Made by a program: the position numbers and the translations under genes
Shown here: one piece after another, positions 1 to 64,000 of the stretch
Layout of the letters: each line of letters opens with the position of its first letter
Numbering within the stretch: position 1 is the first letter of the stretch
Notes under the pieces: generated by a model
The model's database searches: none
Told to the model about the DNA's origin: nothing
Seen by the model: the letters and a program-made list of their open reading frames with translations, nothing else
Origin: Betaproteobacteria bacterium
GTDB taxonomy: Bacteria; Pseudomonadota; Gammaproteobacteria; Burkholderiales; JACQAP01
DNA length: 64,000 bases
Assembly: GCA_039931685.1 (NCBI GenBank)
Contig: JBDTRK010000004.1
Location: forward strand, 426 to 64,425
Reading direction: 5' to 3'

Positions 1-6
1 TGGCGA

Positions 7-1698
7 TCAAGCGGTGGCCAGGCGCCGATGCGCCAGCGCCGCGCCCACCGCCGCAACGACGTCCGCTTCGCCGAACGGCTTCTGGATATGTCCCTCGAAA
101 CCCGCCTCCTGCGTGCGCTGGCGCTCCGCCTCGCTTGGCATCCCGCTCATCGCCACGACGGGCGGTTTCGGTGCTGTGGATCCGCGGCGCAATTCACGGA
201 TGAACTCGTAACCGTCCATCCCGGGCATGCGCAAGTCGCACAGCACCAGGTCGGGATGCGTTTGTCCAACGACCTGCAGCGCTTCGCGACCATCGCGGGC
301 GACCGAGACCCGCGCGCCCAATTGCTCAAGGAGGGCACCAAGTATTTCGCGCGTGTCGTCCGAGTCCTCGATCACGAGCAACGACAGCCCGGCAAGCGCG
401 GCCCCGCCTTCGGCCCCATCCGTCGCGGCGGGAACCGCGGCAGCGATAGCGGGGGAGATCGCCGCGGGGATCTCGATGGGAATTGCAACGGGCAGCCGCA
501 CGACCACTTCGGTGCCGCGTCCGGCGCCGGCGCTCGTGACGGTAACCGTTCCCTTGTGAAGCTCTGTGAATTGTTTAACCAGCGCCAGGCCAATGCCGAG
601 CCCCTGGTACTCCCGGCGTATGCCCTGCTCCTGTTGGCGGAAAATGTCGAATACGAACGGCAAAAATTCCGCCGCGATGCCGACACCCGAGTCGGCGACA
701 ACAACCAGTGCATAGCCCGCTTCCCGGCGCAGACTCACGCGAATGTTTCCCGTAGCGGGCGTGAATTTGACGGCATTCGACAAGATGTTGCTGCAGACCT
801 GTTGCAACCGGGCCGGATCGCCCTCGACGAACAACGGCTCATCGGTCAACGCAACGTCGAGGCGGATCGCCTTCTTCTCGATATCCTGGGCAACTGTTTC
901 CAGTGCGGTGCGAATCAACGCCGCCAAATCGAGAATCTCGAACTCGAGCGTTACCCCGCCGCGCGAAATCCGGTTCATGTCGAGCAAATCGTCCACCATC
1001 CTGCTCTGCAAGAGCGCATTGCGCTCGATGGCTTCGGCGGCCCGGTGCACCTGTTCCAGGTTTTCGCTTTTCCTGAGCAGGGTGGCCCATCCGAGAATCG
1101 GGGTCAACGGCGTGCGCAGCTCGTGGGACAGCACGGCGAGAAATTCGTCCTTCGCAGCCGACGCGGCCTCGAGCTTCACCACGGCGGCCTCGTATTGGCG
1201 GGTGCGATAGTTCTCGCGCAGCAGGCTGTCGCCAAGGACTTGCAGCAATTCGCCGCGCAGCAGCAGTCGACGCTTGGGCAGTGGCGTCTTTTTGCGCAGA
1301 ACGTTCCAGAGCCGGTCGAAGGGCACCCCGGCGGATTTGGCCCAGCGGTGGACGGCGGTTACCTGGGAAAATCCGGCGAGCGCATATCCCGCCACCGCAG
1401 CACCCACCACCTCCCCTTCCAGCACTAGCGACGTGCCAACGGCTGTGAGGCCATGCATTCCGTCCACGACGATGGCCGGGCGGCTATGAAGCTGCTTCAG
1501 GCAGCGGCGCGCGCATTCGGCAAACAGGCCCGGGTCGAAACCGAATTCGCCAAACAAATCGACCAGCGGCGTGACGCACGTGGAGCGCAGCACCACACGC
1601 TCGTCGACGTCGAACAGGACCACGGTAAGGCCCGTGACCTCGGTATATTTGTCCAGCGCCACGATCCACAATTTGGAGTCAAGCCTGGTGGAGTTCAC
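7..1698 (-). CDS. hybrid sensor histidine kinase/response regulator, soluble, with PocR-like N-terminal sensor region
   Basis: ORF 7..1851. It has an H-box (FLAVLSHELRTPLTPI), ATP-binding boxes (NAVKFT, ADSGVGI, GLGIGLALV) and a C-terminal receiver (LLVIEDSDDTREI...DLVLCDLRMPGMDGYEF). The ATG at 1851 would overlap the upstream kaiC-like gene by 121 nt. The in-frame GTG at 1698 (VNSTRLDSKLW...) is the likelier start. The PocR-like call for the N-terminal ~200 aa (Cys pair FAECARRC) is weaker. Confidence 0.85.
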   Translation of the reverse strand: MNSTRLDSKLWIVALDKYTEVTGLTVVLFDVDERVVLRSTCVTPLVDLFGEFGFDPGLFAECARRCLKQLHSRPAIVVDGMHGLTAVGTSLVLEGEVVGAAVAGYALAGFSQVTAVHRWAKSAGVPFDRLWNVLRKKTPLPKRRLLLRGELLQVLGDSLLRENYRTRQYEAAVVKLEAASAAKDEFLAVLSHELRTPLTPILGWATLLRKSENLEQVHRAAEAIERNALLQSRMVDDLLDMNRISRGGVTLEFEILDLAALIRTALETVAQDIEKKAIRLDVALTDEPLFVEGDPARLQQVCSNILSNAVKFTPATGNIRVSLRREAGYALVVVADSGVGIAAEFLPFVFDIFRQQEQGIRREYQGLGIGLALVKQFTELHKGTVTVTSAGAGRGTEVVVRLPVAIPIEIPAAISPAIAAAVPAATDGAEGGAALAGLSLLVIEDSDDTREILGALLEQLGARVSVARDGREALQVVGQTHPDLVLCDLRMPGMDGYEFIRELRRGSTAPKPPVVAMSGMPSEAERQRTQEAGFEGHIQKPFGEADVVAAVGAALAHRRLATA

Positions 1699-1730
1699 GC
1701 GGGCGCCTGTGCTTTCTTTTGCGAAGGCGC

Positions 1731-3233
1731 CTATAAGCGCGAGGGCGAGCGGGAGATCAGGCTGTGATAGCCGGAAAAAGCCATCTTGACGACCGAGGCG
1801 GCCAGTTCCCGCGGCAGCACGCGCATGCCCTCTCCGTCCACGACTTCGCACTCATGACTCACGCGACTGCACGGGTTCGAGCGCATCTTCCCGACCGTCA
1901 AAGCGGTGCGCAGCGTATCGCCGAGTTCGACGAAGTTCAGCAGCAGGATATTGTCCACCAGCGAGCTCATGGCGAAGTCCCCCATCATCGAGGACATGCC
2001 CAGCATCTCCGGATTCTCGTGGTTGTAGACGGCCGCGATCTGGTGCTCCTTCATCAGCGCGATCAGCGCATGAAAAAAGTCGCGGAACACGCGGCCCTGC
2101 GTGCCCAAAGCGGAGCCATAGGTCGACAGGCTGTCGATCACCACGCGCCTGGGCTTGAACTCCAGGATGATTTTCTCGATCTCGTGGAAATGGTGATCGA
2201 CCTCGATTTCCTGCGGCGCGTTGTAGTACAGGCGCACCATGCCCTGATCGATCGCCGGCTCCAGATCGATGCCGACGCTTGCCGCATTGCGCAGCAACTG
2301 CGGGACCTGCTCATCGAGCGACAGCATCATGCTGCGCTCGCCGCGCCGCGCGCCTTCCGCGATGTAGTGCAGGGCAATGACGCTTTTCCCGACGCCCGAC
2401 ATGCCTGCGAGCACGGTCGTGCTGCCGAGAAAATAACCGCCGTTGACCAGCTCGTCGAGCCCGGGCACGCCGGTGGACACGCGCGTCGTCGGATCGAAGG
2501 CCGCGGCGCGATCGCGGCTCGGCGCGCGAGGCGCCTGCACGCGCCGGTATACCTGGATGCCTTCCCCGTTGATGATCCTGAAGGAATGGCGGCCCATCTG
2601 GAAATCATGGCCGCGCGATTTGACGATCTCGATCGAGCGCACTCCGGCGCGCATCACATCCTCCAATTTGAGCCTGATGACGGTATCCGCGATCGATTCC
2701 TCGTGCAGCGCGCCAAATTCGCCGCCGTTCAGCGCGGCCGCCTCGAGGGCCAGCACGGCAGTCAGGTTTTCGCGTTGCAGGGCCTGAACCAGCGTGTGGA
2801 AACTCTCCCGGGAATTCGGATCTGTGTCGGACCCGAGCAGACCCGCAGCGCCGTCAATGAAAATCCGCTTTGCGCAAATTTTGCTCGCCTCGTCGAGAAG
2901 CAGGCTGTCGCACTGCTGCAGTTCCTGGCGAAACACTTCGCGCGTCGTGTAGATGACTTTCAGCAGCCCGCGACGCTCCAACTCCAGCAGGTCGCATCCC
3001 AGTCCGGCGGCATCCCGCGCCAGTTTTTCGGGCGACACCTCGAATACCACGATCACGCCAGGTTCGGCGAAATTCATTGCGCCGCGGTAGACGAATTCCA
3101 TTCCCATCGTGGTCTTCCCGGTGCCGATGGCACCTTCGATCAGGATCACGTTGCCGCGCGGAATACCGCCGGAAAGAATGGTGTCGAAGCCACGGATGCC
3201 GGTTGGGATAAGTTCCGTTTTCTGCTCGTCCAT
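1731..3233 (-). CDS. KaiC-like double RecA-fold ATPase
   Basis: 500-aa ORF made of two tandem RecA/KaiC-type halves. Each half has its own Walker A loop (GAIGTGKTT near aa 35, GMSGVGKSV near aa 287) and a Walker-B-like strand (RIFIDG, RVVIDSLS). The length and the internal duplication match the KaiC family. Confidence 0.9.
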   Translation of the reverse strand: MDEQKTELIPTGIRGFDTILSGGIPRGNVILIEGAIGTGKTTMGMEFVYRGAMNFAEPGVIVVFEVSPEKLARDAAGLGCDLLELERRGLLKVIYTTREVFRQELQQCDSLLLDEASKICAKRIFIDGAAGLLGSDTDPNSRESFHTLVQALQRENLTAVLALEAAALNGGEFGALHEESIADTVIRLKLEDVMRAGVRSIEIVKSRGHDFQMGRHSFRIINGEGIQVYRRVQAPRAPSRDRAAAFDPTTRVSTGVPGLDELVNGGYFLGSTTVLAGMSGVGKSVIALHYIAEGARRGERSMMLSLDEQVPQLLRNAASVGIDLEPAIDQGMVRLYYNAPQEIEVDHHFHEIEKIILEFKPRRVVIDSLSTYGSALGTQGRVFRDFFHALIALMKEHQIAAVYNHENPEMLGMSSMMGDFAMSSLVDNILLLNFVELGDTLRTALTVGKMRSNPCSRVSHECEVVDGEGMRVLPRELAASVVKMAFSGYHSLISRSPSRL

Positions 3234-3251
3234 GGCATGTTCCCCTCAAGG

Positions 3252-3650
3252 TCAGGCGTTACTGGTGACGGACGCGCGCTGCGGCCGGCCGACGTCGGCC
3301 CTGTCAGTGCCTGCGGTTCGCAGCAGACGCATCAGATCCTGGCGGCCCTGGCGTGTTGCGGCAATTTTCATGAATTGCGACATCAATCCGTCCGGAACAG
3401 CACCCCACTGCAGGACATACATGCGAGCGGGCCGCGCAGCATTTTGCAAGGATGTCAACAAGCGGGCATCGATCAACTGATCGAGAGACTGCGCGACCTT
3501 ATCGCGTTCGTATCCGAGCCAGTCGGCGATGCGTTCGCTGGTCAACAGCGCGCGCGGGTGCCGATGGAAGAACAGCAGCAAATCGAGGTCGCAGGTGTGG
3601 CGGACGGCTGTCATGCGACTGAGCATCGACTGCAGTTCATGCGCGTCCAT
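3252..3650 (-). CDS. small winged-helix-like protein, first gene of the kaiC-like operon
   Basis: The ORF runs to 3800, but the ATG at 3650 (MDAHELQSML...) leaves room for the divergent promoter. It contains an HTH-like stretch (SERIADWLGYERDKVAQSLDQLIDARLL). Its stop lies 18 nt upstream of the kaiC-like ATG. The family was not recognised with certainty. Confidence 0.55.
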   Translation of the reverse strand: MDAHELQSMLSRMTAVRHTCDLDLLLFFHRHPRALLTSERIADWLGYERDKVAQSLDQLIDARLLTSLQNAARPARMYVLQWGAVPDGLMSQFMKIAATRQGRQDLMRLLRTAGTDRADVGRPQRASVTSNA

Positions 3651-3772
3651 ATGCGTCGCACCGGGGGGGCTGAAGTGTAATATCGTTATGCTAGGCTTGA
3701 GCAAGATAACAGGCACGATGCAGTAGTGCGCCGATAGGACTATAGAGGGCTTGAACAGATCGGAACCCAGCC

Positions 3773-4174
3773 ATGGACGATGCGATAGCGAAAATGACAA
3801 AGACCATCCTGGTCGTCGACGACCATCCGGACATCCGTTCGTTCATCAGTGCCGCCCTCGAGGCGGCGGGCTATCAGGTGCGGACGGCGGAGGACGGCGT
3901 CCAGGCGCTCGTGCGCCAACGCGAACACCCCGCGGACCTGCTCATCACCGACATCTTCATGCCGGAACAGGATGGGTTCGAGACGATCTCACGCTGCAGG
4001 GCCGAGTTCCCGCGTACGCGGATCATCGTCATGTCCGCCGGCGGCAGCAGCCTCATGAAGCAGGACTACCTTGCCACGGCAAACCTGCTGGACATCGACG
4101 CAACGCTGCGCAAGCCGTTCGATGTGGGGACGCTTCTCGAAACCGTTCGCGGCGCGCTGCAAGCACCCCAGTAA
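3773..4174 (+). CDS. single-domain CheY-like response regulator
   Basis: Receiver motifs: ILVVDDHPDIRSF, LLITDIFMPEQDGFE, IIVMSAGG, LRKPF. There is no output domain. An alternative start is the ATG at 3794 (MTKTIL). Confidence 0.9.
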   Translation: MDDAIAKMTKTILVVDDHPDIRSFISAALEAAGYQVRTAEDGVQALVRQREHPADLLITDIFMPEQDGFETISRCRAEFPRTRIIVMSAGGSSLMKQDYLATANLLDIDATLRKPFDVGTLLETVRGALQAPQ

Positions 4175-4283
4175 TACGACCCCGAGACCGAGGGGTGATT
4201 TTTCCGGCACGCCACAGCGCTCGGTCGCTGTGGTTCCCCTGGCCCAATGCCGGTACCGCAAACGGAAGAATCTTGCCGCGGCG

Positions 4284-5435
4284 TCAGGCCGCTTTCGGAA
4301 TATCGCCATCCACTGCCGCCTGCGTTCCCGGCAACGTAAAGCGGAACGTCGAGCCGAGCCGTTCCCGGCTTTCGACGCTCACCGTACCGCCGTGTGCTTC
4401 GACCAGCACCTTGACGATGGCGAGACCCAGGCCGGAGCTTCCCTCCTTCTGCCCATCCGTCTGCAGTTTGTCGAACACTGTTTCAAGACGATCCGCGGGG
4501 ATTCCCGTGCCGTCGTCGCTGACCCGGCACTCGACCTTGCCCTGAGCGTCAAGCTGCCTTGCCCCCACGCTGATCTTGCCGTGCGGTGTGTGCGCAATGG
4601 CGTTGGCGATGAGATTCTGAAAAACCCGCCGCAACGCGCTTGCATCCGCATAAACCGTCAGATCGTCGGGGACCTCGTTCGTCAGTTGCGTGCTGGCAGT
4701 CCCGGCCACCGGATGCAGGTCGCGCATCAGGACCTCGACGAGCGGCCACAAATCAAACACGCGCCGCTCGAGTTTGACGCCGGCCTGGGTGAGCAGGTTC
4801 GTGTGCTCCTCGATCACCTTGACCACCAGCCCATCGAGCTGCTGCACATTGCGGCGGAGCGTTTTTAACATGCGGATACTGTCGGCCCCCGCGCCTTGCT
4901 CCGGGAGCCTGGACTCCAGAACGCTCGAAGCCAGTGAAATGGCCGTCAGCGGCGTGCGTAGATCGTGCGCCACGAAAGCCAGATACTCATCCCGGCGCTG
5001 CTGGACTTCGAACGCCCTCTGTGTCGCATATGCCTTCACGGCCATGCCGATCGCCCCGTCCAGGACACGATTCAGGATGTGAAAGGATTTGCCCCGCAGG
5101 ATCAATCCGTCGCCTTCGGCCAGATCGTGGATGCAGCCGCGCAGGATGTTGTACTCCGCAACGACTTCTTCGATATCGAAGCCGTCCTGCAGACGCTGCA
5201 AACCATGGGCGGGTGGACTGCCATCGCTGATCGCTTCCGGGATGGTCTGGTCGGACCCCGAGCGGAGCGCGATGGCCAACTCGTCGATGAGTTCAGGCAC
5301 GTGATCGTTGAGGGTCGGCGCATCGAGCCCCTGCGCCGAGGGAAGCGCCCTGACCTGCTGCCGCCAGCTCGCGAACAGGATATCGCGCTTCTGCTTGATG
5401 AGCGCGGCCAGTTTGTCGACATCGGTAGACGGCAT
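4284..5435 (-). CDS. soluble sensor histidine kinase with RsbRD_N-like N-terminal domain
   Basis: H-box FVAHDLRTPLTAI; N, G1 and G2 boxes (NLIANAIAHT, DDGTGIP, GSSGLGLAIV). The N-terminus (KLAALIKQKRDILFASWRQQVR...HVPELIDELA) resembles the RsbR-co-antagonist N-terminal domain. The ATG at 5435 is preceded by GGGAGTGGAA. The ORF-track start is 5543. Confidence 0.85.
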   Translation of the reverse strand: MPSTDVDKLAALIKQKRDILFASWRQQVRALPSAQGLDAPTLNDHVPELIDELAIALRSGSDQTIPEAISDGSPPAHGLQRLQDGFDIEEVVAEYNILRGCIHDLAEGDGLILRGKSFHILNRVLDGAIGMAVKAYATQRAFEVQQRRDEYLAFVAHDLRTPLTAISLASSVLESRLPEQGAGADSIRMLKTLRRNVQQLDGLVVKVIEEHTNLLTQAGVKLERRVFDLWPLVEVLMRDLHPVAGTASTQLTNEVPDDLTVYADASALRRVFQNLIANAIAHTPHGKISVGARQLDAQGKVECRVSDDGTGIPADRLETVFDKLQTDGQKEGSSGLGLAIVKVLVEAHGGTVSVESRERLGSTFRFTLPGTQAAVDGDIPKAA

Positions 5436-5624
5436 TTCCACTCCCACTTCGGTCTGAATTGGCGAAGCTCCGGCGGCCGGACGATCGTGCGGATCAACGG
5501 TGCAATGCCGAGAATACCAAGCATCCCGGCGCATTGCGCGCATCCGGCCATAGTCTGGCCGGACTACTGCGGCAAGCCGTCCCCAACGTCGCTCAGGCGT
5601 CTACTGGATTGATGCAACCAACCG

Positions 5625-6827
5625 ATGCGCCTAGCCTTGTGCAATGACGAGATCCGACCTGGCCAGGGTCCGGATGACGCGCGCGCAACCGATGCAGAGA
5701 CCATGTCCGAATCCTTGGGTGACCCTGCGGCCCTGACCAGCCGACCGGACGCCGGCAACGACATCGACGTCGAGGAACTGGTTCGTCTTCGCGCCGTCAG
5801 GCGCTACGAAGTGCTGGACACCCCGTCGGATGAAACGTTCGACCGCATTACCGCCCTCACCGCAAGGCTGCTGCAGGTGCCGATCGGGCTCATCAGCATT
5901 GTCGACTCCGACCGGGTCTGGTTCATGTCGCACCATGGCCTGGATACCCGCGAAGTGCCTAGAGACGCAACCCCATCCCCGACCCTTTTCCTGCACCCGG
6001 AGCCGTGGATCGTGAACGACGCAAGGCTCGATCCGCGCACCTCTTCGAATGCGCTGGTCACCGGCGACCTCAAACTGCGCTTCTACGCTGCCGCGCCGTT
6101 GATGACGAACGACGGCTACAACCTCGGCGCGCTGTGCGCAATCGACGAACAACCGCACCAGATCAGCCCGATGAATCTCGCTGTCCTGCAAGACCTCGCC
6201 GCACTGGTCATGCACGAAATGGAATTGCGACTCGAAATCCGCTGCGCCCTGAAAATGGACGACACCCTTCTGCAGCGGTCGCGGGTGGAAAAGCGGCACG
6301 CCGAATACCTTGCCAAGCACGATGCGCTTACCGGCCTGGGAAACCGCCGCAAGCTCAACGAGAACTTCACCGTGGAGATCAACCGGCTGCGGCGCCACGG
6401 CGGCAGCCTGTGCGTGCTGATTGCCGACATCGACCACTTCAAGAAGATCAACGACAGCCATGGCCATGCCATGGGCGACGAAGTTCTCGCACGGCTCGGC
6501 GAATTGCTGTGCCAGCAGATGCGCCCGACCGATACGGCAGCCAGGATCGGCGGCGAAGAATTCGTGGTGCTGATGCCCCATACCAAAGTCCGCGAAGCGC
6601 TGGCGACGGCGGAGCGCTTCAGGGCCGCCATGGTAAAAGCCGCGTTCGGCTCGTTGAAGGAGTCCGTCACCGTCAGCATCGGCGTCGCCGAACTGCAGGA
6701 TGACGAGGATGGCGATGCCCTTCTGCGCCGCGCCGATCATGCCCTGTATGCCGCGAAGCGCGCCGGGCGCAACCAGGTCGTGGCAGCGGAATCAGGCGAG
6801 ATCGGGATTGCCCCGGAGACAGGATAA
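5625..6827 (+). CDS. GAF domain-containing diguanylate cyclase (GGDEF)
   Basis: GAF-type N-terminus (RRYEVLDTPSDETFDRITALTARLLQVPIGLISIVDSDRVWFMSHHG) and a GGDEF domain with an intact active site (RIGGEEFVVLM) plus DALTGLGNRR. The start may instead be the internal ATG at 5703. Confidence 0.9.
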   Translation: MRLALCNDEIRPGQGPDDARATDAETMSESLGDPAALTSRPDAGNDIDVEELVRLRAVRRYEVLDTPSDETFDRITALTARLLQVPIGLISIVDSDRVWFMSHHGLDTREVPRDATPSPTLFLHPEPWIVNDARLDPRTSSNALVTGDLKLRFYAAAPLMTNDGYNLGALCAIDEQPHQISPMNLAVLQDLAALVMHEMELRLEIRCALKMDDTLLQRSRVEKRHAEYLAKHDALTGLGNRRKLNENFTVEINRLRRHGGSLCVLIADIDHFKKINDSHGHAMGDEVLARLGELLCQQMRPTDTAARIGGEEFVVLMPHTKVREALATAERFRAAMVKAAFGSLKESVTVSIGVAELQDDEDGDALLRRADHALYAAKRAGRNQVVAAESGEIGIAPETG

Positions 6828-7078
6828 CGAATTCGCGCATTCGACGATCGCGAGCCAGTTCAGTGGGAACTGGCGCGACGAAAGGAGGATCGCCGCGCCA
6901 GCATTGCGCCCGCAATGGCCTGCGGTTACGAGTCCGCAGTTGGAAGCAGCCCCATCAAGGAAACGCGTTACCCAGGCTGCAGAACCAGACTAGCGCAGCC
7001 GGACCATCGCTGGTATCGGTCAGTTAACTGATTTGAGCCCCGAGCAACACCCGCCAGAGGCCCGCCGCAAGGCCTGAC

Positions 7079-7768
7079 TTACGATTCCGCCACCCAGGGC
7101 GCCGGACTGCGGCCCTGCATGTTGCCGAAGTCGCCATGCAGTTCAATGTGCACCAGTCCCCGTTGGATGGCATAGCGCACCAGTCCGACCACGTCATGAA
7201 TATTCAGCTTCTTCATGATGTGGTTGCGGTGCGTCTCTGCGGTCTTGAAACTGATGTTCAGGAGCTTTGCGGCCTCCTTTGTGGCGCTGCCTTCGGCAAT
7301 GAGTTGCAGCACCTGACGCTCGCGCGGGGTCAGCGGATCGGGTGGCGCAGTGGTCTTTTCGAGATAGGCATCCACTACCGACGCGGCGACCCCCGGGCTG
7401 AGGTAGACCTCTCCGCGGAATATCTCGCGAATGGCGCGAAGCAGGTCGTCGGCCGCCTGGGACTTCAGCACGTAGCCCTTTGCGCCGACCTTCAGCGCCT
7501 GCAGGACGTAGCCCTTGTCGGGATACATGGTCAGAATGACCGTCTTGATCTCGGGTGACAGGCTGTGGATTTCGCGGGCAGTATCCAGCCCGTTCAGCAG
7601 CGGCATGGAAAGATCGAGCACCGCAATCTCGGGATTCAGGGTACGCGCGAGTTTAAGCGCCTCATGGCCGTCGGCCGCCTCGCCCACAACCACGTGACCA
7701 GCCTTTTCCAGGATGCCGCGCAATCCCTGGCGAACAATCTGGTGGTCATCTGCCAAAAGTATCCGCAT
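7079..7768 (-). CDS. NarL/FixJ-family response regulator (receiver + LuxR-type HTH)
   Basis: MRILLADDHQIVRQGL...VLDLSMPLLNG, followed by LTPRERQVLQLIAEGSATKEAAKLLNISFKTAETHR. The ATG at 7768 lies 1 nt from the upstream kinase stop (7770-7772). Confidence 0.92.
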   Translation of the reverse strand: MRILLADDHQIVRQGLRGILEKAGHVVVGEAADGHEALKLARTLNPEIAVLDLSMPLLNGLDTAREIHSLSPEIKTVILTMYPDKGYVLQALKVGAKGYVLKSQAADDLLRAIREIFRGEVYLSPGVAASVVDAYLEKTTAPPDPLTPRERQVLQLIAEGSATKEAAKLLNISFKTAETHRNHIMKKLNIHDVVGLVRYAIQRGLVHIELHGDFGNMQGRSPAPWVAES

Positions 7769-7769
7769 T

Positions 7770-8753
7770 TCAGTCTCCGAGAGGGATGTCTGCCTGAATG
7801 GTCGTGCCATTCAAAGGTCCGGTGATTATTCGCAGCGCCCCGCCCAGGGTACTGACGCGTTCGCGGATTCCGGTCAACCCCAGTCCTTGCGGCTGCCGGT
7901 TCGCGTCGAAGCCCTTGCCATTGTCGCGAATGCTGCACCTCACCCCGGCAGGCAGGCGTCGCAATTCGATGTGGACCGAACCGGCAGCCGCGTGCTTGAC
8001 CGCATTGTTCAGGGCCTCCTGCACGATCCGGTACAGTGCCGATTCCACGGTGGTCGGCAGTCGCGCACCGTCGTCCCCGATGACGGACACGCCGATCCCG
8101 GTGCGCCTGGCTATCTGCTCGCCGAGAAACTCGAGGGCGGGAAGCAGTCCCAGATTGTCCAGGACAGTGGGACGCCATTCGTGCGACAGGTTGCGCAACC
8201 CGGCCTCGATCTGCGTGAGCAGTCCGCCGACCATTTTGAAACGTCCGCGTTGTTTGGGCGGAAGCTCGCTGGCGATGTCCGCCACCGCGATATGCACCGA
8301 CGCAAGCAACTGGCCGGCCTCGTCGTGCAAGACCTGCGCAACCCGCCGCAGTTCGCCTTCCAGAACCTCGTTCAGGTGGCGCAGCGCCCGCGCACCCTCC
8401 TGCGCGCCGCGGTGGCTCATCTCGAAGGGCGCGAGGCACTCGGCGAAGAAATCGCCTGCAGCCCGCAACGTGCGGGCGTCGGGAGGCGATTCCGCCGAGA
8501 GTCGTCGCAACGCCAGATGGTGGATTTCAGCCAGTTCGAGTACGCCACAGTCGTCCACCAGGGCCTGCCGGGCCAACTCGTATCCGCGACTCAGCGACGC
8601 CTCGCTGCCGTCCGCGAGGAACGACCGGAGGCTCTCCCGGTAGCGCGTGGCGAGCGTGGCATCCACGTCCTGCGCGACATGCTGCTCGCCGGATTCGCGT
8701 TCGCCGCGCAGTGACTGGGGCGCCGTTTTCCTTTCCAGCATCGTAACGCTCAT
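7770..8753 (-). CDS. soluble HisKA_3-type histidine kinase with RsbU_N-like N-terminal domain
   Basis: HisKA_3 H-box (VLHDEAGQLLASVHIAV); HATPase boxes (EALNNAVKHA, DNGKGF, GLGLTGIRERV). The N-terminal ~90 aa (SLRSFLADGSEASLSRGYELARQALVDDCGVLELAEIHHLALRRL) resemble the RsbU N-terminal domain. The ATG at 8753 overlaps the upstream stop as ATGA. Confidence 0.85.
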   Translation of the reverse strand: MSVTMLERKTAPQSLRGERESGEQHVAQDVDATLATRYRESLRSFLADGSEASLSRGYELARQALVDDCGVLELAEIHHLALRRLSAESPPDARTLRAAGDFFAECLAPFEMSHRGAQEGARALRHLNEVLEGELRRVAQVLHDEAGQLLASVHIAVADIASELPPKQRGRFKMVGGLLTQIEAGLRNLSHEWRPTVLDNLGLLPALEFLGEQIARRTGIGVSVIGDDGARLPTTVESALYRIVQEALNNAVKHAAAGSVHIELRRLPAGVRCSIRDNGKGFDANRQPQGLGLTGIRERVSTLGGALRIITGPLNGTTIQADIPLGD

Positions 8754-9151
8754 CGCCGCCTCCATTTCGTCACGGTAACGGCCGTGCCGCGCCCGCACTC
8801 CGAGGTGATGGCGAATTCGTCCATGATGCGCTTGATGCCAGACAGGCCGAGTGCGATGCCGCCCGCCGCTGAATAGCCCACTTGTGCCGCGAGATCGATG
8901 TCGGCGATGCGCGGTCCCTGGTCCACGGCAATGACGGTCATTCCGCTCTTGGCGCCCTCGTTGGCCATGCTGAGATAGATTTCACCCTGGCACGCGTAAA
9001 TGAAGATATTGCGGACCAGTTCGGTGATGGCCGTTGCGACGAGTGTCGCTTCGCATGCCGAGAACCCGAGCTGCACCGCCATGTCCCGCCCCTCGCGCCG
9101 CGCGGTTACCAGGTCGTGGCCCGACGACACCGGCACGCACACTTCCTGCAT
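8750..9151 (-). CDS. RsbT/RsbW/SpoIIAB-like anti-sigma-type serine protein kinase (HATPase_c_2)
   Basis: About 133 aa. Motifs: TAITELVRNIFIYA (N-box-like), IAVDQGPRIADIDLA, GGIALGLSGIKRIMDEF. Starts at 9151 (MQEV..., AGGA-like RBS), 9175 or 9247 are all possible. Confidence 0.75.
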   Translation of the reverse strand: MQEVCVPVSSGHDLVTARREGRDMAVQLGFSACEATLVATAITELVRNIFIYACQGEIYLSMANEGAKSGMTVIAVDQGPRIADIDLAAQVGYSAAGGIALGLSGIKRIMDEFAITSECGRGTAVTVTKWRRR

Positions 9152-9540
9152 TGTCCTGAACGCTGGCCTGCCCATGTTCAATTCCCGGCGGCATTGCCGC
9201 CCTCGCATTTCTATTGTTCGGACCCGTTTGCCGATGCACGCATGCAATCGGAACGGATGTTACTTTCCATGCCCGCCGCGGCATTCGAGCCCTGGGCGCC
9301 GATTACGACAAAATGATGACGGACAACGACAAAATGGCGATGGGAAGGCGAATCACGCAAAAACGAACTTCCCTGATCGGCATACCGTCCTTTTCACGAT
9401 GTAAGTGTCCTCCTGCTCTTTGCCGATATCTGTACGATACCGAACATAACCGAGTACTCTAGGGTACATATCCTTCGAAGTGGCACGCTCGAGCAACCCG
9501 CTTCCCTGACCGATTCCTCTCGAGGAAATCGAGGTGTAAC

Positions 9541-10278
9541 GTGAAAACAAAAGCTCCCCCGTCAAAGATCCATCCTCCCAACATAAACCATTTGCTGGCC
9601 GCGCTGCCCCCGGCGGACTTTCAGCGCCTGCTGCCGAAGCTCGAACACGTTGCCTTGCCGCTCGGCTGGTCCGTCTATGAAGCCGGCGGCACGATGGATC
9701 ATGTGTTTTTCCCCACCGAGGGCATCATTTCCCTGCTCTATGTCATGGAGAACGGCGCCTCCGCGGAAATCGCGATCACCGGCAACGAAGGCCTGGTCGG
9801 GATTTCCCTGTTCATGGGAGGCGAAAGCACGCCGAGCCGCGCCGTCGTGCAAAGCGCCGGTCAGGGCTACCGGTTGCCGGCGAAGCTGCTCAAGCAGGAA
9901 TTCGAGCGCGGCGGCGAGCTGCAGCACTTGCTGCTGCGTTACACCCAGGCGCTGATCACGCAGATGGCACAGACCGCGGTGTGCAACCGCCACCATACGG
10001 TGGAGCAGCAACTGTGTCGCTGGCTCCTGCTCAGTCTGGACCGCCTGCCCACCAACGAGCTGCGCATGACCCAGGAACTGATCGCCAACATGCTGGGCGT
10101 GCGCCGCGAAGGCGTCACCGAGGCGGCCGGAAAACTGCAAACCGCCGGAATAATTGAGTACCACCGCGGCCAAATCACGGTGCTGGACCGGCCGCAACTG
10201 GAAAAACGCGTGTGCGAGTGCTACGCCGTGGTCAAGCGCGAATCAGACCGTCTTCTCATTCGTAAAATCGCCGCCTGA
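9541..10278 (+). CDS. Crp/Fnr-family transcriptional regulator
   Basis: cNMP-binding-like beta-barrel (VFFPTEGIISLLYVMENGASAEIAITGNEGLVG) and a C-terminal HTH (MTQELIANMLGVRREGVTEAAGKLQ). GTG start at 9541. Confidence 0.88.
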   Translation: MKTKAPPSKIHPPNINHLLAALPPADFQRLLPKLEHVALPLGWSVYEAGGTMDHVFFPTEGIISLLYVMENGASAEIAITGNEGLVGISLFMGGESTPSRAVVQSAGQGYRLPAKLLKQEFERGGELQHLLLRYTQALITQMAQTAVCNRHHTVEQQLCRWLLLSLDRLPTNELRMTQELIANMLGVRREGVTEAAGKLQTAGIIEYHRGQITVLDRPQLEKRVCECYAVVKRESDRLLIRKIAA

Positions 10279-10605
10279 TTGCGCGATGGCCGGCACCGGC
10301 CACGCAAGCTTCCTCATGCGCAGTCATGGCCGCGAACGCGCGCCGGTGGCCATTGGCCGCTAAAGCGGCGCTGATCAATCTTTGCTTCTCCCTCGAATCG
10401 ACCCGACCGTTCGTTGATGGCTTCGCCCGGACGGGCAAGGGCGATTGATCCTGCAGGCGCATCAAGCACTAGCGCGCCGCGATGGCAGCCTCGAAAAACC
10501 CGCCGTATGTACGACAACGCACAGATCAAGTCCGGGCCGGACGGCATCATGGCTTCCCCATGCGGAGTCGACCGTTCGGCTGCGCCAACCGAAAGGAAAG
10601 CAACC

Positions 10606-10755
10606 ATGCTTTACACCATCGCCGTAGTCCTGCTGGTTTTATGGCTCGTAGGCCTGGTCACCTCCACCACCATGGGCGGCCTCATTCACGTCCTGCTCGT
10701 GATCGCCGTCATCGTCGTCCTGGTGCGACTGCTCAGCGGGCGCAGCGCCGTATGA
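10606..10755 (+). CDS. lmo0937-family small membrane protein
   Basis: 49-aa two-helix hydrophobic peptide (MLYTIAVVLLVLWLVGLVTS...HVLLVIAVIVVLVRLL). The ATG is preceded by GAAAGGAAAG. Confidence 0.7.
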   Translation: MLYTIAVVLLVLWLVGLVTSTTMGGLIHVLLVIAVIVVLVRLLSGRSAV

Positions 10756-10804
10756 GCCGTCTGCGCGGGGCTGTCACGAAAACCGCAGCGACGTTGCGAT
10801 CACC

Positions 10805-11008
10805 ATGAAAGCCGCCGCATTGGCCCTGATTGCCGCAGGCATAGTTCTGGCCTTCTACGGCGTGAACGCCATGAACTCGGCCAGTTCCAGCCTGTCCCGA
10901 TTTTTCACCGGCGCGCCGACCGACCGGGCGATTTGGCTGCTGCTCGGCGGCGTTGCGCTGCTCGTCGCGGGGCTCGCCATACTGCTGCCCGGATTCAGGA
11001 AACATTAG
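10805..11008 (+). CDS. DUF3185-family small membrane protein
   Basis: 67 aa with two TM helices flanking a conserved-looking loop (SSLSRFFTGAPTDRAIW), ending in RKH. Confidence 0.7.
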   Translation: MKAAALALIAAGIVLAFYGVNAMNSASSSLSRFFTGAPTDRAIWLLLGGVALLVAGLAILLPGFRKH

Positions 11009-11162
11009 AAGGCGACCATCGTTGCGCAGGTTCGGGCCGGCGCCACTGCGCCGCAAACCGTAACCGGCAATGTCCCGGAACGCGACGGCCTTCCAAAATA
11101 AGGCCGATCGATTTGGTTCCCCTGCCGCTATGGACTCCACCCACAACAAAGGAGCAGAACAC

Positions 11163-11729
11163 ATGAAACCCACCGTGCTGAAGGATGTATCGAAGTCCCA
11201 ACCGACGCTGTCCGACATCCAGACGCTACGCAAGCGCGCGCGCCAGCACATCGAGCAGGGCGCCGTCACGTCGGGCTACGCAGCCGAACGCGAAACCGTG
11301 ATCAAATTGCTCAACGAAGCGCTCGCAACGGAAATCGTCTGCGTCCTGCGCTACAAGCGCCACTATTTCATGGCTGCCGGCATCCACGCTGCGCCAGTCG
11401 CTGCCGAGTTTCTGGAACATGCCACCGAGGAAATGCAGCACGCCGACAGCCTCGCCCGGCGCATAGTCGAACTGCGCGGCGAACCGAATTTCTCTCCGGA
11501 GGGTTTGTCGGAACGCAGTCACGCCGAATACGTCGAGGGTGCCTCGCTGAAAGAGATGATCAAGGAAGACCTGATCGCTGAGCGCATCGCCATCGAGAGT
11601 TACCGGGAAATGATCGATTACCTGGGCGAAAAGGACCCGACCACGCAGCGCCTGCTGAAGACCATCCTCGCCAGCGAGGAGGAACATGCCGAGGACTTGT
11701 CGTCGCTGCTGCAGGGCATGGGGAATTGA
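11163..11729 (+). CDS. ferritin-like / bacterioferritin-family protein
   Basis: Di-iron four-helix-bundle ligand motifs (LNEALATEIVCVLRY, EHATEEMQHAD, IAERIAIESY, ASEEEHAEDL). The ATG at 11163 is preceded by AAAGGAG. Confidence 0.85.
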   Translation: MKPTVLKDVSKSQPTLSDIQTLRKRARQHIEQGAVTSGYAAERETVIKLLNEALATEIVCVLRYKRHYFMAAGIHAAPVAAEFLEHATEEMQHADSLARRIVELRGEPNFSPEGLSERSHAEYVEGASLKEMIKEDLIAERIAIESYREMIDYLGEKDPTTQRLLKTILASEEEHAEDLSSLLQGMGN

Positions 11730-12078
11730 GGCTTTTCGGCGCCGCGAACGCGGCGCTTCATGCCATCGCCGGCAAGCGCGACGCACGACTCGATGGTCGC
11801 GTGCGACCGACGCCGGCGCCAACTTCCGCCGGCGCAATTCCCGTCCAACTGCTTGTCTCGCTATTTATTTCCGTATGGGCGGCAGCGCACAGAGAAAGTC
11901 CGGCCGGAAGCGGATAGTCATTTGCTGTACGGCGTGCCTCCGACGCCGGCGAAACTCGGCCGGAGTCTTCAGGAAAGTATTCCACTGCCTGCCGCCATTG
12001 GCCGCGGGCATTGCGGTAACGCCGTGTCGCCGCAGTGGCGGCCGGTATCGGTAGTCCATCCACCAAAAGGGAACCAGA

Positions 12079-12300
12079 ATGAATTGGGATCGCATCGAAG
12101 GTAACTGGAAGCAGTTCAGGGGCAACGTCAAGCAGCAATGGGGCAAACTTACGGACGATCAACTCGACGTGATCGCAGGCAAACGCGATCACCTTGCCGG
12201 AAAGATTCAGGAAACGTACGGCGTCTCCAGGGACGAGGCGGAAAAGCAGCTCACCAAGTGGCAGGACCTGCAGAAAGAAATCGCCCGCCCTGCGAAATGA
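12079..12300 (+). CDS. CsbD-family general stress protein
   Basis: MNWDRIEGNWKQFRGNVKQQWGKLTDDQLDVIAGKRDHLAGKIQETYG is the canonical CsbD pattern. Confidence 0.92.
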   Translation: MNWDRIEGNWKQFRGNVKQQWGKLTDDQLDVIAGKRDHLAGKIQETYGVSRDEAEKQLTKWQDLQKEIARPAK

Positions 12301-12376
12301 ACTCACGGGAGCGCTAAACGCGCCCGTACCGTCGCATTACCGCATCATTTACCCCCATCACCACCAAGGAATAACA

Positions 12377-12958
12377 ATGAATCAGCTCCACATCACGGCA
12401 ATCGCTCTCGCGGTCGGTTTCGCATTCAGCACCGGCGCGATGGCCAAAGGCATGTCAACCGGAGAATACAAGTCCGACAAGCGCGGTATCGAAACCGAGT
12501 ACAAGTCTGCCAAGGCGAATTGCGATTCGCTCTCGGCCAATGCCAAGGACATCTGCATGGCGCAAGCCCAGGGCAAGGAGCATGTTGCCAAGGCCGAACT
12601 CGAGGCCCGTTACAAGCCTTCCGCGAAAAACCACTACCAGGCGCGCATCGCCCAGGCGGACGCCGATTACGCGGTAGCCAAGGAAAAGTGTGATGACAAG
12701 GACGGCAACGTGAAAGACGTCTGCCTGAAGGAAGCCGAAGCCGCGCAGACAACCGCCAGGGCCAATGCCAAAGCACAGATGAAAACCTCGGATGCCAACG
12801 CGACCGCCGATGAGAAATCAGCCGACGCGCGCAAAGATGCAACGGCGGACAAGCGTGACGCCGCGTATGCCGTGGCCAAGGAAAAGTGTGACAGCTATGC
12901 CGGCGATGCCAAGGATCGCTGCCTGACCAACGCGAAGGCGCGTTTCGGCAAGTCGTAA
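12377..12958 (+). CDS. secreted protein with three Cys-pair repeats
   Basis: Signal peptide MNQLHITAIALAVGFAFSTGAMA. Three copies of AK-x-x-C-D-x6-7-KD-x-C: AKANCDSLSANAKDIC, AKEKCDDKDGNVKDVC and AKEKCDSYAGDAKDRC. The rest is Lys/Ala/Asp-rich and helical. Confidence 0.7.
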   Translation: MNQLHITAIALAVGFAFSTGAMAKGMSTGEYKSDKRGIETEYKSAKANCDSLSANAKDICMAQAQGKEHVAKAELEARYKPSAKNHYQARIAQADADYAVAKEKCDDKDGNVKDVCLKEAEAAQTTARANAKAQMKTSDANATADEKSADARKDATADKRDAAYAVAKEKCDSYAGDAKDRCLTNAKARFGKS

Positions 12959-13149
12959 GGCGCCGTCCGGTCCGGACGAACGTATCCGGCTTCCTTCGGG
13001 AAAGACTACCCCCGCCGCGGGCACCATCGCCGCGGCGGCGTCATGTCTGCTGGCGCATCAGCGGCGACCGTGTGCCGATACGCGTCGAATAGTGTGCAGG
13101 GAAAATCAACACCTTGATCGGCCGACGATCCCGCAGGAAGACGGGTTGC

Positions 13150-13890
13150 TCAGGCCAGCAACTTCGGCACCTGGGTACGCATGTTTTTGTACTGCTTTCT
13201 GATGAATTGATAGCACTCGCACGACTTCTTCTCGAGGCCGCGCTTGTCGACGACGAGGATGTGGCCACGCATATAGTCGATCAGCCGGAGATCCCGCAGG
13301 TGGGCAGCGCAGATCGATATCCCGGAGCGTCGCGCGCCGAGCACGGCAGCGACAGTGGAATGCAGCATCGGGAATTCTCGAGGCGCGTAATCGTGCATTG
13401 TCAGAATCCAGCGTGCGAGCCGTTGCTCCACGCTGTGGTACTGGGCGCAGGCGACGGATTGGCTGATTACGGCCACGAAGGCCTGCGTGTAGAGCAGCAG
13501 CAGGCGCTGCAGCGGACTGCCGAAACGGATCTCCTTGCGCAGGTCACGCGCCCTCATGCGTCGCGCGCTGCCGGCAAGCTGCACGACGGCCCGATCCGGC
13601 GTGGTAAGTCCGCCGAGGAAAATATTGATGCCCACCATGCCCTCGTTGCCGATAATGCCGACCTCGACGGTGCGGCCGTCATCCATGGCGTCGATCATGG
13701 CGACCACCGCGTCTTCCGGAAAGTACACGTACTCGATCTGCTGATTCGCGCGATAAACGATCGCGCCCCGCTGCAGCTCGACCTGCTCCATCTCGTCGAT
13801 CAGCCGCCTGTATTCCGTGCGCAGCAGCGCGCCCAGGATGCCGTTCCTGACGGAAACCTCCCCGGCTGCCAAGCGCGTCGTCAGTGCCAT
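13150..13890 (-). CDS. Crp/Fnr-family transcriptional regulator (paralogue of 9541..10278)
   Basis: YVYFPEDAVVAMIDAMDDGRTVEVGIIGNEGMVG plus a C-terminal HTH (MLHSTVAAVLGARRSGISICAAHLR). It lies 40 bp downstream of the glucan synthase stop on the same strand. Confidence 0.88.
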   Translation of the reverse strand: MALTTRLAAGEVSVRNGILGALLRTEYRRLIDEMEQVELQRGAIVYRANQQIEYVYFPEDAVVAMIDAMDDGRTVEVGIIGNEGMVGINIFLGGLTTPDRAVVQLAGSARRMRARDLRKEIRFGSPLQRLLLLYTQAFVAVISQSVACAQYHSVEQRLARWILTMHDYAPREFPMLHSTVAAVLGARRSGISICAAHLRDLRLIDYMRGHILVVDKRGLEKKSCECYQFIRKQYKNMRTQVPKLLA

Positions 13891-13930
13891 CTTATTTGCG
13901 CCTCATTTGGGCTCGCCCGCAGGCGCAGCA

Positions 13931-16900
13931 TCATGCACCGAGGGCTGGCGTGGGATGAATTCTGACCTCGACGGTATGTTCCCGGTGGTCGTCGACGAGG
14001 GCAATCGCCTGGTCGCGTTGTTCGACGCCGTCCACGGTCACTCGCGTAGGGCCGGTTCCATCGCGCGCATTCACCACGGCAATGCGGTAGACGGTCTGCC
14101 CGTGCAGGTAGCGCAAAGTGAAGCCCGCCCAGTCCGCAGGCAGGCACGGCGCGAAGCGCAGCGTACCCGCTTCGCGCCGCAGGCCGAGCAGGGATTCCAG
14201 GATCAAGCGGTACATCCAGCCGGCGGAACCCGTGTACCAGGTCCAGCCGCCGCGGCCGGTATGCGGGGAGACGGCGTAGACGTCGGCCGCGACTACGTAA
14301 GGTTCCACTTTATAAGTGGCGATCGCCTTTGCGGAGTTGGCATGATTGACCGGATTGATCAGGTTGAATAATTCCCACGCGCGCGCGTTGTCGCCCAGTT
14401 CGGCGAACGCCATGACCGCCCAGATGGCGGCATGGGTGTACTGGCCGCCGTTCTCGCGCACACCGGGAACGTAGCCCTTGATGTAGCCGGGGTTCAGGGG
14501 CGACTTGTCGAAGGGCGGATCCAGCAACTGAATCAGTCTATGGTCGCGGCGGACCAGGCGCTGGTCCAGCGAATTCATCGCCAGGCGCACGTGTTCGGGC
14601 TCCCCTGCTCCCGAGAGTACCGACCAGCTCTGCGCGATCGAATCGATCTGGCACTCCGTGTTGGCCGCCGACCCGAGGGGCGTGCCGTCATCAAAGTAGG
14701 CGCGGCGGTACCAATTGCCGTCCCAGGCGTGCTCTTCGATATTCGCGCGCAGCTGCGCCGCCTGCGTCTGGCAGCGTTCGGAGAACGCCGAGTCGCCGTG
14801 AGTGCGCGCGAGCGGCGCAAACTGCATCAACACCCGATACAGGAAGAAACCCAGCCACACGCTTTCCCCTTTGCCCTGCATGCCGACCAGATTCATGCCG
14901 TCGTTCCAGTCCCCGGAGCCCATCAGCGGCAGGCCGTGCACGCCGAAACTCAGGCCCTTTTCGATGGCGCGCACGCAATGCTGGTAAAGGGTCGCGCTGT
15001 CCCGGGAGCGTACGGGCAGGTCGTAATACGAATCGTCCTCCGGGTTGACCGGCCGGCCTTCGATGAAATGAATGGATTCGTTCAGCACGCTGGCATCGCC
15101 GCTGTTCAGGACATAGCGGCACACCGCCTCCGGCAGCCAGAGGAAGTCGTCGGAGCAATGTGTGCGCACCCCGCGGCCGGCGGGCGGATGCCACCAGTGC
15201 AGCACGTCGCCCTCGGAAAACTGGTGCGCGGCGCAACGCAGCAGATGCTCGCGCGCCAGCCGCGGCTCGGCATGCACCAATGCCATCGTGTCCTGCAACT
15301 GATCGCGAAAACCGAAGGCACCACCCGATTGGTAATAACCGCTCCTCGCCCAGAAGCGGCAGGCCAGCGTCTGATACAGCAGCCAGCCGTTGCAGAGCAC
15401 ATCGAGCGACGGGTCCGGCGTTTGCACCTGCACCACACTCAGCGCGCCGATCCAGAATTGGCGGATGGTTTCGAGCGACTTGCGCGCGGCTTCCGGCCCG
15501 CGCAAGCGCTGCACCAGGCCGCCCGCGTCGTCGCTGCCCTGCCGGCCCGCGGCGCCGAGCCTGAAAACGATTTCGCGCTCCTGCCCGTCCTCGAGCTCGA
15601 ACGGAACCTGGATCGCCGCGCAGGGATCCAGGCCCGCGCCCACCTTGTTGGACAGTTTCGAACGGCCCATTGCAAGCGGGTTCCTCAGCGTGCCGTTGCG
15701 CCCGACAAACTCGCGGCGATCCCCGCTGAAGGTCACGTTTGCCGTCCTCGTCGCATCGTTCGCGTCGAAGAAGGCAACGCGGTCGGCAAATTCGGGGCTG
15801 TAGGGATTGCGCGCGCACAGCGCGCCGCTCGACGGGTCGATCTCGGTGACGACGTGCATCGCCGATTTCGGCCGCAGGTCGCCCAGTACCCATTCCACGT
15901 AGCCGGTGGCGGAGAGCCGGCGCGGCCGCCCGGAGTTGTTGCGGATTTTCAGCACCGAGAACTTGACCGCCGCCTCCGCGTCCACATAGACGACGAGATC
16001 CGAGCTGATGCCCTCCTCGTCATGCTGGAACAGGCTGTAACCGAATCCATGGCGGATGACATAAGGCGTGCTTCCGGCGCAGGGCAACGGCGTGGGCGAC
16101 CAGAAATAGCCGCTCTCCTCATCGCGGATGTAAAGCGCCTCGCCGGTCGAATCGCTGACCGGATCATCGCCCCACGGCGTAAAGCGGAACTCATGGGCGT
16201 TTTCGCTCCACGTGTAGGCCGCGCCGGACTCCGAAATGACGGTGCCGAACTGGGCATTGGCGATGACGTTCACCCACGGCGCGGGAGTCGGTTGCCCCGG
16301 CGCGGTGGTAATGACGTACTCGCGTCCGTCCGCGGAAAACCCGCCGAAGCCGTTGAAGAACAGCAGATCGCTGCGCGGCAATACCATAGTAGCCGTCGCA
16401 TCGACGCCGCGGATCCGCGTGGGCACCAGGCGCGGCATGGATACCACGCGCCTGTCTTTCGAGCCGCTGCGAATGCGGGGCGGCAGCAGGTCGGGGATGG
16501 ACGCTTCGCGCCGCTCCTTCGAGCGGCGGCGGCTGATCTGGTCGGAGAGCGAGCCGCGGGCGTCGGTGATGATCGCGCGCGCAACCGTCTGGAACAAGGT
16601 GCGATCCTCGCTGGATATCTGCTCCGCGACCCTGACGAAGATGCCGCCGGGCCGGTCTGAGAGGTTCGCGGTCATGCCCGCGGCGATCAGCCCCATGATC
16701 TGTTCCTGCAGGAGCTGGCGGTATCCGGCGTGATCTTCGTTCCAGATCACCAGGTCGACCGCCAGGCCCTTGAGCCGCCAGTAGGCATGGGCCTGCACGA
16801 GTTGGCGCACCAGCTCGATATTCGCCGAGTCGCCGATCTGCAGCAGCACGATCGGCAGGTCGCCGGATATGGCATAGCCCCACAGGCCGGACTGGCCGCG

Positions 16901-19900
16901 CCGATTGCTGGTGAGAACGGCCGCGTCGGCCCGCAGCGAGGCATTGGCGTAAATGATCGAACCGGCCAGCCGCCCGTAGAGTTGCGCGTCGGATTCGGTG
17001 CCATTGATCTGGCGCAGGTTCACCCAGCCGTGCGTCCAGGCCAGATCGAAAACGCGGTCGGCAAGATGCCGGTCCCGGTACTTGCCGACCAGGGCCAGGG
17101 CCGCGGCGTGCGTTTCGCCGATGCCGGAAACCACGTCGATCGTCGCCGCCTGGCCAGCATCGAGCGTTATGCGATGGCGGATGGCCACGATCGGATCGAG
17201 TACCGAACCCTCACTGCCGGACAAGGCTCCGGCGCGGGTCATCGCCTGCGGGGATTCGGTGGTGCGGGCACGACCGATGAATTGCATGCGATCCGTTTCA
17301 TACGACACCTCTCCGGTCTCGGCGCCATGCACCGCCATCAGGTGGAACATCGAGGGCATGTGCTCGTCGACCGAGCGAGGCCGGCGGGTACACAGGATCG
17401 CCTGCCGGTCGCGCAGTATTTCGGTCTGCACGAACAGGTTGCTGAAGGCCGGATGCAGCGCATCGGCGGCGGCCGGCGCGAGTACCACCTCGGCATAGCT
17501 GGTGATGTCCAGGGTACGGCGCGAATTCGAGCGGTTGGTGATGCGTATGCGGCGCAGTTCGATGTCGTCTTCGGGCGAAACGACGATTTCAGTATAGGTT
17601 TCGATATTGTGGTCGCGGCGGCGAAACTCGGCCCGCCCCTCGGAGAATATCGCCTCGTAGGCGTCCGCGCGCTTGAGCGTCGGCTGGTGCGCGTTCGACC
17701 AGAACTCCCCGCTCGCCACGTCGCGCAAGTAGCAGAATGCACCCCAGTTGTCGCAGGTGGTGTCTTCGCGCCAGCGCGTGACCGCGATGTCCTTCCAGCG
17801 GCTGTAGCCGCCGCCCGCGTTCGTCACCATGACGTGATAGCTGCCGTTCGACAGCAACTGCACCTCCGGGATCGCAGTATCCGGGCTCGCAATCACGCGC
17901 ACCGGCATTTCCGGACCCGTCGAGCGCGCGTGGATGTCGAACAGGCCAGCGGTGCTCGAATGAAAAACCGCGGGCTTCGGAATCCGCTCCTGCAGCAGCA
18001 GCATCGTCGCCTGGAACAGCGGCTCCGAGGCGAATCGCTTCTGCATCGGGCTGTCGAGAATGAGCCGCCCCAGGGCCAGCAGGATCATGCCCTGGTGATG
18101 CGACATGAACGAACGCACGACGGCGCTCGATTGGCCGCGAGGCAGGCGCGACGGCGTGTAGTCGATCGCCTCGTAGAAACCGTATTTACCCTCGAATCCC
18201 GCGGCTGCGAGCCGCAGCAGGTTCTCGCACGCCGCCTCGGGCGAAACCATCAGCGCAAGCGCCGAGGCGTAAGGCGCGATGACCAGATCTTCGGTCAATC
18301 CGCGTTTGAGACCGAGACCGGGCACGCCGAAGGCGCGGTACTGGTAGTTGAGTCCGGTGTCGACCAGGTTATAGCCCGATTCGGACATGCCCCAGGGCAC
18401 GCCGCGCTGGTTCCCATAGGCAATCTGGCGCTGCACCGCCGCGCGGCAGGTCTGGTCGAGCAGCGTGTCTTCGTACCCCGGCATCACCAGCAACGGCATC
18501 AGGTACTCGAACATCGAACCGCTCCACGACAGCAAGGCCGGCTCGCCGCCGGTGCTGGTGAGCATGCGTCCGAGCGCAAACCAGCTTTCCTCCGGCAGTT
18601 TTCCCTGGGCGATTGCCACGAAGCTGGAAAAACGCGCTTCCGAGGCCAGCAGATCGTAATCGCTCGAATCGCGCCGGCCTTCGGTCACGTTGTAGCCGAT
18701 GGCCAGCAGGCGGCGCGCGTGGTCGTAGAGGAAGTCGTACTCCATGTCGGCGAACTCGCCCGCTTGCCTCGCGAGTTCCTCGATCTGCCCGATCCTCGCC
18801 TGCGCGCGACGGCCGGTCTCGTCATCGCGCGTTGCCAGCTCGCGCAACGTCGGAATGCCGCCGGACTCCGGCAGCGCGCGCGCCGTGCCGGGAAAGAACA
18901 ATGCAATTTCGTCGAGCGCGTCGCGGCTTTGCCGCTCGAGGGCTTGCGCCCAGTCCTGCGCCGCTGGCGCGGACGCGCCGTCGGCAGCGGCAATTTGCGC
19001 CGCGCGACTGGCGAGCTTCTCGACGAGCGTCCTCGCGGACTGCAGCGTAGTCGGGGCGAACTGCAAATCGGGCACCGAATCGTTTCCGGATAGGACGTCG
19101 TTCAGCAGGCTGGAGGTATCGCTCAAACCCTCGAACCATCGTGGCGCCAGGATCCTTGCGTCGCAAAGCGCGAGCAACCCCGCGCGCAGCGTAAGCAGAT
19201 AGCCGGCTAGGTTGCCGCTGTCGACCGACGAAACATACAGCGGCGCCAGCGGCTTCAGCGAGCTCGTGTCGTACCAGTTGTAGAAGTGGCCCTGGAAGCG
19301 CTCCAGCATCTGCATCGTGCGCAGCGTGTTCGCGGTGCGCTCGATCAACCGTCCAGCCGTGATATAACCGAAGTCATACGCGGAAAGACTCGCGAGCAAC
19401 GAGAACCCGATGTTGGTTGGCGAGGTGCGGTGCGCGAGCACGGCGGCGGGATGTTCCTGGTAATTGTCCGGCGGCAGCCAATGGTCCTCGGGACCGACGA
19501 AGCGCTCGAAGAACACCCACGTCTTGCGGGCAAGCTTGCGCAGAAAAGCCGTATCGAGACTCGTGAGCCTGGGCTCGCGGCGGGCACGCGGCTGACCGAG
19601 CCACCATGCGATGGCGGGAGAAGCAAACCAAAGCATGAGGACGGGCCCCGCCACGGCCAGCGCGGCGGGATTGTAGGCGCCGAGTTCAATTGCCGTGACG
19701 CAGGCGATCACCGGGGCGAACCACATCGAACGATACGATGCCGCAAGCTCGCTGCGTCCCTGCGCACGGCCTCGATTCTGTTCGCTCGACGCCGTCCATT
19801 CCAGCAATCCGGTCCGGGTCACCAGTACGCGCACCATCGTGCGCCCGATCGCGAGAACGCTGTAGAACGCCTCGTAGGGCAGACACGCCAGGGCGAACGC

Positions 19901-22615
19901 GGCCTGGGCGAAGTTGTGTCCGGTCGAACGCGTTGCCACCGCGAGATGGCGCCCCAACGGAGCGCCGACCGGTCTGATGGCAAACTCCAGCACCGAGGCC
20001 ATCGCGGCGGGAAACATGAGAATCGCCAACACCGACACTGTCCAGAACCAGGCCGGCGCCAACACCGTCCAGCCAGCGAGCAGCAGCAACACCGACGCCG
20101 CGGGCACGACACTACGCCGCAGGTTGTCGAAGATTTTCCATTGCGACAGGTACGACAGCGGGTTGGCGTGACGCCGCGTTGCGAGGGTGCCGCTGTCGGG
20201 AACGCGCGCGCGCAACCACTGGGCAATTTGCCAATCGCCGCGAATCCAGCGGCTGCGGCGGTTCACGTCCGCGATGTACCGGGACGGATATTCCTCGTAC
20301 AACTGCACGTCGCTCAGCAGTCCCGAGCGCGCATAACACCCTTCGAGCAGGTCGTGGCTGAGAATCTGGTTGTCGGGAAAGCGGTCCTTGAGGCAGCGCT
20401 CAAAGGCATCGACGTCGTAGATCCCCTTGCCGATGAACGAACCTTCGCCGAACAAGTCCTGGTAAACATCGGACACCGTGCGGGTATACGGGTCGATGCC
20501 CGGCTCGCTCCCGCACAGCCGTGCATAGCCCGACTGGCTGACACTGGGAAGACTGACGGCCAGGCGCGGCTGCAGGATGGCATAGCCCTCGGTTACGCGC
20601 TGCCGGCCCGCGTCATAGTGCGCGCGATTCAGCGGATGCGCCATGGCCGACACCAGTTGCCGCGCCGCGCCGCGCGGCAGTTGCGTATCGGTGTCGAGGG
20701 TGATGACGTATCTGACGTCCGCCAGTACACGTGTCTCGCCGACGACAAATGCGAAAAGATCTTTCGCGCCGCCACGCAGCAGTGCATTCAATGCCGCCAG
20801 CTTGCCCCGCTTGCGCTCGTAGCCCATCCAGCAGTGCTCCCGGGCGTTCCACAGGCGCGCGCGGTGGAACAGGAAAAAGCTGTCGTGGCCGTATTTGCGG
20901 TTCAAGTCCTCGACTCCGGTCCGGGCGAGAAGAGCGAGGGACGCATCGTCGGCAAGGGTCTCCCGGTCGGCGTCCCGATAGTCGGTGAGCAAGCCGAAAT
21001 GCAGGTTTTCGTCGCGATTGGCGAGATAGCGCACTTCAAGCGCTTCGATCAGATCCTCGATGTCGGCCGCACTGGTCAGCATGGCCGGGACCACAGCCAG
21101 CGTCCGAAATTGGTGTGGAATCCCTTCGGAGAAATCCAGTTTCGGTAGCGGGTACGGCGCCGCCAGGCTAGCGGCGACCCGGTTGACCAGCGTCACGGCC
21201 AGTTGGCTGGTGGCGATCAGCGCCAGTAAGCCGACCAGTGCCATCAGCATGGCTGGCACGGCGCCGGCTTGCGCGACGGCCATCAAACTCGCAGTCAACA
21301 TGGCGGACGTTAGCGCTATCGCGCCCAGGTACAGAAGTAACGGACACCTGCCGCCGGTTCTCAGCAAGCGTTCGACAACGGATAGCCGGACTTGCACCGC
21401 TCGCTCGAGCCGCGGCGTGCCCTTGTCGATCAGATAGTAGCCGACGTGCGTTGCGCGGGCATCAGCGTCGCCATCCGGAGCATGGCCGGCGCGCGCCTCG
21501 CGCCCCAGCCGGATCGCCTGGCGCGCCACATCGCCTTCAGACTGGCGGCTCTCTTTCGCCATCCGCTCGACCACGTGGCGGTAACGGTCGCGGGTGGCGA
21601 AATCCATCGTGCCGTACACCGCGTCCTGCCGCAGTTCGCGCTCGACGATCCCCATCGTCTCGACGAACTCGCGCCAATCCATTGCTTCCAGGAAACGCAG
21701 ACTGCCGATGCTGTTGCTCATCGACACCTGGTCGGCGGCTTGTTCCTGGGTTTCCGAATGCACCAACTGCTCGATGGTCAAGCCCGATTCGGACAACCGC
21801 TGCTCGATCCAGGTGAGCGGCAACGCCAACGCGCGGCTTTGCCCCTGCAGCCGGCGGACCAGCTCCGCGACGAACGAACTCACCATCGGCGGGTTGGAGC
21901 GGGCCATATCCGCGGTCAGCAGAATCAGGCTCTTCGGATCGTGCTCGGCGAGCTCCATCATCTGGTCCGCCCAGCGGCCAGCGCGGTTGCGCTCGTTCGT
22001 GCCGGCGGCAATCCGGGTCGCAACACGGCGCAGGTTTTCGATCAGCGCCAGGCGCAGCATGATCGGGATGGCCCACAATTCGCCCAGCTTCAGCGGAGTG
22101 ATCGTCTGGTAGGCGGTCACGAAACGTCGCAGGCTCTCCGGGTCCACCCGGCCATCGCCGTGGGAAATGGCCTCCAGCGCGATGTCATAGGCGCGGGGCA
22201 ATCCGGCAGACGGGCCATTCAGCAAGCGGGGCAGTTCGAGGCTGTAGGCCTTGGGCAGGTGTCGCTTGGCGGTGAGGACCTGCTCTTCGATCAGATAGAA
22301 ATTATCGAGCAGCCATTCCCCCGCCGGCGCAATGCTGCGGTTGGCGTCGAGCGCTGCCTTGATCAGGCTGCCCGTCTCGATCAGGACGCTTTCGTTGTCG
22401 GCAAGCCGCGCCAGAAGCCGGTCGCGCCTGCGGCGCGGACTCAGTTTGTGCCTGGCCGCCAGGATGCAGCCATGGCTTTCCATCTGGTCGGCGCTGAACA
22501 ACTCCGCGCGCAGCGGTGTCTCGGCGGTGGAATTGGCCAGGCCGGGCACGCGCCAGAGTTCCCACCAGCGCGTACGCTCCGATTGCATCAATTGCATCAA
22601 TTGCATCAATTGCAT
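13931..22615 (-). CDS. ndvB: cyclic beta-1,2-glucan synthase (NdvB/ChvB/Cgs type: N-terminal membrane region + GT84-like transferase + C-terminal GH94-like glucan phosphorylase)
   Basis: Single ~2,890-aa ORF. The N-terminus (LRAELFSADQMESHGCILAARH) is followed by TM segments, a glycosyltransferase core (VITLDTDTQLPRGAA...RWIRGDWQ) and a large C-terminal (alpha/alpha)6-type phosphorylase region ending in a conserved block (GGWTWYTGSAGWMYR). The start is ambiguous: TTG at 22621, or one of four ATGs at 22615, 22606, 22597 and 22588. Confidence 0.93.
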   Translation of the reverse strand: MQLMQLMQLMQSERTRWWELWRVPGLANSTAETPLRAELFSADQMESHGCILAARHKLSPRRRRDRLLARLADNESVLIETGSLIKAALDANRSIAPAGEWLLDNFYLIEEQVLTAKRHLPKAYSLELPRLLNGPSAGLPRAYDIALEAISHGDGRVDPESLRRFVTAYQTITPLKLGELWAIPIMLRLALIENLRRVATRIAAGTNERNRAGRWADQMMELAEHDPKSLILLTADMARSNPPMVSSFVAELVRRLQGQSRALALPLTWIEQRLSESGLTIEQLVHSETQEQAADQVSMSNSIGSLRFLEAMDWREFVETMGIVERELRQDAVYGTMDFATRDRYRHVVERMAKESRQSEGDVARQAIRLGREARAGHAPDGDADARATHVGYYLIDKGTPRLERAVQVRLSVVERLLRTGGRCPLLLYLGAIALTSAMLTASLMAVAQAGAVPAMLMALVGLLALIATSQLAVTLVNRVAASLAAPYPLPKLDFSEGIPHQFRTLAVVPAMLTSAADIEDLIEALEVRYLANRDENLHFGLLTDYRDADRETLADDASLALLARTGVEDLNRKYGHDSFFLFHRARLWNAREHCWMGYERKRGKLAALNALLRGGAKDLFAFVVGETRVLADVRYVITLDTDTQLPRGAARQLVSAMAHPLNRAHYDAGRQRVTEGYAILQPRLAVSLPSVSQSGYARLCGSEPGIDPYTRTVSDVYQDLFGEGSFIGKGIYDVDAFERCLKDRFPDNQILSHDLLEGCYARSGLLSDVQLYEEYPSRYIADVNRRSRWIRGDWQIAQWLRARVPDSGTLATRRHANPLSYLSQWKIFDNLRRSVVPAASVLLLLAGWTVLAPAWFWTVSVLAILMFPAAMASVLEFAIRPVGAPLGRHLAVATRSTGHNFAQAAFALACLPYEAFYSVLAIGRTMVRVLVTRTGLLEWTASSEQNRGRAQGRSELAASYRSMWFAPVIACVTAIELGAYNPAALAVAGPVLMLWFASPAIAWWLGQPRARREPRLTSLDTAFLRKLARKTWVFFERFVGPEDHWLPPDNYQEHPAAVLAHRTSPTNIGFSLLASLSAYDFGYITAGRLIERTANTLRTMQMLERFQGHFYNWYDTSSLKPLAPLYVSSVDSGNLAGYLLTLRAGLLALCDARILAPRWFEGLSDTSSLLNDVLSGNDSVPDLQFAPTTLQSARTLVEKLASRAAQIAAADGASAPAAQDWAQALERQSRDALDEIALFFPGTARALPESGGIPTLRELATRDDETGRRAQARIGQIEELARQAGEFADMEYDFLYDHARRLLAIGYNVTEGRRDSSDYDLLASEARFSSFVAIAQGKLPEESWFALGRMLTSTGGEPALLSWSGSMFEYLMPLLVMPGYEDTLLDQTCRAAVQRQIAYGNQRGVPWGMSESGYNLVDTGLNYQYRAFGVPGLGLKRGLTEDLVIAPYASALALMVSPEAACENLLRLAAAGFEGKYGFYEAIDYTPSRLPRGQSSAVVRSFMSHHQGMILLALGRLILDSPMQKRFASEPLFQATMLLLQERIPKPAVFHSSTAGLFDIHARSTGPEMPVRVIASPDTAIPEVQLLSNGSYHVMVTNAGGGYSRWKDIAVTRWREDTTCDNWGAFCYLRDVASGEFWSNAHQPTLKRADAYEAIFSEGRAEFRRRDHNIETYTEIVVSPEDDIELRRIRITNRSNSRRTLDITSYAEVVLAPAAADALHPAFSNLFVQTEILRDRQAILCTRRPRSVDEHMPSMFHLMAVHGAETGEVSYETDRMQFIGRARTTESPQAMTRAGALSGSEGSVLDPIVAIRHRITLDAGQAATIDVVSGIGETHAAALALVGKYRDRHLADRVFDLAWTHGWVNLRQINGTESDAQLYGRLAGSIIYANASLRADAAVLTSNRRGQSGLWGYAISGDLPIVLLQIGDSANIELVRQLVQAHAYWRLKGLAVDLVIWNEDHAGYRQLLQEQIMGLIAAGMTANLSDRPGGIFVRVAEQISSEDRTLFQTVARAIITDARGSLSDQISRRRSKERREASIPDLLPPRIRSGSKDRRVVSMPRLVPTRIRGVDATATMVLPRSDLLFFNGFGGFSADGREYVITTAPGQPTPAPWVNVIANAQFGTVISESGAAYTWSENAHEFRFTPWGDDPVSDSTGEALYIRDEESGYFWSPTPLPCAGSTPYVIRHGFGYSLFQHDEEGISSDLVVYVDAEAAVKFSVLKIRNNSGRPRRLSATGYVEWVLGDLRPKSAMHVVTEIDPSSGALCARNPYSPEFADRVAFFDANDATRTANVTFSGDRREFVGRNGTLRNPLAMGRSKLSNKVGAGLDPCAAIQVPFELEDGQEREIVFRLGAAGRQGSDDAGGLVQRLRGPEAARKSLETIRQFWIGALSVVQVQTPDPSLDVLCNGWLLYQTLACRFWARSGYYQSGGAFGFRDQLQDTMALVHAEPRLAREHLLRCAAHQFSEGDVLHWWHPPAGRGVRTHCSDDFLWLPEAVCRYVLNSGDASVLNESIHFIEGRPVNPEDDSYYDLPVRSRDSATLYQHCVRAIEKGLSFGVHGLPLMGSGDWNDGMNLVGMQGKGESVWLGFFLYRVLMQFAPLARTHGDSAFSERCQTQAAQLRANIEEHAWDGNWYRRAYFDDGTPLGSAANTECQIDSIAQSWSVLSGAGEPEHVRLAMNSLDQRLVRRDHRLIQLLDPPFDKSPLNPGYIKGYVPGVRENGGQYTHAAIWAVMAFAELGDNARAWELFNLINPVNHANSAKAIATYKVEPYVVAADVYAVSPHTGRGGWTWYTGSAGWMYRLILESLLGLRREAGTLRFAPCLPADWAGFTLRYLHGQTVYRIAVVNARDGTGPTRVTVDGVEQRDQAIALVDDHREHTVEVRIHPTPALGA
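22581..22615 (-). repeat. 9-bp tandem repeat (ATGCAATTG x ~3.9) at the 5' end of the glucan synthase gene
   Basis: Plus strand reads gattgcatc aattgcatc aattgcatc aattgcat. The coding strand reads ATG CAA TTG ATG CAA TTG ATG CAA TTG ATG CAA, giving MQLMQLMQLMQ. Confidence 0.95.
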
Positions 22616-22821
22616 GGGCAAGCGGGATCGCCCCGTGAAAACCAGTGAATGAAAAAAACTGCAACGCGGCAGTTGCGGCTATCGGGCGCACAGACTTCGG
22701 CGCTGGCCCGGCGAGCTCGAACAGCCCGTGCCATGATGCCGTTGTCGCGCATTTCGCTCTGTGCACTATCGAACATACGGCACGCGCGTTTGTATTTTCG
22801 GGCCGGGCGATTTGCACCCGC

Positions 22822-22852
22822 AAAAAAAGGACCCGGGTTTCGGGTCCTTTTT
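22822..22852. terminator. bidirectional rho-independent terminator
   Basis: aaaaaaa-GGACCCG-ggttt-CGGGTCC-ttttt. A 7-bp GC-rich stem is flanked by an A-run and a T-run, about 70 nt downstream of the stop of the minus-strand gene 22925..23773. Confidence 0.75.
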
Positions 22853-22924
22853 AATTGCTGCGGGTAAGGGTCCTACCGTATTGCAATCAGGCTGGTTGCG
22901 CCTTGATCGCGCATGCGGCGTAAC

Positions 22925-23773
22925 TTACGAACCCGGCCGCGTTACCGTATTGCCATCGAGCGTCACGTTGGTTCCGGTAAAGAATCGGCCATTGGCCGAC
23001 GCGCCCGTGCCCAGTGTGACCGCTGATCCAGTAATGATGATGCCCTCAAAATGCGCGGTCGTGCCGATGGCCGCGCCAGCGCCACCGCCAATTTGCCAGA
23101 ACACGTTCTTGGCCAGTGCACCGCCGGTCAGGATCACATTCGTAGCGGCGGCCTGGGTCAGATTTCCGGAAATCTGGAAGATCCAGACATCCGTTGCGCT
23201 GCCGTTGAGGGTGAGATCCGATGCGATGCTCACGTCCGTGCCCCAGGTGTAGGTGCCGGCCGGGAGGGTTTCACTGCCGATGGTTCCGGCGCCGTGATTC
23301 AGGTTGGCACCCGTTCCTGCAGGACGTCCAGCCGCATCGCCATATGCGGCGATCGAATCGTTTACGGCCGTGGTCAGGTCGGCAGGGGTGGGCGCCGTAT
23401 AGTCAGATGCGTACATCTTGCCGGTGACTTGCGAAGACGTCGCAAAGGTATTGGACGCGTCCATCGTTTCTGAAAATCCCGTTGTCGCGGTGCTGGCGAT
23501 GGGACTCGTGCCGATGTTACCGGTCACTGTGGAGGTTGAAATGTTGGTGGTTCCCGCCTGCGCAAGAATCACGAAAGTCCCGGCGCTATTGAGGTTCACG
23601 CAAGCCGGGTTCGTCGTATCGCAAACCGCCCCTGCCGCGCTTACCGGCGTCGGGCCGGGGCTGGCTGCCGGAGCGCCATCGCCACCACCGCCGCCGCAAC
23701 CGGCCACGAAGCCGGTCAGCACAAACGCAATCAACCACGTCAGTCGCCTTGTAGTGCTCTCGAATCTGTTCAT
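22925..23773 (-). CDS. ice-binding-like (DUF3494) family lipoprotein
   Basis: Lipoprotein signal (LIAFVLTGFVAGC) followed by a Gly-rich linker. DUF3494 hallmarks: AGTFVILAQAGTTNISTSTVTGNIGTSPIASTATTGF and the C-terminal GASANGRFFTGTNVTLDGNTVT. Thr/Gly/Ala-rich beta-solenoid-like composition. Confidence 0.8.
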   Translation of the reverse strand: MNRFESTTRRLTWLIAFVLTGFVAGCGGGGGDGAPAASPGPTPVSAAGAVCDTTNPACVNLNSAGTFVILAQAGTTNISTSTVTGNIGTSPIASTATTGFSETMDASNTFATSSQVTGKMYASDYTAPTPADLTTAVNDSIAAYGDAAGRPAGTGANLNHGAGTIGSETLPAGTYTWGTDVSIASDLTLNGSATDVWIFQISGNLTQAAATNVILTGGALAKNVFWQIGGGAGAAIGTTAHFEGIIITGSAVTLGTGASANGRFFTGTNVTLDGNTVTRPGS

Positions 23774-24264
23774 TTGATTTCCTTCCTAAGTGTGCGCGTC
23801 GTTCTTGGCCATTGCCGCTGAACGGACCAGCGCTGCCCCGGTAAATCACTATCAGTTAAAGATGGAGCCGGAACGCGGGCGAACGATGCTTGCGCGTCAT
23901 CGTCCACGATCCGACTTGGGAAGCAGACTAATCGCGGGACATTTATCAAGCGTTTCCAGGATTGATCCGATCGGACTATGCGTGCCGGACCGCGTCCGCT
24001 GGCGCCGACTGAGCGCGAGCCGAATGCCCATGCCTACAGCCCGCCATGTACTCCGGGTGGCGTGACAGATGAGAAATCATCAGGGGTATCGCCAGGGATC
24101 GTCTTATGTGATGCACCGTACCGACTGCGCCCGGTGTGCAGGCGAAAATGGTCCTACGGTTGCGGCAAGACATCCCGATTGCTTGCGCTACAGGCCGCCT
24201 TCGGTCAACGCAATATTGGCGTCAGCGACAAATTCGAGACCGCGCCCGGCAAAAGGAAATCAGC

Positions 24265-24378
24265 ATGCAAACCTTCATTAATAAGTCCTCCTACCCGTTG
24301 CTGTGGATTACGGGTGTCGCGGTAGCGTGGTTCTGCGCGATCGGCGTCGGCGCCTTCCTCGGGTGGATCCCGCTGTAG
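24265..24378 (+). CDS. possible 37-aa membrane peptide
   Basis: ATG preceded by AAAAGGAAA. The product MQTFINKSSYPLLWITGVAVAWFCAIGVGAFLGWIPL has one TM helix. There is no family assignment. Confidence 0.35.
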   Translation: MQTFINKSSYPLLWITGVAVAWFCAIGVGAFLGWIPL

Positions 24379-24455
24379 ATCGGCAGGACCGGCCTGTCAT
24401 GAGGAGCACATGTCGGGGGGGACTGAATTTTACTATTGACCCGGAGAGTTCAGCC

Positions 24456-24722
24456 ATGAAACCAGCTGGCCATTTTTGTTCCGCGCTTCTGGCAATTGTC
24501 GTATCGCTGTCCTGCGTCGGTTGCGCATCGAATGCAAAGAAGGAAGGGATGCGGAATTATTTCGACGACGGCATCGTCCCCCTCAAGGTCAAGTTGGCCT
24601 ATATCAATGGCCCGACCTTGCAATGGGCCTGCGCCGGGATCGAAACCTTCGATTGGGCCGATGCGGGCGCGCATGCCCGCCTTGACCGCGATACGTCAAG
24701 CCAACTGCCCGGGCTCGGCTAG
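24456..24722 (+). CDS. possible small lipoprotein
   Basis: MKPAGHFCSALLAIVVSLSCVGCASN looks like a lipoprotein signal, with GGAG upstream. Its 3' end overlaps the convergent hybrid kinase gene by 4 nt. Weak call. Confidence 0.35.
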   Translation: MKPAGHFCSALLAIVVSLSCVGCASNAKKEGMRNYFDDGIVPLKVKLAYINGPTLQWACAGIETFDWADAGAHARLDRDTSSQLPGLG

Positions 24723-27253
24723 CCTTCGAGCCACATCCGCATCACGGACAGCAGTTGCTCCACGTTGACCGGTTTGGCGATGTAGTCGGTGGCGCCCGCT
24801 TCCATGCACTTCTCGCGGTCGCCGGTCATCGCCTTGGCACTGACCCCGATGATCGGGATGTTCCTGAATTGCTCCATTGCCCGGATGATGCGTATGGTCT
24901 GATACCCGTCCTGTTCCGGCATCATCATGTCCATCAGGATGACGTCAACATCGGGGTTGGCCTTGAGCATCGCGATGCCATTGACGCTGCTTTCCGCATT
25001 GAACACCAGCATGCCCTCTTGTTCCAAGGCGCTGGTGAGCGCGAAGATGTTGCGGATATCGTCGTCCACGACCAGCACCTTGCGGCCAGTCAACGCTGCC
25101 ACAAGTTCCCTTGGACTCGAGTGCGGCCGGCGGTGCCCCGGAGGCATTTCCTTCATCGCCTGTTGCAGGCTCAGCCGCGTTGCTTCGAGCACCGCCTCGG
25201 CGGACGGCACCTGTTTCAGCCACATAAGATCGGCAAACTCCTGACTTTTGCCGTGATCGGCGGCGTCGTCGCGACCGGACGCCGGGCGAATCACGATGAA
25301 TGCCTGCTCGGTGGATTCCGTTTGCGCAATTTCGCGGACCAGGTCAGTCGGTGACATGTCGGCGAGGCTCTGGCCAATCATCGTGCAATCGATGCTCGCC
25401 TTGCGCAGAACCTTGAGCACCTGTTTGCCCGTGCCCACGCCGGTGACCTTCAGTCCATCGCTGGTCATCGCCGCAACCATTGCTTCGCGCTCGGCTTTGC
25501 TTTCGGCAGCCACAAGCAGGTTCGTAGGCTGATGGCTCATGACACCGCCGAGCGTGCGCAAAGCCTCGCGCATGGCATCCTCCAGCGATGGCCTGCTCAC
25601 GGATCCAAGCGCGCACAGGCAAGCATAGGTTTGTTTGCGATCGTCGATGCTAAGAACGTTGACGGGAATATGCCGGGTGTCCGGATCCTGCTTCAGCAGC
25701 TTGAAGATGGCCCAGCCGCCCGTGGCCTTGCCGTTGACATAAACGGTGACGACGTTGGGCATGTATTCGTTCGCGAGGGCGAGCGCGGTATGGACATTGG
25801 GTGCGCTCAATGCCCGGAAACCCAGCTCCCGAACCTGGCGCAGCAGCCTTGCGCCAAACTTCTCGTCGTCTACGACATTGAGCACGACACGGTCTCCGGG
25901 CCGGATTCTGTCGCGATCGTCGCGTCGATCCGCTGCTTCAACAACCGGGAGGGTCGGGGAAAGATCTCCACCCGCCGTCTCGCCTCGCACCTGCGGATGC
26001 ACGTCCGGCTCCTTCGATTCCACGCCTGCGTCATGCCTGTAACTGAGCGGGAGATAAAGTGTAAAGGTGCTGCCATTGCCGAGGCTGCTTTGAACCCGGA
26101 TTTCGCCGCCGAGCAAACGTGCCAGTTCGGTACTGATCGACAGTCCCAGGCCCGTGCCTTCGAACATGCGGCTGGTTGTTCCGTCGGCCTGGCGAAACGC
26201 TTCGAAGATGATTTTCTGTTTGTCCTCGCGGATGCCAATGCCGGTGTCGACGACCGAAAATGCGACAACCTGTTCCGAATCGTCGAGGCTGCCGCGCCCC
26301 CGCGTCCAGCCGCTGCCGGCGACCGAGATTGCCAATGACACCGCGCCTTGCAAAGTGAACTTGAACGCATTGGACAGCAGGTTCTGGATGATCTGTCGCA
26401 ACCGTTTCGTGTCCGTCAGGATCGTGGCTGGCAGTGCCTTGTCCAGCGTAATGCCGAACTCCAGGCCCTTGTCGTGCGCTACCTGCCGGAATACGCGCTC
26501 CACGTAGTCCCGCAGCTCGGCAAGGCCCTCGTTGGTGATGCTCAGCGTGACCGTGCCGGATTCAACCTTGGACAGGTCAAGAACGTCGTTGATCAAGGCC
26601 AGCAGGTCGTTGCCCGATACGCAGATGGTTTGTGCAAATTCGACCTGTTTCGGCGTGAGATTGCCGGACGCGTTCTCGGCCAGCAGTTGCGCCAGGATGA
26701 GCAAGCTGTTCAGCGGTGTCCTGAGCTCGTGGGACATGTTGGCAAGAAACTCGGACTTGTACCGCGAGTTCAGCGCCAATTGTTCCGCTTTACGTTCGAG
26801 CGCGATGCTGGCTGCCTCGATCTGCCCGTTCTTGTACTCGACCCGCTTCACCTGTTCGGAGAGGCGCCTGGCCGTCTCCTGCAACTTTTCATTGGTACGC
26901 TGAAGATCTTCGCGCTGTTTCCCGGAAAGTGGGTCGGACGATGGCCGAACGAGGTCGCCAATCAGGGCATTGATCGAGTTCATGCATTCGGCCCAGGACC
27001 CGGTCGCCCCGTTTATGCTCGCCCGCCGGTCGATCTGTCCCTTCCTGCCGACCTGGTCGCGCAGCCTGGCCAGTTCAGCCGCCATGGCTACATTCATTTC
27101 TGCAATTTCGTTGAATAACGCGGCGATCCCGCCGTCCGATTCACCGGGATCGACGGACATGCGAAAGTCGAAATCGCCCATCTTGAGCGCCCGCAGCGCC
27201 CTGAGGATTTCCGTAGTACCGTGCATCCGCCGCTTGATCTGCGGATTGGTCAT
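24719..27253 (-). CDS. soluble hybrid histidine kinase (HAMP-like N-terminus, HisKA, HATPase_c, two degenerate receiver-like modules, C-terminal receiver)
   Basis: H-box FLANMSHELRTPLNSL; HATPase boxes (NLLSNAFKFT, VDTGIGI, GTGLGLSI). The terminal receiver is VLVVDDDIRNIF...VILMDMMMPEQDGYQT...AKP. I saw no TM segment. Confidence 0.9.
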   Translation of the reverse strand: MTNPQIKRRMHGTTEILRALRALKMGDFDFRMSVDPGESDGGIAALFNEIAEMNVAMAAELARLRDQVGRKGQIDRRASINGATGSWAECMNSINALIGDLVRPSSDPLSGKQREDLQRTNEKLQETARRLSEQVKRVEYKNGQIEAASIALERKAEQLALNSRYKSEFLANMSHELRTPLNSLLILAQLLAENASGNLTPKQVEFAQTICVSGNDLLALINDVLDLSKVESGTVTLSITNEGLAELRDYVERVFRQVAHDKGLEFGITLDKALPATILTDTKRLRQIIQNLLSNAFKFTLQGAVSLAISVAGSGWTRGRGSLDDSEQVVAFSVVDTGIGIREDKQKIIFEAFRQADGTTSRMFEGTGLGLSISTELARLLGGEIRVQSSLGNGSTFTLYLPLSYRHDAGVESKEPDVHPQVRGETAGGDLSPTLPVVEAADRRDDRDRIRPGDRVVLNVVDDEKFGARLLRQVRELGFRALSAPNVHTALALANEYMPNVVTVYVNGKATGGWAIFKLLKQDPDTRHIPVNVLSIDDRKQTYACLCALGSVSRPSLEDAMREALRTLGGVMSHQPTNLLVAAESKAEREAMVAAMTSDGLKVTGVGTGKQVLKVLRKASIDCTMIGQSLADMSPTDLVREIAQTESTEQAFIVIRPASGRDDAADHGKSQEFADLMWLKQVPSAEAVLEATRLSLQQAMKEMPPGHRRPHSSPRELVAALTGRKVLVVDDDIRNIFALTSALEQEGMLVFNAESSVNGIAMLKANPDVDVILMDMMMPEQDGYQTIRIIRAMEQFRNIPIIGVSAKAMTGDREKCMEAGATDYIAKPVNVEQLLSVMRMWLEG

Positions 27254-27361
27254 TGCGGCCTCCCGGTATGGGTTTTGTTTTTCCGCGAAAACCGCGAAGT
27301 CAACCCTGTCCGCCCACTATGGGCTGTTGGCAGCGGCACAAGACTCGGGGCTCCGCGACGA

Positions 27362-27748
27362 TCAGGGATGCTGGTGCTGGCTGGCGGACTCCCGGAGTAG
27401 ATTCTTGAGTACGGCCATGACTTCTTCGATTTCGCTCGACTTGTCGAAAAAATAATCAGCTCCGTAACTGAGGCATTTCTCCCGGTTTTCGGGCGTCGGA
27501 AAGTTCGTCAGCATGATGATCTTCGGCGGCCGCGGATACTTCATGACGTCCTCGATCAGGTCAATGCCGCTGCGCTGCGGCATCCGCACATCGACGATCG
27601 CCACGTCGGGTTCAAGTTTTTTTACCAGGTCGGCAGCGTCATAGGCATTGTCCGCCTGAGCGACGATTTCGATGCCCTCGACCTCGGTGAGAAGCTCCGC
27701 GAGCCGCACCCGAATGAGTGCCGAATCATCCACAATCAGGACTTTCAT
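27362..27748 (-). CDS. single-domain CheY-like response regulator
   Basis: MKVLIVDDSALIRVRL...VAIVDVRMPQRSGIDL...IIMLTNF...FDKS. Confidence 0.9.
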   Translation of the reverse strand: MKVLIVDDSALIRVRLAELLTEVEGIEIVAQADNAYDAADLVKKLEPDVAIVDVRMPQRSGIDLIEDVMKYPRPPKIIMLTNFPTPENREKCLSYGADYFFDKSSEIEEVMAVLKNLLRESASQHQHP

Positions 27749-28218
27749 GAACGCCTGGCGATCTGCAGCGCGATCATTCGGAAATATCCTGCGGCTCGCC
27801 AGGTGGTCATCGCTTGGTCCGGTGTGAGCGAGCTTTCAGGAAATTTCAGTCTCCGCGACAGCCTGTGGCAATCCCTCCGGGATCGAGTCATCGCGATATC
27901 GCTCCCAAAACGTGGCCGACGGCAACAGGGCTGAAAAACGCAAGCGAGTCCGACTGGAGTAAACCCCCGCACATGGCTGGCCTGCAGGCTTCGAAACGCA
28001 AATCCATCGGTTATCTTGTCTCAAATACTCCGACGTTTATCCGGGTATCAGACTAGCCTACATATGCGACCGCCCGCTATCCAAAAGCATTGATTTTCCC
28101 GCTGGGGAAGCACTGATTTTGTCGTAGCGAAACGGCTACACGCGTGAAGCAAAATCCTACCGGGCGATTGCGGACCGGAAAGAAAGCGCAAGGGGGAGAA
28201 GCGTAAAGACCGGCGCGG

Positions 28219-28848
28219 CTATTCCACCAGCCCGTGTTTCATGGCGTAGCGCACCAGATCCGTATTGCTGTCGAGCTTGAGCTTCTTGAGTATGCGGATC
28301 CGGTAGGTACTGACCGTATTTGGACTCAGGATTAACTCCTCGGCGATGTTCGAGATCGATTTTCCGGACGCGATCATCCACATGACACGGTATTCGCGAT
28401 CTGACAGCGACTCGTGGGGAAGGCCTTCCGAACCCGCTTCGAGTTCGAGCGCCAGCTTTTCCGCAAGCGATGCGCTGACGTACTTCTTGCCGCTGACGGC
28501 TTTCCTGATCGCGACCGTCAGTTCCTCGGAGGCGCACTCCTTGTTTATGTAACCCGCCGCCCCTGCCCGCAACGCCGAGATTGCGATCGCGTCTTCCGGA
28601 TGCATGCTCAGTATGAGGACAGGGCGATGCGGATAGGCATGCTTGATTTCCTTCAAGACCTGCAGGCCGTTGCCTCCCGGCATGGAGTAGTCGAGGATCA
28701 GCACATCCCAGTCGACGTTGCGCACGGCTTCCAGCGTTTCACCGAAGTTCTTCGCTTCACCGACCACGGACATGTCCGGTTCCGCGGCAAGGATCTGCTT
28801 CAATCCCTGGCGCACCACCGTATGATCGTCCGCAATGAGGATGTTCAT
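28219..28848 (-). CDS. NarL/FixJ-family response regulator
   Basis: MNILIADDHTVVRQGL...VLILDYSMPGGNG, followed by the LuxR HTH (LSDREYRVMWMIASGKSISNIAEELILSPNTVSTYR). Confidence 0.92.
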   Translation of the reverse strand: MNILIADDHTVVRQGLKQILAAEPDMSVVGEAKNFGETLEAVRNVDWDVLILDYSMPGGNGLQVLKEIKHAYPHRPVLILSMHPEDAIAISALRAGAAGYINKECASEELTVAIRKAVSGKKYVSASLAEKLALELEAGSEGLPHESLSDREYRVMWMIASGKSISNIAEELILSPNTVSTYRIRILKKLKLDSNTDLVRYAMKHGLVE

Positions 28849-28932
28849 CGCGCTACATTCGCTCCGGGTTCAATAGCATGCGTGGCCGACGTCCGTCATT
28901 GCCGGACGCTCGATACGGGCACAAACCGGGTG

Positions 28933-30051
28933 CTATGGCTTGCCCCGCTCTGGAAATGGAATTGAAAGCGTGACGGACGTGCCTTTGCCATCGATGCCCT
29001 CGATCTCGACCCGACCTCCCAGGATATGCGCGCGCTCCTTGACGCCAACCAGTCCCAGTGATTTCGGGCTGCGCAAGTCTGTCTGTGCAATTCCCCGGCC
29101 ATTGTCGACGATTTTCAGTATGAGTTGATCGGCATCCAGCCGCAACTTAATGTCGACCCGCGTCGCTTTGGCATGGCGCGCCACGTTGGTCATGACCTCC
29201 TGGAAGATCCGGAAAACGGCGGTAGACCGCGGCTGGTCCATGACGAATTCCTCTTCCGGCAAATCCACCTTACAGCGGATGCCTGTGCGCGCCTGAAATT
29301 CCCTGGCCTGCCATTTCAGGGTACCCGTGAGTCCGACATCGTCGAGCACCTGAGGTCTGAGTTCCGAGGAAATCTTGCGCACGGATTGAATCGTTTCGTC
29401 GATGAGCCGGAACATCGATTTCACCTTCTCGGCCTGCTCTTCGAGTCCCTTGGGCAGTCTTTTCTCCAGCCACGACAAATCCATCTTCAGCCCGGTCAGC
29501 GCCTGTCCCAGTTCGTCGTGGATCTCGCGCGCCATGCTGGTTCGCTCCTCTTCCCGGACGGCCTGTATGTGCGCGGCGAACTCGCGCAGCCTTTCTTCCG
29601 ATTCGCGAAGGTTCTGCTCGATCACCTTGCGCTCGGCGATTTCCCTGCCGAGTTCCGCGTTGTAGCGGTAAAGATCGGCGAAGACCGATATTTTCGATCT
29701 GAGGATCTCAGGCACGAGAGGCTTCAGCAGATAGTCCACGCCCCCCACTTCATAGCCCCGGAAGCTGGAAACCGCGTCGTCGTAGCTGCCCGATAAGAAT
29801 ATGATCGGCGTATGTCGCGAGCGTTCGCATTGCCGGATCAACCTGGCAGTCGCGAAGCCGTCCCGGTCCGGCATCCGTACGCTCAGCAGAATGACGGCAA
29901 AATCGACCTGCGTCGCGTGGCGCAAGGCCTCCTGCGCATTACCTGCGGTCGTGATCTCCACGTCCAGGCTTGCGACGATTTCGCGGCACTCCCGCAGCGC
30001 CGAGGCGTCGTCTTCGACGATCAGGATATTTGGTTTTGACAGGCTGGACAT
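28933..30051 (-). CDS. receiver-HisKA_3-HATPase hybrid kinase (N-terminal REC)
   Basis: N-terminal receiver (ILIVEDDASALRE...VILLSVRMPDRDGF...IIFLSG), a coiled linker, a HisKA_3 H-box (REIHDELGQALTGLKMDL) and HATPase boxes (EVMTNVARHA, DNGRGI, SLGLVGVKERA). Confidence 0.9.
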   Translation of the reverse strand: MSSLSKPNILIVEDDASALRECREIVASLDVEITTAGNAQEALRHATQVDFAVILLSVRMPDRDGFATARLIRQCERSRHTPIIFLSGSYDDAVSSFRGYEVGGVDYLLKPLVPEILRSKISVFADLYRYNAELGREIAERKVIEQNLRESEERLREFAAHIQAVREEERTSMAREIHDELGQALTGLKMDLSWLEKRLPKGLEEQAEKVKSMFRLIDETIQSVRKISSELRPQVLDDVGLTGTLKWQAREFQARTGIRCKVDLPEEEFVMDQPRSTAVFRIFQEVMTNVARHAKATRVDIKLRLDADQLILKIVDNGRGIAQTDLRSPKSLGLVGVKERAHILGGRVEIEGIDGKGTSVTLSIPFPERGKP

Positions 30052-30861
30052 GGCGGCGCTCGCCGGATCCCATCGGCAGGTGACGTTGCAGGACTGATGA
30101 CAATATCACGCGGGAGGCATGTTTCCGTTCGAGGTTGCGTCGCCTTGCGGCGCATCGACCGCAAATCGAAGTTCATCCGGGCAAGCGTACCGGCGTATCA
30201 GTCCAGCCACAACGCGAGTCTGGAAACGCCGGACCGTGCATCGCAGACCGGCTTGCGATCTTGCGATGCGGCGACCCGACACCTACCGCGGCTTCATGCG
30301 ATGTGAATGCCGCAATTGCAGGTGAAGCGATTCACTTGCACGCCCTTCCCTGCCTCGCCTGCACGGACCGGCCCCCGCATCGGGGCCAGGCCATGAGCTT
30401 GTCAATCGCGCCGACGGGCTCGCCCCTCGACGACGTCCCGCCGTAGTCATCGCCTCTCCCAAAAATTTCGCCAGGCCACTTCGCGTCCGGCCCGGCTCGG
30501 GCGCGCTTTGCGCGACAACGAGTTGAGCCGGGCTGCAGCGCTCAAGTTCCCGATTGCCAACCGCACAGGGTCTGGGACCTTGCCCGGCCGACAACGCTAA
30601 CCCCCTCTCGCACATCAGCAATTTATCGCTCTCGGGACGAACAAGGCGCCCTGTCGTTCAAGCCAGACAGCTTTTTGTGAGCGCAAACAACGGTCTCAAT
30701 GAATATGGGCATCAGTTGTCGCCCTGACACTACATCTCTGTAGTGGTTAATCTACACTCCTCCATCTATCCATCTATTTATAAATGACTTTCTGAAGCGG
30801 CATGCGTCTTGCAGACAGATGCAGTGAAGCAAATTTTGCTCACTCATTTGGAGGTTCGATC

Positions 30862-32229
30862 ATGGACTGCAATATCGCCTTGCCAGTACTTCATAGTAGC
30901 GGTGATCCCGGTGGCTTCATACGTAACAACCCTGAGCGTCACGCTGCAAGTTCTTCGGTCGCCGCCTATCGGACTCGCGCACTTCATTCGGCTTCTGTCG
31001 GGATTCTCCTGGTCGGCATCTCGTTGATCGCCGCGTGCGGGAGCGGCGGCGGCGGCTCGGATGCGAGTGCGGCTGCAGGTAAGAATCGCGGTGGCGGTGG
31101 AACAGCCTCGACGACCGTCCCTAGCACGACACCAACCACAACCCCAACCACAACCCCAACCACTACCCCAACCACTACCCCGACCGGCACCGCTACCACT
31201 CGCGACGTGCTCCAGCAGCCTTTCGCGGTCACCAGCATTTGGAACATGCCGATCGGCAGCAACGCCGTCTATGTGCCCGCAAACATACCGGCGATTCCCT
31301 ACAGCCCGAATGAATGGGCACCGATGCCGGTCATTGACAGGGAAATCATCGTCCTCACGCCGACCGCGCCGCTGACAAATATCTACTACAGCAGCGCGGC
31401 CTGGACCGGAGCCAACCGTTGTGCCCCTACCGGCAGCATGATTTTCCAGTTGCCTATCCCGAGCAACTTTGTCGTCCCCAACGCACCCGGCAATGGAAGC
31501 GCGGCGTTCCTCAAGGCGGATGGACGCACCCTGGTTCAGACGCAGCCGTTTACGCGCTGCACCGCTGGCGCATCGGGAACTTCGCTTACCGACGCGTCCA
31601 GTTTTCCTGAGGTCGATCTCCATGGCGACGGCATCCGCGGTTCTCATGGCGGCTCGGGACTATCGGCAATTGGCGGGTCCATCCGCGTGGGTGAACTGCG
31701 CCCCGGAAGCAAGGGACCGGCACACGCCCTCAAGGTGGCTGTCGACTCGCCACAGGTTCTCTTCGCGTGCACGACCGCCAGCCAGTGTTTCCGTTGGCCG
31801 GCGGATAGAGCCGACGGTGGTGCCGTGGGCTCTTACGGCAGGCTCCGCCCCAGCAACAGCAGCGCAATGAAGATGGGCGCGCTGCTCGCCATCCCGGCCT
31901 CGACGAACCTGTCAAACCTGGGCCTGGAGACGGAACCAGGAAAGCAGCTCGCCTGGACGCTGCAGAACTACGGCGCTTACATCGACGACAGCACGGGCGG
32001 TCCAGCCGTAGTCATCAACGCCGAGGACGGCTATCACGGATCCGTGATAACGCAGTTCCAGAACGATTGGGGCTTCCCGATGGAACAACGCGTGAACAGC
32101 AACTCGCCGTGGTCCCGCGACATGCAACGTTTGATGACGGCGCTTTATGTTGTGGACAATAACAGCCCAACCACCATTGGCGGCGGCGGCACGCCCCTTC
32201 AGCCTCTTGCCGCGGCGTTGAGCAACTGA
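30862..32229 (+). CDS. secreted lipoprotein with Thr/Pro linker and uncharacterised ~330-aa C-terminal domain
   Basis: The ATG at 30862 is preceded by TGGAGG. Signal/lipobox: GILLVGISLIAAC followed by GSGGGG. The linker is (TTTP)n. The C-terminal domain has enzyme-like conserved-looking blocks (HGGSGLSAIGGSIRVGEL, FRWPADRADG) that I cannot assign to a family. Confidence 0.7.
   Translation: MDCNIALPVLHSSGDPGGFIRNNPERHAASSSVAAYRTRALHSASVGILLVGISLIAACGSGGGGSDASAAAGKNRGGGGTASTTVPSTTPTTTPTTTPTTTPTTTPTGTATTRDVLQQPFAVTSIWNMPIGSNAVYVPANIPAIPYSPNEWAPMPVIDREIIVLTPTAPLTNIYYSSAAWTGANRCAPTGSMIFQLPIPSNFVVPNAPGNGSAAFLKADGRTLVQTQPFTRCTAGASGTSLTDASSFPEVDLHGDGIRGSHGGSGLSAIGGSIRVGELRPGSKGPAHALKVAVDSPQVLFACTTASQCFRWPADRADGGAVGSYGRLRPSNSSAMKMGALLAIPASTNLSNLGLETEPGKQLAWTLQNYGAYIDDSTGGPAVVINAEDGYHGSVITQFQNDWGFPMEQRVNSNSPWSRDMQRLMTALYVVDNNSPTTIGGGGTPLQPLAAALSN
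31129..31184 (+). repeat. 12-bp tandem repeat encoding (T-T-T-P)n linker
   Basis: aca cca acc aca acc cca acc aca acc cca acc act acc cca acc act acc ccg acc. About 4.5 in-frame copies of ACN-ACC-CCA-ACC. Confidence 0.9.
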
Positions 32230-32236
32230 CTTCCGG

Positions 32237-32260
32237 ATGCGCTCGGTGCGCCGAGCGCAT
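32237..32260 (+). other. perfect 10-bp stem-loop immediately after the stop of 30862..32229
   Basis: ATGCGCTCGG-tgcg-CCGAGCGCAT. No T-tract follows, so it may be a weak terminator or an RNA-stabilising hairpin. Confidence 0.45.
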
Positions 32261-32480
32261 TCGCGTATTGCTGCGAGGCCATGGTCCGAACGGACTACGC
32301 AGATACAATTGAATCTCGAGCGCCGATGCGGGATAGTAACGACCGGTGTAGTTAAAGCACTACGCTGGAACAGAGTCAGGTGGTCAGCCCGCTGTCAACA
32401 GCCCAGGCAAGCTCGGGCCAGGCAATGTGTAGGCACCTGTGGGTTCACGATGTTGGTTGAATCTGGTGGATGAAGTTCAA

Positions 32481-32513
32481 AAGGGTACACCGACAGGTCG
32501 TACCCTTTTTTTT
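32481..32513 (+). terminator. rho-independent terminator
   Basis: AAGGGTAC-(11-nt loop)-GTACCCTT followed by a run that brings the total to eight T. It lies ~250 nt downstream of the nearest plus-strand stop codon. Confidence 0.6.
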
Positions 32514-32711
32514 GCCCAGGCCTTGGTGCGCGCTTCAATTCGGCCGGCCCACGCAATCGCGACGTTGCCCGACACGACCGCAGCATGAGCCACTTGGACC
32601 ATGCGCCGTCGGCGCGAGCAATCATTGTCTGCATTTGACGACGAGTAGATTTGCATCTGCGCCATTCCGAACGCTGTTCAGGCGCTGTCGCGAGTAATCC
32701 CCCGACCAACG

Positions 32712-33533
32712 ATGCAAGCTTGCAGTCAAATTGTGAATAAACTGAATACAGGTTCGCCGCAATCTCCGGAGGTCGCGACGCTGACCGCGGAAGCCGCGTC
32801 GCAACTTGCCGGCGACGCCGTCGAGGTCGTGGTCGCCCGGCTGGACGTGGAGCCGGATGCGGTCAATGCGCTGGCAGGCTGGCTCGATGGCGATGAGCGT
32901 AAGCGGGCGCTTCGCTTTGAATTCGAACGCGACCGCCAGCGATTCATTGTTGCGCGGGGACGCCTGCGGCAATTGCTTGGCGCGCGCCTGGATACCGAAC
33001 CGCAATCGGTCGAGCTGTCGTATGGAACACACGGCAAGCCCGTTCTCGCACACGGATCCGCGGACCAGGACTGGCGCTTCAATGTCTCGCATTCCAGGGA
33101 CGTCGCGGTGTTCGCCTTTTGTCGCGGGCGCGAAGTGGGCATTGACGTCGAAGCGGTCCATTCCGTCCATTGCGCTGACGCCGTTGCGGCGCATTTCTTC
33201 TCGCGCAATGAACTGGAGACGTACCTGGCGCTCGACGAGCCGGACAAGGAGCTGGGTTTCTTCCATTGCTGGACACGCAAGGAAGCGTTCATCAAGGCCC
33301 TTGGCGACGGCCTGCGTTATCCCCTGGACTCTTTCGATGTCTCCCTGTCGCCGCGCGTGCCCGCCAGACTCCTGCGTGTCGGAAATCTGGACGGCAACCA
33401 CTCCGGATGGTACCTGCGCAGCTTCATTCCGACGCCGGGCTATGTCGCAGCGATCGTCATCGAGCGCTCCAGGGCCGCGACCAACGATGCCGCCTTTCTG
33501 AAGGGTCCCGCCTGCAAGCTATGGACGCGATGA
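32712..33533 (+). CDS. Sfp/EntD-type 4'-phosphopantetheinyl transferase
   Basis: GKPVL...FNVSHSRDVAVFAF...VGIDVE and FFHCWTRKEAFIKALG are the canonical PPTase motifs. The stop overlaps the next gene's start. Confidence 0.88.
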   Translation: MQACSQIVNKLNTGSPQSPEVATLTAEAASQLAGDAVEVVVARLDVEPDAVNALAGWLDGDERKRALRFEFERDRQRFIVARGRLRQLLGARLDTEPQSVELSYGTHGKPVLAHGSADQDWRFNVSHSRDVAVFAFCRGREVGIDVEAVHSVHCADAVAAHFFSRNELETYLALDEPDKELGFFHCWTRKEAFIKALGDGLRYPLDSFDVSLSPRVPARLLRVGNLDGNHSGWYLRSFIPTPGYVAAIVIERSRAATNDAAFLKGPACKLWTR

Positions 33534-34717
33534 ATCCGGTCGCCAGTGATCGGCGGCAACCCGTAGTGCCTTCCGGCAGCTATCGCTCCGCATGGATCGA
33601 CGACGAGGTGCGGATGTTCCGCAAGACCGCATCCCAGTTCATCCAGAAGGAATTCGCGCCTCACTATGCCCGCTGGTGCACCCAGCAACGCCCCGATGCC
33701 GACGCCTGGACGAAGGCGGGCGGCGTAGGCCTGCTTCTGCCTGACATTCCCGAAGCGTACGGCGGCGGTGGCGGCACCTTCGCCCATGAAACCGTGGTCC
33801 TGGAGGAACTTGCCCAGGCCGGGATCCAGTTCGGTGCCAGCATCCAGAGCATCGTCGCACACTACATCCTCGCCTACGGCAGGGAAGAGCAGAAACGCCA
33901 TTGGCTTCCCCGTATGGCGCGCGGTGAACTGGTGGCCGCCATCGCCATGAGCGAGCCTTCCGCGGGCTCCGACCTGCAGGGCATCAAGACCACTGCCCGG
34001 CGCGACGGCGACCACTATGTCATCAAAGGTTCGAAGACGTTCGTCACCAACGGCTGGCACGCCGGGATCGTCTGCCTGGCGGTGAAAACCGATCCCGCAA
34101 GCGCCGGCCTGAAAGGACTTTCCCTCGTCATCGTCGAAACGAAAAATCTTCCCGGCTACCACGTCGGGCGCTCGCTCGAAAAGGTCGGCATGCACGCGCA
34201 GGATACCTGCGAGATCTTCTTCGACGACGTGCGCGTGCCGGCCTCGAACCTTCTCGGCGCCGCTGAAGGCAAGGGCTTTTCCCAGATGATGGAGCAACTG
34301 CCCTACGAGCGCCTCACGGTCGGCGTAAGCGCCGTCGCAACAGCGGAGCGTGCGGTCGCCATTACCACCCAATATGTCAAGGACAGAACGGCCTTCAGCA
34401 AGCCGCTCATCGATTTTCAGAATACCCGCTTCCAGCTCGCCCAATGCGTGACCGAAGCGCAGATCGGGCGCGTCTTTCTGGACAACTGCATCGAGCGTTT
34501 CATCGCCGGAGGGCTCGACGACGTTACGACGGCCATGGCGAAGTACTGGCTCACCGAGTGTGAATGCCGCATCGTCGACGCGTGCATGCAGTTGCATGGC
34601 GGTTACGGCGTCATGATGGAGTATCCGATTGCCCGCATGTGGGTCGACAGCCGTGCGCAACGGATCTACGCCGGCACAAATGAAATCATGAAGGAGTTGA
34701 TCGCCTGGTCGTTGTAA
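33521..34717 (+). CDS. acyl-CoA dehydrogenase-family flavoenzyme
   Basis: ACAD N, middle and C regions (AIAMSEPSAGSDLQGIKTTA, GSKTFVTNG, HGGYGVMMEYPIARMWVDSRAQRIYAGTNEIMKELIA). The ATG at 33521 or 33530 overlaps the PPTase stop. The ORF-track start at 33266 lies inside the PPTase gene. Confidence 0.88.
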   Translation: MDAMNPVASDRRQPVVPSGSYRSAWIDDEVRMFRKTASQFIQKEFAPHYARWCTQQRPDADAWTKAGGVGLLLPDIPEAYGGGGGTFAHETVVLEELAQAGIQFGASIQSIVAHYILAYGREEQKRHWLPRMARGELVAAIAMSEPSAGSDLQGIKTTARRDGDHYVIKGSKTFVTNGWHAGIVCLAVKTDPASAGLKGLSLVIVETKNLPGYHVGRSLEKVGMHAQDTCEIFFDDVRVPASNLLGAAEGKGFSQMMEQLPYERLTVGVSAVATAERAVAITTQYVKDRTAFSKPLIDFQNTRFQLAQCVTEAQIGRVFLDNCIERFIAGGLDDVTTAMAKYWLTECECRIVDACMQLHGGYGVMMEYPIARMWVDSRAQRIYAGTNEIMKELIAWSL

Positions 34718-34753
34718 CTGTTTCTCCAAGATGGAACACACGGAAATGAAATC

Positions 34754-37588
34754 ATGAAACGGACGAAAAATACGCAGGACGGATCGACGCACAACGACAT
34801 CCCGCGGTTGCGCATTTTCGACGATGCGAACCGCCAGCGGCCGGCGGATGAATGCAATGACTCGGCGGTAGCTTTTCCCGACAAGGATCTGTGTTTGCAC
34901 GACCTGTTCGAGAAGCAGGCCGCACGAACTCCCGACGCGCTGGCCCTCGTGTACGAGCAGCAAAGGCTGAGCTATCGTGATCTGGCGCAGCGCTCCGACC
35001 AGCTCGCCCGGCAATTGCGCACCTTGGGCGCCGGACCGGATGTGCTCGTCGGGCTGCTGGTCGAGCGTTCGCTTGAGATGGTGGTGGGAATCCTGGGCAT
35101 TCTGAAGGCAGGCGCAGCCTATTTGCCCATTGATCCCGGCTATCCCCAGGAACGGGTCGGCTTCATGCTCGCCGACGCCAATGCCGCGCTGGTCCTCACG
35201 CAAACCAGTTTGCTGCCCTCCCTGCCTGTCGGCACCACGCAGGCCGTATGCCTGGATACCTTCGAATGGAGCGCAGCGGGGGCATCGCCGCGGGACGCAG
35301 TTCACTTCCATCCGCGCAATCTCGCGTACGTGATCTATACGAGCGGTTCCACCGGCCATCCCAAAGGGGTCGGCATCGAACATCGCAACATCGTCAATTA
35401 CGTGTTGGGCGTAGCGCAGCGGCTGCAACTGGAGCCCGGCATGAATTGCGCGACCGTGTCGACCATCGCCGCCGACCTCGGTAACACGGTGATCTTCCCG
35501 GCGCTGGCCACCGGGGGCTGCGTGCACGTCATATCGCAGGAAAGGGCCGAGAACCTGGACTTGCTGGCAGAGTACTTCAGCCGCGAGGCAATCGACGTGC
35601 TGAAGATCGTGCCGTCACATCTCGCGGCATTACAAAGCGGCAGGAATCCCGAGCGGATCATGCCCAGGAAACGTCTCATCCTCGGCGGCGAGGCCTCGCG
35701 GCTCGAATGGATCGCGCAACTGCGCGCGTTGGCGCCCGATTGCGCGATTTACAACCACTACGGCCCCACGGAAACCACCGTAGGGGTACTAACCTATCGT
35801 GTCGGCGCACAGTTGCCGGATACGCCGTCCGGCACACTGCCATTGGGCAAACCCCTGCCGAACAGCTGCATGCACATCCTCGATGCGGGCGGGCAACCCG
35901 TGCCGGTCGGGGATCGGGGCGAGCTCTGCATCGGCGGCAACGGCGTGGCGCGCAGCTATCTGAATCGTGCGGACCTGTCTGCCGCGAAGTTTGTCCGCGA
36001 TCCGTTCAGTCGGGATACCACGGCACGAATATATCGCACCGGTGACCTTGCGCGCTACCTGCCGGACGGAAACATCGAGTTTTGCGGCCGCATCGATGAC
36101 CAGATCAAGTTGAACGGCTATCGGGTCGAACTCGGTGAAATCGAATGCGCGCTGCGCGAACAGGGCGGCGTGCGCGATACCGTCGCACTGGCCCGCGAAG
36201 ACGAGTCAGGCACTCCACAGCTGGTCGCTTACGTGGTGCCGCAGCGGACCAATCAGGCGCTCTGGGGATGCAACCCGATCCATATCCTGCCGGATGGTTC
36301 GCCGATAGCGCATCTGAACAAGAGCGAAACCGACTACATCTATAACGAAATCTTCGTCCTGCAGGCCTACCTGCGGCACGGCATCTCGATACGCGACGGC
36401 GACTGCATCATCGATGCGGGCGCCAACATCGGCCTTTTCACCGTGTTCGCCAGCAGACTGGCCCGTAATGTGCGCATGCTGTCCTTCGAGCCGAATCCTG
36501 CCGCATTTGCCTGCCTGAAGGCCAATGCCGAAGCCTGGGGCACCTCGGTGAAATGCCTGCCGCTGGGATTATCCCGGGAAAACAAATCGGCGGAGCTGAC
36601 ATTTTTCCAGGGGCTTTCGCTGCTGTCCGGGTTTTACGCCGACGCCGCCGTCGAACACGAGATGGTCAAGAATTACGTGCTGAACCAGCAGCCGGACCCG
36701 TCGCAAAGCGAGCAGTCGGCTGCCGATATCGGCGCCTTGATCGATGACCGGCTGCAATCTCGCGTCATAACTGCCCAGCTTCGCACGCTGTCGAGCGTCA
36801 TGGCGGAGGAAGGTATCGACCGTATCGACCTGCTCAAGATCAATGTTGAAAAGAGCGAACTGGACGTGCTGATGGGCATCGGGCGCGACGACTGGGCCAG
36901 GATCCGCCAACTGGTCATCGAAGTGGACCAGAACGCAAACCTCACGCCCATCACCGACCTGCTGGAGCAGCACGGTTTCGAGTACCTCGTCGAACAGGAT
37001 CCGTTGCTGCGGAACACCGAGCTTTGTTACGTGTACGCGATCCAGCCTTCGGATCACGGTCGCCTCGTACGACAACAATCGGCCGATGCCCATCTGCGCG
37101 CGCTGCCAGCCGTCGACGCAGAAATTCTGACGCCCGCGCTTTTGCGCAACCATCTGAAAGCGCGGCTCCCCCGGTACATGATTCCGTCGGCATTCATCCT
37201 GATGGAGAAGTTCCCGTTGACTTCGAACGGCAAGATCGATCGCAAGGCCTTTCCTGCATTCTCCGGCGAGAAATTGGCCCCCGTCCGCGCACTCGCTGCT
37301 CCACAGACCGATACCCAAAGGGAACTCGCGACGATCTGGGCCGAGCTGCTGAAGCTCGACAGTGTGGGCATCGACGACGATTTCTTCGACCTCGGGGGAC
37401 ATTCCTTGCTCGCCATCCGCGCCGTGTCGCGCATACGGGATCGATTCGCGGTGAATCTGTCGCTGCGTAATCTGCTCGAAGCGCCCACGGTGGAAGGGTT
37501 GGCCCGGGTCATCGATGGCTTGTCCTGGCTGAAGCGCTCCAGGAACCCGTCGGATGACACCGGCAATCGGGAGGAAATCGCACTATGA
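34754..37588 (+). CDS. NRPS-like adenylation domain interrupted by an FkbM-type methyltransferase, plus a thiolation (PCP) domain; no condensation domain
   Basis: A-domain cores: LKAGAAYLPIDP, YVIYTSGSTGHPKGV, NHYGPTETTVG, YRTGDLARYLPDGNIEFCGRIDDQIKLNGYRVELGEIE, then LPRYMIPSAF and NGKIDRKAF. About 290 aa are inserted between the last two groups and carry FkbM-like motifs (DCIIDAGANIGLFTVFAS, LSFEPNP, IDLLKINVEKSELDVL). PCP motif FFDLGGHSLLAI. Confidence 0.9.
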   Translation: MKRTKNTQDGSTHNDIPRLRIFDDANRQRPADECNDSAVAFPDKDLCLHDLFEKQAARTPDALALVYEQQRLSYRDLAQRSDQLARQLRTLGAGPDVLVGLLVERSLEMVVGILGILKAGAAYLPIDPGYPQERVGFMLADANAALVLTQTSLLPSLPVGTTQAVCLDTFEWSAAGASPRDAVHFHPRNLAYVIYTSGSTGHPKGVGIEHRNIVNYVLGVAQRLQLEPGMNCATVSTIAADLGNTVIFPALATGGCVHVISQERAENLDLLAEYFSREAIDVLKIVPSHLAALQSGRNPERIMPRKRLILGGEASRLEWIAQLRALAPDCAIYNHYGPTETTVGVLTYRVGAQLPDTPSGTLPLGKPLPNSCMHILDAGGQPVPVGDRGELCIGGNGVARSYLNRADLSAAKFVRDPFSRDTTARIYRTGDLARYLPDGNIEFCGRIDDQIKLNGYRVELGEIECALREQGGVRDTVALAREDESGTPQLVAYVVPQRTNQALWGCNPIHILPDGSPIAHLNKSETDYIYNEIFVLQAYLRHGISIRDGDCIIDAGANIGLFTVFASRLARNVRMLSFEPNPAAFACLKANAEAWGTSVKCLPLGLSRENKSAELTFFQGLSLLSGFYADAAVEHEMVKNYVLNQQPDPSQSEQSAADIGALIDDRLQSRVITAQLRTLSSVMAEEGIDRIDLLKINVEKSELDVLMGIGRDDWARIRQLVIEVDQNANLTPITDLLEQHGFEYLVEQDPLLRNTELCYVYAIQPSDHGRLVRQQSADAHLRALPAVDAEILTPALLRNHLKARLPRYMIPSAFILMEKFPLTSNGKIDRKAFPAFSGEKLAPVRALAAPQTDTQRELATIWAELLKLDSVGIDDDFFDLGGHSLLAIRAVSRIRDRFAVNLSLRNLLEAPTVEGLARVIDGLSWLKRSRNPSDDTGNREEIAL

Positions 37589-38583
37589 ACCTGCAGCCCT
37601 TCCTGGCCGAACTGTACAGTCGCAATATTCAGCTCTGGGCCGACGGCGACCGCCTCAGGTGCAAGGCGCCAACGGGTGTACTCACGACCACCCTGCGCGA
37701 CCAGTTGATAGAGCGCAAGGGCGAGATCCTGGCGCTTCTGCGCAGCGCCGAGGCCGTTTCCAGCCAGCCGCGGGCGATCGTTCCGCTTCAACCGGGGGGC
37801 GATCGCACGCCAATTTTTGCGGTCGCCGGCCACAATGGCGACGTCTTCGCCTATCGCGCCCTGGCGTTCCACCTCGGTAAAGATCAGCCGTTCTTCGCAC
37901 TCGAGCCACCGGGACTCGATGGCGACAGCGAACCGTTGCAGCGGGTCGAGGACCTCGCCGACTATTTTGCCGCGCAGATCCAGGCATTTCAGCCTGACGG
38001 CCCCTACATCATTGCCGGCTATTGCGCGGGCGGCACGATTGCCTTCGAACTGGCCCGCCAGTTACGGGCGCGTGGCGCAACGATCCAGCTTCTGGCCCTG
38101 ATTGCCTCGCCGTACCCGACGTCCTTTCGCGTTGCGGCGCGTATGCAACAGGCTGTCGTGCACCAGGTGGCGCGCATCGTCCGGCATGTCCGTTCGTTGC
38201 GACGGCTGTCATTCCTGGAATCTATTCGGTACATAAGCGCGAAATTTCGCCGGCGCAGTCTACTGCGCGACGCCGAGCACGCTGCATCGCTGGATCCCGT
38301 TCTGGCGCGGCGCGACGACGTGGCGCGCACTACGATTGCGGCGCTGCGCCGTTACACGCCGGAGCGTTATTCCGGGCGTGTAGGCCTTTTGTTGCCCAAC
38401 AGGCAATGGTTGCGCTCAGGCGCCGCCCCCTTGCATTGGCGATCCGTAGCGCCACACGCCGAGCATTACTTCGGTCCGGACGGCTGCAATCCGGACCTCC
38501 TGTTGGTCGATCCGGACGCCCCCGCCATTGCCGATCTGTTCAGGCGGTGCCAGGAAGGCAAGCCGGCGGAGGCCTCGCCGTGA
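37585..38583 (+). CDS. TubC-N-type docking domain fused to a thioesterase with a Cys nucleophile (GYCAG)
   Basis: The N-terminus (FLAELYSRNIQLWADGDRLRCKAPTGVLTTTLRDQLIERKGEILALL) matches the TubC N-terminal docking pattern. The alpha/beta-hydrolase TE has the nucleophile elbow IIAGYCAGGTIAFELA (TGC at 38023-38025). The start overlaps the NRPS stop as ATGA. Confidence 0.8.
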   Translation: MNLQPFLAELYSRNIQLWADGDRLRCKAPTGVLTTTLRDQLIERKGEILALLRSAEAVSSQPRAIVPLQPGGDRTPIFAVAGHNGDVFAYRALAFHLGKDQPFFALEPPGLDGDSEPLQRVEDLADYFAAQIQAFQPDGPYIIAGYCAGGTIAFELARQLRARGATIQLLALIASPYPTSFRVAARMQQAVVHQVARIVRHVRSLRRLSFLESIRYISAKFRRRSLLRDAEHAASLDPVLARRDDVARTTIAALRRYTPERYSGRVGLLLPNRQWLRSGAAPLHWRSVAPHAEHYFGPDGCNPDLLLVDPDAPAIADLFRRCQEGKPAEASP

Positions 38584-38945
38584 ATAGCGTGCGATCGGCG
38601 CACCCAATGCATATTTGCGCGGCATGGCCAGAAGGCACTGCTGCCGCACATCCGGGCATTGCGCATCTCCAAGCGTCCCCGCCTGAGCAGCGCCGTAGAC
38701 CAAATGGACCAGCAGCCCGCGGATCGCCCAGGTACCGCGCTTAACGCTGCATCGCCAGACTATCGACCTATGAGCAAAGAAGAAAATGTGGTCCGGACCC
38801 GTGGCGGCGCCGATCCACCTCGCTTTTTGCGGCAAGCGACGCCGAGCCTGTTCGCCCGGACGGGCCGCGGTGCAATGTGTAATCCAGAGCTCGCGCCTGC
38901 GGTCGATTCATCTGGCGGCGTCATCGCACAGAATTCGATGACGTC

Positions 38946-40100
38946 ATGAAAATCTGCCTGCTCGGCCTGCATAACCTGTCTGTCCTGGCACCGGAATTCA
39001 AAAACCACACTGTGGGTGGCGAACCGGTCCAGCAGACATTGCTGGCAAGGGCGCTCGCGCGTCGAGGGCATGATGTAAGCATGGTCGTTGCTGATTATGG
39101 CCAGGAGGACGACCTGGAATGCAGGGCCATACGACTGTTCAAGGCCTATCGCCTCGATGCGGGCATACCGGTGCTGCGCTTCGTGCATCCCCGCTGGACC
39201 AGATTGTGGTCGGCACTGATGCGGGCGGATGCCGAGCTCTATTACACGAGTTGCGCAGGCATGGAGGTCGGCCTGCTCGCATTGTTCTGCCGGTATTTCG
39301 GCAAACGGTTCGTATTCCGCAGCGCAAGCGATGCGGACTGCGACAAATCGCGCCTGCTCGTCAGACACGCGCGCGATCGTTGGCTCTATGCCTATGGCCT
39401 GCGGCGGGCGGATGCCATCCTGGTACAGAGCGCCTCCCAGGCGCAAGCCTTGTTGCGCAGCTATGGATTGGCGAGCCGGATTGCGGGAATGCTGGTCGAG
39501 CATCCGCGGTCGCCCCCCCCCCATGACCTGGACGTGTTGTGGGTCGGCAACATTCGGGGCGTAAAGAGGCCGGACCGGGTTCTCGAACTTGCAGCGAAAC
39601 TGCCGCAATTCAATTTTCACATGGTCGGGGGCCCCCTGTCCGGCGACGAAGCGCTCTATGAGGCGGTGCGGGATGCGGCAGCGACAAGGACCAATCTGAC
39701 CTTTCATGGCCGCCTGTCGTATGGGGACGCCAACGATCTGTACGATCGGGCAAAGCTGCTGGTCAATACTTCCGATGTGGAGGGTTTTCCGAATTCGTAT
39801 CTGCAGGCCTGGATCCGGGGCGTGCCCGTAGTAACGCTCATCGATCCTGACCGCGTGATTGAGCGCGAAGGTCTGGGCGTCGCTGCAAGTTCACCGGACG
39901 GGCTCTCCAGGGCCATCGGTGCCCTGCTTGGGTCGCCGACAGCCTGGCAGGCGGCCAGCGATCGCTGCAGGTATTTCATGGCGCGGGAATTCGGCGAAGA
40001 TAAAATTCTGACCGCCTACCTTGAGACATTCGATGACGTCATGCGGTCCCGACCGCCCAACGCCCGGAATTTCCCGACAAGCGAGGCACCCCGTGCCTGA
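38946..40100 (+). CDS. GT4-family (group 1) glycosyltransferase
   Basis: MKICLLGLH...GGEPVQQTLLARALARRGHDVSMVV, with a C-terminal GT-B region (NTSDVEGFPNSYLQAWIRGVPVV). It contains the C10 tract. Confidence 0.85.
   Translation: MKICLLGLHNLSVLAPEFKNHTVGGEPVQQTLLARALARRGHDVSMVVADYGQEDDLECRAIRLFKAYRLDAGIPVLRFVHPRWTRLWSALMRADAELYYTSCAGMEVGLLALFCRYFGKRFVFRSASDADCDKSRLLVRHARDRWLYAYGLRRADAILVQSASQAQALLRSYGLASRIAGMLVEHPRSPPPHDLDVLWVGNIRGVKRPDRVLELAAKLPQFNFHMVGGPLSGDEALYEAVRDAAATRTNLTFHGRLSYGDANDLYDRAKLLVNTSDVEGFPNSYLQAWIRGVPVVTLIDPDRVIEREGLGVAASSPDGLSRAIGALLGSPTAWQAASDRCRYFMAREFGEDKILTAYLETFDDVMRSRPPNARNFPTSEAPRA
39513..39522 (+). repeat. homopolymeric C10 tract inside the GT4 coding sequence
   Basis: tcg ccc ccc ccc cat encodes S-P-P-P-H. 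I counted ten consecutive C directly in the sequence. Confidence 0.95.
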
Positions 40101-41190
40101 GACCCCTTTCATCATCACGGTCGATACGGAGGGCGACAATCTCTGGGAAAAACCACGAGAAATTACCACCCGCAATGCGGCCTACCTGCCTCGCTTCCAG
40201 TTGCTCTGTGAGCGGTTCCACTTCAAACCTGTCTATCTGGTGAATTATGAAATGGCGATGTCGGACGTATTTGTCGAGTTCGGACGCGATGTCGTATCCC
40301 GCGGTGCCGGCGAAATCGGCATGCATCTGCACGCCTGGAACTCGCCGCCGCTTGAGCCGCTGACCCGCGACGATTTCTTTCATCAACCCTTTCTGATCGA
40401 GTACCCGGACCGGATCATGAGCGAAAAAATCCACACCATGACCCATCTGCTCGAGCACAAGTTCGATCGCAAAATGATCAGCCATCGCGCGGGGCGCTGG
40501 GCGTTCGACGGCCGGTATGCGGCGATGCTGATCGACGAGGGTTATCTGGTCGACTGCTCCGTGACGCCGGGCGTCGACTGGAGCGCCACACCGGGTGATC
40601 CGGAGGGCAATGGCGGCACGGACTACACTTCATTTCCCGACAGCCCATACTTACTCAGCCCGGTCGATATTTCGGTTGCGTCAGCCGGACCAATGCTCGA
40701 GGTGCCCATGACGGTCTTTGCGAGCAAACTCTTCCAACATTCGCCCTGGGTTTATCGGGTGCCCGGTTTGGCCCGGGCCGCCCGGCGAATATCTCCGCAG
40801 CGACGCTGGCTGTGCCCGGTTGCACTTCTGGAAAAGCACAACCACGATGCCATGCTGCAACTCGCCCGCAGAGCACGCGATGAACCTCCGACCCATATGG
40901 AATTCATGCTGCACTCCTCGGATCTCATGCCGGGCGGCAGCCCGAGCTTCAAGAACGCATCAGACATCGACGGTTTGTACGATCGCCTGGAAACGCTGTT
41001 CGACAAATTATCAATGTGGTGCCGCGGGATGACGCTCGCGGAGTTCCGGGAACACTGGATGAAGGCGCCGAATAAAACGCGATTAATCGGGCTCGGCGAA
41101 CAGCAAAGCAATCGGGTGGCCAGATCAATGGAAGTGAGAAAGTCCACGACCGGCCCGGCCCCGGTGGAAAAAGGCAGCGTACCGGGATGA
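40093..41190 (+). CDS. polysaccharide deacetylase-like / glycoside hydrolase-deacetylase barrel superfamily protein
   Basis: FIITVDTEGDNLW...GMHLHAWNSPP...EFMLHSSDLMPG resembles CE4-like barrel proteins from EPS loci. GTG at 40093 overlaps the GT4 stop by 8 nt; ATG at 40021 is an alternative. The family call is moderate. Confidence 0.55.
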   Translation: MPETPFIITVDTEGDNLWEKPREITTRNAAYLPRFQLLCERFHFKPVYLVNYEMAMSDVFVEFGRDVVSRGAGEIGMHLHAWNSPPLEPLTRDDFFHQPFLIEYPDRIMSEKIHTMTHLLEHKFDRKMISHRAGRWAFDGRYAAMLIDEGYLVDCSVTPGVDWSATPGDPEGNGGTDYTSFPDSPYLLSPVDISVASAGPMLEVPMTVFASKLFQHSPWVYRVPGLARAARRISPQRRWLCPVALLEKHNHDAMLQLARRARDEPPTHMEFMLHSSDLMPGGSPSFKNASDIDGLYDRLETLFDKLSMWCRGMTLAEFREHWMKAPNKTRLIGLGEQQSNRVARSMEVRKSTTGPAPVEKGSVPG

Positions 41191-41975
41191 TCCGCATCGA
41201 GGGGACGGGCGCGATTTACGGGGAAGTATGGTACGACGAAGAACCGCCCCGGAATTCCGGAGTGGATATCGTCCGCTATCGCTGCAGACACGCCGCTATC
41301 GCGAATGCCCGCCATTCTCCGTTTCTGTCGTTGGTCACGGATCTTTGCGCAGAGGCCAATGCCATCGCCGACCAGTTCGGCAAGGATTGCCGGTACAAAG
41401 TCCGGCGCGCCGACACGAAGGATGAACTGGACACGGAATTCATCCTGGAACCGGAGAACCGGCTGGACGAATTCGGCGAATTCTTCGACACGTTCGCTCG
41501 TCAAAAGGGGCATGAAGCCTGCGATCGGCAATGGTTGCGCGCTGCATGCAAAGCCCGCCAGCTCGTCCTCACGACGGCGACCCGGCACGGCGAGGCGCTG
41601 GTGTGGCACGCCTATGTCATCGCTGGAAATTCGACCTGGTTGCAGTACACCGGATCCTGTTTCCGCAATCGAGAAAGCGATTACCGCGCCCTCGTCGGCC
41701 GGGCCAATCGTTGGCTGCACTGGAAAGACATGCTGCGGTTCAAGGAACTGGGAATGCTCCGCTATGACTGGGGCGGAATGTTCGAGGACGAATCGACCCC
41801 GGACCGCGCCGGGATCAACGAATTCAAAAGAACCTTTGGCGGACGGCTTGCGCGAACTTACGATTGCACGGTCCCGGTGACCCTCAAAGGCCGGATCTAT
41901 CTTCCGCTTCGCGACGCGTGGCGCAGCCGAAAGACCATTCTTCCCGGCCGAAAAGAAGTTGCCGCAGGAGCCTGA
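41187..41975 (+). CDS. FemAB-like / GNAT-fold (Acetyltransf_6-like) protein
   Basis: 262 aa. KDCRYKVRRA..., WHAYVIAGNSTWLQYTGS..., ANRWLHWKDMLRFKELGMLRYDWGG and INEFKRTFGG resemble FemAB-family / BioF2-like N-acyltransferases found in PEP-CTERM-type EPS loci. The start overlaps the upstream stop as ATGA. Confidence 0.55.
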   Translation: MIRIEGTGAIYGEVWYDEEPPRNSGVDIVRYRCRHAAIANARHSPFLSLVTDLCAEANAIADQFGKDCRYKVRRADTKDELDTEFILEPENRLDEFGEFFDTFARQKGHEACDRQWLRAACKARQLVLTTATRHGEALVWHAYVIAGNSTWLQYTGSCFRNRESDYRALVGRANRWLHWKDMLRFKELGMLRYDWGGMFEDESTPDRAGINEFKRTFGGRLARTYDCTVPVTLKGRIYLPLRDAWRSRKTILPGRKEVAAGA

Positions 41976-41981
41976 CCGCGT

Positions 41982-42806
41982 TCAGGGAAGAATCCCTTGC
42001 AGCCGCCCCGCGGACACCGCGCGCGGCGTCACGCCGCGGATCACGCGGGCGTGAATGACCGATGAGGGCTTTCCGAAAGCAGAGTGATAGTTGGCGAGTT
42101 TGAGGTAGCAACCCTGGTCCGGATATAGCGTAGGCCCGCGGTATGCCATCTTCCGCGCGCCATTGACCCATGCATCGAAAAAGCCATCGGCTTGCGATGT
42201 CCACTTCACGTGGTAAATGAAGTGGTACCAGACATTCTTCACGACCGGGCCGATGGGCGCGTTGTAGAGCGTCGGCCTGACCTGGTTGCCGTAAGCGATC
42301 TGGAAACTGAGGCCGGTAGGACGGTCGGGCGATGCCGCGCTGGCGGGCATCGCGTTCACCTGGAAATTGGCCTGTCCGCCACCGGGTCTGGCATTGTGGA
42401 AATCGGCGACGACGCCCCAGTTCCACGAAGACGCCGTGCTTTCGGGCGGGTCAACGTAGTCGGCGGGGAACAGAATCGAGTGTGCCCACCAGGCCTCTTT
42501 GCCCTCGTAGCAGTCGGTCGTCGCCTGGTCGAGGGTAAGATCGTTGCGCTCGGCGGCGCGGCTTCCATAAATGCTGCTGTCTCCAGGTTCCGTATGCAGG
42601 CGCACGCCGCGCATTCCGGCGACATCCACGAGCGACGCGCGGCCCGCCACTTTCGACTGTTCTGCGAATCCGCAATCCTTTGGCGAGCTCTCGAATAAAC
42701 AGGAAAATTCGATACTGGGCACCGCGATCTCCCGAACGTTCCTGTCGGCAGCCGACACGACCAAAACGAGCGTGAGCAAGAAGGCTGCAAGAAATTTCGA
42801 GCGCAT
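41982..42806 (-). CDS. secreted polysaccharide lyase-like jelly-roll protein
   Basis: Signal peptide MRSKFLAAFLLTLVLVVSA. Blocks RAAERNDL, WWAHSILFPADY, VVADFHN, GFFDAWVNG and YLKLANYH resemble the 'Polysaccharide lyase' (heparin lyase I / glucuronan lyase-like) family. ATG at 42806; the ORF-track start is 43049. Confidence 0.65.
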   Translation of the reverse strand: MRSKFLAAFLLTLVLVVSAADRNVREIAVPSIEFSCLFESSPKDCGFAEQSKVAGRASLVDVAGMRGVRLHTEPGDSSIYGSRAAERNDLTLDQATTDCYEGKEAWWAHSILFPADYVDPPESTASSWNWGVVADFHNARPGGGQANFQVNAMPASAASPDRPTGLSFQIAYGNQVRPTLYNAPIGPVVKNVWYHFIYHVKWTSQADGFFDAWVNGARKMAYRGPTLYPDQGCYLKLANYHSAFGKPSSVIHARVIRGVTPRAVSAGRLQGILP

Positions 42807-42823
42807 GACATCTTGCCGGCTAA

Positions 42824-43687
42824 CTAGATTTTCTCCGCATGGACGATGCGGTGCCAACCCCAGCGCCGCCCCAACGCCCGACGGCAGCTTTCCGGCAACA
42901 GGCGGCCCAACGCCCCCCAGTGCCGGTAATCGAAGAAATAAACCTCGTTGCCCGTCATCCTGAATGCCGACAGCAGCGCTTGCGCTTCTTCCGCGCCATA
43001 CACCCGGGAATAAGGGTTGTCCGGTCCATCGGTGTTCCGGCTCAGCCACTCGTCATCTTTCATTTTCCCGTCCTGCCTCGCCAGTTCCCGGTGACGCTCG
43101 ATCTTGCGTCGAGGAAAGCCCATGCGCTCCAGGCATGCAATCGCGCCCGGCACTGACAGGACGCGCAGTGCCGCTTTGCGCAAAAAACCGGATTTCAACG
43201 ACGTAGTTGATCGACGTGCGGTTGTACAGCATCGCCAGCAACTTGCCCCGGGGATTGAGAACGCGATGAATTTCTGCGACGGCCTTTTCCACTTCGGGAA
43301 TATGGTGCAGCACGTCGAACGTGCCATCCGGGAAATCAAGGGAAGTCGCATCGCCTTGCAACGCGACGCCAGGGAGCGAAAAGGCCCGCAATGCCTGCAA
43401 CGTCGCCTCGGTCGACGCCCGATCGACATTGAGCCTGTGTAGACGCCTCCCCGTCCAATGATGGTGCGCGCGCCAGAACCCACCCCGGACCCGATCTCGA
43501 GAACGCGCTTGCCACGCCAGTCGATCTTCGAGATCACATCGAGGATGTGAGGCTGAAGGTCGTAACGCTGACGCTCGATATCCAGAAAGTATTCCCGCCA
43601 CAACCGGTTCTGGTCGCTCAGATCCGAATCACACGGCCTGCCGTCCCAATACTGCCGGACCTGCTCTTGAGCTAATGCGCTATTCAT
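42824..43687 (-). pseudogene. class I SAM-dependent methyltransferase whose central part is encoded in another reading frame (two frameshifts)
   Basis: The frame of ORF 42824..43879 gives a good N-terminus (VLEIGSGVGSGARTIIGRGGVYTG) and C-terminus (LRKAALRVL...WLSRNTDGPDNPYSRVYGAEEAQALL). Between them are ~83 aa of R/C/S-rich nonsense. The missing core (LNVDRASTEATLQALRAF...DFPDGTFDVLHHIPEVEKAVAEIHRVLNPRGKLLAMLYN) is read in the frame of ORF 43053..43601. The switch points are near 43431-43437 and at the A6 run 43182-43187. Confidence 0.7.
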
Positions 43688-45426
43688 TACCTGAGCACTC
43701 CCATCCCAATTTGCACGCTCTGCCCGCTCGTTGGCGCCAGGATGAATGTGCTGCCGCCTTCGAGTACGTGTCCGGACAATCGGGAATCCAGTGACAGCGC
43801 CCCATCCGCGGCGACGGAGTAGTATCCGCTGCCGGATGTCGCGCTCGATACGCCGCCTTTGTTCCGCGTTCCCGACCAACTGTAGTTACCTGCACCATCA
43901 AAGACGATCGACCGCACCTCACTGTTGAACGCATACAAGGGGAACGGAACATCGAGGCTATTGATGTACGGGGTATTGGGAATATTGATATTGATCGTAT
44001 TGGCCGGCCCGGCCGTGGCATCCGAATAGTGGTAGGCGACAGCATAGCGGCCACCGAGGCTGGCGTTACTGAACGTGCCGCCCTTCCTCAAGCCCACACC
44101 CATCTCGACTTTCCCGCCCGGTGTGGCAAGGATGAATGCGCTGGCGCCGGCAAGCACATTCCCGGCTAGTCCCGTATCCAGCGTCAGGGTTCCGTCCGTC
44201 GCGAGCACGTAAGTTCCGCTGCCCGACGCAGGGCTCGAGTTCCCACTCGTGTTGCGGGTTCCCGACCATGTGTAGTTTCCCGCGCCGTCGAACGTCATCG
44301 TGCGCAGTTCGCTGCTCAGCGCGTACCCGGGAAACGGAACGGCGAAAGTATTGTTGTACGGTGTCTTGGTCACATTGAGGTTGATCGTGCCTGGAGGCCC
44401 GACGGTGGCGTCGGAATAGTAGAGCGCGACGGCGTAGCTGCCGTTGAAACTGGCATTGTTGAACGTTCCACCTTTTTTTACGCCCATGCCCATTTCTATG
44501 ACCGGCACCCCGGCAGTTGATGCGAGGACGAATGTACTTCCGCCTGCAAGCACGGTCCCGACGACGCCGAAGTCCAGCGCCACCGTACCATCGGCGGTAA
44601 CGGTGTACTGTCCGTTGCCCGATACCGGCGTCGTTGTTCCGGCAACGTTGCGGATTGCCGTCCACGAATAATTGCCTGCTCCGTCAAACGTGACGGTGCC
44701 TTGTTCGACCCTGAACGCATACTCGGGGAAAGGCACATTGACCAGGCTGCTGTACGGCGTACCGGGAACGTTGAGGTCGATTTGGACCGACGGCCCAAAT
44801 CTGGCGTCGAGCATCGAGAAGTTAAAGGCGTAGTCGCCGAAAAGGGTGGCCAGCGTATAGCCGGCCACCCCGAACCTGCCGAAGTGCGAGGTCTGTGCGG
44901 TAACTGTGTCCTGAATGGTGTCTCGTGCAACGGTGCGCAGCGTTTCATTGGCCGTGCCGCTGCCAATCGAGACAATCTTCAAGGTTGTCGGGTCACTGAT
45001 GCCGTTGGAAGCCAGGTACTGCGGCGAGTAGCGCAGCGTCACGGATACCGGGACGGCAAAGACCTCTCCGGCCGGCCCCAATTCGGCGACCAGCACATCG
45101 GCGGGCAGGCCGGTTGCGCCGGATACCTGACTAATCGTGATCTTGGTGGGATTGGACAACGCACCCGCCGGAATCACGACTTGGGTCCCTATGATCGGCG
45201 AGGATGCATCCGTTACCGCAACCGTTCCTCCGGCCGAATCGATGACCTGGCTGGCGATTACGGTGGCGCCCGATCCCGGTGTCGTCCCCGAATCCGTGGC
45301 ACTCCCGCCGCCGCCGCCGCATGCGGCCAATGCCACCAGGGCCGCACATGACACGATGATCTTGAATGAGGTCTCGATGATTTTTCTCGTCCTGAATGGC
45401 AATAATGGGTCCGGTCCTGATCCCAC
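43687..45426 (-). CDS. lipoprotein with three ~130-aa tandem repeats
   Basis: Lipoprotein signal IIVSCAALVALAAC followed by GGGGGS. After an N-terminal ~150-aa domain there are three repeats (aa ~190-318, 319-448 and 449-579). Each contains ...PFP-Y-A-...FDGAGNY(S/T)W...G-G-Y-V-ADG-L-LD...G-VL-GG-S-F-L...EMG-G. No family was recognised. Confidence 0.8.
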   Translation of the reverse strand: MGSGPDPLLPFRTRKIIETSFKIIVSCAALVALAACGGGGGSATDSGTTPGSGATVIASQVIDSAGGTVAVTDASSPIIGTQVVIPAGALSNPTKITISQVSGATGLPADVLVAELGPAGEVFAVPVSVTLRYSPQYLASNGISDPTTLKIVSIGSGTANETLRTVARDTIQDTVTAQTSHFGRFGVAGYTLATLFGDYAFNFSMLDARFGPSVQIDLNVPGTPYSSLVNVPFPEYAFRVEQGTVTFDGAGNYSWTAIRNVAGTTTPVSGNGQYTVTADGTVALDFGVVGTVLAGGSTFVLASTAGVPVIEMGMGVKKGGTFNNASFNGSYAVALYYSDATVGPPGTINLNVTKTPYNNTFAVPFPGYALSSELRTMTFDGAGNYTWSGTRNTSGNSSPASGSGTYVLATDGTLTLDTGLAGNVLAGASAFILATPGGKVEMGVGLRKGGTFSNASLGGRYAVAYHYSDATAGPANTININIPNTPYINSLDVPFPLYAFNSEVRSIVFDGAGNYSWSGTRNKGGVSSATSGSGYYSVAADGALSLDSRLSGHVLEGGSTFILAPTSGQSVQIGMGVLR

Positions 45427-45477
45427 GAAGCATCAAGTCCGGCTGGGTCGTGAATGCCCCGGTATCGGCATCAACCG

Positions 45478-46752
45478 TTATAGCCGCAGCGACGGCAGCT
45501 TGGCGCGCTGAACCGCCGGACGCGGCGCCTTGCTGTCGCGCCAGAGACTGGCATAGGCCGCCAGCAGTTTCGGCGCCTCATGGCGCCACTCCAGTTCGTT
45601 CTCCACGCGTCTGCGCCCGTACGCACCCATTCGCGCGCGTCGCGCCGGATCGTCGATCAATTCGACAATTTTCAGGGCCAGATCAATGCTGTCGTTGTTC
45701 TTCGCGTAAAGCGACGCGCCTTGCGCCGAGAAGCGTCCCTCGGCGAGATCAAACTGGACAATGGGCTTGCCGAGCGCCATGTATTCCATGATCTTGTTCA
45801 TGGTCGACTTGTCGTTCATCTCGTTGGCGACGTCAGGATTGACGCAAACTGCGGCGGTATTGAGCATCGCCAGCATCTCGGTGTCCGAAACGCGACCCGT
45901 GAATGTCACGAAATCGCCAACTCCGAGTTCCGCGGCCAGCCCCTTCATCGCTTCGAGCGACGTACCGCCACCTACCAGTCCGAAATGGATATCGGTGCGA
46001 CCGAGGCCGAGCGCCAGATGCTGGATTGCACGCAGCAGATAGTCGATTCCCTCTTGTCTGCCCATTACGCCCACATAGCCCACCAGGTGCGCACGCCCGC
46101 ATTTCAGGCGATCGTCGGGCGGACCGATCTTCAGGCGCTCCAGGCTCGGCCCGCTCCTTACCACGAATACGCGATCCGGCGTCATGCCGCCGCGCTCCAT
46201 TGCGATGCTCCGGTAGGATTCGTTGGTTGCAATCGAAACGTCGGCCGTCCGGAATGTCCAGCGTTCGAGCTTGAGCATCAGCCGGTAGAAAAAATCACGC
46301 CGGCCGAACTTCGCCTCGTAGAGTTCGGGATTGATGTCGTGGTGATCGAACACGAATTTCTTGCCCAACACCTTGAAGAATCGGCCGATCAGGAAAAAAA
46401 GATCGGGCGGATTGCAGGCGTGAATTACATCGAACCCATCCTTGCGCAGAATCCGCCAGCACAGGACGAAGGTGCGCAGCAACGCGATGGAATACTCCAT
46501 CGCATAGCCCTTCGGCCCTTCGCCCTCGACGGGCAGGGTGTAGCGCCAGATGGCAATGCCGTCGATTTTTTCGAACGCGCTCTCGCAACCCTTGCCGGTC
46601 GGACAGATGATGGAGACGACGTATCCGGCGTCGCGCAGCGTGGTGGCTTCCTGCCACACGCGGCGGTCGAACGGGCTGGGCAGATTTTCGACCAGCATCA
46701 CGACCCGCTTCCCGATGTGCGCCCCCGCCTTCGAAGCTGATCTTTGCGTCAC
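45478..46752 (-). CDS. GT4-family glycosyltransferase
   Basis: VVMLVENLPSPFDRRVWQEATTLRDAGYVVSIICP...FDVIHACNPPD...FVFDHHD. C-terminal GT-B region (NPDVANEMNDKSTMNKIMEYMALGKPIV). The start overlaps the upstream stop as ATGA. Confidence 0.88.
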   Translation of the reverse strand: MTQRSASKAGAHIGKRVVMLVENLPSPFDRRVWQEATTLRDAGYVVSIICPTGKGCESAFEKIDGIAIWRYTLPVEGEGPKGYAMEYSIALLRTFVLCWRILRKDGFDVIHACNPPDLFFLIGRFFKVLGKKFVFDHHDINPELYEAKFGRRDFFYRLMLKLERWTFRTADVSIATNESYRSIAMERGGMTPDRVFVVRSGPSLERLKIGPPDDRLKCGRAHLVGYVGVMGRQEGIDYLLRAIQHLALGLGRTDIHFGLVGGGTSLEAMKGLAAELGVGDFVTFTGRVSDTEMLAMLNTAAVCVNPDVANEMNDKSTMNKIMEYMALGKPIVQFDLAEGRFSAQGASLYAKNNDSIDLALKIVELIDDPARRARMGAYGRRRVENELEWRHEAPKLLAAYASLWRDSKAPRPAVQRAKLPSLRL

Positions 46753-48062
46753 CAGCAGATGCCCTCGTAGACGCCGGAAACGCTGCGTGACTCGGTAATG
46801 CGCACCAGATCGAAGACAGTCTGCTTGTCGGTCAGGCGACCGGGCACATCGCGAAATTCGGGTGCGGCATTGCCGATGACAATCGTGTCGGCGTGGCTCA
46901 GAACCTCGTCGATGCTCGAAACCATCAGACGCGAAATATGCGGAATGTGATTGAGGATGTAATCGCGGTTGGCACCGTGGATGCGGGCAATATTGACGTT
47001 GCTGTCATAGATCCTGAGGTCGTACCCCTTGCCGATCAGACGCTCCGTCAGCTCCACCACCGGGCTTTCGCGCAAATCGTCCGTGCCGGCCTTGAAGCTG
47101 AAGCCGAGAACGCCGACTTTGCGGCTGCCTTTTTCGATCACGGTGCGTACGCCGCGCTCGATCTGCTGCTCGTTGCTTGGCAGTATCGCCGCCAGGATGG
47201 GCACAGACAGGTCCAGCGTTTTCGCCTTGTAGAGCAGTGCGCGCAGATCCTTCGGCAGACAGGAGCCGCCGAAGGCAAATCCGGGTTTCAGATAATAGGG
47301 CGACAGATTGAGTTTTGTGTCCTTGCAGAAAATATCCATGACACGATGGCCGTCCACGTCGAGGCCCTTGCACACGTTGCCGATCTCGTTGGCGAAACCC
47401 ACTTTCAGTGCGTGCCAGGCGTTGTCCGCGTACTTGACCATTTCCGCAGTATCGATGTCGGTCCGGATCATCGGCGCATCCAGGTGGCCGTAGAGACTGG
47501 CAAGGAGGTCGCCGCTGGCCGGATTGAGTTCCCCGATCACTGTTTTTGGGGGATGGAAATAGTCGTGCACTGCGGTGCCTTCGCGCAGAAATTCCGGATT
47601 GATGCACACCCCGAACTCGACTCCGGCGCGTCGGCCCGACGACTCTTCCAGAATCGGAATGACGATTTTTCGCATCGTGCCGGGCAGCATCGTGCTGCGA
47701 ATGACCACCGCCGGCGCGCCCGGGTGATGGCGTATGGCCTGCCCGATCTCCTCGGCAACGCGGCGTATGTACTTGAGTTCGATATCGCCGTTCGTGCGGC
47801 TGGGCGTGCCCACGCAAACCAGGACGAGGTCGCTGCGCTGTACCGCGTCAATGACATCTGTGGTTGCCGCCAGCCGGCCTGCCGCAACCTGACGCTCGAT
47901 GATGGTGCCGATGTCCTTCTCTATGATGGGCGACTTGCCCGCATTGATAAGATCCACCTTGCGCGGCTCCGGATCGACACCGATGACGTCGTGACCCTGC
48001 TGCGCCAGGCAGCCCGCCGAAACGGTGCCGACGTACCCAAGACCCAATACGCTGATCTTCAT
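46749..48062 (-). CDS. algD: GDP-mannose 6-dehydrogenase (AlgD type)
   Basis: MKISVLGLGYVGTVSAGCLAQQGHDVIGVDPEPRKVDLINAGKSPIIE, GFAFGGSCLPKD, FSFKAGTDDLRESP and the C-terminal EGICW closely track Pseudomonas AlgD as I recall it. The ATG at 48062 is preceded by GAGGAGG. Confidence 0.88.
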   Translation of the reverse strand: MKISVLGLGYVGTVSAGCLAQQGHDVIGVDPEPRKVDLINAGKSPIIEKDIGTIIERQVAAGRLAATTDVIDAVQRSDLVLVCVGTPSRTNGDIELKYIRRVAEEIGQAIRHHPGAPAVVIRSTMLPGTMRKIVIPILEESSGRRAGVEFGVCINPEFLREGTAVHDYFHPPKTVIGELNPASGDLLASLYGHLDAPMIRTDIDTAEMVKYADNAWHALKVGFANEIGNVCKGLDVDGHRVMDIFCKDTKLNLSPYYLKPGFAFGGSCLPKDLRALLYKAKTLDLSVPILAAILPSNEQQIERGVRTVIEKGSRKVGVLGFSFKAGTDDLRESPVVELTERLIGKGYDLRIYDSNVNIARIHGANRDYILNHIPHISRLMVSSIDEVLSHADTIVIGNAAPEFRDVPGRLTDKQTVFDLVRITESRSVSGVYEGICW

Positions 48063-48249
48063 GCCCCTCCTCGATAACGTTGACAATCCGGCCGGCAGCA
48101 TTGCGCGGCCGCAAGGCAATCCAGGCTCCAGCGAATGCCGTGGACACATTCACGGGCCTATGCAACCGCAGCATAGGAGAGCGTATTGACGCCAGTGAAA
48201 GGTGTACCTAGTCCGGTCGGATCACTACCCGTTTGCGACCGGGAAGGTT

Positions 48250-49101
48250 TCAGGCCGCACGGCGCAGAATGGCGTAGACGTTGTGGACAAAGTAGTCCCG
48301 CACCGCCGGAATGCCGGTGAGGAAATCGGAGATTTTGCGAAGCGGCCCCGGCTTCTTCAGGAAAGCATTGACGGCCAGGAAATCGAAAGCCCACCCAGTA
48401 CGGCGAACGTGTTCCAGGAAGTCCGAATAGCGCATCAGATTGAGGCCGCCAGCCACCTGCGGGTAGGCGTTCGCCGGATCGGTGGGGCGAAAGCATTCTC
48501 GCCGAACGCGCAGCACGGCCTGCTCCGAGAACAGTACACCGCGCCAGGGCACCTGCAGCCGGAAGAAATCCCACATGTGGTCTCCGAATGGCGAATGAAA
48601 CAGGGGACCGAAGGCCAGTACGGCAACTCCTCCGGGCGCGATCAGGTCCGTCATTCTGCGCAGAAATGCACAGGGATCATCGATATGCTCGAACGCGTCG
48701 ATCGAAAGCAATACGTCGTACTTTTGATCCGGCACCCAAGCGTGCAGGTCGCGGCAGACGAATTGCACGTCACGCCCCATTGCGCCCTGCCGGGCATGGG
48801 CGGTGGCCCTTCCGATGTTTCTGGGCAGATAATCCACACCGGTGATCTGCCCGACACCACGTTTGGCGATCGCCATAGTCAATTCCCCAGAACCGCAGCC
48901 CATGTCCAGATAGGACAGATCCGGATTCAACGGGAAATGCCCTTCGAATCGCTCGACGAGCTTTCGGAATTTCAGCTCCGCCTCTGTAGCTGACACGACG
49001 GCCTCGCCGCTATACAAAGCGTCCAACCGCTCTTCCGTCGCCAGGTTCCGGCTATGGGCAAGACTGCGCAGGATGAGGTAATCGAGATGGGCGCCCAGCA
49101 T
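48250..49101 (-). CDS. class I SAM-dependent methyltransferase
   Basis: Motif I (YLDMGCGSGELTMAIA), then YDVLLSIDAFEHIDDP and LIAPGGVAVLAF. The ATG at 49101 is preceded by AGGAAAC. The ORF-track start at 49254 overlaps the upstream gene. Confidence 0.85.
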   Translation of the reverse strand: MLGAHLDYLILRSLAHSRNLATEERLDALYSGEAVVSATEAELKFRKLVERFEGHFPLNPDLSYLDMGCGSGELTMAIAKRGVGQITGVDYLPRNIGRATAHARQGAMGRDVQFVCRDLHAWVPDQKYDVLLSIDAFEHIDDPCAFLRRMTDLIAPGGVAVLAFGPLFHSPFGDHMWDFFRLQVPWRGVLFSEQAVLRVRRECFRPTDPANAYPQVAGGLNLMRYSDFLEHVRRTGWAFDFLAVNAFLKKPGPLRKISDFLTGIPAVRDYFVHNVYAILRRAA

Positions 49102-49135
49102 CGGGTTTCCTAAATAATCGCGTTGGCTTGTTGCA

Positions 49136-51181
49136 TCAGCAGACGATCTCGGTGCGCAAGACAACCCGGCCCTTGAGCCGGCCCTGCCATACGATGGTCG
49201 GCGAGGGCAGCTTGTCGTCGAACTGTCGCGACACCCAACCGAAGATGGGCGCAATGCCCCCGGTGATGACTTGTGAGCTCGTCGCCTCGAACTCCGGAAG
49301 CCTGAGCAAGAGGGTCTCCCTGCCCTGGCTCAGCACGTAGCCGCCGGGAACCGCCTCGACCCGGCATTGCTCGCTGCAATGGAACAGCAGTTCTATGTCG
49401 TGCGATTCGGCCATATGCAACGTATCTTCGATGGTCACCAGCCTGCTGGCCTTGCTTAAGGTAATCCGCCGCCGGTGCGTCACCGGATCGTCCAGCCGCT
49501 TGTAGCCGTCGTGCCATCCTTCGAACAAGTCCTCCTCTGGCGTGCTGGCCCATTGGCTGCAGCCCGCGCGCGCTTTCTTCAGCCACATGAAATTACCGCC
49601 GGACTCCGACTGGTCTTTTGCATCCACACGCACCGTGTTGTGCGCGGCCGTGCCGCGAAAATATCGGCGCCAGGGGCCCTGCGTATGGTAGGCATAGGTC
49701 CCGGGATCGATCAGGAACTCCAGGCCGCCGACCGACAAGGTGAAAGACAAGGCATCGGCATGCCCATGGGCGGCGATGGACCGGAAGCCCAATGGCCCTG
49801 CATCGGCGGTCAGCCGGATTTCGTTTTCCGTTTCGAAGTCGCAGCCGAGGATGTAATAGCCTCCGATCGGAAAGCTCTGCCGCGGCGGCAGCGTGGTCGC
49901 CGCCACGGATTGCGCATCGAACAGGCTGTCCGCCTGGCTGCCCAGCAGCCATCGCGTCTTGTCGTCGAGCGAGCCGGCCTTGCGCTTGAACTCGCCGCTG
50001 CGGAAGATGACCGCGCCTGTCGCGAGCAGGGATCGGGAGGGGGAGACTTCGTCCGCACCCAGCCGCGCAACCCGGCCGTCGTCGGCGTCACCGAACATCG
50101 GAACATTCCCGCTCACGTCCATGATCGATGCAAGGTAGTCGAGCATGGCCTCGATGCGGGTTTCGTAGGCGACCGAAAACCAGATTCCGTTTTCCTTGCC
50201 GGCAAGCAGGCAAAGCAACAGAAAATCCAGCACGAACTCATGGTAGGCAACGGCTTGCTCACGATTCACGCCATCGGGAGCATTTTGCCGCAACGCCTCG
50301 GCTTCCAGGATGGCCTTGGCCGTCGACCGCCATTTTTTGGCCACACGCCAATGCGGCCAGGTCAGGCCCGCGATGAAAAGACCGGCAGCTTCGCCGATGA
50401 GATGGTTATTGGCGGAAGAGTGACGCGAAAAGTAGCCGCGCACGAACTGCGCATGCTGATACACCGATTCAAGCCAACGCTGCTGCAAACGCGCGCCCTG
50501 GGCACCGTCGAACAACGGCGATCGTGCGCCCCCGAGCAGTTGCCAGGTGACGGACCAGTTGATCAGCCGGATGGCCACTTCGAGCGCACTCGACCAGTTC
50601 GGGCCCATGCGGTAGGGGCAGGAAGCAAACCACGATTCCAGGTGCTGCCGGATGACCTGCAGATACGCGGCGTCGCCGCTGAGCACGTAGGCTTGCGCCA
50701 ACGTCACAAGATGAAGATGCCGGTTGGGCTCCCATAGATACTTGATGTCCCCGACCAGATGCGGGTTGCGGTAGTCGAGGAGTTTTCCGAAGCTGAGCGG
50801 CGCATCGATTCCGGACTTTGGATCGCGGTTCCAGCGCGGCGGGGAGCCGATATCGAAATCCTTCAAGGCAAATACATCCAGCTTTCCCGCGGCGACGCGG
50901 TCGGCGGCAGCCGTGTACCGCGCAGCATCCACGCTGGCAGTGGCGTGAATCCAGGAATTCGAGGTGGCGGCCAGAGCGGGTGCCGGCATAGTCTGGCCTC
51001 CGAAGAACCATCCGACGCTCTGCGCATGCGCGGACAATGCACGCGCGAAGCGGTGGACGATCTCCGCAGGCGACATGCAACTCAGGCGATTGATGCGCCA
51101 CGTGAGCCAATGCGAGATTCCCGTAACCACGTCGGCCGGCTCGCGCCGACCGCCGGGTCCTGCGATTTCATGCCCGTGCAT
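49136..51181 (-). CDS. heparinase II/III-family protein
   Basis: KYLWEPNRHLHLVTLAQAY, SANNHLIGEAAGLF and IAAHGHADALSFTL are typical of alginate-lyase-like N-terminal plus heparinase II/III C-terminal domains. The start overlaps the asnB-like stop by 14 nt. An alternative ATG is at 51076. Confidence 0.82.
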   Translation of the reverse strand: MHGHEIAGPGGRREPADVVTGISHWLTWRINRLSCMSPAEIVHRFARALSAHAQSVGWFFGGQTMPAPALAATSNSWIHATASVDAARYTAAADRVAAGKLDVFALKDFDIGSPPRWNRDPKSGIDAPLSFGKLLDYRNPHLVGDIKYLWEPNRHLHLVTLAQAYVLSGDAAYLQVIRQHLESWFASCPYRMGPNWSSALEVAIRLINWSVTWQLLGGARSPLFDGAQGARLQQRWLESVYQHAQFVRGYFSRHSSANNHLIGEAAGLFIAGLTWPHWRVAKKWRSTAKAILEAEALRQNAPDGVNREQAVAYHEFVLDFLLLCLLAGKENGIWFSVAYETRIEAMLDYLASIMDVSGNVPMFGDADDGRVARLGADEVSPSRSLLATGAVIFRSGEFKRKAGSLDDKTRWLLGSQADSLFDAQSVAATTLPPRQSFPIGGYYILGCDFETENEIRLTADAGPLGFRSIAAHGHADALSFTLSVGGLEFLIDPGTYAYHTQGPWRRYFRGTAAHNTVRVDAKDQSESGGNFMWLKKARAGCSQWASTPEEDLFEGWHDGYKRLDDPVTHRRRITLSKASRLVTIEDTLHMAESHDIELLFHCSEQCRVEAVPGGYVLSQGRETLLLRLPEFEATSSQVITGGIAPIFGWVSRQFDDKLPSPTIVWQGRLKGRVVLRTEIVC

Positions 51182-53042
51182 AATGTCGGTGCCAAATCTC
51201 CAGGTTGAGAAGCGACCACAGCAGCTTTTCGCTGTTCTGCCTGCCGCTCAGGTGATCCGCGAGTATTCCATCCAGGACCTTGGCATCGTAATAGGACCGG
51301 GTCATCGATTCGGCGCCCTGCAGGTGACTCGTCAGAAAATCTCGCATCGGGCCGCGAAACCATTTGTTAACCGGAACACGGAATCCCACCTTCGGTCGCG
51401 TCAGGATGCGTTCGGGAAGCAGATGCCGGGCCGCCGCCCGGAGTATCCATTTGGTGTGCCGACCCCGTATGCGGAACCGGTCCGGCAGAGACGAAACAAA
51501 CGCGACCAATTCGTGATCCAGGAACGGAACACGTCCCTCTATCGAAGCCGCCATGGTCATTCGGTCCGCGCGCTCGAGCAAGTTGTCGGGCAGCCAGCTG
51601 GTCTGATCGAAATAGAGCATGCGTCTCAATGAACTGCCGTGCGGATCGGCATCGAACGGCGCCGCGTCGGTCGGCGATGTGCGCGGAAAACGCATCACGC
51701 TCAGCCGGTCGCGCTCGGTGAAGCTAAGCGCTCCGAACCAGCGCACGTAACGCTCGCGCCAGTCTTCGATGTTCAGGTTGGTCACCGCAGTCTTGATGCG
51801 GCGGCAACCGTAGGGAAGTGCCCGGGCCAGCGGTTCGACGAGGCGATGGCGCAGGCTGCCCGGCAGCAACTGGTAAGGCCGCGCGAAGCGCTCGACGACA
51901 TGCTTCGGATACCCGCCGAGTATTTCGTCGCTGCCTTCGCCGGTCAGCACCATCTTCACGCTGCGTGAGGCTTCGCGCGCCAGCATGTAGATCGGAATAT
52001 CGGAGGGTTCGGATACCGGCGCATCGCGCAAGGCCACCAGCGCCGGGAGCCGGTCGACGAGGTCGCGATCCGTGACCGTGAGTTCATGGTGTGTCGTGCC
52101 GAAGTGCCGGGCGACTTCGCCCGCGTAGCCCAGTTCGCTGAAGCCGTCGTCGCCGAAGCCGACGGAAAAAGTATTGATCTTGCTATTGTGCCGGCTCATG
52201 AGCGCCACGATGGTCGAGGAGTCGAGCCCGCCGGACAGGAACGCACCGAACGGCACGTCGCTCACCATCTGCAGCTTGACCGCCTCGTCCAGGTGTGAAA
52301 GGAAGGCGTCGACGACATCGGCACCCGGTTGCTGGATGAGGTTCGCGCTGCGATCCGGTGGCGACCAGTAGCGCGCCTCGACGAGTTTTCCGTGCTCCCA
52401 GGTGGCCGTCGTCCCCGGCAACAGTTTGCGGATGCCGTTGAACAGCGTTCTCGGCCCCGGCACGTAGCGATAGGCCAGGTAGTCCCAGACCGCCTCCCGA
52501 TCTACCGAAGTGTTGAGGCCGGGAATGCGCAGCAAGGCCTTGATCTCCGATGCGAAGAATAGTCCGTTCGCGTTTTCATACAGGAACAGCGGCTTCTCGC
52601 CGAAGCGGTCGCGCGCCAGGAACAGGCGTTCTTTGCGGACATCCCAGATCGCGAATGCGAACATGCCGCGCAGGTGATTGACCACGTCGCACTGCCAGTG
52701 CTGGTAGGCGCGCAGCAGAACTTCGGTGTCGGAATCGCGTGCAAAGCTGTAACCGAGCCCGCACAACTCGTCCCTCAGTTCGCGGAAGTTGTAAATCTCG
52801 CCGTTGAACGTCACCGCAAGGCCGGCGCCCAGATCGCACATGGGCTGACGCGCCCCGTCGGGATCGATGATCGCCAGGCGCTTGTGCCCGAGAAACACGT
52901 CATGGCCCGTGCTGTTGCAGCGAAACTGCCTGAGGCCCTCGTCGTCCGGTCCGCGGTGGGCGATCGCATTCAGCATCGACTTGAGCATGTCAAGGTTGAG
53001 CACACGGTCCGGTCGTGCAATCCATCCTGCAATTCCACACAT
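51168..53042 (-). CDS. asparagine synthase (glutamine-hydrolysing) family amidotransferase
   Basis: N-terminal nucleophile MCGIAG; GATase-II region (FNGEIYNFRELR) and synthetase PP-loop (AFLSGGLDSS). 624 aa. Confidence 0.92.
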   Translation of the reverse strand: MCGIAGWIARPDRVLNLDMLKSMLNAIAHRGPDDEGLRQFRCNSTGHDVFLGHKRLAIIDPDGARQPMCDLGAGLAVTFNGEIYNFRELRDELCGLGYSFARDSDTEVLLRAYQHWQCDVVNHLRGMFAFAIWDVRKERLFLARDRFGEKPLFLYENANGLFFASEIKALLRIPGLNTSVDREAVWDYLAYRYVPGPRTLFNGIRKLLPGTTATWEHGKLVEARYWSPPDRSANLIQQPGADVVDAFLSHLDEAVKLQMVSDVPFGAFLSGGLDSSTIVALMSRHNSKINTFSVGFGDDGFSELGYAGEVARHFGTTHHELTVTDRDLVDRLPALVALRDAPVSEPSDIPIYMLAREASRSVKMVLTGEGSDEILGGYPKHVVERFARPYQLLPGSLRHRLVEPLARALPYGCRRIKTAVTNLNIEDWRERYVRWFGALSFTERDRLSVMRFPRTSPTDAAPFDADPHGSSLRRMLYFDQTSWLPDNLLERADRMTMAASIEGRVPFLDHELVAFVSSLPDRFRIRGRHTKWILRAAARHLLPERILTRPKVGFRVPVNKWFRGPMRDFLTSHLQGAESMTRSYYDAKVLDGILADHLSGRQNSEKLLWSLLNLEIWHRHYARA

Positions 53043-53241
53043 GCAACCCCCTGCCGGTACGCGCTGTCAGTATCGGCACAACGCCCCGGCGTGTTTGCCA
53101 TTGAAAGATTCCGATGTATTGCTCCCGCCGAACGGCTTGCGGCATGCGCTACACCTTCGCACTACGTCACTTTCCCTATTCGACTTCCTGTCTGGATTCG
53201 AGTCAGTGGACCTGAAACGCCGCTGCGCAGCCACGGAGCCC

Positions 53242-54333
53242 TCAGCTAAGGCAGCGGTCGTACAGTCTGCGAAAATCATCCGCCAGCCGCCCCACGGCGT
53301 AGTGCTCCAATACGCGCCGCCGCGCCGCTTCCGACATTCGTCTCAGCTTGTCGCGGTCGTCGTCGAGGGCGGCCACTGCGCTCGCAAGAGCACCTGCATC
53401 CTTCACCGGCACGAACAGGCCGTGCTCCCCGTCGCGCATCACATCGGGCATTGCGGCGACGCGTGTCGTGATGGGGACGCAGCCGGCCGCCATTGCCTCG
53501 AGCAATGCATACGGGAGGCCTTCCTTGTGGTAAGTCGGAAAGACAAACAAGTCCGAATCGAGCCAGAGCCTGTATTTCCCGGCAGCGAAGATGCTGCCGA
53601 TGAACTGCACGCGGTCCTCGAGGCCGGCCCGTTTTGAGGCGGCCATCATGGCGGCCAGATCCGGGCCTTCGCCCGCCACCGAGAGGGTGAATTCCCGCCC
53701 GGCGCGCTTCAGCGTGACCAAAGCCTCGATGACTTCGAACAACCCTTTGCTGCGGACCAGTCGTCCGACATAAACCAGCTTGAGCGGCCCGCCCGTGTTG
53801 CAAACGCGTTTCTGGTCGGCAAGGCCTGCGGCGTCAATGGCGTTGGGGACCAGGTGGACATTAATTCGCCGATCAAAGTCCTGGTAGGCGCGTAGCTCGG
53901 CCGTAGAAAGCACGGCCACCACGCTGCTGGAAACGAGAAAGCGCCGCAAGATCCAGGTCAGCAAGGCGTTGCCCTCGAAGAACGCCTGCGGGAGCGCCCC
54001 ACCATGAATCTGATTCACCACGCGCCGGCCGAATCCCTTGGCGACGATCCAATAGCCCAGATCCCGCCAGTAGCCGTTGCGATCGAGCGAAGTGTTGATG
54101 TGGACGACGTCGGCACCTGTCCTGAGCATGAGCAGCCCGAGCTGGAAAGGGCTTGCCGCAAGCCGCGCCACCTTCTGCAGGAAATTCTCCCGGCGCCCTT
54201 CGCTTCCGACCTGGAAGTGGATGAGCGAGAAATCATCGGCGAGCCGGGAAGCGAACAACGTATTCAGGTGCGTGCTGACCCCGCTGACCGCTTCGCGGTG
54301 TGGACCGAGCACGAGGACCACCGCTCGTTTCAT
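53242..54333 (-). CDS. GT4-family glycosyltransferase
   Basis: MKRAVVLVLGPHREAVSGVSTHL..., C-terminal FVFPTYHKEGLPYALLEAMAAGCVPI. Alternative starts are at 54375 and 54438. Confidence 0.85.
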   Translation of the reverse strand: MKRAVVLVLGPHREAVSGVSTHLNTLFASRLADDFSLIHFQVGSEGRRENFLQKVARLAASPFQLGLLMLRTGADVVHINTSLDRNGYWRDLGYWIVAKGFGRRVVNQIHGGALPQAFFEGNALLTWILRRFLVSSSVVAVLSTAELRAYQDFDRRINVHLVPNAIDAAGLADQKRVCNTGGPLKLVYVGRLVRSKGLFEVIEALVTLKRAGREFTLSVAGEGPDLAAMMAASKRAGLEDRVQFIGSIFAAGKYRLWLDSDLFVFPTYHKEGLPYALLEAMAAGCVPITTRVAAMPDVMRDGEHGLFVPVKDAGALASAVAALDDDRDKLRRMSEAARRRVLEHYAVGRLADDFRRLYDRCLS

Positions 54334-54568
54334 GCCGTAGAGCGCATCGGTGCAAGCATTGACGTTCCGGGGCATAACATCGACCGGCGCCGAGTCTGAC
54401 ACCGATACTCGATGCGGCAACCCTCCGTATGGCGGCATTTCCGATCCTCTCCTTGTAAAACCATGAATGACAGTCCCTATCGCTGTCGCGCATAAGGCAC
54501 CGATTTGTCGCTATTGTGCGACAGTGCTATGCAGTGATTTGCATGCTCGCCATGGGCCGGATGGACCG

Positions 54569-55720
54569 TCAGCCCGCTATTTCAGGTCGCGACCGCAGAG
54601 GGTTTGCACAGATTTCCAGGATCATCCGTTCGTAACGGTCCACCATGGCCTTCTCCGAGAACCGGGATTCCGCCACCAGACGTGCGTTCCTGCCTATGTC
54701 CGTGGAAACGGCGCGATCCGCCAGAAGCGTCAGTCTTCCGACCATGGCCTCGGTATCGCCAACCGGAAAAAGGTAACCGTTGAGCCCTGGAGTAATCATC
54801 TCTGGAGCGCCACCGACATCGGAATGCACAACCGGTTTACCCAAGGCCATGGCCTCGATCCCCGCCAGGGAAAACGCCTCGGTGAAACTGCACAGCACCA
54901 TGACATCGCAGGCGGCGACATACGGCCGCACATCCTGCTTGAATCCGCTTATCACCACTTCGTCCTGCACGCCGCGTTCGCGGGCGCGGGCTTCGACCGC
55001 CGTCCGCATGGGGCCGTCGCCAATGATCAGTGCCCGTGCCTGAATGCCTTTGGCGCGCAGCATTGCAATCGCGTCCACTAGCTGCAGGGGATTCTTCTCC
55101 GGCCGCAGCACAGCCGACAATCCGATCACGTAGTCGGCATCGCGAAAGCCGAGGGCGGCGCGCAGGCTTGCGCGCTCCGTGGCATTGCAGGCGTCGCTGA
55201 ACTGATCCGTATCCACGCCGTTGTAGATTACTTCGTTTCTGCGCGAGAACACGCCGCGATGCACCCAGTATCGTTTCTGGTTTTCGCAGACGAAAACGAG
55301 GCAGTCGGCGGCCCAGAACAGCGGACGATAGGCGAGCATCTGCAACTGCTCCTTGATCCCGAGCAGGCGGTTCGAATGAAAAGTCACGATCAAGCGCACG
55401 CGCTTGCGCGAAAGACGCGTCGCCAGCGCGGCGTACATCAGCGCATAGGGATTCGCCGCCACGATTACGGCAGGTTCGATGCGGGCAATGTGGGCGGCAA
55501 ACCGGGCCAGTGCAGCGCTGTCAAAATAGCGGGCGGCATCGAGGCACTTCACGCTTGCGCCATCGCGCAATCGGATCCGGTCCAGTTGGTCTGCTCCATT
55601 CTTGATATAGACCGCATGGCATTCGTGGCGGCGCTCCACCAGGCGGTTCATGATCGTGATCGAGTGGCGTTCGGCGCCGCCGTGACACAGCGAACCCGTG
55701 ACGAACATCATTCGCGGCAT
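54569..55720 (-). CDS. GT4-family glycosyltransferase
   Basis: MMFVTGSLCHGGAERHSITIMNRL..., C-terminal VLCSFTEAFSLAGIEAMALGKPVV. Confidence 0.88.
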   Translation of the reverse strand: MPRMMFVTGSLCHGGAERHSITIMNRLVERRHECHAVYIKNGADQLDRIRLRDGASVKCLDAARYFDSAALARFAAHIARIEPAVIVAANPYALMYAALATRLSRKRVRLIVTFHSNRLLGIKEQLQMLAYRPLFWAADCLVFVCENQKRYWVHRGVFSRRNEVIYNGVDTDQFSDACNATERASLRAALGFRDADYVIGLSAVLRPEKNPLQLVDAIAMLRAKGIQARALIIGDGPMRTAVEARARERGVQDEVVISGFKQDVRPYVAACDVMVLCSFTEAFSLAGIEAMALGKPVVHSDVGGAPEMITPGLNGYLFPVGDTEAMVGRLTLLADRAVSTDIGRNARLVAESRFSEKAMVDRYERMILEICANPLRSRPEIAG

Positions 55721-55729
55721 GACCCTGGC

Positions 55730-57259
55730 TCAGTGTGCGCGCTTGCGCCTGCGCAGGGTGGCGATCCAGGCTCGACCCATGCCGGACATAGCGGCCATTG
55801 CGGCATAAACCAATGCGAGCGTAGTCCCGCCAACGAGCCCGCGAATCAGCGGCCCGCTCGCGGGGAAACACAGAACGACCATGCCCCAGGCGATCAAAGC
55901 CGCCAGAGCGGCGAAGGACACGAGCAGTGCGAGGGCTTTCCAGTCCTGCAGCCGCCGAATCGGCACTTCCGTGAGCAAGGAAATTCGCCACAGGGTGACC
56001 ATGCGGTCGATATAAATCACGATCACGCCCCCCACCGCCGCTCCCGCCAGCCCGATTTGTACGGCCGCGTACCAGTTAAGGGCCACGGCCAGGACTAGCG
56101 CGGCGACGTTCAGCACCATTACGAATACCGCTTGCCGGAGCAGCATCGTAAGACTCGATAATTCAACGACAAGGGCGGCAATGCCGACGATGTAGATGCG
56201 AATTACCGGAGCGGCATCCAGATAGGTCGCCGTGTAGACGATCGTAACAAGTTCGTCCGCGAAGACGAAGGCAAACGCGAACAGCGGAAAAACGAGTGCA
56301 CCGACCATGATATTCCCGCGACTGTTGAGCTCGAGCAGGCCGGCAATGTCGCCGCTCGCCTGGTGGCGGCTCATGGTCGGCAGAAATGCATAGCTGACCG
56401 ACTGGCGGAACAGGTTCATCAGCGGTCCGAGCACCGCGGCAATCGAAAACGCCGCAAACATACTCAGCGGGAAAAGCGCGGCGACCACCCACTGGTCCGC
56501 CTGCGTGCGCAAACCGTACAGCGCGCCAGCCGCTCCGAGCGGCGCTGCATACTGCAACTGATCGACCAATGCGCTCCATCGCAACACCGGCCTGCGCAAA
56601 CCGTGAAACCTGGCGATATAGCCCATCAGGACGACCACCTTGAACGCCACGAAGGCGAGCAAAACCAGCAGCACAGGTCCCAGATCGCGCGTCAGAACGG
56701 CAACCAGAGACAGCGACACGGCACGCAATACGGCAAGGCTGACCGTCGCCTTCGCCTGCCACTTCACGCGCTCCTCGGCGGTGGGCAGTACATCGAGCAA
56801 AGAGGCGACGACCCACATCAGAATGAACACGGGCAGCACGACTTCGTGCCGGGCAAGACCACGCAACTTCTCTGGTAACCAGGGATTCCAGCCACTGACT
56901 GCCCACGCTGCGACCAGGCCGGCAAGCACGAGAAATATCAGCGTCTGATTCACATACAGGCGTTTGCCCGTCGCGTCAGAGCGCGGCAGAAAGTAATAAA
57001 GGCTCGCGGGCATGGCCAATGTCGCCACCGCGATGACCGTGCCGGCTACCAGCCACAGCAGGCGGTACTCTCCGAAGGCAGCGGCATCAAGGCATCGCGT
57101 CAACACCACAGGAAGAATGAACTGCATCGCAACGTCGAACGCGTTTGCTGCACCCAACGACAAGGCACGGTGTCCGAGCCGCGGCGCAGCCGGCATCGCG
57201 GTCGCCGTTTCGCCCCCAACGGCCGACGTTTGCATTGCTGCGGACGGATCCGGAACCAT
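55730..57259 (-). CDS. Wzx-like oligosaccharide/polysaccharide flippase (MOP superfamily)
   Basis: Polytopic membrane protein. LGAANAFDVAMQFILPVVLTRCLDAAAFGEYRL is a typical flippase N-terminus. The ORF extends to 57457, but that extension overlaps the ligase-like relic. ATGs at 57259 and 57235 are likelier starts. Confidence 0.8.
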   Translation of the reverse strand: MVPDPSAAMQTSAVGGETATAMPAAPRLGHRALSLGAANAFDVAMQFILPVVLTRCLDAAAFGEYRLLWLVAGTVIAVATLAMPASLYYFLPRSDATGKRLYVNQTLIFLVLAGLVAAWAVSGWNPWLPEKLRGLARHEVVLPVFILMWVVASLLDVLPTAEERVKWQAKATVSLAVLRAVSLSLVAVLTRDLGPVLLVLLAFVAFKVVVLMGYIARFHGLRRPVLRWSALVDQLQYAAPLGAAGALYGLRTQADQWVVAALFPLSMFAAFSIAAVLGPLMNLFRQSVSYAFLPTMSRHQASGDIAGLLELNSRGNIMVGALVFPLFAFAFVFADELVTIVYTATYLDAAPVIRIYIVGIAALVVELSSLTMLLRQAVFVMVLNVAALVLAVALNWYAAVQIGLAGAAVGGVIVIYIDRMVTLWRISLLTEVPIRRLQDWKALALLVSFAALAALIAWGMVVLCFPASGPLIRGLVGGTTLALVYAAMAAMSGMGRAWIATLRRRKRAH

Positions 57260-57323
57260 GACGGACTGCACGCGCCGGCCCATGGCAGTCAAGTAGCAGG
57301 CTGCTTGTTGAGTCGGCCGTACA

Positions 57324-57914
57324 TTAGCCCAATCGCCAGCCAAAGGAAGGTACCTGTTCGGGTCGCAGCGCAAGGCTGCCATCGGTAATGCTGGAGACAA
57401 CGAAGCGGACGACCAGACCCTGGTCGCAACTCCATTTCCCGAATCCCCTCCGGTCATGCAGGAAATAGGCGCATTTCAAAACTCTAGCGGCTCTTCCCAT
57501 TTCGAGGAGTTCGCTAACCGACTCCTGCAATAACTGCGCGGTCATGCCGACAAAATTTCTGAAAAAAGGCGACTTGCTCATAAACTCGGGCGACCATTTG
57601 TGCCGACTCGCCGCTTTATGGGGACTAATCGAGCGACGTAATATGGAGTGCCATACTAGCCACATGATATTTTTCGGATTGCCTGCCTCGCTAGTCTGAT
57701 CGGACCAGCCGGAACCGGGGACGCCTATGCTTGTTGTTAAACCTCTTTCCTGCAGGCAGGACCATTGACAGGATCGTATGGATTCCCGCCAGATCGACTC
57801 CGGAATGGGGAGCTGCCCACTGGTCAGGAAAGTCGGGCCGCCCGTTCGGCCCGTACGCGGAATCATGGCAACGGACTTGAATTGCAGTGAGAACCACCTC
57901 ATCACGGATCCCAC
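57324..57914 (-). pseudogene. diverged 3' fragment of a Wzy/O-antigen-ligase-like gene (relic copy)
   Basis: The C-terminal half of this 196-aa ORF aligns with the C-terminus of the intact gene 61911..63452. ELLEMGRAARVLKCAYFLHDRRGFGKW aligns with ALLDMGVAGLVLMCAYFIHVWRGFRKL, and SSITDGSLALRPEQ aligns with SNITDGSLVPRPEQ. A 1-nt indel after PEQ breaks the frame. The TM hydrophobicity is lost. Confidence 0.65.
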
Positions 57915-57923
57915 GCGGATACC

Positions 57924-59351
57924 TTAGCGGGTGAGCGTATAAAGGTCGGTGGTGGATATCGGATCAAAGCTGTATATCACACTGATGCACAAGAGAATCC
58001 ACAGCAAGATCTTCAAATGGCTTTTCGTCAGCAGCTCAGCACACAATATTGAAAAGAATGGAACGAACATCAACTGCCTGTAACCAAGGCCGTAGCCAAA
58101 CACCAGACCATAAGGTAATGCTGTCAAGAGCACGATCACTGACAGCTTCGAAATCTCCCTTGAATGAGCCTGAAAACATGATGAAACCGCCAAAACGATG
58201 AAGAAGAAGAACACACTGCCCGTCCCGATCACACGTTGAACAAGCTGCACTTCCGGTCTAACAACGGACCGCCCATCGAATGTTTTGCTGCTCGATTTAA
58301 GTTCTGACGATAGCGAGAAATCATCAACCTTCTCTCCACGAGGATCAAAATTTCTATGGGTGATTGGTGTCAAGATCTCCATGGCAAAGGAAACGGGATT
58401 CGCAAAAGGCGTGAGAATTGCCAATGATATTATTCCAAACACTGCTAACTCTTTAGCACGTCGTTTAATATATTCAACGGCTGACGCCAGGCCAGATGCC
58501 GCATAGCATTCGTAGCCTTGCCATATAAAGAAAAAGAGCAAGGCTGGCAAAAGAAATACCGCCGTATTCTTCGATGCCAGAGCAAGCCCATATGCCACTC
58601 CACCGATCACATATTTGCGTTTTAAGAGAAAGTAACTGGATGCCAGCAAAAAAGGCACCATGATTGAATCATGGTGTAAGTTTGGGAAGTACTGAATAGT
58701 GGTCGGAAAGAAAGCGCATACAGCAGCTCCCAAACCTGCCAGCCTCTCATCAAACTCGGTTTTCAATATGAAATAGACGAGCAAAACTGTGAGTAACCCG
58801 GATACGATTTGTACCAAACGCGTGAGCACAAACAAGGGATGATAATTTTGGCTGTGTTGAATATGAAGCAACTCTTGCCCGTTTGAAACCAATGATACAA
58901 GCGCGAGTTGCGGTATCGACAGCAACGCAGGCAGGAGAGGCTTGCCGGCACCATGGCTGTAGAACCTGTCCGGTTCCGGGACTATCATGCGCGACTGATA
59001 CAAAACCAATGCCTTTGGATCGGTGCTCTCGACACGCTCTGGCTTGGAATAGCCAAATCGGCTTTCCTCCTCGGCAAACAGGGTTTTGTGGTGCTCGTTG
59101 ACGATGGGGGAAAAAAGAGGGCGATACTGCCAATAGAAAAAATAAGACTTTGCGGCCGTTTCGAAGGCTTTCTTGTAGTTTTTTTCCTTTACGTAGCCCT
59201 TTGTATAGTCCCCGCCCAACAACTCGTAAGGTTCTCGAATAAACGCAAACTCATCGACATCCAGCTTGACGGTAGCAAATAATGACGCGAGTACTAGATA
59301 GATCACGGAAATCGCGACAATGTGAAATCTTGGTGTAGAAAATATTGTCAT
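57924..59351 (-). CDS. GT-C-fold membrane glycosyltransferase (ArnT/PMT/GtrC-like)
   Basis: 475 aa with about 11-12 TM segments. The first loop carries an acidic motif (KLDVDEFAFIREPY) as in GT-C enzymes. G+C is markedly lower than in the flanking DNA. Confidence 0.7.
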   Translation of the reverse strand: MTIFSTPRFHIVAISVIYLVLASLFATVKLDVDEFAFIREPYELLGGDYTKGYVKEKNYKKAFETAAKSYFFYWQYRPLFSPIVNEHHKTLFAEEESRFGYSKPERVESTDPKALVLYQSRMIVPEPDRFYSHGAGKPLLPALLSIPQLALVSLVSNGQELLHIQHSQNYHPLFVLTRLVQIVSGLLTVLLVYFILKTEFDERLAGLGAAVCAFFPTTIQYFPNLHHDSIMVPFLLASSYFLLKRKYVIGGVAYGLALASKNTAVFLLPALLFFFIWQGYECYAASGLASAVEYIKRRAKELAVFGIISLAILTPFANPVSFAMEILTPITHRNFDPRGEKVDDFSLSSELKSSSKTFDGRSVVRPEVQLVQRVIGTGSVFFFFIVLAVSSCFQAHSREISKLSVIVLLTALPYGLVFGYGLGYRQLMFVPFFSILCAELLTKSHLKILLWILLCISVIYSFDPISTTDLYTLTR

Positions 59352-59969
59352 GTCAGGTTTCTCGTAAGTAGTTCTCGCAAGCTTCCCGGTTCGGTGGACG
59401 GTTCAAAACTGTCGGTTCCGCAGCGAGCAAATTCTGTTGTTAGCGCGCTGGCAAGATTCTCCCCGCATCCTTCGGCCTAAAGGCGTTCTACGACTCGAGC
59501 CAAATGGCGACGATTTCGCACTCTTCCGCCAGTGACTCGAATGGGAAAGCCGCTAGAGCCGCCTTCCTGCAGGTCAGAATAAAGCGTTCGACAAAGGCGT
59601 TCCAATGCATTTTTCAGACATGGACGAAGCGCAACTCGATGCTTCGGGCGCGGCACCAAGAGATAAAATGGGTCGCTTGTTAGTCCGGTGCTAATGTCGT
59701 AACGAATCGCGTGAATCAGGCTGTGCAGGTCGATCGACCGCCCCGTAAGCTTCATCACTTATTTCACCGGGGCGCTCACAGCAGTGTCGATGCTGACGGC
59801 GCCACAGTTTTCATCGTCGATTACGCCAGGAGTCCGGGGTACCCGCCCACGGTAATGCGTGTTTCGCATGAAGAGAGCCCAGCCCGCATTCATCTGGAGC
59901 ACCATAAATCCGGCGCCCGCTGCTCGCTCCTGCGCACCCGGCGCTCGGACCGCCGCGGCAGATCAATCT

Positions 59970-60380
59970 TCATCTATGCGTTCCCCTGAATGCGATGTAC
60001 TTCGAGCTGAAAAAATTGAAGAACAGAGCAACCGCGGAGGCAATGGCAAGGGGTACGAGAGGCGAGTTTGCAAGTGCATTGAATCTGAAAATCAGCCAGA
60101 AGAAAATTGCCAGATTCAGAAGCGCGCCAAGGCCGTTGACGACCACATAGCGCGCCCACTCTCGAAAGACCTGTTTGTCCTTCTTTCCAGAGAAGGTGTG
60201 CTGCCGGTTTAGATACCAGGTTAAGGTAACCGCCACACTGAATGAGAACAATCGGGCGGACAGTAAATCCAGGCCGAAAAGACTATTCAGAAAAATGAGT
60301 ACTCCACCATCGGTGGCAAAACCGATACTGCCGATCACAACGAAGCTGCTGGCTTGTTGCGATATTTGCCGCCACATCAT
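59970..60380 (-). CDS. gtrA: GtrA-family membrane protein
   Basis: 136 aa with four TM segments: FVVIGSIGFATDGGVLIFL...WYLNRQHTF...NGLGALLNLAIFF...FFSSKYIAF. The start overlaps the GT2 stop as ATGA. Confidence 0.85.
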   Translation of the reverse strand: MMWRQISQQASSFVVIGSIGFATDGGVLIFLNSLFGLDLLSARLFSFSVAVTLTWYLNRQHTFSGKKDKQVFREWARYVVVNGLGALLNLAIFFWLIFRFNALANSPLVPLAIASAVALFFNFFSSKYIAFRGTHR

Positions 60381-61411
60381 GACGCGGGTGGGGATTTGAA
60401 GCGATGGCTGTCAGCGAGCCAGGGAAGACCGAGATATACCAGCCGTCTGAATTCTCTGCGGCCCCGGGCCACCGAACTCAATATCATGCCGTTGCTCAAG
60501 CTCAGAAAAGCAAGAATCATGATGCTCGCAGAAAGAATTGCCGTTGGAACGCGCGGCACAAGGCCCGTCTCCAACCATTCGAGAACTATGGGCGCCCCCA
60601 GAGCAAATGAGGTGGCGGCAAGTATGGCGAACAATACTCCAAAGAAGAAAGAGGGACGCTCTTCCTTGGTCATCAAGAGGATCGTCCACAGAATGCGAAT
60701 GCCGTCGCGATAGGTATTCAGCTTGCTCACGCTGTTCTCCGGCCGCTCCTTGTACGGCGTGGGCATCTCCGCGACCGGCATATGGAGAGACAGCGCATGT
60801 ATGGTGAGCTCTGTCTCGATTTCGAAACCTGTCGAAAGCGCGGGAAACGATTTTACGAAGCGCCGGGAGAAGACCCGGTAACCGGAAAGAATGTCGACGA
60901 AACGCCTGCCAAAGATCCAGGCCACAATGCCCGTCAAGAAGCGGTTGCCAAGTCGGTGTCCGACCCGATACGCCTCACGCTTCTCAGTGACACGTTGCCC
61001 ATTGACCATGTCGCATCGATTTTGAAGGAGCAAATCAATCATCAGCGGAGCGCTAGCCGCGCTATATGTATCATCGCCGTCTACAAGCACGTAGATGGAT
61101 GCCTGAACGTCCGCAAACATTCTGCGAACTACATTCCCCTTTCCCTGCTCGGGCTCCACGCGCACGATAGCACTATGATCCCTTGCTATTGCCGCAGTGT
61201 GGTCCGTGGAGTTGTTATCGTAAACATAGACCCGAGCGGCGGGAAGATGCTGCTTGAATGCATCAATAACCGCGGAGACCGCCACTCCCTCGTTGTAGCA
61301 AGGGATAAGCACAGCGATACTCAGCGTTTCAGATATAGCTGGCTCTTCCAGAATACGCGACTGTTCTACGCCGCTCCGCAATTGATGATCTCCGTGCGCG
61401 CTAACGCCCAT
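60377..61411 (-). CDS. GT2-family polyprenyl-phosphate glycosyltransferase (GtrB/ArnC/DPM1-like) with C-terminal TM helices
   Basis: IAVLIPCYNEG...YVYDNNSTDHT...GKGN...VLVDGDDTY, then two C-terminal TM helices (FFFGVLFAILAATSFALGAPIVL, ILSASIMILAFLSLSNGMIL). Confidence 0.85.
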   Translation of the reverse strand: MGVSAHGDHQLRSGVEQSRILEEPAISETLSIAVLIPCYNEGVAVSAVIDAFKQHLPAARVYVYDNNSTDHTAAIARDHSAIVRVEPEQGKGNVVRRMFADVQASIYVLVDGDDTYSAASAPLMIDLLLQNRCDMVNGQRVTEKREAYRVGHRLGNRFLTGIVAWIFGRRFVDILSGYRVFSRRFVKSFPALSTGFEIETELTIHALSLHMPVAEMPTPYKERPENSVSKLNTYRDGIRILWTILLMTKEERPSFFFGVLFAILAATSFALGAPIVLEWLETGLVPRVPTAILSASIMILAFLSLSNGMILSSVARGRREFRRLVYLGLPWLADSHRFKSPPAS

Positions 61412-61910
61412 GGTAGCCCTCCGTCAAACAGCAAGAGAATGGAAACCGCCTTGTGCCAAAGCCCTCAACCAATCGTTTCGGGCAGGTCGCGGCGATGACG
61501 ATGCCGCCCAACACGCAAAAGCAATCGATGAAAATCCAGAAAATGCGCAGAAATGGCACTTGGTACAGATGGCTGTATGCGTCGATTTGGATTGGAGCAG
61601 CCAGACATACAGTTATGCAGCGCCAACGACACAGAACGACAAATCGACTTTCCATACTCTTCCCCTCGAATTGCACGCAATTTCCGGTTAGGACGGTGAC
61701 ATGGGCAGAAGCCAGAATCGCCATGGAACCATGGTCCGAATGGATCAGGTCTTTGATCCACGATAGCGTCGATGCAGAGCGCATTCGCTTTCGCCCATTT
61801 TCTATTCGTGGCACTTACTCTTCCGGCAGTGTGTGGCGCGGCGACGCGAGTCCGTGAATCGGCGCACATTGCTTTTCCGGCGAACCCTCGCATGCTCAGT
61901 GGCGCCCCGA

Positions 61911-63452
61911 TCATTGTTTGGAATAGCCTTTGGATGTATGGCCGTACATCATTCCAATCGCCAGCCAGAGCAATGCCTGCTCGGGTCGCGGCACCAGGCT
62001 GCCGTCAGTGATATTGGAGACAAGAAGACTGAGTAATCCCGCTGTGGCGCCCTGAAAGAGTCCGCGTAGCGCGGGAACCAGGTGCGAATCGCGACCCAAT
62101 TTCCTGAATCCTCTCCAGACGTGGATGAAATAAGCGCACATCAGGACCAGACCGGCCACCCCCATGTCGAGCAGGGCCTGAAGATAGGCATTGTGCGGGT
62201 GCGTGGCCTGCAGGACGTTCGCCCCTCCTCCCGCGCGCATCGTTTCGGACCACATCATTGAGCCGAGGCCGCTGCCGTAGACCGGGCTGTGTGCCACTTC
62301 AGGAAGCAACGGAATCCACAGACCGTTGACGCGACCGGCGCTGATCGCGTTCAATCCTTCCCCCTCCCCGGTGGCTGCGCGATCGTAGACCGCACCGGGA
62401 AGCGCGAACAGCGCGATCACGGCCAGCAGTCCGAAAAGAATCAGCGTCTTTGCGCTGCGCCGCCAGATCAGAAAGTACGCGTTGACCACGATGAACCCGA
62501 CGAATGCGCCGCGCGAGAAGGTCAGCACCAGCGCCGTGACTGCCGGCAGCATGGTGGCCAGAAGCGCAAATCGGAATCCGGGCTCCTTCGTTTCGGCCCA
62601 CACAAAAAGCAGGAGGGCATACGCAAACACGAAAAGTCGCCCGAGGTCGTTGGCGTGCAAGCCGAGGGTCGACAGGAATTCGCGCGAATCGCTGCTCGCG
62701 AGTTGGCTGATCGAGATCCCGGACTGGACGACGAACACGATGACGATCAGGCCCATTGCCCAAATCGAGACCAGCGCGGGGATGAGAAATTTCTCCGGCT
62801 TCCCGGATTTCGACACGGCCGCCCCGACCAGCAACGCAAAGATCACCATTAGAATGGGCTTCATCACCATGTCGCGGACATATCCGGTGACGTTGTCGAA
62901 TTCGATCAACTCCAGAATGTGGAATGCCGGCGCGATTTCGAAGACATGCCGCGAGCCGATCACGCCAGCGGCCACTATGGGCGCGATGTATAACCAGACA
63001 AGCGGGCGCGGCAGAAAATTGCGCAGGCTCCCGTCAGATAGTGCGTGAAGCAGGCAGGAGCCGAGCGTGCCGATCAGAACCAGGTTCAGTGGATTGAGGC
63101 CGGTAATTCCGAGCATTGCGTGCGGAAATACGTAACTGTTTGAAATCGGCATAAACAGGATCAGCAGCACGACCCCGATGCGGAAATCGAGCAGGATGAA
63201 CGCGCAACCGATCAGCGAAACACACAGATACAAGGCGTTCAATCCGGCGAACGCGACGACACCCCCCCAAAGCACACCGAGCAGTGCTATGCCTGCCAGG
63301 GTGGACGCCTTGTGTGTGTATGGTTGCTCGGTCCAGGCCTGCCCCAGGACGCTATCGTCGCGAGGCGGGGCCTTGCTTCGCCGCCACCGGGCCGCCAGCC
63401 CGGAAAAAAACGATCGCTCCAGAGCCAGGGACATTCTGCTCGACCGCTTCAA
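61911..63452 (-). CDS. Wzy_C / O-antigen-ligase-like polytopic membrane protein
   Basis: 513 aa with more than 10 TM segments. Wzy_C-like region: LTFSRGAFVGFIVV...HPHNAYLQALLDMGVAGLVL. It sits next to the BY-kinase, as in exosortase-A-type EPS loci. Confidence 0.82.
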   Translation of the reverse strand: MKRSSRMSLALERSFFSGLAARWRRSKAPPRDDSVLGQAWTEQPYTHKASTLAGIALLGVLWGGVVAFAGLNALYLCVSLIGCAFILLDFRIGVVLLILFMPISNSYVFPHAMLGITGLNPLNLVLIGTLGSCLLHALSDGSLRNFLPRPLVWLYIAPIVAAGVIGSRHVFEIAPAFHILELIEFDNVTGYVRDMVMKPILMVIFALLVGAAVSKSGKPEKFLIPALVSIWAMGLIVIVFVVQSGISISQLASSDSREFLSTLGLHANDLGRLFVFAYALLLFVWAETKEPGFRFALLATMLPAVTALVLTFSRGAFVGFIVVNAYFLIWRRSAKTLILFGLLAVIALFALPGAVYDRAATGEGEGLNAISAGRVNGLWIPLLPEVAHSPVYGSGLGSMMWSETMRAGGGANVLQATHPHNAYLQALLDMGVAGLVLMCAYFIHVWRGFRKLGRDSHLVPALRGLFQGATAGLLSLLVSNITDGSLVPRPEQALLWLAIGMMYGHTSKGYSKQ

Positions 63453-64000
63453 TCAAATTGCATTGAAAACGGTGCCGACGACGCGCGTGCCCGTGTCGCT
63501 CAGGACCCGGATCGTGCTGGCCATATCCGCCATATTGGTGTGATCCTTGCGCGCCAGCACGATGGCGCTCCCGGCCCGAAAGGCCAGGCTTTGCGCGTCC
63601 GCGTACAGACTCGCTGGTGGCGTATCGAACAGGATGACGTCGAACTCGTTGTGCAATTCGCCCAGCAGCGCGGCGAGCGCGGGCCGCAACAGCAGTTCCT
63701 GCGGATTGGGCGGACACGCCCCGGCGGTCAACAGCGAAAGTGTGCCGAAATGCGGCACCGCCACCACAGCACCGCGATCGCCACGGCCCGACAACACGGC
63801 AGAAAGCCCGATCCGGTCGGCAACGTTGAAGATCCGATGCTGCCTCGGTTTGCGCAAGTCGGCGTCGATCAGCAGTGTGCGTTCGCCGAGCTGGGAAAAA
63901 GCCACGGCGAGGTTGGCGGCCACGTAGCTGCGCCCTTCGCCCGAGCCCGGGCTGACCACGGCCAGCATCCTTTGGCTGACCTTGGCATTGGACCATCTGA
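63453..64000 (-). CDS. BY-kinase (CpsD/EpsG-type chain-length-determinant tyrosine autokinase ATPase), 5' end outside the window
   Basis: Walker A-like VVSPGSGEGRSYVAANLA, then LLIDADLRKP and ILFDTPP. The reading frame stays open to the window edge upstream of the ATG at 63968, so the gene is partial. Confidence 0.8.
   Translation of the reverse strand, partial: RWSNAKVSQRMLAVVSPGSGEGRSYVAANLAVAFSQLGERTLLIDADLRKPRQHRIFNVADRIGLSAVLSGRGDRGAVVAVPHFGTLSLLTAGACPPNPQELLLRPALAALLGELHNEFDVILFDTPPASLYADAQSLAFRAGSAIVLARKDHTNMADMASTIRVLSDTGTRVVGTVFNAI

What the first reader, a model, noticed from the sequence alone, without database searches (positions are those of the whole stretch)
7079..9247. RsbT-like serine kinase coupled to an RsbU_N-containing histidine kinase: partner-switch parts rewired onto a two-component output
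Three genes are joined by overlapping or abutting stop and start codons (ATGA at 8750-8753; 1 nt separates the stop and start at 7768/7770).
- A ~133-aa HATPase_c_2 protein of the RsbT/RsbW/SpoIIAB type.
- A soluble HisKA_3 kinase whose N-terminal ~90 aa resemble the RsbU N-terminal domain, which is the RsbT-binding domain of the Bacillus PP2C phosphatase RsbU.
- A NarL-type regulator.

I recognised no STAS-domain protein (RsbR, RsbS or RsbV), PP2C phosphatase or sigma factor anywhere in the window. A second kinase 2.3 kb away (4284..5435) carries an RsbRD_N-like sensor domain.

The arrangement suggests the RsbT-RsbU_N contact is reused to switch on a histidine kinase instead of a phosphatase. 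Stressosome-independent versions of this wiring are poorly characterised.
Basis: partly seen in the sequence, partly recalled or inferred. Interest (0 to 1): 0.65.

Follow-up and report, generated by a model that had tools for sequence, protein, structure and literature searches.

The report
Stressosome-less RsbT–histidine kinase operon
This three-gene operon is the cut-down remnant of a known six-gene bacterial stress-sensing module: the sensor cage and its reset phosphatase have been deleted, but the small switch protein RsbT is still kept next to the histidine kinase it most likely activates.

Summary
Three translationally coupled genes on the minus strand encode:
- an RsbT-type GHKL protein (8750..9175; 141 aa rather than 133);
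- a soluble RsbU_N–HisKA_3 histidine kinase (7770..8753);
- a NarL-type regulator (7079..7768).

No STAS, PP2C or sigma gene lies anywhere in the 64 kb.

The wiring was not invented here. Relatives in Burkholderiales MAGs (RsbT ~61-62% identical) carry rsbR-rsbS-rsbT-rsbX-HK-RR, a stressosome output type already noted in the literature. The window belongs to a clade that lost rsbR and rsbS. An in-frame deletion also removed rsbX and left its start region and about 33 codons fused to the kinase.

rsbT remains under purifying selection (dN/dS 0.22-0.35). The kinase's RsbU_N domain and linker stay invariant wherever rsbT is adjacent and decay where it is absent. In the window's subclade, all six fixed RsbT changes lie in ATP-binding motifs, including Gly89→Arg in the G1 box.

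Most likely RsbT now works as a stressosome-free activator of the kinase. I could not exclude STAS partners elsewhere in the genome.

Verdict: a new variant of a known kind, of moderate interest. It is a natural counterpart of the laboratory B. subtilis strains whose stressosome was deleted.

The parts
A GHKL partner-switch kinase fold.
   Evidence: - Pfam HATPase_c_2 36 bits.
- Nearly all of the closest homologues are 141 aa, and JGI names them RsbT.
- ~61-62% identical to the RsbT of RSTX operons.
- AF2 model: pLDDT 86, pTM 0.82. Best Foldseek hits are SpoIIAB and RsbW.
- dN/dS is 0.22-0.35 within the reduced clade.
8909..8911 (-). Codon for Arg89 of RsbT, replacing the second glycine of the G1 box (DxGxG becomes DQGPR).
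   Evidence: - Gly in 62 of 62 full-type RsbT; Arg in 8 of 8 members of the window's subclade.
- It aligns with the second Gly of DEGVGI in SpoIIAB.
7770..8753 (-). Soluble histidine kinase (327 aa): RsbX-derived leader, RsbU_N domain, helical linker, HisKA_3 DHp with His143, and HATPase_c.
   Evidence: - Pfam.
- NCBIfam NarL-family kinase models.
- PDB hits to DesK and VraS.
- AF2 model with pLDDT 82.8.
8655..8765 (-). Vestige of rsbX. It comprises the inherited ribosome-binding site GGAGG, the ATGGAGGCGGCGATGA junction with rsbT, and ~33 codons that now form a disordered N-terminal leader on the kinase.
   Evidence: - tblastn with L001 RsbX aa 1-36 against 8765..8658: E = 5e-5, 47% identity, in the kinase's frame.
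- Protein and DNA alignments.
- RsbX HMM: 12.4 bits, against a maximum of 6.4 among 3000 shuffled leaders.
- pLDDT is below 50 for aa 1-26.
- dN/dS of the leader is 0.3-0.64 in most pairs, generally above that of the kinase body.
8418..8645 (-). RsbU_N domain of the kinase (aa 37-112).
   Evidence: - Pfam PF08673, 35.6 bits against a cut-off of 25.5.
- The family profile hits the solved RsbU N-domain entries 2J70, 2J6Z and 1W53 at E = 3.6e-4 to 1e-3.
8394..8435 (-). Linker motif L(S/A)PFEMSHRGAQEG (aa 107-120). It lies within one continuous predicted helix (aa 93-163) that runs from the RsbU_N domain into the DHp.
   Evidence: - Nearly invariant from Burkholderiales to Myxococcales.
- It decays in kinases that have no adjacent rsbT.
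- Helix seen in the AF2 model.
7079..7768 (-). NarL/FixJ-type response regulator (229 aa: REC plus GerE helix-turn-helix).
   Evidence: - Pfam and NCBIfam.
- 81-82% identical to the regulator of full-type operons.
- dN/dS 0.05-0.2.
9431..9468 (.). Two 16-bp palindrome-like boxes (TGTAC-N6-GTACA type) with centres 22 bp apart. They sit in the intergenic region shared with the divergent CRP/FNR-family gene and are a candidate operator.
   Evidence: - The block around the boxes is 100% conserved apart from two variable positions across loci whose coding dS is ~0.5.
- 5 window matches against 0.28 expected by chance.
- Present in every locus of the window's subclade, and next to the cNMP-binding gene in L001 and L002.
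9541..10278 (+). Divergently transcribed CRP/FNR-family regulator. It is syntenic in the reduced subclade.
   Evidence: Pfam cNMP_binding plus HTH_Crp_2. Synteny in L007 and L009.

Best explanation
**What it is.** The three genes form an operon that descends from the six-gene module rsbR-rsbS-rsbT-rsbX-(RsbU_N histidine kinase)-(NarL regulator).

**How it arose (shown).** In the ancestor of this clade, rsbR and rsbS were lost. An in-frame deletion then joined the start region and first ~33 codons of rsbX to about codon 5 of the kinase. The kinase therefore inherited rsbX's ribosome-binding site and its ATGA coupling to rsbT.

**How it most likely works (inferred).**
- RsbT still binds the dimeric RsbU_N domain and the invariant helical linker of the kinase. 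This would favour the autophosphorylating state (His143) and then phosphotransfer to the NarL-type regulator.
- With no STAS cage encoded nearby, RsbT would no longer be released on demand. It would be a permanently free activator subunit or a sensor in its own right.
- Control would then shift to RsbT abundance or to RsbT itself. Transcription from the region shared with the CRP/FNR-family gene, with its paired palindromes, is one candidate input.
- In the window's subclade the ATP pocket of RsbT has been remodelled (Gly89→Arg and five further fixed changes). This suggests that its serine-kinase function was lost or altered once its substrates were gone.
For: **Ancestry**
- Relatives L001-L006 and 15 of the 21 loci from the genome survey carry R-S-T-X-HK-RR.
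- Neighbouring genes are shared with the window: GAF-GGDEF, CRP and ferritin.

**Deletion scar**
- Homology of the kinase leader to RsbX is shown.
- The same leader occurs in L007, L010-L015 and further proteins.
- Leader-bearing kinases form one clade, sister to the full-type L001 and L004.

**rsbT is still functional**
- The ORF is intact and coupled to the kinase gene in every member that still carries rsbT.
- dN/dS is 0.22-0.35 at dS ~0.5, against 0.14 for a full-type pair.

**rsbT is still coupled to RsbU_N**
- 31 N-domain and linker positions are conserved in full-type kinases.
- Of these, 0-1 are changed in the 9 kinases with an adjacent rsbT, and 3-10 in the 5 without. Kinase-core positions show no comparable separation between the two groups.

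**Architecture**
- One continuous helix (aa 93-163) runs from the RsbU_N domain into the DHp.
- This matches the linker mechanism proposed for RsbT acting on RsbU, which its authors extended to RsbU_N kinases (PMC12143880).

**ATP pocket**
- All six fixed differences from 62 full-type RsbT fall in the N box, the G1 box or the ATP lid.

**Precedent**
- B. subtilis lacking its stressosome keeps an RsbT-dependent, stress-inducible response (PMC11821858).
- Kinase-dead RsbT D78N still activates RsbU in vitro (Kang 1998, as cited).
Against: - No physical or functional data exist for any RsbU_N kinase. The RsbT–kinase contact is inferred only from homology and co-conservation.
- Sister lineages L015, L035 and L038 have lost rsbT altogether, so RsbT can be dispensed with.
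- The effect of Gly89→Arg is untested. The Asp of the G1 box and the Glu and Asn of the N box are kept.
- In B. subtilis, the D78N change blocked the stressosome-independent response in vivo. An ATP-dependent role for RsbT therefore cannot be dismissed.
- The rest of the genome is unknown.
- The co-conservation test has few independent lineages.
Confidence: 0.6

Rival explanations
1. The module is not stressosome-independent. rsbR and rsbS (and perhaps rsbX) lie elsewhere in the genome and still sequester this RsbT, so the operon is simply a split version of the ordinary system.
For: - Only 64 kb of the genome is visible.
- One MAG (SMAG_U4605) has both a full module (L022) and an orphan kinase–regulator pair (L017).
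- Regulation in trans is therefore plausible in this family.
Against: - In all 15 full-type loci surveyed, R, S, T and X are contiguous.
- The rsbX deletion scar shows that the local module was dismantled, not merely moved.
- The remodelled ATP pocket, including G89R, fits poorly with phosphorylation of RsbS.
- In runs X1 and X2, which hold the window's organism at 4-7x depth, only 35-45-nt pieces match rsbR-rsbS at 80% or more. Runs X3 and X4 give real rsbR-like contigs. This is weak evidence because sensitivity is borderline.
Confidence: 0.2
2. rsbT here is a decaying relic with no role. The kinase is controlled by something else, and rsbT is being lost as it already was in L015, L035 and L038.
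For: - Sister lineages lack rsbT.
- ATP-binding motifs are altered.
- dN/dS is about twice that of a full-type pair.
Against: - dN/dS of 0.22-0.35 is far below 1 across dS ~0.5.
- There are no frameshifts or stop codons in the 8 subclade sequences.
- Arg89 is fixed in all of them rather than variable.
- The RsbU_N domain and linker stay invariant only where rsbT is present.
- Translational coupling to the kinase gene is kept in all members.
Confidence: 0.12
3. The small protein acts as an anti-sigma factor or as a serine kinase on an unrelated STAS or sigma partner, in the manner of RsbW or SpoIIAB. Its position next to the kinase would then be incidental.
For: - The best sequence and fold matches among solved structures are SpoIIAB and RsbW.
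- NCBI names relatives 'anti-sigma regulatory factor'.
Against: - No RsbT match appeared among solved structures in these searches, so this ranking is uninformative.
- Orthology is to the RsbT of RSTX operons.
- No sigma or anti-anti-sigma gene is in the window.
- The gene is translationally coupled to an RsbU_N protein.
Confidence: 0.05

Closest known systems
rsbR-rsbS-rsbT-rsbX stressosome modules of Gram-negative bacteria with a two-component downstream module (Pané-Farré 2005, from my own knowledge; Heinz et al. 2022, PMC9237108; noted in Ho & Bradshaw 2025, PMC12143880)
   Same: - Orthologous RsbT.
- The same RsbU_N–HisKA_3 kinase and NarL regulator. They are 65-70% and 81-82% identical to those of the full-type loci L001 and L004.
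- Shared neighbouring genes.
   Different: - rsbR, rsbS and rsbX are absent.
- The kinase carries a 33-codon rsbX vestige.
- RsbT has a G1-box Gly→Arg change and five other fixed changes in its ATP pocket.
B. subtilis RsbT–RsbU (activation of a PP2C phosphatase through the RsbU N-domain and coiled-coil linker)
   Same: - An RsbT-family protein paired with an RsbU_N dimerisation domain.
- That domain is joined to the effector by a long helix.
   Different: - The effector is a histidine kinase, not a PP2C phosphatase.
- The output is a NarL-type regulator, not RsbV/RsbW/SigB.
- There is no stressosome locally.
Laboratory B. subtilis strains with the stressosome deleted (Khadka et al. 2025, PMC11821858)
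   Same: RsbT is present without RsbR or RsbS. In those strains signalling stays RsbT-dependent and stress-inducible.
   Different: - This is a natural, long-lived arrangement seen in several lineages, with a different effector.
- The ATP pocket is altered here, whereas the B. subtilis response needed Asp78.
Moorella thermoacetica MtR/MtS/MtT with an RsbU_N–GAF–GGDEF output (Quin 2012, as cited in PMC12143880)
   Same: RsbT-type control of an effector other than a phosphatase, through an RsbU_N domain.
   Different: That output is a diguanylate cyclase, and its stressosome core is present.

Membership tests
RsbT (stressosome switch kinase) | Small single-domain GHKL (HATPase_c_2) protein of about 130-140 aa | tested here: met
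   Pfam 36 bits against a cut-off of 27.4. AF2 model with pTM 0.82 and Foldseek hits to SpoIIAB and RsbW at E ~1e-9.
RsbT (stressosome switch kinase) | Orthology to the rsbT genes inside rsbR-rsbS-rsbT operons | tested here: met
   ~61-62% identical to the RsbT of L001 and L004, which sit in RSTX operons. JGI assigns the RsbT name to relatives.
RsbT (stressosome switch kinase) | Adjacent STAS partners RsbR and RsbS | tested here: not met
   No STAS domain in any window ORF. tblastn with RsbR and RsbS gave E > 0.2. The upstream neighbour is a divergent CRP-family gene.
RsbT (stressosome switch kinase) | Intact N, G1 (DxGxG) and G2 nucleotide-binding boxes | tested here: not met
   The G1 box reads DQGPR: Gly89→Arg, where 62 of 62 full-type RsbT have Gly. 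The G2 region reads GIALGLSG instead of GLGLGLPG. The Glu and Asn of the N box and the Asp of the G1 box are kept.
RsbT (stressosome switch kinase) | Serine kinase activity on RsbS and RsbR | not testable with these tools
   This needs a biochemical assay.
RsbU_N-domain effector proteins | N-terminal RsbU_N domain (PF08673) | tested here: met
   35.6 bits against a cut-off of 25.5. The family profile hits the solved RsbU N-domain at E = 3.6e-4 over RsbU residues 7-88.
RsbU_N-domain effector proteins | Helical linker running continuously from the N-domain into the effector | tested here: met
   The AF2 model has a single helix from aa 93 to 163, with pLDDT about 80-96. This is a monomer model only.
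RsbU_N-domain effector proteins | Binding of RsbT to the N-domain and linker | not testable with these tools
   Only indirect support: N-domain and linker positions stay conserved where rsbT is adjacent and decay where it is absent. No multimer prediction was available.
HisKA_3 / NarL-type two-component system | DHp with the H-box His (HDxxxQ), an HATPase_c domain, and a cognate REC-GerE regulator | tested here: met
   - LHDEAGQ with an invariant His143.
- HisKA_3 22.6 bits, just under the cut-off of 24; HATPase_c 58.6 bits.
- DesK and VraS are the best solved-structure relatives.
- The regulator has REC plus GerE.
Stressosome module (RsbR-RsbS-RsbT-RsbX) | STAS scaffold proteins and an RsbX PP2C feedback phosphatase encoded with rsbT | tested here: not met
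   No STAS gene is present. Only a 33-codon N-terminal vestige of rsbX survives, fused to the kinase.
Anti-sigma partner-switch (RsbW/SpoIIAB) | Adjacent sigma factor and anti-anti-sigma (STAS) genes | tested here: not met
   No sigma-70 domain protein or STAS protein was found in the window.

The most novel reading that the evidence does not exclude
After the stressosome was lost, RsbT in this clade became a pseudokinase-like, free-standing sensor or activator subunit of a histidine kinase. It would be a natural minimal RsbT–RsbU_N signalling unit, showing that the RsbT–RsbU_N pair can signal without any STAS cage. Comparable reductions recur: rsbT-kinase-regulator operons arose at least twice, and other lineages have lost or truncated rsbT as well.
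Probability: 0.35. Interest if true: 0.7.

Novelty: new variant of a known kind. Interest (0 to 1): 0.5.

Why it matters
- **An open question in the field.** It is debated whether the RsbR/RsbS cage senses stress or whether RsbT does. Recent B. subtilis work points to RsbT (PMC11821858).
- **A natural test system.** These operons contain RsbT and an RsbU_N effector but no cage, and selection has kept them over substantial divergence. They offer a simple place to test what RsbT does on its own.
- **An untested effector class.** No experimental study of an RsbU_N histidine kinase turned up in my searches.
- **Gene-fusion mechanics.** The rsbX scar is a clear example of an in-frame deletion that donates one gene's translation start to the next gene.
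- **Limits.** The organism is an uncultured soil or sediment betaproteobacterium, and every functional statement here is an inference.

Tried and rejected
- **Genome search with RsbT alone.** It found nothing, so the window's own genome is not among the GTDB representatives.
- **Identifying the organism.** Only sediment, soil and rhizosphere metagenomes hold the window. The question of STAS genes elsewhere in the genome could not be settled.
- **Laying reads on L001.** Repeating it on L016 gave only weak negative evidence.
- **RNA runs.** None were found, so there is no expression evidence.
- **Foldseek with the whole kinase model.** Catalytic-domain hits dominated and said nothing about the N-domain. 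A profile search of PDB sequences answered that question instead.
- **Consensus scans.** No sigma-70-type promoter or intrinsic terminator was found between 6800 and 9700.
- **RsbRD_N kinase as a recycled RsbR sensor.** I rejected the idea that the 4284..5543 kinase carries the sensor domain of the lost RsbR. Similarity is only 15/47 identities, pairwise E = 0.013. Its HisKA-type DHp also makes the NarL regulator an unlikely partner.
- **Remnants of rsbR or rsbS in 9176-9540.** tblastn found none.
- **Complex model.** An RsbT–kinase multimer could not be built because the structure tool predicts one chain at a time.
Full report
**1. The observation**

On the minus strand, three ORFs are packed end to end. 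The TGA stop of the first overlaps the ATG of the second (ATGA at 8750-8753). The second and third are separated by one base (TGA-A-ATG, 7772..7766).

Pfam places the first protein in HATPase_c_2 (36 bits, cut-off 27.4). The second has RsbU_N (35.6 bits, cut-off 25.5, aa 37-112), HisKA_3 (22.6 bits, just below 24) and HATPase_c. The third has Response_reg plus GerE. NCBIfam puts the kinase and the regulator among NarL-family systems.

The kinase at 4284..5543 does carry an RsbRD_N domain.

I scanned every plausible ORF of the window against Pfam. I also searched all six frames by tblastn with RsbR, RsbS and RsbX from related loci. No STAS, PP2C or sigma gene was found.

Contigs from two independent metagenome runs cover crp–rsbT–kinase without a single difference. 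The arrangement is therefore not a mis-assembly.

One correction: nearly all of the closest homologues of the small protein are 141 aa, so its start is most likely ATG 9175, not 9151.

**2. Where it comes from**

Nearly all homologues of the small protein that carry a JGI name are called RsbT. Relatives about 61-62% identical lie in the operon rsbR (RsbRD_N+STAS) – rsbS (STAS) – rsbT – rsbX (SpoIIE/PP2C) – RsbU_N kinase – NarL regulator. One of them is a Burkholderiales MAG. A GAF-GGDEF gene, a CRP-family gene and a ferritin-like gene lie nearby, as in the window.

A 96%-identical relative (L007) and a 71%-identical group (L009-L011) have the window's reduced form: rsbT-kinase-regulator, with the CRP-family gene divergent upstream.

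A genome survey with a kinase alignment returned 21 loci, all from MAGs:
- 15 have the full R-S-T-X-HK-RR module.
- 2 Myxococcales loci have S-T-HK-RR.
- L014 and L018 have T-HK-RR.
- L015 and L017 have HK-RR only.

More reduced forms appear among metagenome contigs. L036 and L037 are T-HK-RR. L035 (a Woeseia MAG) and L038 are HK-RR only.

**3. The scar**

The window's kinase is 327 aa, against 302 aa in full-type operons. Its first ~33 residues are homologous to the N-terminus of RsbX:
- tblastn with L001 RsbX aa 1-36 hits 8765..8658 in the kinase's frame (E = 5e-5, 47% identity).
- The protein and DNA alignments are colinear for about 100 nt past the start codon.
- An RsbX HMM scores the leader at 12.4 bits, against a maximum of 6.4 for 3000 shuffled leaders.

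The junction with rsbT is the rsbT-rsbX junction of the full operon (AAATGGAGGCGGCGATGA, including a GGAGG ribosome-binding site). An in-frame deletion therefore removed rsbX from about codon 35 to about codon 5 of the kinase. The kinase now uses rsbX's translation start.

The leader is predicted to be disordered (pLDDT below 50 for aa 1-26). In most pairs it evolves faster than the kinase body, with dN/dS of 0.3-0.64 against 0.06-0.25.

All leader-bearing kinases form one clade, sister to the full-type L001 and L004. L018 groups with a full-type locus (L020) and has no leader, so it represents an independent loss. In P0140 the leader derives from the N-terminus of RsbT, which marks yet another deletion.

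**4. Is rsbT still doing something?**

Three results say yes.

- **Purifying selection.** Within the reduced clade, rsbT has dN/dS of 0.22-0.35 at dS ~0.5. That is purifying selection, although about twice as relaxed as in a full-type pair (0.14).
- **Co-conservation with the kinase.** I took the 31 N-domain and linker positions conserved in at least 14 of 15 full-type kinases. Kinases with an adjacent rsbT have 0-1 of these changed (9 loci). Kinases without one have 3-10 changed (5 loci). Kinase-core positions show no comparable separation between the two groups. Only a few of these lineages are independent, so I treat this as supportive rather than conclusive.
- **Architecture.** The motif L(S/A)PFEMSHRG is nearly invariant from Burkholderiales to Myxococcales. 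It lies within a single predicted helix (aa 93-163) that joins the RsbU_N domain to the DHp carrying His143. This is the geometry through which RsbT is proposed to act on RsbU. The authors of that proposal extended it to RsbU_N kinases (PMC12143880).

**5. A changed ATP pocket**

I compared the window's subclade (8 sequences) with 62 full-type RsbT. Exactly six positions that are at least 90% conserved in the full type have changed in at least seven of the eight subclade sequences:
- A54→V/I and V58→F, in the N-box helix;
- G89→R, the second Gly of the G1 box DxGxG (100% Gly in the full type);
- T103→A, S104→A and L107→I/M, in the ATP lid.

All six lie in nucleotide-binding motifs. Other reduced lineages (L014, L018, L036, L037) keep the ancestral G1 box. 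The change therefore probably followed the loss of rsbR, rsbS and rsbX.

From established knowledge of GHKL kinases, I infer that nucleotide binding or catalysis is impaired or altered. This has not been shown.

Kinase-dead RsbT D78N still activates RsbU in vitro (Kang 1998, as cited). In vivo, however, D78N blocked the stressosome-independent response of B. subtilis (PMC11821858). The meaning of the remodelling is therefore open.

**6. Likely control**

The intergenic region shared with the divergent CRP/FNR-family gene holds a block that is conserved apart from two variable positions. It contains two palindrome-like boxes of the TGTAC-N6-GTACA type with centres 22 bp apart (9431-9446 and 9453-9468). 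A third copy lies at 10508-10523.

The window has five matches against 0.28 expected by chance. The pair occurs in every locus of the window's subclade. A single copy lies next to the cNMP-binding gene of the full-type loci L001 and L002.

This is probably the operator of the CRP-family protein. Whether it drives the rsbT operon is an inference.

**7. Comparison with what is known**

[quoted passage not shown] The RsbT–RsbU_N–kinase wiring is therefore known from genomics, though untested.

I found no description of natural operons that keep rsbT and the RsbU_N kinase but lack rsbR, rsbS and rsbX. The closest parallel is the laboratory B. subtilis strain with its stressosome deleted (PMC11821858).

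**8. Limits**

- The rest of the genome is unknown. In runs X1 and X2, which hold this organism, only chance-sized pieces match rsbR-rsbS at 80% or more, while X3 and X4 contain real rsbR-like contigs. This is weak evidence against a second copy elsewhere.
- No expression data exist.
- No multimer model could be made.

**Verdict**

This is a new, reduced variant of a known kind of system, of moderate interest.

Noticed in passing
window 9431-9468 and 10508-10523: Paired 16-bp palindrome-like boxes (TGTAC-N6-GTACA type) lie between the CRP-family gene and rsbT. A third copy lies upstream of the DUF5670, DUF3185 and ferritin-like genes. Together they look like a small regulon of the CRP-family protein.
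   Followed up: partly
window 7..4174: A KaiC-type signalling cluster: a PocR–HisKA–HATPase–REC hybrid kinase (7..1851, minus strand), a two-domain KaiC homologue (1731..3233, minus strand) overlapping it, and a stand-alone receiver (3773..4174, plus strand).
   Followed up: no
window 13931..22621 (minus strand): A 2896-aa protein with a weak, sub-threshold GT2 match, a glucoamylase-like domain and two GH94 domains. It resembles cyclic beta-1,2-glucan synthases.
   Followed up: no
window 34754..38583: A stand-alone adenylation–FkbM methyltransferase–carrier protein, followed by a thioesterase with a TubC_N docking domain.
   Followed up: no
window 57900..61400: GC content falls from ~0.61 to 0.50-0.54 inside the polysaccharide gene cluster (a PMT_2-type glycosyltransferase and a GT2 enzyme). 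This may be a horizontally acquired insert.
   Followed up: no
L019-L034 compared with L001 and L004: The RsbR of most full-type operons is ~92% identical between loci whose kinases are only ~50% identical. The sensor-scaffold protein evolves far more slowly than the output proteins.
   Followed up: no
P0140 (protein): The leader of this kinase derives from the N-terminus of RsbT (MAS..VRVQVSSDNDLIPARREGR fused to LAEHY). A separate deletion therefore removed most of rsbT together with rsbX.
   Followed up: partly
L017 and L022 (same MAG, SMAG_U4605): One genome holds both a full R-S-T-X-HK-RR module and an orphan paralogous kinase–regulator pair. Regulation in trans by a single RsbT is conceivable.
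   Followed up: no
window compared with L007: Synonymous divergence rises along the operon: regulator 0.012, kinase 0.056, rsbT 0.121. This may reflect recombination within the operon.
   Followed up: no
window 24719..30051: A second signalling cluster: a hybrid kinase, a receiver, a NarL regulator and a REC–HisKA_3 kinase. It resembles the genes that directly flank the reduced operon in L014 and L015, which suggests a rearrangement.
   Followed up: no

Follow-up and report, generated by a model that had tools for sequence, protein, structure and literature searches.

A single peptide-synthetase module stands ahead of polysaccharide genes in the stretch of DNA analysed here (the window, 64,000 nucleotides of a contig from a Betaproteobacteria bacterium), raising the question of what such a module would make there without a condensation (C) domain. 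The explanation that we favour as a whole, and to which we give about an even chance, is that a four-gene cassette forms a condensation-free, stand-alone building-block line of the non-ribosomal peptide synthetase (NRPS) type that works on one aspartate.

Layout of the cassette

The cassette consists of a phosphopantetheinyl transferase (PPTase), an acyl-CoA dehydrogenase family enzyme (ACAD), one adenylation-carrier module with an embedded methyltransferase (A(MT)-T) and a thioesterase (TE). It is preceded by a hairpin read directly from the sequence:

32480..32513, + strand: intrinsic-terminator-like hairpin, AAAGGGTAC...GTACCCTTT followed by a T run
32712..33533, + strand: Sfp/HetI-type 4'-phosphopantetheinyl transferase (Pfam ACPS 61 bits, AASDHPPT_N 46 bits)
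33530..34717, + strand: LCAD-like ACAD family flavoenzyme (three ACAD Pfam domains, 84-144 bits)
34754..37588, + strand: single NRPS module A(MT)-T, 944 amino acids (Pfam, NCBIfam)
37585..38583, + strand: free-standing TE with an N-terminal TubC-type beta-hairpin docking domain (Pfam)

All four proteins score above curated thresholds in profile searches, bearing out the assignments of the first-pass annotation. That annotation also described four coupled genes with overlapping stop and start codons, which holds for two of the three junctions (ATGA at 33530-33533 and 37585-37588), while the ACAD and A(MT)-T genes lie 36 nt apart. The hairpin is predicted to end an upstream unit and to set the 5' boundary of the cassette transcription unit; a consensus terminator scan missed it because of its long loop. 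The PPTase matches the HetI model at 160 bits, under the cut-off, and its orthologues (53-71% identical) sit upstream of the ACAD gene in related loci. Because the alignment with these begins only at about residue 13-38, translation may in fact start farther downstream.

The reported lack of a condensation domain was confirmed across the window: profile searches found none, tblastn with the C domain of a relative matched only the C-A linker, and the HHxxxDG motif is absent from all six frames. Full-text literature searches aimed at such a cassette returned no description of it, in keeping with its earlier designation as an undescribed variant.

The module and its embedded methyltransferase

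The following elements were located in the A(MT)-T protein:

aa 1-50: C-A linker remnant
aa 52 to about 500, nt 34907-36253: A core
aa 445: motif a8, GRIDDQIK
aa 554-744, nt 36413-36985, + strand: FkbM/type II O-methyltransferase insert (Methyltransf_21/FkbM 60 bits)
aa 793-827: AMP-binding_C
aa 825: motif a10, NGKIDR
aa 857-920, nt 37322-37513, + strand: T domain with the GGHSL serine (PP-binding 62.5 bits)
nt 37565-37585, + strand: C-terminal docking tail ...NREEIAL (conserved REEI[AE]L)

The A domain scores 278 bits for AMP-binding, 416 bits for TIGR01733 (cut-off 317) and 209 bits for ligase_PEP_1 (cut-off 592). Its specificity residues, which the first-pass annotation had proposed to extract, read DLTKIGHVGK at motif-anchored positions, and DLTK[IV]GHVGK is invariant in 120 homologues and also in 35 loci. 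For the code DLTKVGHVGK, NRPSpredictor2 calls Asp and the matching residue of tistrellabactin is OH-Asp (PMC10391617); a survey of 2051 A domains links this code mostly with Asp (PMC12283262). The A domain thus probably activates aspartate.

The methyltransferase (MT) lies between a8 and a9 of the A domain, and its SAM motif DAGANIG conforms to the type II pattern DVGx(N/H)xG (PMC8341866), so that it is classed from position and motif as a KtzH-type O-methyltransferase. The known targets of type II M domains are Ser/Thr hydroxyls and not carboxylates (PMC8341866), which counts against methylation of the aspartate beta-carboxylate. In sister cassettes the code and the insert change together. 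All seven cassettes with the complete Asn code DLTK[IV]GEVGK are without MT, and in six of them a PP-loop insert replaces it; L090 has the Asn code and no insert, and L162, with a code only partly readable, has a PP-loop insert too. One insert was scanned, that of L155, and it falls in the WbuX amidotransferase family (E 7e-39). The division into Asp with MT and Asn with either a PP-loop insert or no insert at all suggests that it is the side-chain carbonyl on which the inserts act.

It could instead be argued that the MT spares the carboxylate and methylates another oxygen, giving a beta-methoxy-aspartyl or enol-ether unit, with the oxygen coming from beta-hydroxylation by an enzyme encoded elsewhere or via the ACAD step, and with the rest of the scheme unchanged. 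The documented action of type II M domains on hydroxyl groups, KtzH acting with Ser (PMC8341866), fits this idea, as do the DLTKVGHVGK modules that often end as OH-Asp (PMC10391617, PMC12283262), the stand-alone module on which cystobactamid CysH, CysJ and CysQ make beta-methoxy-Asn (PMC7966384), and Cupin_8/JmjC-type oxygenase genes, which neighbour the cassette in L083 and L089 and come after the TE in L088 and L091. However, no hydroxylase gene occurs at the window locus or at most loci of its type, and the clean division between Asp code with MT and Asn code with an amide-activating insert or nothing speaks for the carbonyl; we therefore consider O-methylation elsewhere improbable.

The acyl-CoA dehydrogenase

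The first-pass annotation likened the ACAD to prolyl-carrier dehydrogenases, an analogy that survives at the level of function only. The best PDB matches are 2pg0 (Geobacillus ACAD, 370 bits) and human LCAD (325 bits), against 150 bits for AnaB, and the scores for the RedW (210 bits, cut-off 650) and PigA (184 bits, cut-off 500) models fall short. In alignments, the Glu of PYER coincides with PQER of LCAD, and thus the LCAD-type Glu is kept, with Ala at the MCAD base position. This closeness to fatty-acyl LCADs and not to known aminoacyl-carrier dehydrogenases counts against an aminoacyl role. Nevertheless, the gene was found in 44 of 44 Asp/Asn-coded loci scored (43 complete loci and L171, which is truncated upstream) and is absent from eight of eight docking-TE loci with a Gly, Thr or other code, and the enzyme is proposed to be an alpha,beta-dehydrogenase of a carrier-tethered aspartyl derivative.

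Alternatively, the ACAD may act on fatty acyl-CoA or acyl-ACP, with N-acylation by the GNAT/FemX-like protein encoded downstream. Such a route would yield a lipoamino acid of the N-acyl-aspartate type, by which the polysaccharide or sorted surface proteins would be anchored in the membrane or primed. Besides the LCAD likeness, this reading draws on the full N-terminal C domain with HHIVCDG kept in one relative (P0087), on the exosortase gene next to one relative, and on an Acinetobacter baumannii analogue (see below) whose ACAD gene adjoins a fatty-acyl ligase and an ACP. Against this, the window holds no fatty-acyl ligase, separate ACP or active C domain, the fused EPS-linked variants have just the C-terminal half of a C domain, in which the His motif is missing, and the presence of the ACAD follows the Asp/Asn code and side-chain masking, not any lipid gene. 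We thus give the lipoamino acid little credence.

The docking thioesterase

The TE combines an N-terminal TubC_N domain (Pfam, 69 bits, aa 6-53) with a type I TE fold (Thioesterase 96 bits, aa ~65-325). Its nucleophile position is Cys147 (GYCAGG) and the canonical His position is Cys301. Judged from alignments of 13 and 58 sequences and comparison with fused TE variants, Cys147 (58-sequence alignment) as well as His201 (lid), His83 and Asp86 are invariant. The AlphaFold2 (AF2) model (pLDDT 88) resembles the Skyxy, NocB, AB3403 and GbnD6 TEs most closely in Foldseek, and AB3403, with GWCFGG, is also the best PDB sequence match (E 3e-17). In L088 and L091, ordinary PKS-NRPS lines end in a TE of the docking-TE clade, in which Cys147, His201 and Cys301 are likewise invariant.

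Downstream genes and polysaccharide context

After a gap of 362 nt, the TE gene is followed by a trio on the same strand and then by a convergent gene set:

38946..40100, + strand: GT4 glycosyltransferase (Pfam Glyco_trans_1_4, Glycos_transf_1, Glyco_transf_4)
40096..41190, + strand: CE4/NodB-like (ArnD-like) fold protein, proposed de-N-acylase (AF2 and Foldseek)
41187..41975, + strand: half-size FemX-like (GNAT-fold) transferase (weak Acetyltransf_6, PDB FemX similarity)
41982..57457, - strand: convergent polysaccharide gene set, as context (Pfam, NCBIfam)

The order of GT4, deacetylase-like and FemAB-like genes was correctly described at first, and the three are coupled to each other via ATGA overlaps. 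GT4 orthologues, 65-89% identical, come after the TE in many loci. Of the earlier label deacetylase-like, the predicted fold stands: no sequence match exists in Pfam, NCBIfam or PDB, but the AF2 model (pLDDT 79) retrieves ArnD first (8t0j, E 4e-8), along with 3rxz, 3qbu and 1z7a. D10, E12, D14, H77, H79, H130, R131 and H273 are invariant, and some homologues carry the NCBI name deacetylase. On the strength of the model, the protein is proposed to be a de-N-acylase unmasking a sugar amine. ArnD itself is a lipid-linked-sugar deformylase.

The FemAB-like label is weak, with Acetyltransf_6 at 19.4 bits (E 1.2e-3, under the cut-off of 22) and, over aa 38-239, PDB matches such as FemX (1xf8) at E 1e-3; orthologues likewise give weak or faint Acetyltransf_6 and FemAB matches. 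The gene co-occurs with the cassette in many loci, and the protein is put forward, from its sequence, as an (amino)acyl transferase on the unmasked amine. The usual donor of FemX-type enzymes is aminoacyl-tRNA rather than carrier-protein thioesters, which counts against the proposed transfer.

The convergent set encodes a polysaccharide lyase, a 579-aa protein of no assigned family, a GT4, a UDP-glucose dehydrogenase (UGDH), a heparinase II/III-like protein, an Asn-synthase-type amidotransferase, two further GT4 proteins and a polytopic membrane protein. Its genes also flank the cassette in L001, L008, L009, L010, L082, L087, L094 and L098-L102. The earlier exosortase-A-type label is not supported for the window: no exosortase was found among the ORFs profiled and no PEP-CTERM protein in the window, and where Asn synthase and Wzy_C resemble XrtA-associated models, the scores stay under the cut-off.

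Recurrence of the cassette

More than 40 metagenomic loci, from many uncultured soil and water bacteria, contain the cassette. Where a single-module copy has enough downstream flank, polysaccharide genes adjoin it nearly always, either as GT4, CE4-like and FemX-like genes and/or as UGDH, Asn synthase, lyase or Wzy_C genes. This arrangement was seen in the window and about 25 further loci (~15 after near-duplicate removal) from Burkholderiales, Gemmatimonadales and unassigned soil contigs. Neither a failure of the HMM searches nor co-occurrence with exopolysaccharide (EPS) genes in one genome only was seen; instead, the search for related loci that the first-pass annotation suggested shows the adjacency in many independent loci with differing gene sets. 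It persists where gene order, domain fusion and EPS gene content differ; for example, a GT2 gene is inserted within the cassette in L090, and the domain-fused variants L085 and L086 adjoin exosortase, UGDH and FemAB genes, and Bac_transf, Polysacc_deac_1, GT2 and Asn synthase genes, respectively.

Two-module copies are found in ordinary small-molecule clusters. In L150, PPTase-ACAD-A(MT)T heads a two-module NRPS beside ABC exporter, kinase and GT28 genes; the cassette lies on multi-module-length ORFs in L002, L143 and L148, and in L081 a multi-module line begins with an A(MT)T module that no ACAD accompanies. In the L088, L091 and L150 settings, the same TE or cassette chemistry yields a free small molecule. 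Because the cassette starts the L150 line and the docking-TE clade ends the L088 and L091 PKS-NRPS lines, a free product is possible for the single-module form as well. The TE would then just hydrolyse the thioester and release a diffusible compound, such as a dehydro-aspartate beta-methyl ester or its keto hydrolysis product, acting as signal, biofilm factor or antimetabolite, with the EPS genes co-located and co-regulated and the polymer unmodified. The multi-module ORFs, the 362-nt gap before the GT4 trio and the small metabolite (Ac-505) of the closest studied analogue, which affects biofilm formation and motility, all agree with this. However, no exporter lies beside the cassette in the window locus (30-43.5 kb profiled) or in the profiled EPS-adjacent single-module loci, the glycan-gene adjacency survives changes of gene order, fusion and EPS set, including the GT2 gene inside the L090 cassette, and the recurrent pairing of de-N-acylase and FemX-like transferase would have no obvious role. 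A free molecule is therefore rather unlikely, yet a serious contender.

Proposed route to the polysaccharide

In the favoured reading, which we hold with roughly equal belief and doubt, a masked-side-chain aspartyl unit would be formed on the carrier, dehydrogenated and delivered to the polysaccharide pathway; we infer both product and acceptor. The PPTase would make the T domain holo, after which the A domain, going by its code, would activate L-aspartate and load it. The embedded MT would methylate the tethered residue, most likely at the beta-carboxylate to a neutral methyl ester, as suggested by the pattern of Asp with MT and Asn without, whereby every variant would end with a neutral beta-substituent. 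Since the ACAD strictly co-occurs with Asp/Asn-coded modules, it may desaturate C-alpha/C-beta of the thioester, giving a dehydro-aspartyl (enamine/imine) unit. The beta-hairpin domain of the TE would dock on the ...REEIAL tail of the module, and the TE would take the unit onto Cys147 and offload it.

In the single-module form, synteny suggests that the unit is passed on to the polysaccharide pathway. Here, the coupled GT4 could add an N-acetylated amino sugar, the CE4/ArnD-fold enzyme could strip its N-acyl group, and the FemX-like transferase, or the Cys-TE itself, could attach the modified aspartyl unit to the freed amine. We infer that the product decorates or anchors the polysaccharide, as the first-pass annotation had envisaged. 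The 362-nt gap counts against such delivery, as do L003, with no polysaccharide genes in 5 kb downstream, L010, which is without the downstream trio, and several Asn-type loci (such as L155) with no recognisable EPS genes. Taken together, the data suggest a route of polysaccharide decoration undescribed so far or, alternatively, a small biofilm-linked molecule.

Comparison with known systems

Family 2a interrupted adenylation domains have the order A8-M(O,Ser/Thr)-A9 with a type II M domain, as in KtzH module 4 of the kutzneride synthetase, where the MT acts in cis on the residue held by the T domain (PMC8341866). The cassette MT is alike in position and SAM motif form, on which the likeness rests, and would act in the same manner. 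Unlike in KtzH, the code reads Asp and not Ser/Thr, so that the likely target is a carboxylate, and the module is without a C domain and paired with an ACAD and a docked TE.

The A(AMDH)-T modules of cystobactamid CysH and albicidin Alb04 also remodel an Asn/Asp side chain in cis by an A-domain insert; CysH is stand-alone, the Alb04 module is embedded, and the alpha/beta-hydrolase CysB, a Cys-dependent aminoacyl shuttle, passes the CysH product on (PMC7966384). Sister cassettes come closest, with their Asn code and ~330-aa PP-loop insert, the one scanned being of the WbuX family as described for AMDH. Unlike CysH and Alb04, the cassette has no downstream NRPS line to receive the unit and always includes an ACAD, and the window version carries an O-MT instead of AMDH and has glycan-gene neighbours.

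The A. baumannii cluster A1S_0112-A1S_0119 (Ac-505), linked to biofilm formation, shares a dedicated PPTase, an ACAD and one NRPS module, and its AB3403 (PDB 4zxh) has a Cys-nucleophile TE, as in the cassette. In contrast, the C domain of AB3403 is active and its TE is fused, and the cluster further encodes an acyl-CoA ligase, a free ACP and an RND pump, is without MT and glycan genes, and makes a free lipopeptide-like metabolite. PltE, RedW, PigA and AnaB are likewise ACAD-family flavoenzymes encoded beside an A domain and a carrier protein, and as prolyl-S-carrier dehydrogenases they oxidise an aminoacyl thioester; in the cassette, by contrast, the substrate would be an acyclic Asp derivative.

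The XrtA-associated ligase/ACP/PLP-decarboxylase/hydrolase set (TIGR03098-03101) resembles the cassette as a carrier-based activating module with alpha/beta-hydrolases in EPS loci. Unlike that set, the cassette has a true amino-acid adenylation domain and no decarboxylase, and its window has no exosortase among the profiled ORFs. Finally, precedents exist for moving one carrier-bound amino acid. SyrC and CmaE are Cys-dependent shuttles that carry aminoacyl groups between carriers as a Cys thioester on an alpha/beta-hydrolase; the cassette TE, which differs from these and from CysB in its type I TE fold and docking domain, is likened to SyrC and CmaE by function. In the Dlt system, D-alanylation of teichoic acids by DltA/DltC moves an amino acid from its carrier to a cell-surface glycopolymer with no C domain involved; the cassette differs in having no DltB or DltD homologue.

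Organization of the cassette and its surroundings

The cassette consists of four genes on the forward strand, encoding a phosphopantetheinyl transferase (PPTase), an acyl-CoA dehydrogenase (ACAD), a single NRPS module whose adenylation domain is interrupted by an FkbM-type methyltransferase before the carrier (T) domain, A(MT)T, and a thioesterase with a docking domain (docking TE). It is followed on the same strand by a trio of genes coupled by ATGA overlaps.

Features of the cassette and the downstream trio
32480-32513, +, terminator-like hairpin upstream of the cassette, spotted by eye
32712-33533, +, Sfp-type PPTase; ACPS and AASDHPPT_N domains, above curated cut-offs
33530-34717, +, ACAD; all three ACAD Pfam domains, above curated cut-offs
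34754-37588, +, A(MT)T, 944 aa; AMP-binding core, Methyltransf_21 (FkbM) at aa 554-744, remainder of the A subdomain at aa 793-827 and PP-binding, above cut-offs
37585-38583, +, docking TE, 332 aa; TubC_N at aa 6-53 and thioesterase domain, above cut-offs
38946-40100, +, GT4 glycosyltransferase, first gene of the trio
40096-41190, +, family-less protein with a CE4/ArnD-like predicted fold, without Pfam or NCBIfam match
41187-41975, +, FemX-like protein, 262 aa; sub-threshold Acetyltransf_6

Profile searches upheld, with small corrections, the four-gene line described in the first-pass annotation, as PPTase, ACAD, A(MT)T and TE all score above curated cut-offs, and its description as condensation-free holds for the whole window, where no condensation domain was found. 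The translational coupling claimed for all four genes holds at two junctions, with ATGA overlaps at PPTase/ACAD and A(MT)T/TE, whereas a 36-nt gap separates the ACAD and A(MT)T genes. Between the TE and GT4 genes lies an untranslated spacer of 362 nt (38584-38945), which measures ~5-80 nt in orthologous loci and has neither an Rfam match nor a terminator or promoter consensus. Rfam searches at E ≤ 0.1 across 30-43.5 kb gave no matches, and scanning for promoter and terminator consensus sequences gave hits at background level. Neither an MbtH-like gene nor a PEP-CTERM tail was found in the coding frames of the window.

To the left of the cassette are signalling genes, two-component regulators and a 2896-aa cyclic beta-1,2-glucan synthase (13931-22621, minus strand) with GH94 catalytic, supersandwich and GT2 domains, flanked by Crp-family regulators. 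The signalling genes are dense at 7-8798, encoding a PocR-domain hybrid kinase, a KaiC-like double ATPase, RsbRD_N/RsbU_N kinases, a GAF-GGDEF cyclase and a LuxR-type response regulator. Genes for a LuxR-type regulator and a hybrid kinase like those at 24.7-30 kb also lie 5' of the cassette in two related loci, L009 and L087. Directly 5' of the cassette, a gene at 30802-32229 (plus strand) encodes a predicted secreted protein of 475 aa that combines a Gly-rich stretch with TTPTTTP repeats; it matches no family, and the related loci compared yielded no homologue.

To the right, the opposite strand carries genes for a polysaccharide lyase, a GT4, a UDP-glucose dehydrogenase (UGDH), a heparinase II/III-like protein and an Asn-synthase-type amidotransferase, followed by two further GT4 genes, a polytopic membrane protein and a Wzy_C protein. 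The window end interrupts a gene for a chain-length-regulator-type ATPase, and the exopolysaccharide (EPS) cluster thus extends past it. The models associated with exosortase-A remain below cut-off, namely TIGR03108 for the amidotransferase (504/817 bits), PEP_O_lig_1 for the Wzy_C protein (55/188 bits) and ligase_PEP_1 (209/592 bits); profiling of the window ORFs likewise gave no exosortase (Exosortase_EpsH), and the window yielded no PEP-CTERM protein, so that the label of an exosortase-A-type EPS locus is not established here. Within the EPS cluster, GC content falls to ~0.50 at 57900-61500 from 0.61 elsewhere (window GC ~61%). This island encodes a PMT_2/GT-C-type membrane glycosyltransferase (57924-59351, minus strand), a small GtrA-like membrane protein assigned by eye (59970-60380, minus strand) and a GT2 (60377-61411, minus strand), and appears to be a Gtr-like module for glycan modification, acquired by horizontal transfer.

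An aspartate-coded module interrupted by a methyltransferase

The A domain scores 416.5 bits against TIGR01733 (cut-off 317.4), placing it among NRPS amino-acid adenylation domains, and its core motifs a3, a7, a8 and a10 are all found (YTSGSTGHPKG, YRTGD, GRIDDQIK at a8 and NGKIDR at a10). Extraction of its specificity residues, proposed in the first-pass annotation, yielded the ten-position code DLTKIGHVGK, which is of Asp type; the positions were set through the motifs FDxS, NxYGPTE, GGE and NGKxDR and PheA numbering rather than through an alignment to 1AMU. The presence of Asp235 marks the substrate as an alpha-amino acid, and DLTK[IV]GHVGK is kept in all 120 of the best database homologues; an orthologue of A(MT)T with 69% identity, P0061, is encoded in Georgfuchsia toluolica. 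The variant DLTKVGHVGK is called as Asp by NRPSpredictor2 and in tistrellabactin specifies an Asp that becomes OH-Asp (PMC10391617), while across 2051 surveyed A domains it is mainly associated with Asp (PMC12283262). Judged from its code, the module reads as loading aspartate.

The methyltransferase (M) domain, Methyltransf_21 at aa 554-744, is inserted between a8 (aa 445) and a9, ahead of a10 (aa 825). In its SAM motif, DAGANIG, it follows the DVGx(N/H)xG pattern that characterises the type II M domains of interrupted-A family 2a, e.g., KtzH (PMC8341866). At least 119 of 120 homologues carry D[AV]G[AS]N[IV]G, summed over the five commonest forms listed. As insertion site and SAM motif both match family 2a, the architecture of A(MT)T is already known in kind. 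The likeness to KtzH ends at the substrate, as the family is described for Ser/Thr hydroxyls and KtzH O-methylates tethered Ser (PMC8341866), whereas the code of A(MT)T reads Asp. O-methylation at a beta-oxygen, rather than at the carboxylate, would keep the module closer to KtzH and to the OH-Asp of tistrellabactin; we consider it improbable.

PPTase and ACAD

The PPTase exceeds the cut-offs for ACPS (61 bits) and AASDHPPT_N (46 bits), as expected of an Sfp-type enzyme, and does not reach that of the HetI equivalog model (160/370 bits). The ACAD contains the Pfam N, M and C domains and a catalytic-type Glu. Among solved structures, it comes closest to a Geobacillus ACAD (370 bits) and human LCAD (325 bits); the Glu of its PYER motif aligns with that of PQER in LCAD, and Ala occupies the position of the MCAD base, where LCAD has Gly. 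The analogy drawn with prolyl-S-PCP dehydrogenases does not extend to kinship, as the RedW (210/650 bits) and PigA (184/500 bits) models stay below cut-off and the prolyl-ACP dehydrogenase AnaB matches with 150 bits, compared with 325 for LCAD. On these comparisons, the enzyme looks like a competent LCAD-type dehydrogenase and is placed outside the known group of aminoacyl-carrier dehydrogenases.

A thioesterase with a docking domain and two invariant cysteines

The TE belongs to the type I TE family (PF00975, 95.6 bits), the match covering the N-terminal half of the profile alone. Its AlphaFold2 model (pLDDT 88) matches the TEs of Skyxy, NocB, AB3403 and EntF with a Foldseek probability of 1.0, as well as the NRPS/PKS TE domains of GbnD6 and Vlm2, and its best PDB sequence match is the TE of Acinetobacter baumannii AB3403, which likewise has a Cys nucleophile. 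The family of this TE comprises 1146 clusters at 90% identity (E ≤ 1e-10). Across a 58-sequence alignment the nucleophile position, Cys147, is always Cys, within G[YHF]CAGG, and His83 and Asp86 of the GHNGD loop, lid His201 and Cys301 are also invariant. Cys301 aligns with the canonical His of TEs fused to A(MT)T in relatives (VPGHQQNLL versus GPDGCNPDLL). With Cys147 as nucleophile, Cys301 at the His position and no Asp after beta5, the classical Ser-His-Asp triad is absent. A Cys nucleophile preserves thioester energy and is typical of the aminoacyl shuttles SyrC, CmaE and CysB; the releasing TEs of AB3403 and ObiF also have one. The CysB shuttle has been covered in work on cystobactamid (PMC7966384).

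At its N-terminus, the TE carries a TubC_N domain (69 bits) with PDB matches to AerJ and TubC, and A(MT)T ends in a conserved donor tail, REEI[AE]L, so that the two resemble a beta-hairpin docking pair at the sequence level. Beta-hairpin docking domains bind short motifs of this kind, and the docking domain probably recruits the TE to the T domain via the REEI[AE]L tail.

Conservation and genomic context of the cassette

More than 100 related loci were collected by scanning species-representative genomes, by neighbourhood look-ups and by scanning metagenomes with a TE profile; the last matched at least 600 stretches, 535 of which encode a relative among the matches listed. The first-pass annotation had suggested looking for the same four-gene block elsewhere, and the block does recur, with identities of 68-85% for the ACAD, 64-87% for A(MT)T and 50-80% for the TE, its single-module copies lying mostly beside polysaccharide genes. 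Single-module blocks with enough flanking sequence are followed by polysaccharide genes in ~25 loci (~15 after removal of near-duplicates) from Burkholderiales, Gemmatimonadales (L006) and unassigned soil contigs. These genes are the trio and/or UGDH, Asn synthase, lyase, heparinase-like, GT2/GT4 and Wzy_C genes; in L090, a GT2 gene even sits inside the cassette. Two loci are exceptions, namely L003, with 5 kb downstream that lack glycan genes, and L010, which lacks the trio.

The association persists in domain-fused variants, of which L085 encodes the ACAD and an A(MT)T-TE protein beside a UGDH, an exosortase and a FemAB-like gene, and L086 encodes a PPTase, a remnant-C-A(MT)T-TE protein and an ACAD beside Bac_transf, Polysacc_deac_1, GT2 and Asn synthase genes. 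The apparent N-terminal condensation domains of the fused proteins P0062 and P0119 were rejected as true C domains, being C-terminal halves without HHxxxDG, and therefore do not conflict with the condensation-free reading. Apparent fusions of the ACAD to the NRPS in L002 and of the PPTase to the ACAD in L005 were dismissed as high-GC ORF artefacts, as the tblastn frames differ.

Beside four copies with ORFs of multi-module length (L002, L143, L148 and L150), the EPS genes of the window have no counterparts. L150, the one profiled, encodes a PPTase, an ACAD, a two-module A(MT)T-C-A-T and a docking TE next to an ABC exporter, three APH-type kinases and two GT28-type glycosyltransferases, and is a conventional small-molecule cluster using the same starter cassette. 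The docking-TE clade also ends PKS-NRPS lines in L088 and L091 (also in L118), where the last module is Gly-coded. The line in L088 and L091 runs C-A-T-C-T, KS-AT-T-aminotransferase and C-A(Gly)-T, and their TE is ~60% identical and keeps Cys147, His201 and Cys301; it is followed by a Cupin_8/JmjC gene and, in L091, also by heparinase-like and Rsb/STAS stressosome-like genes. A free small molecule could thus be the product of the single-module cassette as well, as L150 might suggest; set beside the ~25 loci that continue into polysaccharide genes, we regard this as rather unlikely.

Side-chain classes among docking-TE loci

Among the docking-TE loci, 35 combine the Asp code with an FkbM insert, while seven lack this insert and have the complete Asn code DLTK[IV]GEVGK. 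In six of the latter, and in L162, whose code is partly readable, the methyltransferase is replaced by a PP-loop (SGGKDS) insert of ~330 aa; only L090 has the Asn code and truly no insert. The PP-loop sister loci come from soil metagenomes (L122, L130, L133, L155, L156, L158 and L162) and, where the contig reaches far enough 5', read PPTase-ACAD-A-T-docking TE. In L155, the ~330-aa gap between the A core and A_C in Pfam coordinates is a WbuX-family PP-loop domain; this insert, the one scanned, matches the WbuX N-acetyl-sugar amidotransferase family with E 7e-39. By description, the PP-loop insert fits the AMDH domain known from CysH and albicidin, by which tethered Asn is either isomerised or converted by dehydration to beta-cyano-alanine (PMC7966384).

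The ACAD follows the same division, being present in 44 of 44 Asp- or Asn-coded loci scored (including L171, where upstream sequence is cut off) and in none of eight loci with Gly, Thr or other codes. Given this correlation of code, insert and ACAD, the simplest reading would be that the ACAD has the tethered Asp/Asn skeleton as its substrate and that the inserted domain gives this skeleton a neutral beta-substituent, i.e., a methyl ester, a nitrile/amidine or an amide. Alternatively, the ACAD could act on a fatty acyl group, making the product a lipoamino-acid anchor; its resemblance to LCAD could be taken in this sense, yet the ACAD tracks the amino acid code, and we give this alternative little chance.

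The downstream trio and a proposed route

The protein encoded at 40096-41190 is highly conserved, with 5096 relatives (E ≤ 1e-5), of which a few bear the NCBI name 'deacetylase'; it matches neither Polysacc_deac_1 nor any other Pfam or NCBIfam profile. The top Foldseek match of its AlphaFold2 model (pLDDT 79) is ArnD (E 4e-8, TM 0.49 on the query and 0.64 on the target), followed by putative polysaccharide and peptidoglycan deacetylases (E to 1e-6, TM ~0.5-0.64), and D10, E12, D14, H77, H79, H130, R131 and H273 are invariant. ArnD is the deformylase of undecaprenyl-phosphate-Ara4FN. The 262-aa protein (41187-41975) matches Acetyltransf_6 weakly (19.4 bits, cut-off 22) and FemX with E 1e-3, covering the C-terminal GNAT domain alone of the ~335-aa FemX.

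In the mechanism we propose, L-Asp would be loaded by the A domain onto a T domain primed by the PPTase, after which the M domain would methylate the beta-carboxylate of the tethered Asp and the ACAD would desaturate C-alpha/C-beta. The docked TE may then take the unit onto Cys147 and offload it. In the single-module, glycan-linked form, the acceptor would most likely be an amino sugar, which the coupled GT4 would add and the ArnD-like enzyme would unmask, with either the FemX-like protein or the TE as transferase. As a whole, we put forward only tentatively that an NRPS-made, masked dehydro-aspartyl unit is installed on an EPS amino sugar via the Cys-TE and/or the FemX-like transferase, a route of aminoacylation that would be undescribed, widespread and distinct from Dlt D-alanylation. 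The FemX-like transferase would then take a carrier-protein thioester instead of an aminoacyl-tRNA, and the mask would be an ester, a nitrile/amidine or an amide, depending on the variant.

The cassette is common, mostly in uncultured Burkholderiales, Gemmatimonadales and soil contigs with no studied representative. If its product lands on a polysaccharide, NRPS machinery would be a source of substituents for matrix polymers, which would account for part of the unexplained chemistry of soil and wastewater flocs and biofilms. Should the product instead be free, the loci still offer a natural experiment in masking (O-methyltransferase with Asp, amide-activating PP-loop domain with Asn, or no insert), an ACAD apparently dedicated to tethered Asp/Asn derivatives, and a TE clade in which Cys occupies the nucleophile position as well as that of the canonical His.

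Comparison with known systems

No curated NCBIfam equivalog covers the PPTase, ACAD, A(MT)T or TE, and a full-text literature search returned no published description of the cassette or of NRPS genes in exosortase/EPS loci. While each part is already known in kind, we could not find their combination described, i.e., an Asp-coded, O-methyltransferase-interrupted and C-free module, a dedicated LCAD-like ACAD, a docked Cys/Cys TE and repeated embedding within polysaccharide loci. The AB3403 cluster of A. baumannii represents a C-A-T-TE type with a separate acyl ligase and ACP, whereas the cassette has no C domain, and neither a ligase nor an ACP was found among the profiled neighbours; what the two systems share is the Cys-TE, the ACAD and the PPTase.

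What the first reader, a model, noticed from the sequence alone, without database searches (positions are those of the whole stretch)
36242..37123. Adenylation domain interrupted by an FkbM-family methyltransferase
About 290 aa are inserted between the A8 core (GRIDDQIKLNGYRVELGEIE, aa ~445-464) and the A9/A10 cores (LPRYMIPSAF, NGKIDRKAF, aa ~805-832).
- The insert carries FkbM-type (Methyltransf_21-like) motifs: DCIIDAGANIGLFTVFAS, LSFEPNP and IDLLKINVEKSELDVL.
- Interrupted A domains are established, with the a8-a9 site typical for N-methyltransferases.
- The embedded enzymes I know of are N-, O- or S-MTs of the generic class I type, ketoreductases or oxidases.
- An FkbM-type insert is unusual to my knowledge.
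- Free-standing FkbM-family enzymes are frequent in polysaccharide and O-antigen methylation, which fits the EPS context.
Basis: partly seen in the sequence, partly recalled or inferred. Interest (0 to 1): 0.7.

Follow-up and report, generated by a model that had tools for sequence, protein, structure and literature searches.

The report
Aspartate-loading enzyme with built-in FkbM methyltransferase
The gene really does encode an amino-acid-activating enzyme with an FkbM-type methyltransferase spliced into it, but that layout is already a known and common family; what is new is a widespread aspartate-specific sub-type with altered methyltransferase motifs and unusual partner enzymes, whose product is unknown.

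Summary
Observation confirmed. ORF 34754-37588 (+) encodes a 944-aa adenylation(A)-methyltransferase(M)-carrier(T) protein. About 300 aa lie between A-domain cores a8 and a9/a10. This insert is a full-length FkbM homologue: PF05050 60 bits, TIGR01444 83.5 bits, 39% identity to FkbM (E 1e-59).

The claim that an FkbM-type insert is unusual does not hold.
- It is the published "family 2a / type II M domain" interrupted A domain, represented by KtzH (L-Ser O-methylation).
- KtzH, AmbE, FrsG and the aurantimycin NRPS are listed as PF05050 hits.
- Most of the top 150 of 1,649 cluster representatives are embedded in megasynthases.

Three features are not described in the literature I searched.
- The insert belongs to a sub-clade with motif v Asp→Asn and the motif vi His missing.
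- This sub-clade sits almost only in A domains with the Asp code DLTK(I/V)GH(V/I)GK. It occurs in 143 species genomes across at least ten phyla.
- It usually follows a PPTase and an LCAD-like acyl-CoA dehydrogenase, and pairs with a thioesterase that has a Cys nucleophile.

In Betaproteobacteria the cassette is one module inside an EPS locus. Elsewhere it starts Asp*-Gly-(Thr/Cys) NRPSs.

Likely mechanism: Asp is loaded on T and methylated there. The target atom, most likely the β-carboxylate, is inferred only.

The parts
32712..33533 (+). Sfp/HetI-type 4'-phosphopantetheinyl transferase, first gene of the cassette
   Evidence: PF01648 and PF22624. HetI model 159.9 bits, below its cut-off. Found upstream in 37 of 80 related loci, in the fixed order PPTase-ACAD-A(M)T wherever inspected.
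33521..34717 (+). Acyl-CoA dehydrogenase-family flavoenzyme (LCAD/IVD type). The likely start is ATG 33521 or 33530; the mechanical ORF starts at 33266.
   Evidence: PF02771, PF02770 and PF00441. Best PDB hits are 2pg0 and human LCAD. It reads 'IYAGT' where MCAD has its catalytic Glu, but keeps 'LPYERL', which I recall as the site of the LCAD/IVD-type base. It is the best conserved partner: median 74% identity, present in 43 of 80 loci. Start positions.
34754..37588 (+). A(M)T gene: interrupted adenylation domain plus carrier domain, 944 aa
34907..36241 (+). A-domain core and first half of the C-terminal subdomain (a1-a8, ending with strand LVAYVVP). Specificity code DLTKIGHVGK, which predicts Asp.
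   Evidence: PF00501 aa 52-403; TIGR01733 416.5 bits. The code was read off by motif register, supported by an alignment to LgrA. DLTKVGHVGK is reported as Asp/OH-Asp in PMC12283262 and PMC10391617.
36242..37150 (+). Embedded FkbM-family (type II) SAM methyltransferase domain, about 300 aa. It is the N/His-less variant: DAGANIG, FEP, KINVEKSE, EV-D.
   Evidence: PF05050 and TIGR01444. 39% identity to FkbM. Motifs i-vi compared with the table. Variant residues are conserved in nearly all of the 120 listed homologues: motif v Asn in 114 of 120, E(V/I)D in 118 of 120. AF2 model of the insert has pLDDT 88.2 with alternating strands and helices as in class I methyltransferases.
37166..37252 (+). 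a9 (LPRYMIPSAF) and a10 (NGKIDRKAF) cores, the second half of the A subdomain
   Evidence: PF13193 profile positions 42-76 map to aa 793-827. pLDDT is 85-90 in the full-length model. K827 is invariant.
37322..37513 (+). Peptidyl carrier (T) domain; Ppant serine in GGHSL (nt 37394-37408)
   Evidence: PF00550, 62.5 bits; motif position.
37585..38583 (+). Stand-alone thioesterase with an N-terminal TubC-type docking domain and a Cys nucleophile (GYCAG, motif starting at aa 145). Its start overlaps the A(M)T stop codon (ATGA).
   Evidence: PF18563 and PF00975. GxCxG in 51 of 52 related loci. Best PDB hit is AB3403 (4zxh), which also reads GWCFG. Overlap seen.
38946..41975 (+). GT4 glycosyltransferase (38946-40100), an unknown ORF (40021-41190) and a weak GNAT/FemAB-like ORF (41187-41975). 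These travel with the cassette in Betaproteobacteria only.
   Evidence: Synteny in L001/L008, L005, L007, L018, L059, L062 and L064; L001 and L008 are the same contig.

Best explanation
The 944-aa protein is a free-standing NRPS loading module, A(M)-T. The A domain selects L-aspartate. Its small C-terminal subdomain is split between cores a8 and a9 by a complete FkbM-family class I SAM methyltransferase. This is the arrangement already described as family 2a / type II M domain, represented by KtzH.

Proposed cycle, by analogy with characterised interrupted A domains:
1. The upstream PPTase primes the carrier domain.
2. The A domain forms Asp-AMP and loads Asp as a thioester on the carrier arm.
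3. The embedded M domain methylates the tethered residue with SAM.
4. The LCAD-like acyl-CoA dehydrogenase probably desaturates the tethered acyl group between Cα and Cβ.
5. The Cys-thioesterase docks on the conserved C-terminal tail through its TubC-type domain and releases or transfers the product.

Asp has no hydroxyl. This M sub-clade has also lost the His and changed the Asp that are conserved in FkbM and other canonical members, whose documented activity is O-methylation. I therefore think the most likely methyl acceptor is the β-carboxylate, giving an Asp β-methyl ester.

In Betaproteobacteria the single-module product is probably tied to the adjacent exopolysaccharide genes. In other phyla the same module starts short Asp*-Gly-(Thr/Cys) peptides.

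Shown: domain identity, insertion site, Asp code, variant motifs, conservation, synteny. Inferred: the order of steps, the methylated atom, the ACAD reaction, the fate of the product.
For: - Architecture and family.
- Same boundary motif (LVAYVVP), size (about 300 aa against 290±13) and motifs i-ii as type II M domains.
- Load-then-methylate order is stated for interrupted A domains in PMC8341866.
- Asp code DLTKIGHVGK; literature equivalents.
- All 16 M-bearing proteins analysed from 12 related loci carry DLTK(I/V)GH(V/I)G. Among cluster representatives, most N/His-less inserts flanked by a8 sit in Asp-coded A domains, whereas D/H inserts sit in Ser, Thr, Gln-like, Glu and Asp codes.
- The insert is under at least as much constraint as the A core: median 68.8% against 65.8% identity over 76 loci. 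Invariant residues include the D-x-G-x-N-x-G motif and FEP, which Lundy et al. propose as the SAM-binding motif and its acidic partner.
- The M domain is present in loci that lack the ACAD (L010-L014, L016, L061), so its substrate does not depend on the ACAD.
- PPTase-ACAD-A(M)T order is conserved across phyla, and the TE is adjacent or terminal.
- AF2 full-length model: pLDDT 80.5, a9-a10 region 85-90; it matches NRPS A-T structures and the interrupted A domain 5wmm.
Against: - No biochemical data exist for any member of this sub-clade.
- All 29 FkbM-family enzymes within characterised MIBiG BGC boundaries are documented or proposed O-methyltransferases. EreM, from the same study (Paoli et al.), is an amide N-methyltransferase. 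A carboxyl methyltransferase of this family has no precedent that I found.
- Canonical D/H-type inserts also occur in Asp-coded A domains. The Asp code alone therefore does not dictate the variant motifs.
- The roles of the altered residues are unknown. No close FkbM-type structure is solved: Foldseek returns only generic class I MTs, TM 0.35-0.43.
- The Stachelhaus code predicts but does not prove the substrate; β-hydroxy-Asp or a related acid is possible.
- The EPS link rests on synteny in one class only.
Confidence: 0.7

Rival explanations
1. The M domain is still a hydroxyl or enol O-methyltransferase. It would act after another enzyme has modified the tethered Asp. One route is ACAD desaturation to the enamine/imine, hydrolysis to an oxaloacetyl thioester and methylation of its enol, giving a methoxy-fumaryl unit. 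Another is methylation of β-hydroxy-Asp.
For: - All FkbM-family members documented in MIBiG are O-methyltransferases on hydroxyls or enol-type oxygens, including AmbE (enol ether AMB) and LptK (3-OMe-Asp).
- The ACAD is the best conserved partner.
- The code DLTKVGHVGK also serves OH-Asp.
Against: - The M domain persists in loci with no ACAD within ±8 kb (L010-L014, L016, L061).
- No Asp β-hydroxylase gene was seen beside the cassette in the window.
- The His conserved in FkbM and most canonical family members is missing in this sub-clade.
Confidence: 0.17
2. The M domain N-methylates the free α-amino group of the starter Asp, giving N-methyl-Asp.
For: - EreM shows that an FkbM-family enzyme can N-methylate.
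- The module is always the first one, so its α-amine is free.
- From my own knowledge, an Asp/Asn at the motif IV position is typical of N-methyltransferases.
Against: - NRPS backbone N-methylation is normally done by type I or type V M domains, which are unrelated to this insert.
- EreM methylates amides, not amines.
- This reading gives no rationale for the ACAD partner.
Confidence: 0.08
3. The M domain is catalytically dead and retained only as a structural spacer. The protein would simply load Asp.
For: Two otherwise well conserved family positions are changed: motif v D→N and motif vi His lost. Motif iv is also degenerate.
Against: - The insert is as conserved as the A core across at least ten phyla.
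- The D-x-G-x-N-x-G motif (proposed SAM-binding) and FEP acidic residue are invariant.
- The changes are the same everywhere, a fixed alternative state rather than decay.
Confidence: 0.04
4. The FkbM domain methylates the exopolysaccharide, as free-standing FkbM enzymes do on sugars, and is only fused to the A domain by accident. Alternatively the arrangement is a gene-fusion or assembly artefact.
For: - The cassette lies in an EPS locus.
- Many free-standing PF05050 enzymes methylate sugars.
Against: - The insert sits inside the A subdomain at exactly the a8-a9 boundary used by characterised interrupted A domains.
- The same module heads multimodular NRPSs in other phyla, with no homologue of the window's EPS genes found within ±8 kb.
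- All 120 listed homologues, from independent assemblies, carry the A, FkbM and PCP hits on one polypeptide.
Confidence: 0.01

Closest known systems
KtzH(A8MIIA9)4 of kutzneride biosynthesis: 'family 2a' interrupted A domain with a 'type II' M domain (Lundy et al. 2020, PMC8341866)
   Same: - Insertion between a8 and a9 after the L(V/A/I)(A/G)(Y/F)xxP strand.
- About 290-300 aa.
- M domain of the FkbM/PF05050 family; KtzH is a PF05050 hit in Paoli et al.
- Motifs i and ii match, with DxGxNxG in place of GxGxG.
- Followed by a T domain.
   Different: - KtzH activates and O-methylates L-Ser inside an elongation module.
- Here the code is Asp, the module is free-standing or initiating, motif v has Asn for Asp, motif vi lacks the His, and motif iv is degenerate.
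FkbM (31-O-methyltransferase of FK506/FK520) and free-standing FkbM-family O-methyltransferases such as LptK (3-OMe-Asp in A54145)
   Same: - 39% identity to FkbM over its whole length, E 1e-59.
- Same motif set.
- LptK also acts on an Asp-derived residue.
   Different: - These enzymes are free-standing and methylate hydroxyls. FkbM and LptK keep K-x-D-x-E/Q and EVH-D.
- The window domain is embedded in an A domain and lacks both features.
AmbE (PA2302) A-MT-T1 of AMB biosynthesis; FrsG (FR900359); the aurantimycin NRPS
   Same: NRPS proteins that carry a PF05050 methyltransferase; AmbE is described as containing A, MT and T domains. AmbE acts on an acidic residue (Glu).
   Different: - Different substrates: Glu, Thr and Ser.
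- They sit in larger assembly lines with oxygenase partners.
- I could not check motif v and vi in these three proteins themselves (sequences truncated in the source). Glu-, Ser- and Thr-coded inserts in the representative set are of the canonical D/H type.
TioS(A8MIA9)4 with TioT, PDB 5WMM: the only solved interrupted A domain
   Same: Same a8-a9 insertion topology. The full-length model matches it at E 1.6e-47.
   Different: - Its M domain is a type I backbone N-methyltransferase with no detectable sequence similarity to this insert.
- The relative domain placement differs or is not reliably predicted (rmsd 20.7 Å).
AB3403 (ABBFA_003403) NRPS of Acinetobacter baumannii, PDB 4ZXH; SulM and ObiF1 Cys-thioesterases
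   Same: - The partner TE's best solved relative is the AB3403 TE, which also has Cys in the GxSxG position.
- From my recollection, the AB3403 cluster likewise has an ACAD and a PPTase.
   Different: - AB3403 is a C-A-T-TE module; I recall it as Gly-activating. Its Pfam-type matches to the window protein show no M domain.
- SulM and ObiF1 make β-lactam and β-lactone rings. No such chemistry can be inferred here.

Membership tests
Interrupted A domain family 2a (A8-Ms(O)-A9, type II M domain; Lundy et al. 2020) | M domain inserted between A-domain cores a8 and a9, after the strand L(V/A/I)(A/G)(Y/F)xxx(P) | tested here: met
   a8 at aa 445-464, LVAYVVP at 490-496, a9 at 805-814, a10 at 825-833. 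PF13193 is split.
Interrupted A domain family 2a (type II M domain) | Insert size 290 ± 13 aa | tested here: met
   About 300 aa, from aa 497 to about 799.
Interrupted A domain family 2a (type II M domain) | Motif i EIFxxxxYxxxG and motif ii (V/I)(F/I/V)DVGx(N/H)xG(L/M)F(S/T)L | tested here: met
   EIFVLQAYLRHG (532-543) and IIDAGANIGLFTVF (552-565). The only differences are V→A and the final L→V.
Interrupted A domain family 2a (type II M domain) | Motifs iii EPδP(E/P)x5(R/A/E)xN and iv FT(Y/F)YPxx(S/T)x(L/M)SG | tested here: inconclusive
   FEPNPAAFACLKAN and LTFFQGLSLLSG: the skeleton is kept, with several positions outside the published sets.
Interrupted A domain family 2a (type II M domain) | Motif v (I/V)DLLKδD(V/A)ExxE and motif vi WxxIxQδxxEVH | tested here: not met
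   IDLLKINVEKSE (Asp→Asn) and WARIRQLVIEV-D (His absent; MAFFT keeps the following Asp invariant). Conserved in nearly all of the 120 listed homologues and down to about 48% identity.
Interrupted A domain family 2a (type II M domain) | Host A domain specific for Ser/Thr; side-chain hydroxyl O-methylation | tested here: not met
   The code DLTKIGHVGK predicts Asp. The methylation chemistry itself cannot be tested with these tools.
FkbM methyltransferase family (Pfam PF05050 / TIGR01444) | Score above the curated thresholds of the family models; full-length similarity to FkbM | tested here: met
   PF05050 60.1 bits against 22.7; TIGR01444 83.5 bits against 37.7; 39% identity and E 1e-59 to FkbM.
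FkbM methyltransferase family | SAM-dependent methyl transfer | not testable with these tools
   The D-x-G-x-N-x-G motif (proposed SAM-binding) and the FEP acidic residue are invariant. The insert model has alternating strands and helices as in class I MTs, pLDDT 88. No assay was possible.
NRPS amino-acid adenylation domain (TIGR01733) | Core motifs a1-a10 including the a10 Lys; score above threshold | tested here: met
   TIGR01733 416.5 bits against 317.4. K827 is invariant.
β-Lactam/β-lactone-forming Cys-thioesterases (SulM, ObiF1), considered for the partner TE | Cys nucleophile plus the SulM-specific Gln-Cys-Asn motif and a positively charged pocket, or close similarity to ObiF1 TE | tested here: not met
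   The Cys is present (GYCAG), but there is no Q-C-N motif. SulM and ObiF1 are not among the PDB sequence hits; the best hit is AB3403.

The most novel reading that the evidence does not exclude
An FkbM-type domain embedded in an NRPS A domain may have been re-tooled, through loss of the conserved His and an Asp→Asn change, into a carboxyl O-methyltransferase. It would esterify the β-carboxylate of carrier-bound aspartate. The ester would mask or activate the side chain, in the manner of BioC or PIMT. That could let an acyl-CoA-dehydrogenase-type enzyme and a Cys-thioesterase process the residue. In the Asp-Gly assembly lines of other phyla it could drive aspartimide or isoaspartyl formation. 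The result would be an unknown class of small Asp-derived metabolites, or exopolysaccharide decorations, made by many uncultured soil bacteria.
Probability: 0.25. Interest if true: 0.7.

Novelty: new variant of a known kind. Interest (0 to 1): 0.4.

Why it matters
FkbM-type methyltransferases inside A domains are a catalogued and biochemically validated family, so the high interest given to the insert type is not warranted.

The follow-up did delimit a coherent, widely distributed and apparently undescribed sub-family. It combines four elements:
- an Asp-specific A domain;
- an M domain with a fixed alternative pair of changes in two otherwise conserved motifs;
- an LCAD-like dehydrogenase;
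- a Cys-thioesterase.

It occurs in 143 species-level genomes, almost all of them MAGs, from Burkholderiales, Acidobacteriota, Gemmatimonadota, Nitrospirota, Verrucomicrobiota and others.

If the chemistry differs from hydroxyl O-methylation, it would extend what embedded M domains are known to do. It would also add a building block for NRPS engineering.

The survey further shows that the published 'Ser/Thr' label for type II M domains is too narrow. Canonical inserts also sit in Asp-, Glu- and Gln-coded A domains.

Tried and rejected
- **The look-up of encoding contigs** for the window protein itself and for the Georgfuchsia homologue returned nothing. Two other homologues worked.
- **Fold search of the insert model against PDB** gave only generic class I methyltransferases (CbiT, METTL16, fibrillarin, COMT; TM 0.35-0.43). 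It therefore gave no information on catalytic residues, and the 5wmm M domain was not among the top 50.
- **Sequence search against PDB** matched 5wmm only through its A part.
- **Literature searches** found nothing that describes this cassette or an Asp-specific embedded FkbM domain. The queries covered 'interrupted adenylation' + FkbM; FkbM + adenylation; Asp methyl ester + NRPS + succinimide; and FkbM/PEP-CTERM/peptide synthetase.
- **ACAD as prolyl-carrier dehydrogenase (pyrrole pathway)** was considered and rejected. The A code is Asp, not Pro, and the ACAD is closest to LCAD/2pg0.
- **β-lactone/β-lactam-forming TE** was considered. It was not adopted because the SulM motif is absent and the nearest solved relative, AB3403, also has a Cys.
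- **One Pfam call failed** on the size limit and was repeated with fewer proteins.


Full report
**1. What is there**

The region lies in one ORF, 34754..37588 on the + strand, 944 aa.

Pfam places the following domains:
- AMP-binding at aa 52-403;
- Methyltransf_21 (FkbM, PF05050) at aa 554-744 (60.1 bits, cut-off 22.7);
- the last 35 positions of AMP-binding_C at aa 793-827;
- PP-binding at aa 857-920.

NCBIfam calls the N-terminal part an amino-acid adenylation domain (TIGR01733, 416.5 bits). It calls the insert alone an FkbM-family methyltransferase (TIGR01444, 83.5 bits, cut-off 37.7). No generic NRPS methyltransferase model was reported.

- a8 at aa 445-464;
- the strand LVAYVVP at 490-496;
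- a9 LPRYMIPSAF at 805-814;
- a10 NGKIDRKAF at 825-833.

The given coordinates 36242-37123 equal aa 497-790, which is the insert. The insert aligns with the whole of FkbM itself at 39% identity, E 1e-59.

All 120 listed homologues (65-87% identity, from independent assemblies) carry the A, FkbM and PCP hits on one polypeptide. The a10 lysine is invariant. A fusion artefact is therefore excluded.

**2. Is an FkbM-type insert unusual? No.**

Lundy, Mori and Garneau-Tsodikova (PMC8341866) sort bacterial interrupted A domains into seven families. Family 2a (A8-Ms(O,Ser/Thr)-A9; n = 149 in NCBI; M domain 290 ± 13 aa) has KtzH(A8MIIA9)4 as its biochemically characterised representative. Its 'type II' M domain carries six motifs:
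- EIFxxxxYxxxG;
- ..DVGx(N/H)xG..;
- EPδP..N;
- FT(Y/F)YP..SG;
- (I/V)DLLKδD(V/A)ExxE;
- WxxIxQδxxEVH.

FkbM's own sequence carries recognisable versions of all six motifs (sequence). That paper never uses the word FkbM, which may be why the link is easy to miss.

Paoli et al. (PMC9259500, Supplementary Table 5) scanned MIBiG with PF05050. Their hits include KtzH (O-Me-Ser), FrsG (O-Me-Thr), the aurantimycin NRPS (O-Me-Ser), AmbE (AMB, from Glu), OciA and several PKSs.

My own scan of 1.84 billion cluster representatives found 1,649 with E ≤ 1e-30 to the insert. Most of the best 150 lie inside 800-7,000-aa proteins. Most of these are flanked by an a8 motif upstream and a9/a10 downstream. The architecture is thus both catalogued and common.

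**3. What is particular about this one**

(a) *Substrate code.* I read the code by motif register, supported by a residue-level alignment to LgrA. It is D241 L242 T245 K284 I309 G311 H335 V343 G344 K827, that is DLTKIGHVGK. DLTKVGHVGK is reported for Asp and β-OH-Asp (PMC12283262, PMC10391617). A subset of the homologues has exactly that code.

(b) *Variant methyltransferase motifs.*
- Motifs i and ii fit type II.
- Motif v reads IDLLKINVEKSE, with Asn where the family has Asp.
- Motif vi reads WARIRQLVIEV-D. The His is missing, and MAFFT keeps the following Asp invariant.
- Both changes are present in nearly all of the 120 listed homologues and in relatives down to about 48% identity. Most free-standing FkbM-like proteins at 40-45% identity keep the Asp, and those whose motif vi could be read mostly keep the His.

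(c) *Coupling of the two features.* All 16 M-bearing proteins analysed from 12 related loci carry DLTK(I/V)GH(V/I)G.
- Among cluster representatives, the N/His-less type sits mostly in Asp-coded A domains. A few sit in DVRHFALLA and a handful in other codes.
- The canonical D/H type sits in Ser, Thr, Gln-like, Glu and also Asp codes.

(d) *Constraint.* Over 76 loci the insert is as conserved as the A core (median 68.8% against 65.8% identity). The D-x-G-x-N-x-G motif (proposed SAM-binding) and the FEP acidic residue are invariant. The domain is therefore maintained, not decaying.

**4. Distribution and partners**

A scan of one genome per species found 143 genomes that encode the N-type insert. 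The 80 loci kept come from the following groups, nearly all as MAGs:
- Burkholderiales and Rhodocyclaceae;
- Acidobacteriota, Gemmatimonadota, Nitrospirota, Verrucomicrobiota;
- Chloroflexi, Eisenbacteria, Binatia, Myxococcota, Planctomycetes;
- Anabaena.

*Upstream genes.* A PPTase homologue is detected in 37 loci and an acyl-CoA dehydrogenase homologue in 43 loci, directly upstream and in the same order in the loci inspected. These are lower bounds, because many contigs are cut.

*The dehydrogenase.* The ACAD is closest to 2pg0 and human LCAD. It lacks the MCAD-type Glu (IYAGT) but keeps LPYERL, which from my own knowledge is where the LCAD/IVD-type base sits.

*The thioesterase.*
- It has an N-terminal TubC-type docking domain.
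- Its start codon overlaps the A(M)T stop codon.
- It reads GxCxG, a cysteine nucleophile, in 51 of 52 loci.
- Its best solved relative is the AB3403 TE, which also has a Cys at that position.
- Cys-TEs are known from SulM and ObiF1 (PMC11298585), but the SulM-specific motif is absent here.

*Two contexts for the module.*
- In Betaproteobacteria the module stands alone and is followed by GT4, an unknown ORF and a weak GNAT/FemAB-like ORF. It lies in a locus with further GT4s, a nucleotide-sugar dehydrogenase, an XrtA-type amidotransferase-like AsnB, a Wzy_C protein, a heparinase II/III-like protein and a polysaccharide lyase.
- In Gemmatimonadota and Acidobacteriota the same A(M)T is the initiation module of A(M)T-C-A-T[-C-A-T]-TE synthetases. 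Their next A domains carry codes that I recognise (from my own knowledge) as Gly, and then Thr or Cys.

**5. Structure**

The full-length AF2 model has mean pLDDT 80.5 and pTM 0.77.
- The β-hairpin before the insert (aa 473-496) and the a9-a10 segment after it (pLDDT 85-90) are confidently predicted. Whether they pack together as one A subdomain could not be inspected, because I had no access to the coordinates.
- The model matches NRPS A-T structures and the interrupted A domain 5wmm (E 1.6e-47). The match to 5wmm has a large rmsd, so the relative domain placement is not informative.

The insert alone gives pLDDT 88.2 with alternating strands and helices as in class I methyltransferases. Its PDB neighbours are only generic class I methyltransferases. 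The roles of the altered residues therefore cannot be read from a solved relative.

**6. How it most likely works**

Shown: an Asp-coded A domain, an intact and constrained FkbM-type domain at a8-a9, a carrier domain, and the conserved partners.

Inferred by analogy with characterised interrupted A domains, which activate, load and then methylate:
1. The PPTase primes the T domain.
2. The A domain loads Asp.
3. The M domain methylates the tethered residue.
4. The ACAD desaturates it.
5. The docked Cys-TE releases or transfers the product.

For the methyl acceptor I favour the β-carboxylate, at roughly 0.45 of the total, for three reasons:
- Asp has no hydroxyl.
- The M domain occurs without the ACAD in several phyla.
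- The sub-clade has lost the His and altered the Asp that are conserved in FkbM and other canonical members, whose documented activity is O-methylation.

The alternatives are methylation of an enol or hydroxyl created by a partner enzyme, α-N-methylation, or an inactive domain. They are listed as rivals with the assays that separate them.

The tie to the exopolysaccharide rests only on synteny within Betaproteobacteria.

**7. Verdict**

- The family assignment is right.
- The novelty claim is wrong.
- The instance is a new variant of a known kind. It is moderately interesting as a lead to an uncharacterised and widespread Asp-modifying cassette.

Noticed in passing
window 37585-38583 (+), motif GYCAG starting at aa 145: The partner thioesterase has a cysteine in the nucleophile position. 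This holds in 51 of 52 related loci, whether the TE is free-standing or fused. Its best PDB hit, the AB3403 TE, also reads GWCFG.
   Followed up: partly
window 33521-34717 (+): The acyl-CoA dehydrogenase lacks the MCAD-type catalytic Glu (IYAGT) but keeps LPYERL, as in LCAD and 2pg0. It is the most conserved partner of the A(M)T gene, at median 74% identity across phyla.
   Followed up: partly
proteins P0246, P0247, P0304, P0315, P0329, P0372, P0377, P0378, P0252, P0257, P0259, P0258 and P0339: Canonical (Asp + His) FkbM-type inserts also sit in A domains coded for Asp, Glu (DAKDLGVVD, with lengths like AmbE) and Gln-like (DAWQFGLID). The published 'Ser/Thr' label for type II M domains therefore looks too narrow.
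   Followed up: partly
proteins P0261, P0268, P0270, P0280 and P0281: A few N/His-less inserts lie in A domains with the code DVRHFALLA. This resembles codes reported for Asn and for an 'AMA' residue (DPRH..LLAK) rather than for Asp.
   Followed up: no
loci L017, L021, L010, L040, L027, L049 and L065: In other phyla the Asp-A(M)T module is followed by a Gly-coded module (DILQLGM(I/V)W) and sometimes by a Thr- or Cys-coded one. This implies short Asp*-Gly-X peptides of unknown identity.
   Followed up: partly
window 13931-22621 (-): A 2,896-aa ORF with GH94 supersandwich and catalytic domains plus a weak GT2 hit. I recognise this combination as resembling cyclic β-1,2-glucan synthases (NdvB/Cgs).
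   Followed up: partly
window 41187-41975 (+) and 40021-41190 (+): Two ORFs always follow the cassette and GT4 in Betaproteobacteria. One has weak GNAT/FemAB-like hits (Acetyltransf_6, E 0.0012); the other has no family hit. Either could be the transferase that uses the cassette's product.
   Followed up: no
window 58001-62000: G+C drops to 0.50-0.54, against about 0.61 elsewhere. The dip lies inside the EPS locus, next to the Wzy_C-type gene at 61911-63452.
   Followed up: no
window 7-8798: A dense signalling cluster: KaiC-like ATPase (1731-3233), hybrid and RsbRD/RsbU-type histidine kinases, and a GAF-GGDEF protein (5625-6827). Further two-component genes lie at 24719-30051, just upstream of the cassette.
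   Followed up: no
window 22925-23773 (-); L001 near 18316: An ice-binding-like (PF11999) protein lies near the locus. A 32%-identical homologue lies beside the cassette in another betaproteobacterial MAG.
   Followed up: no
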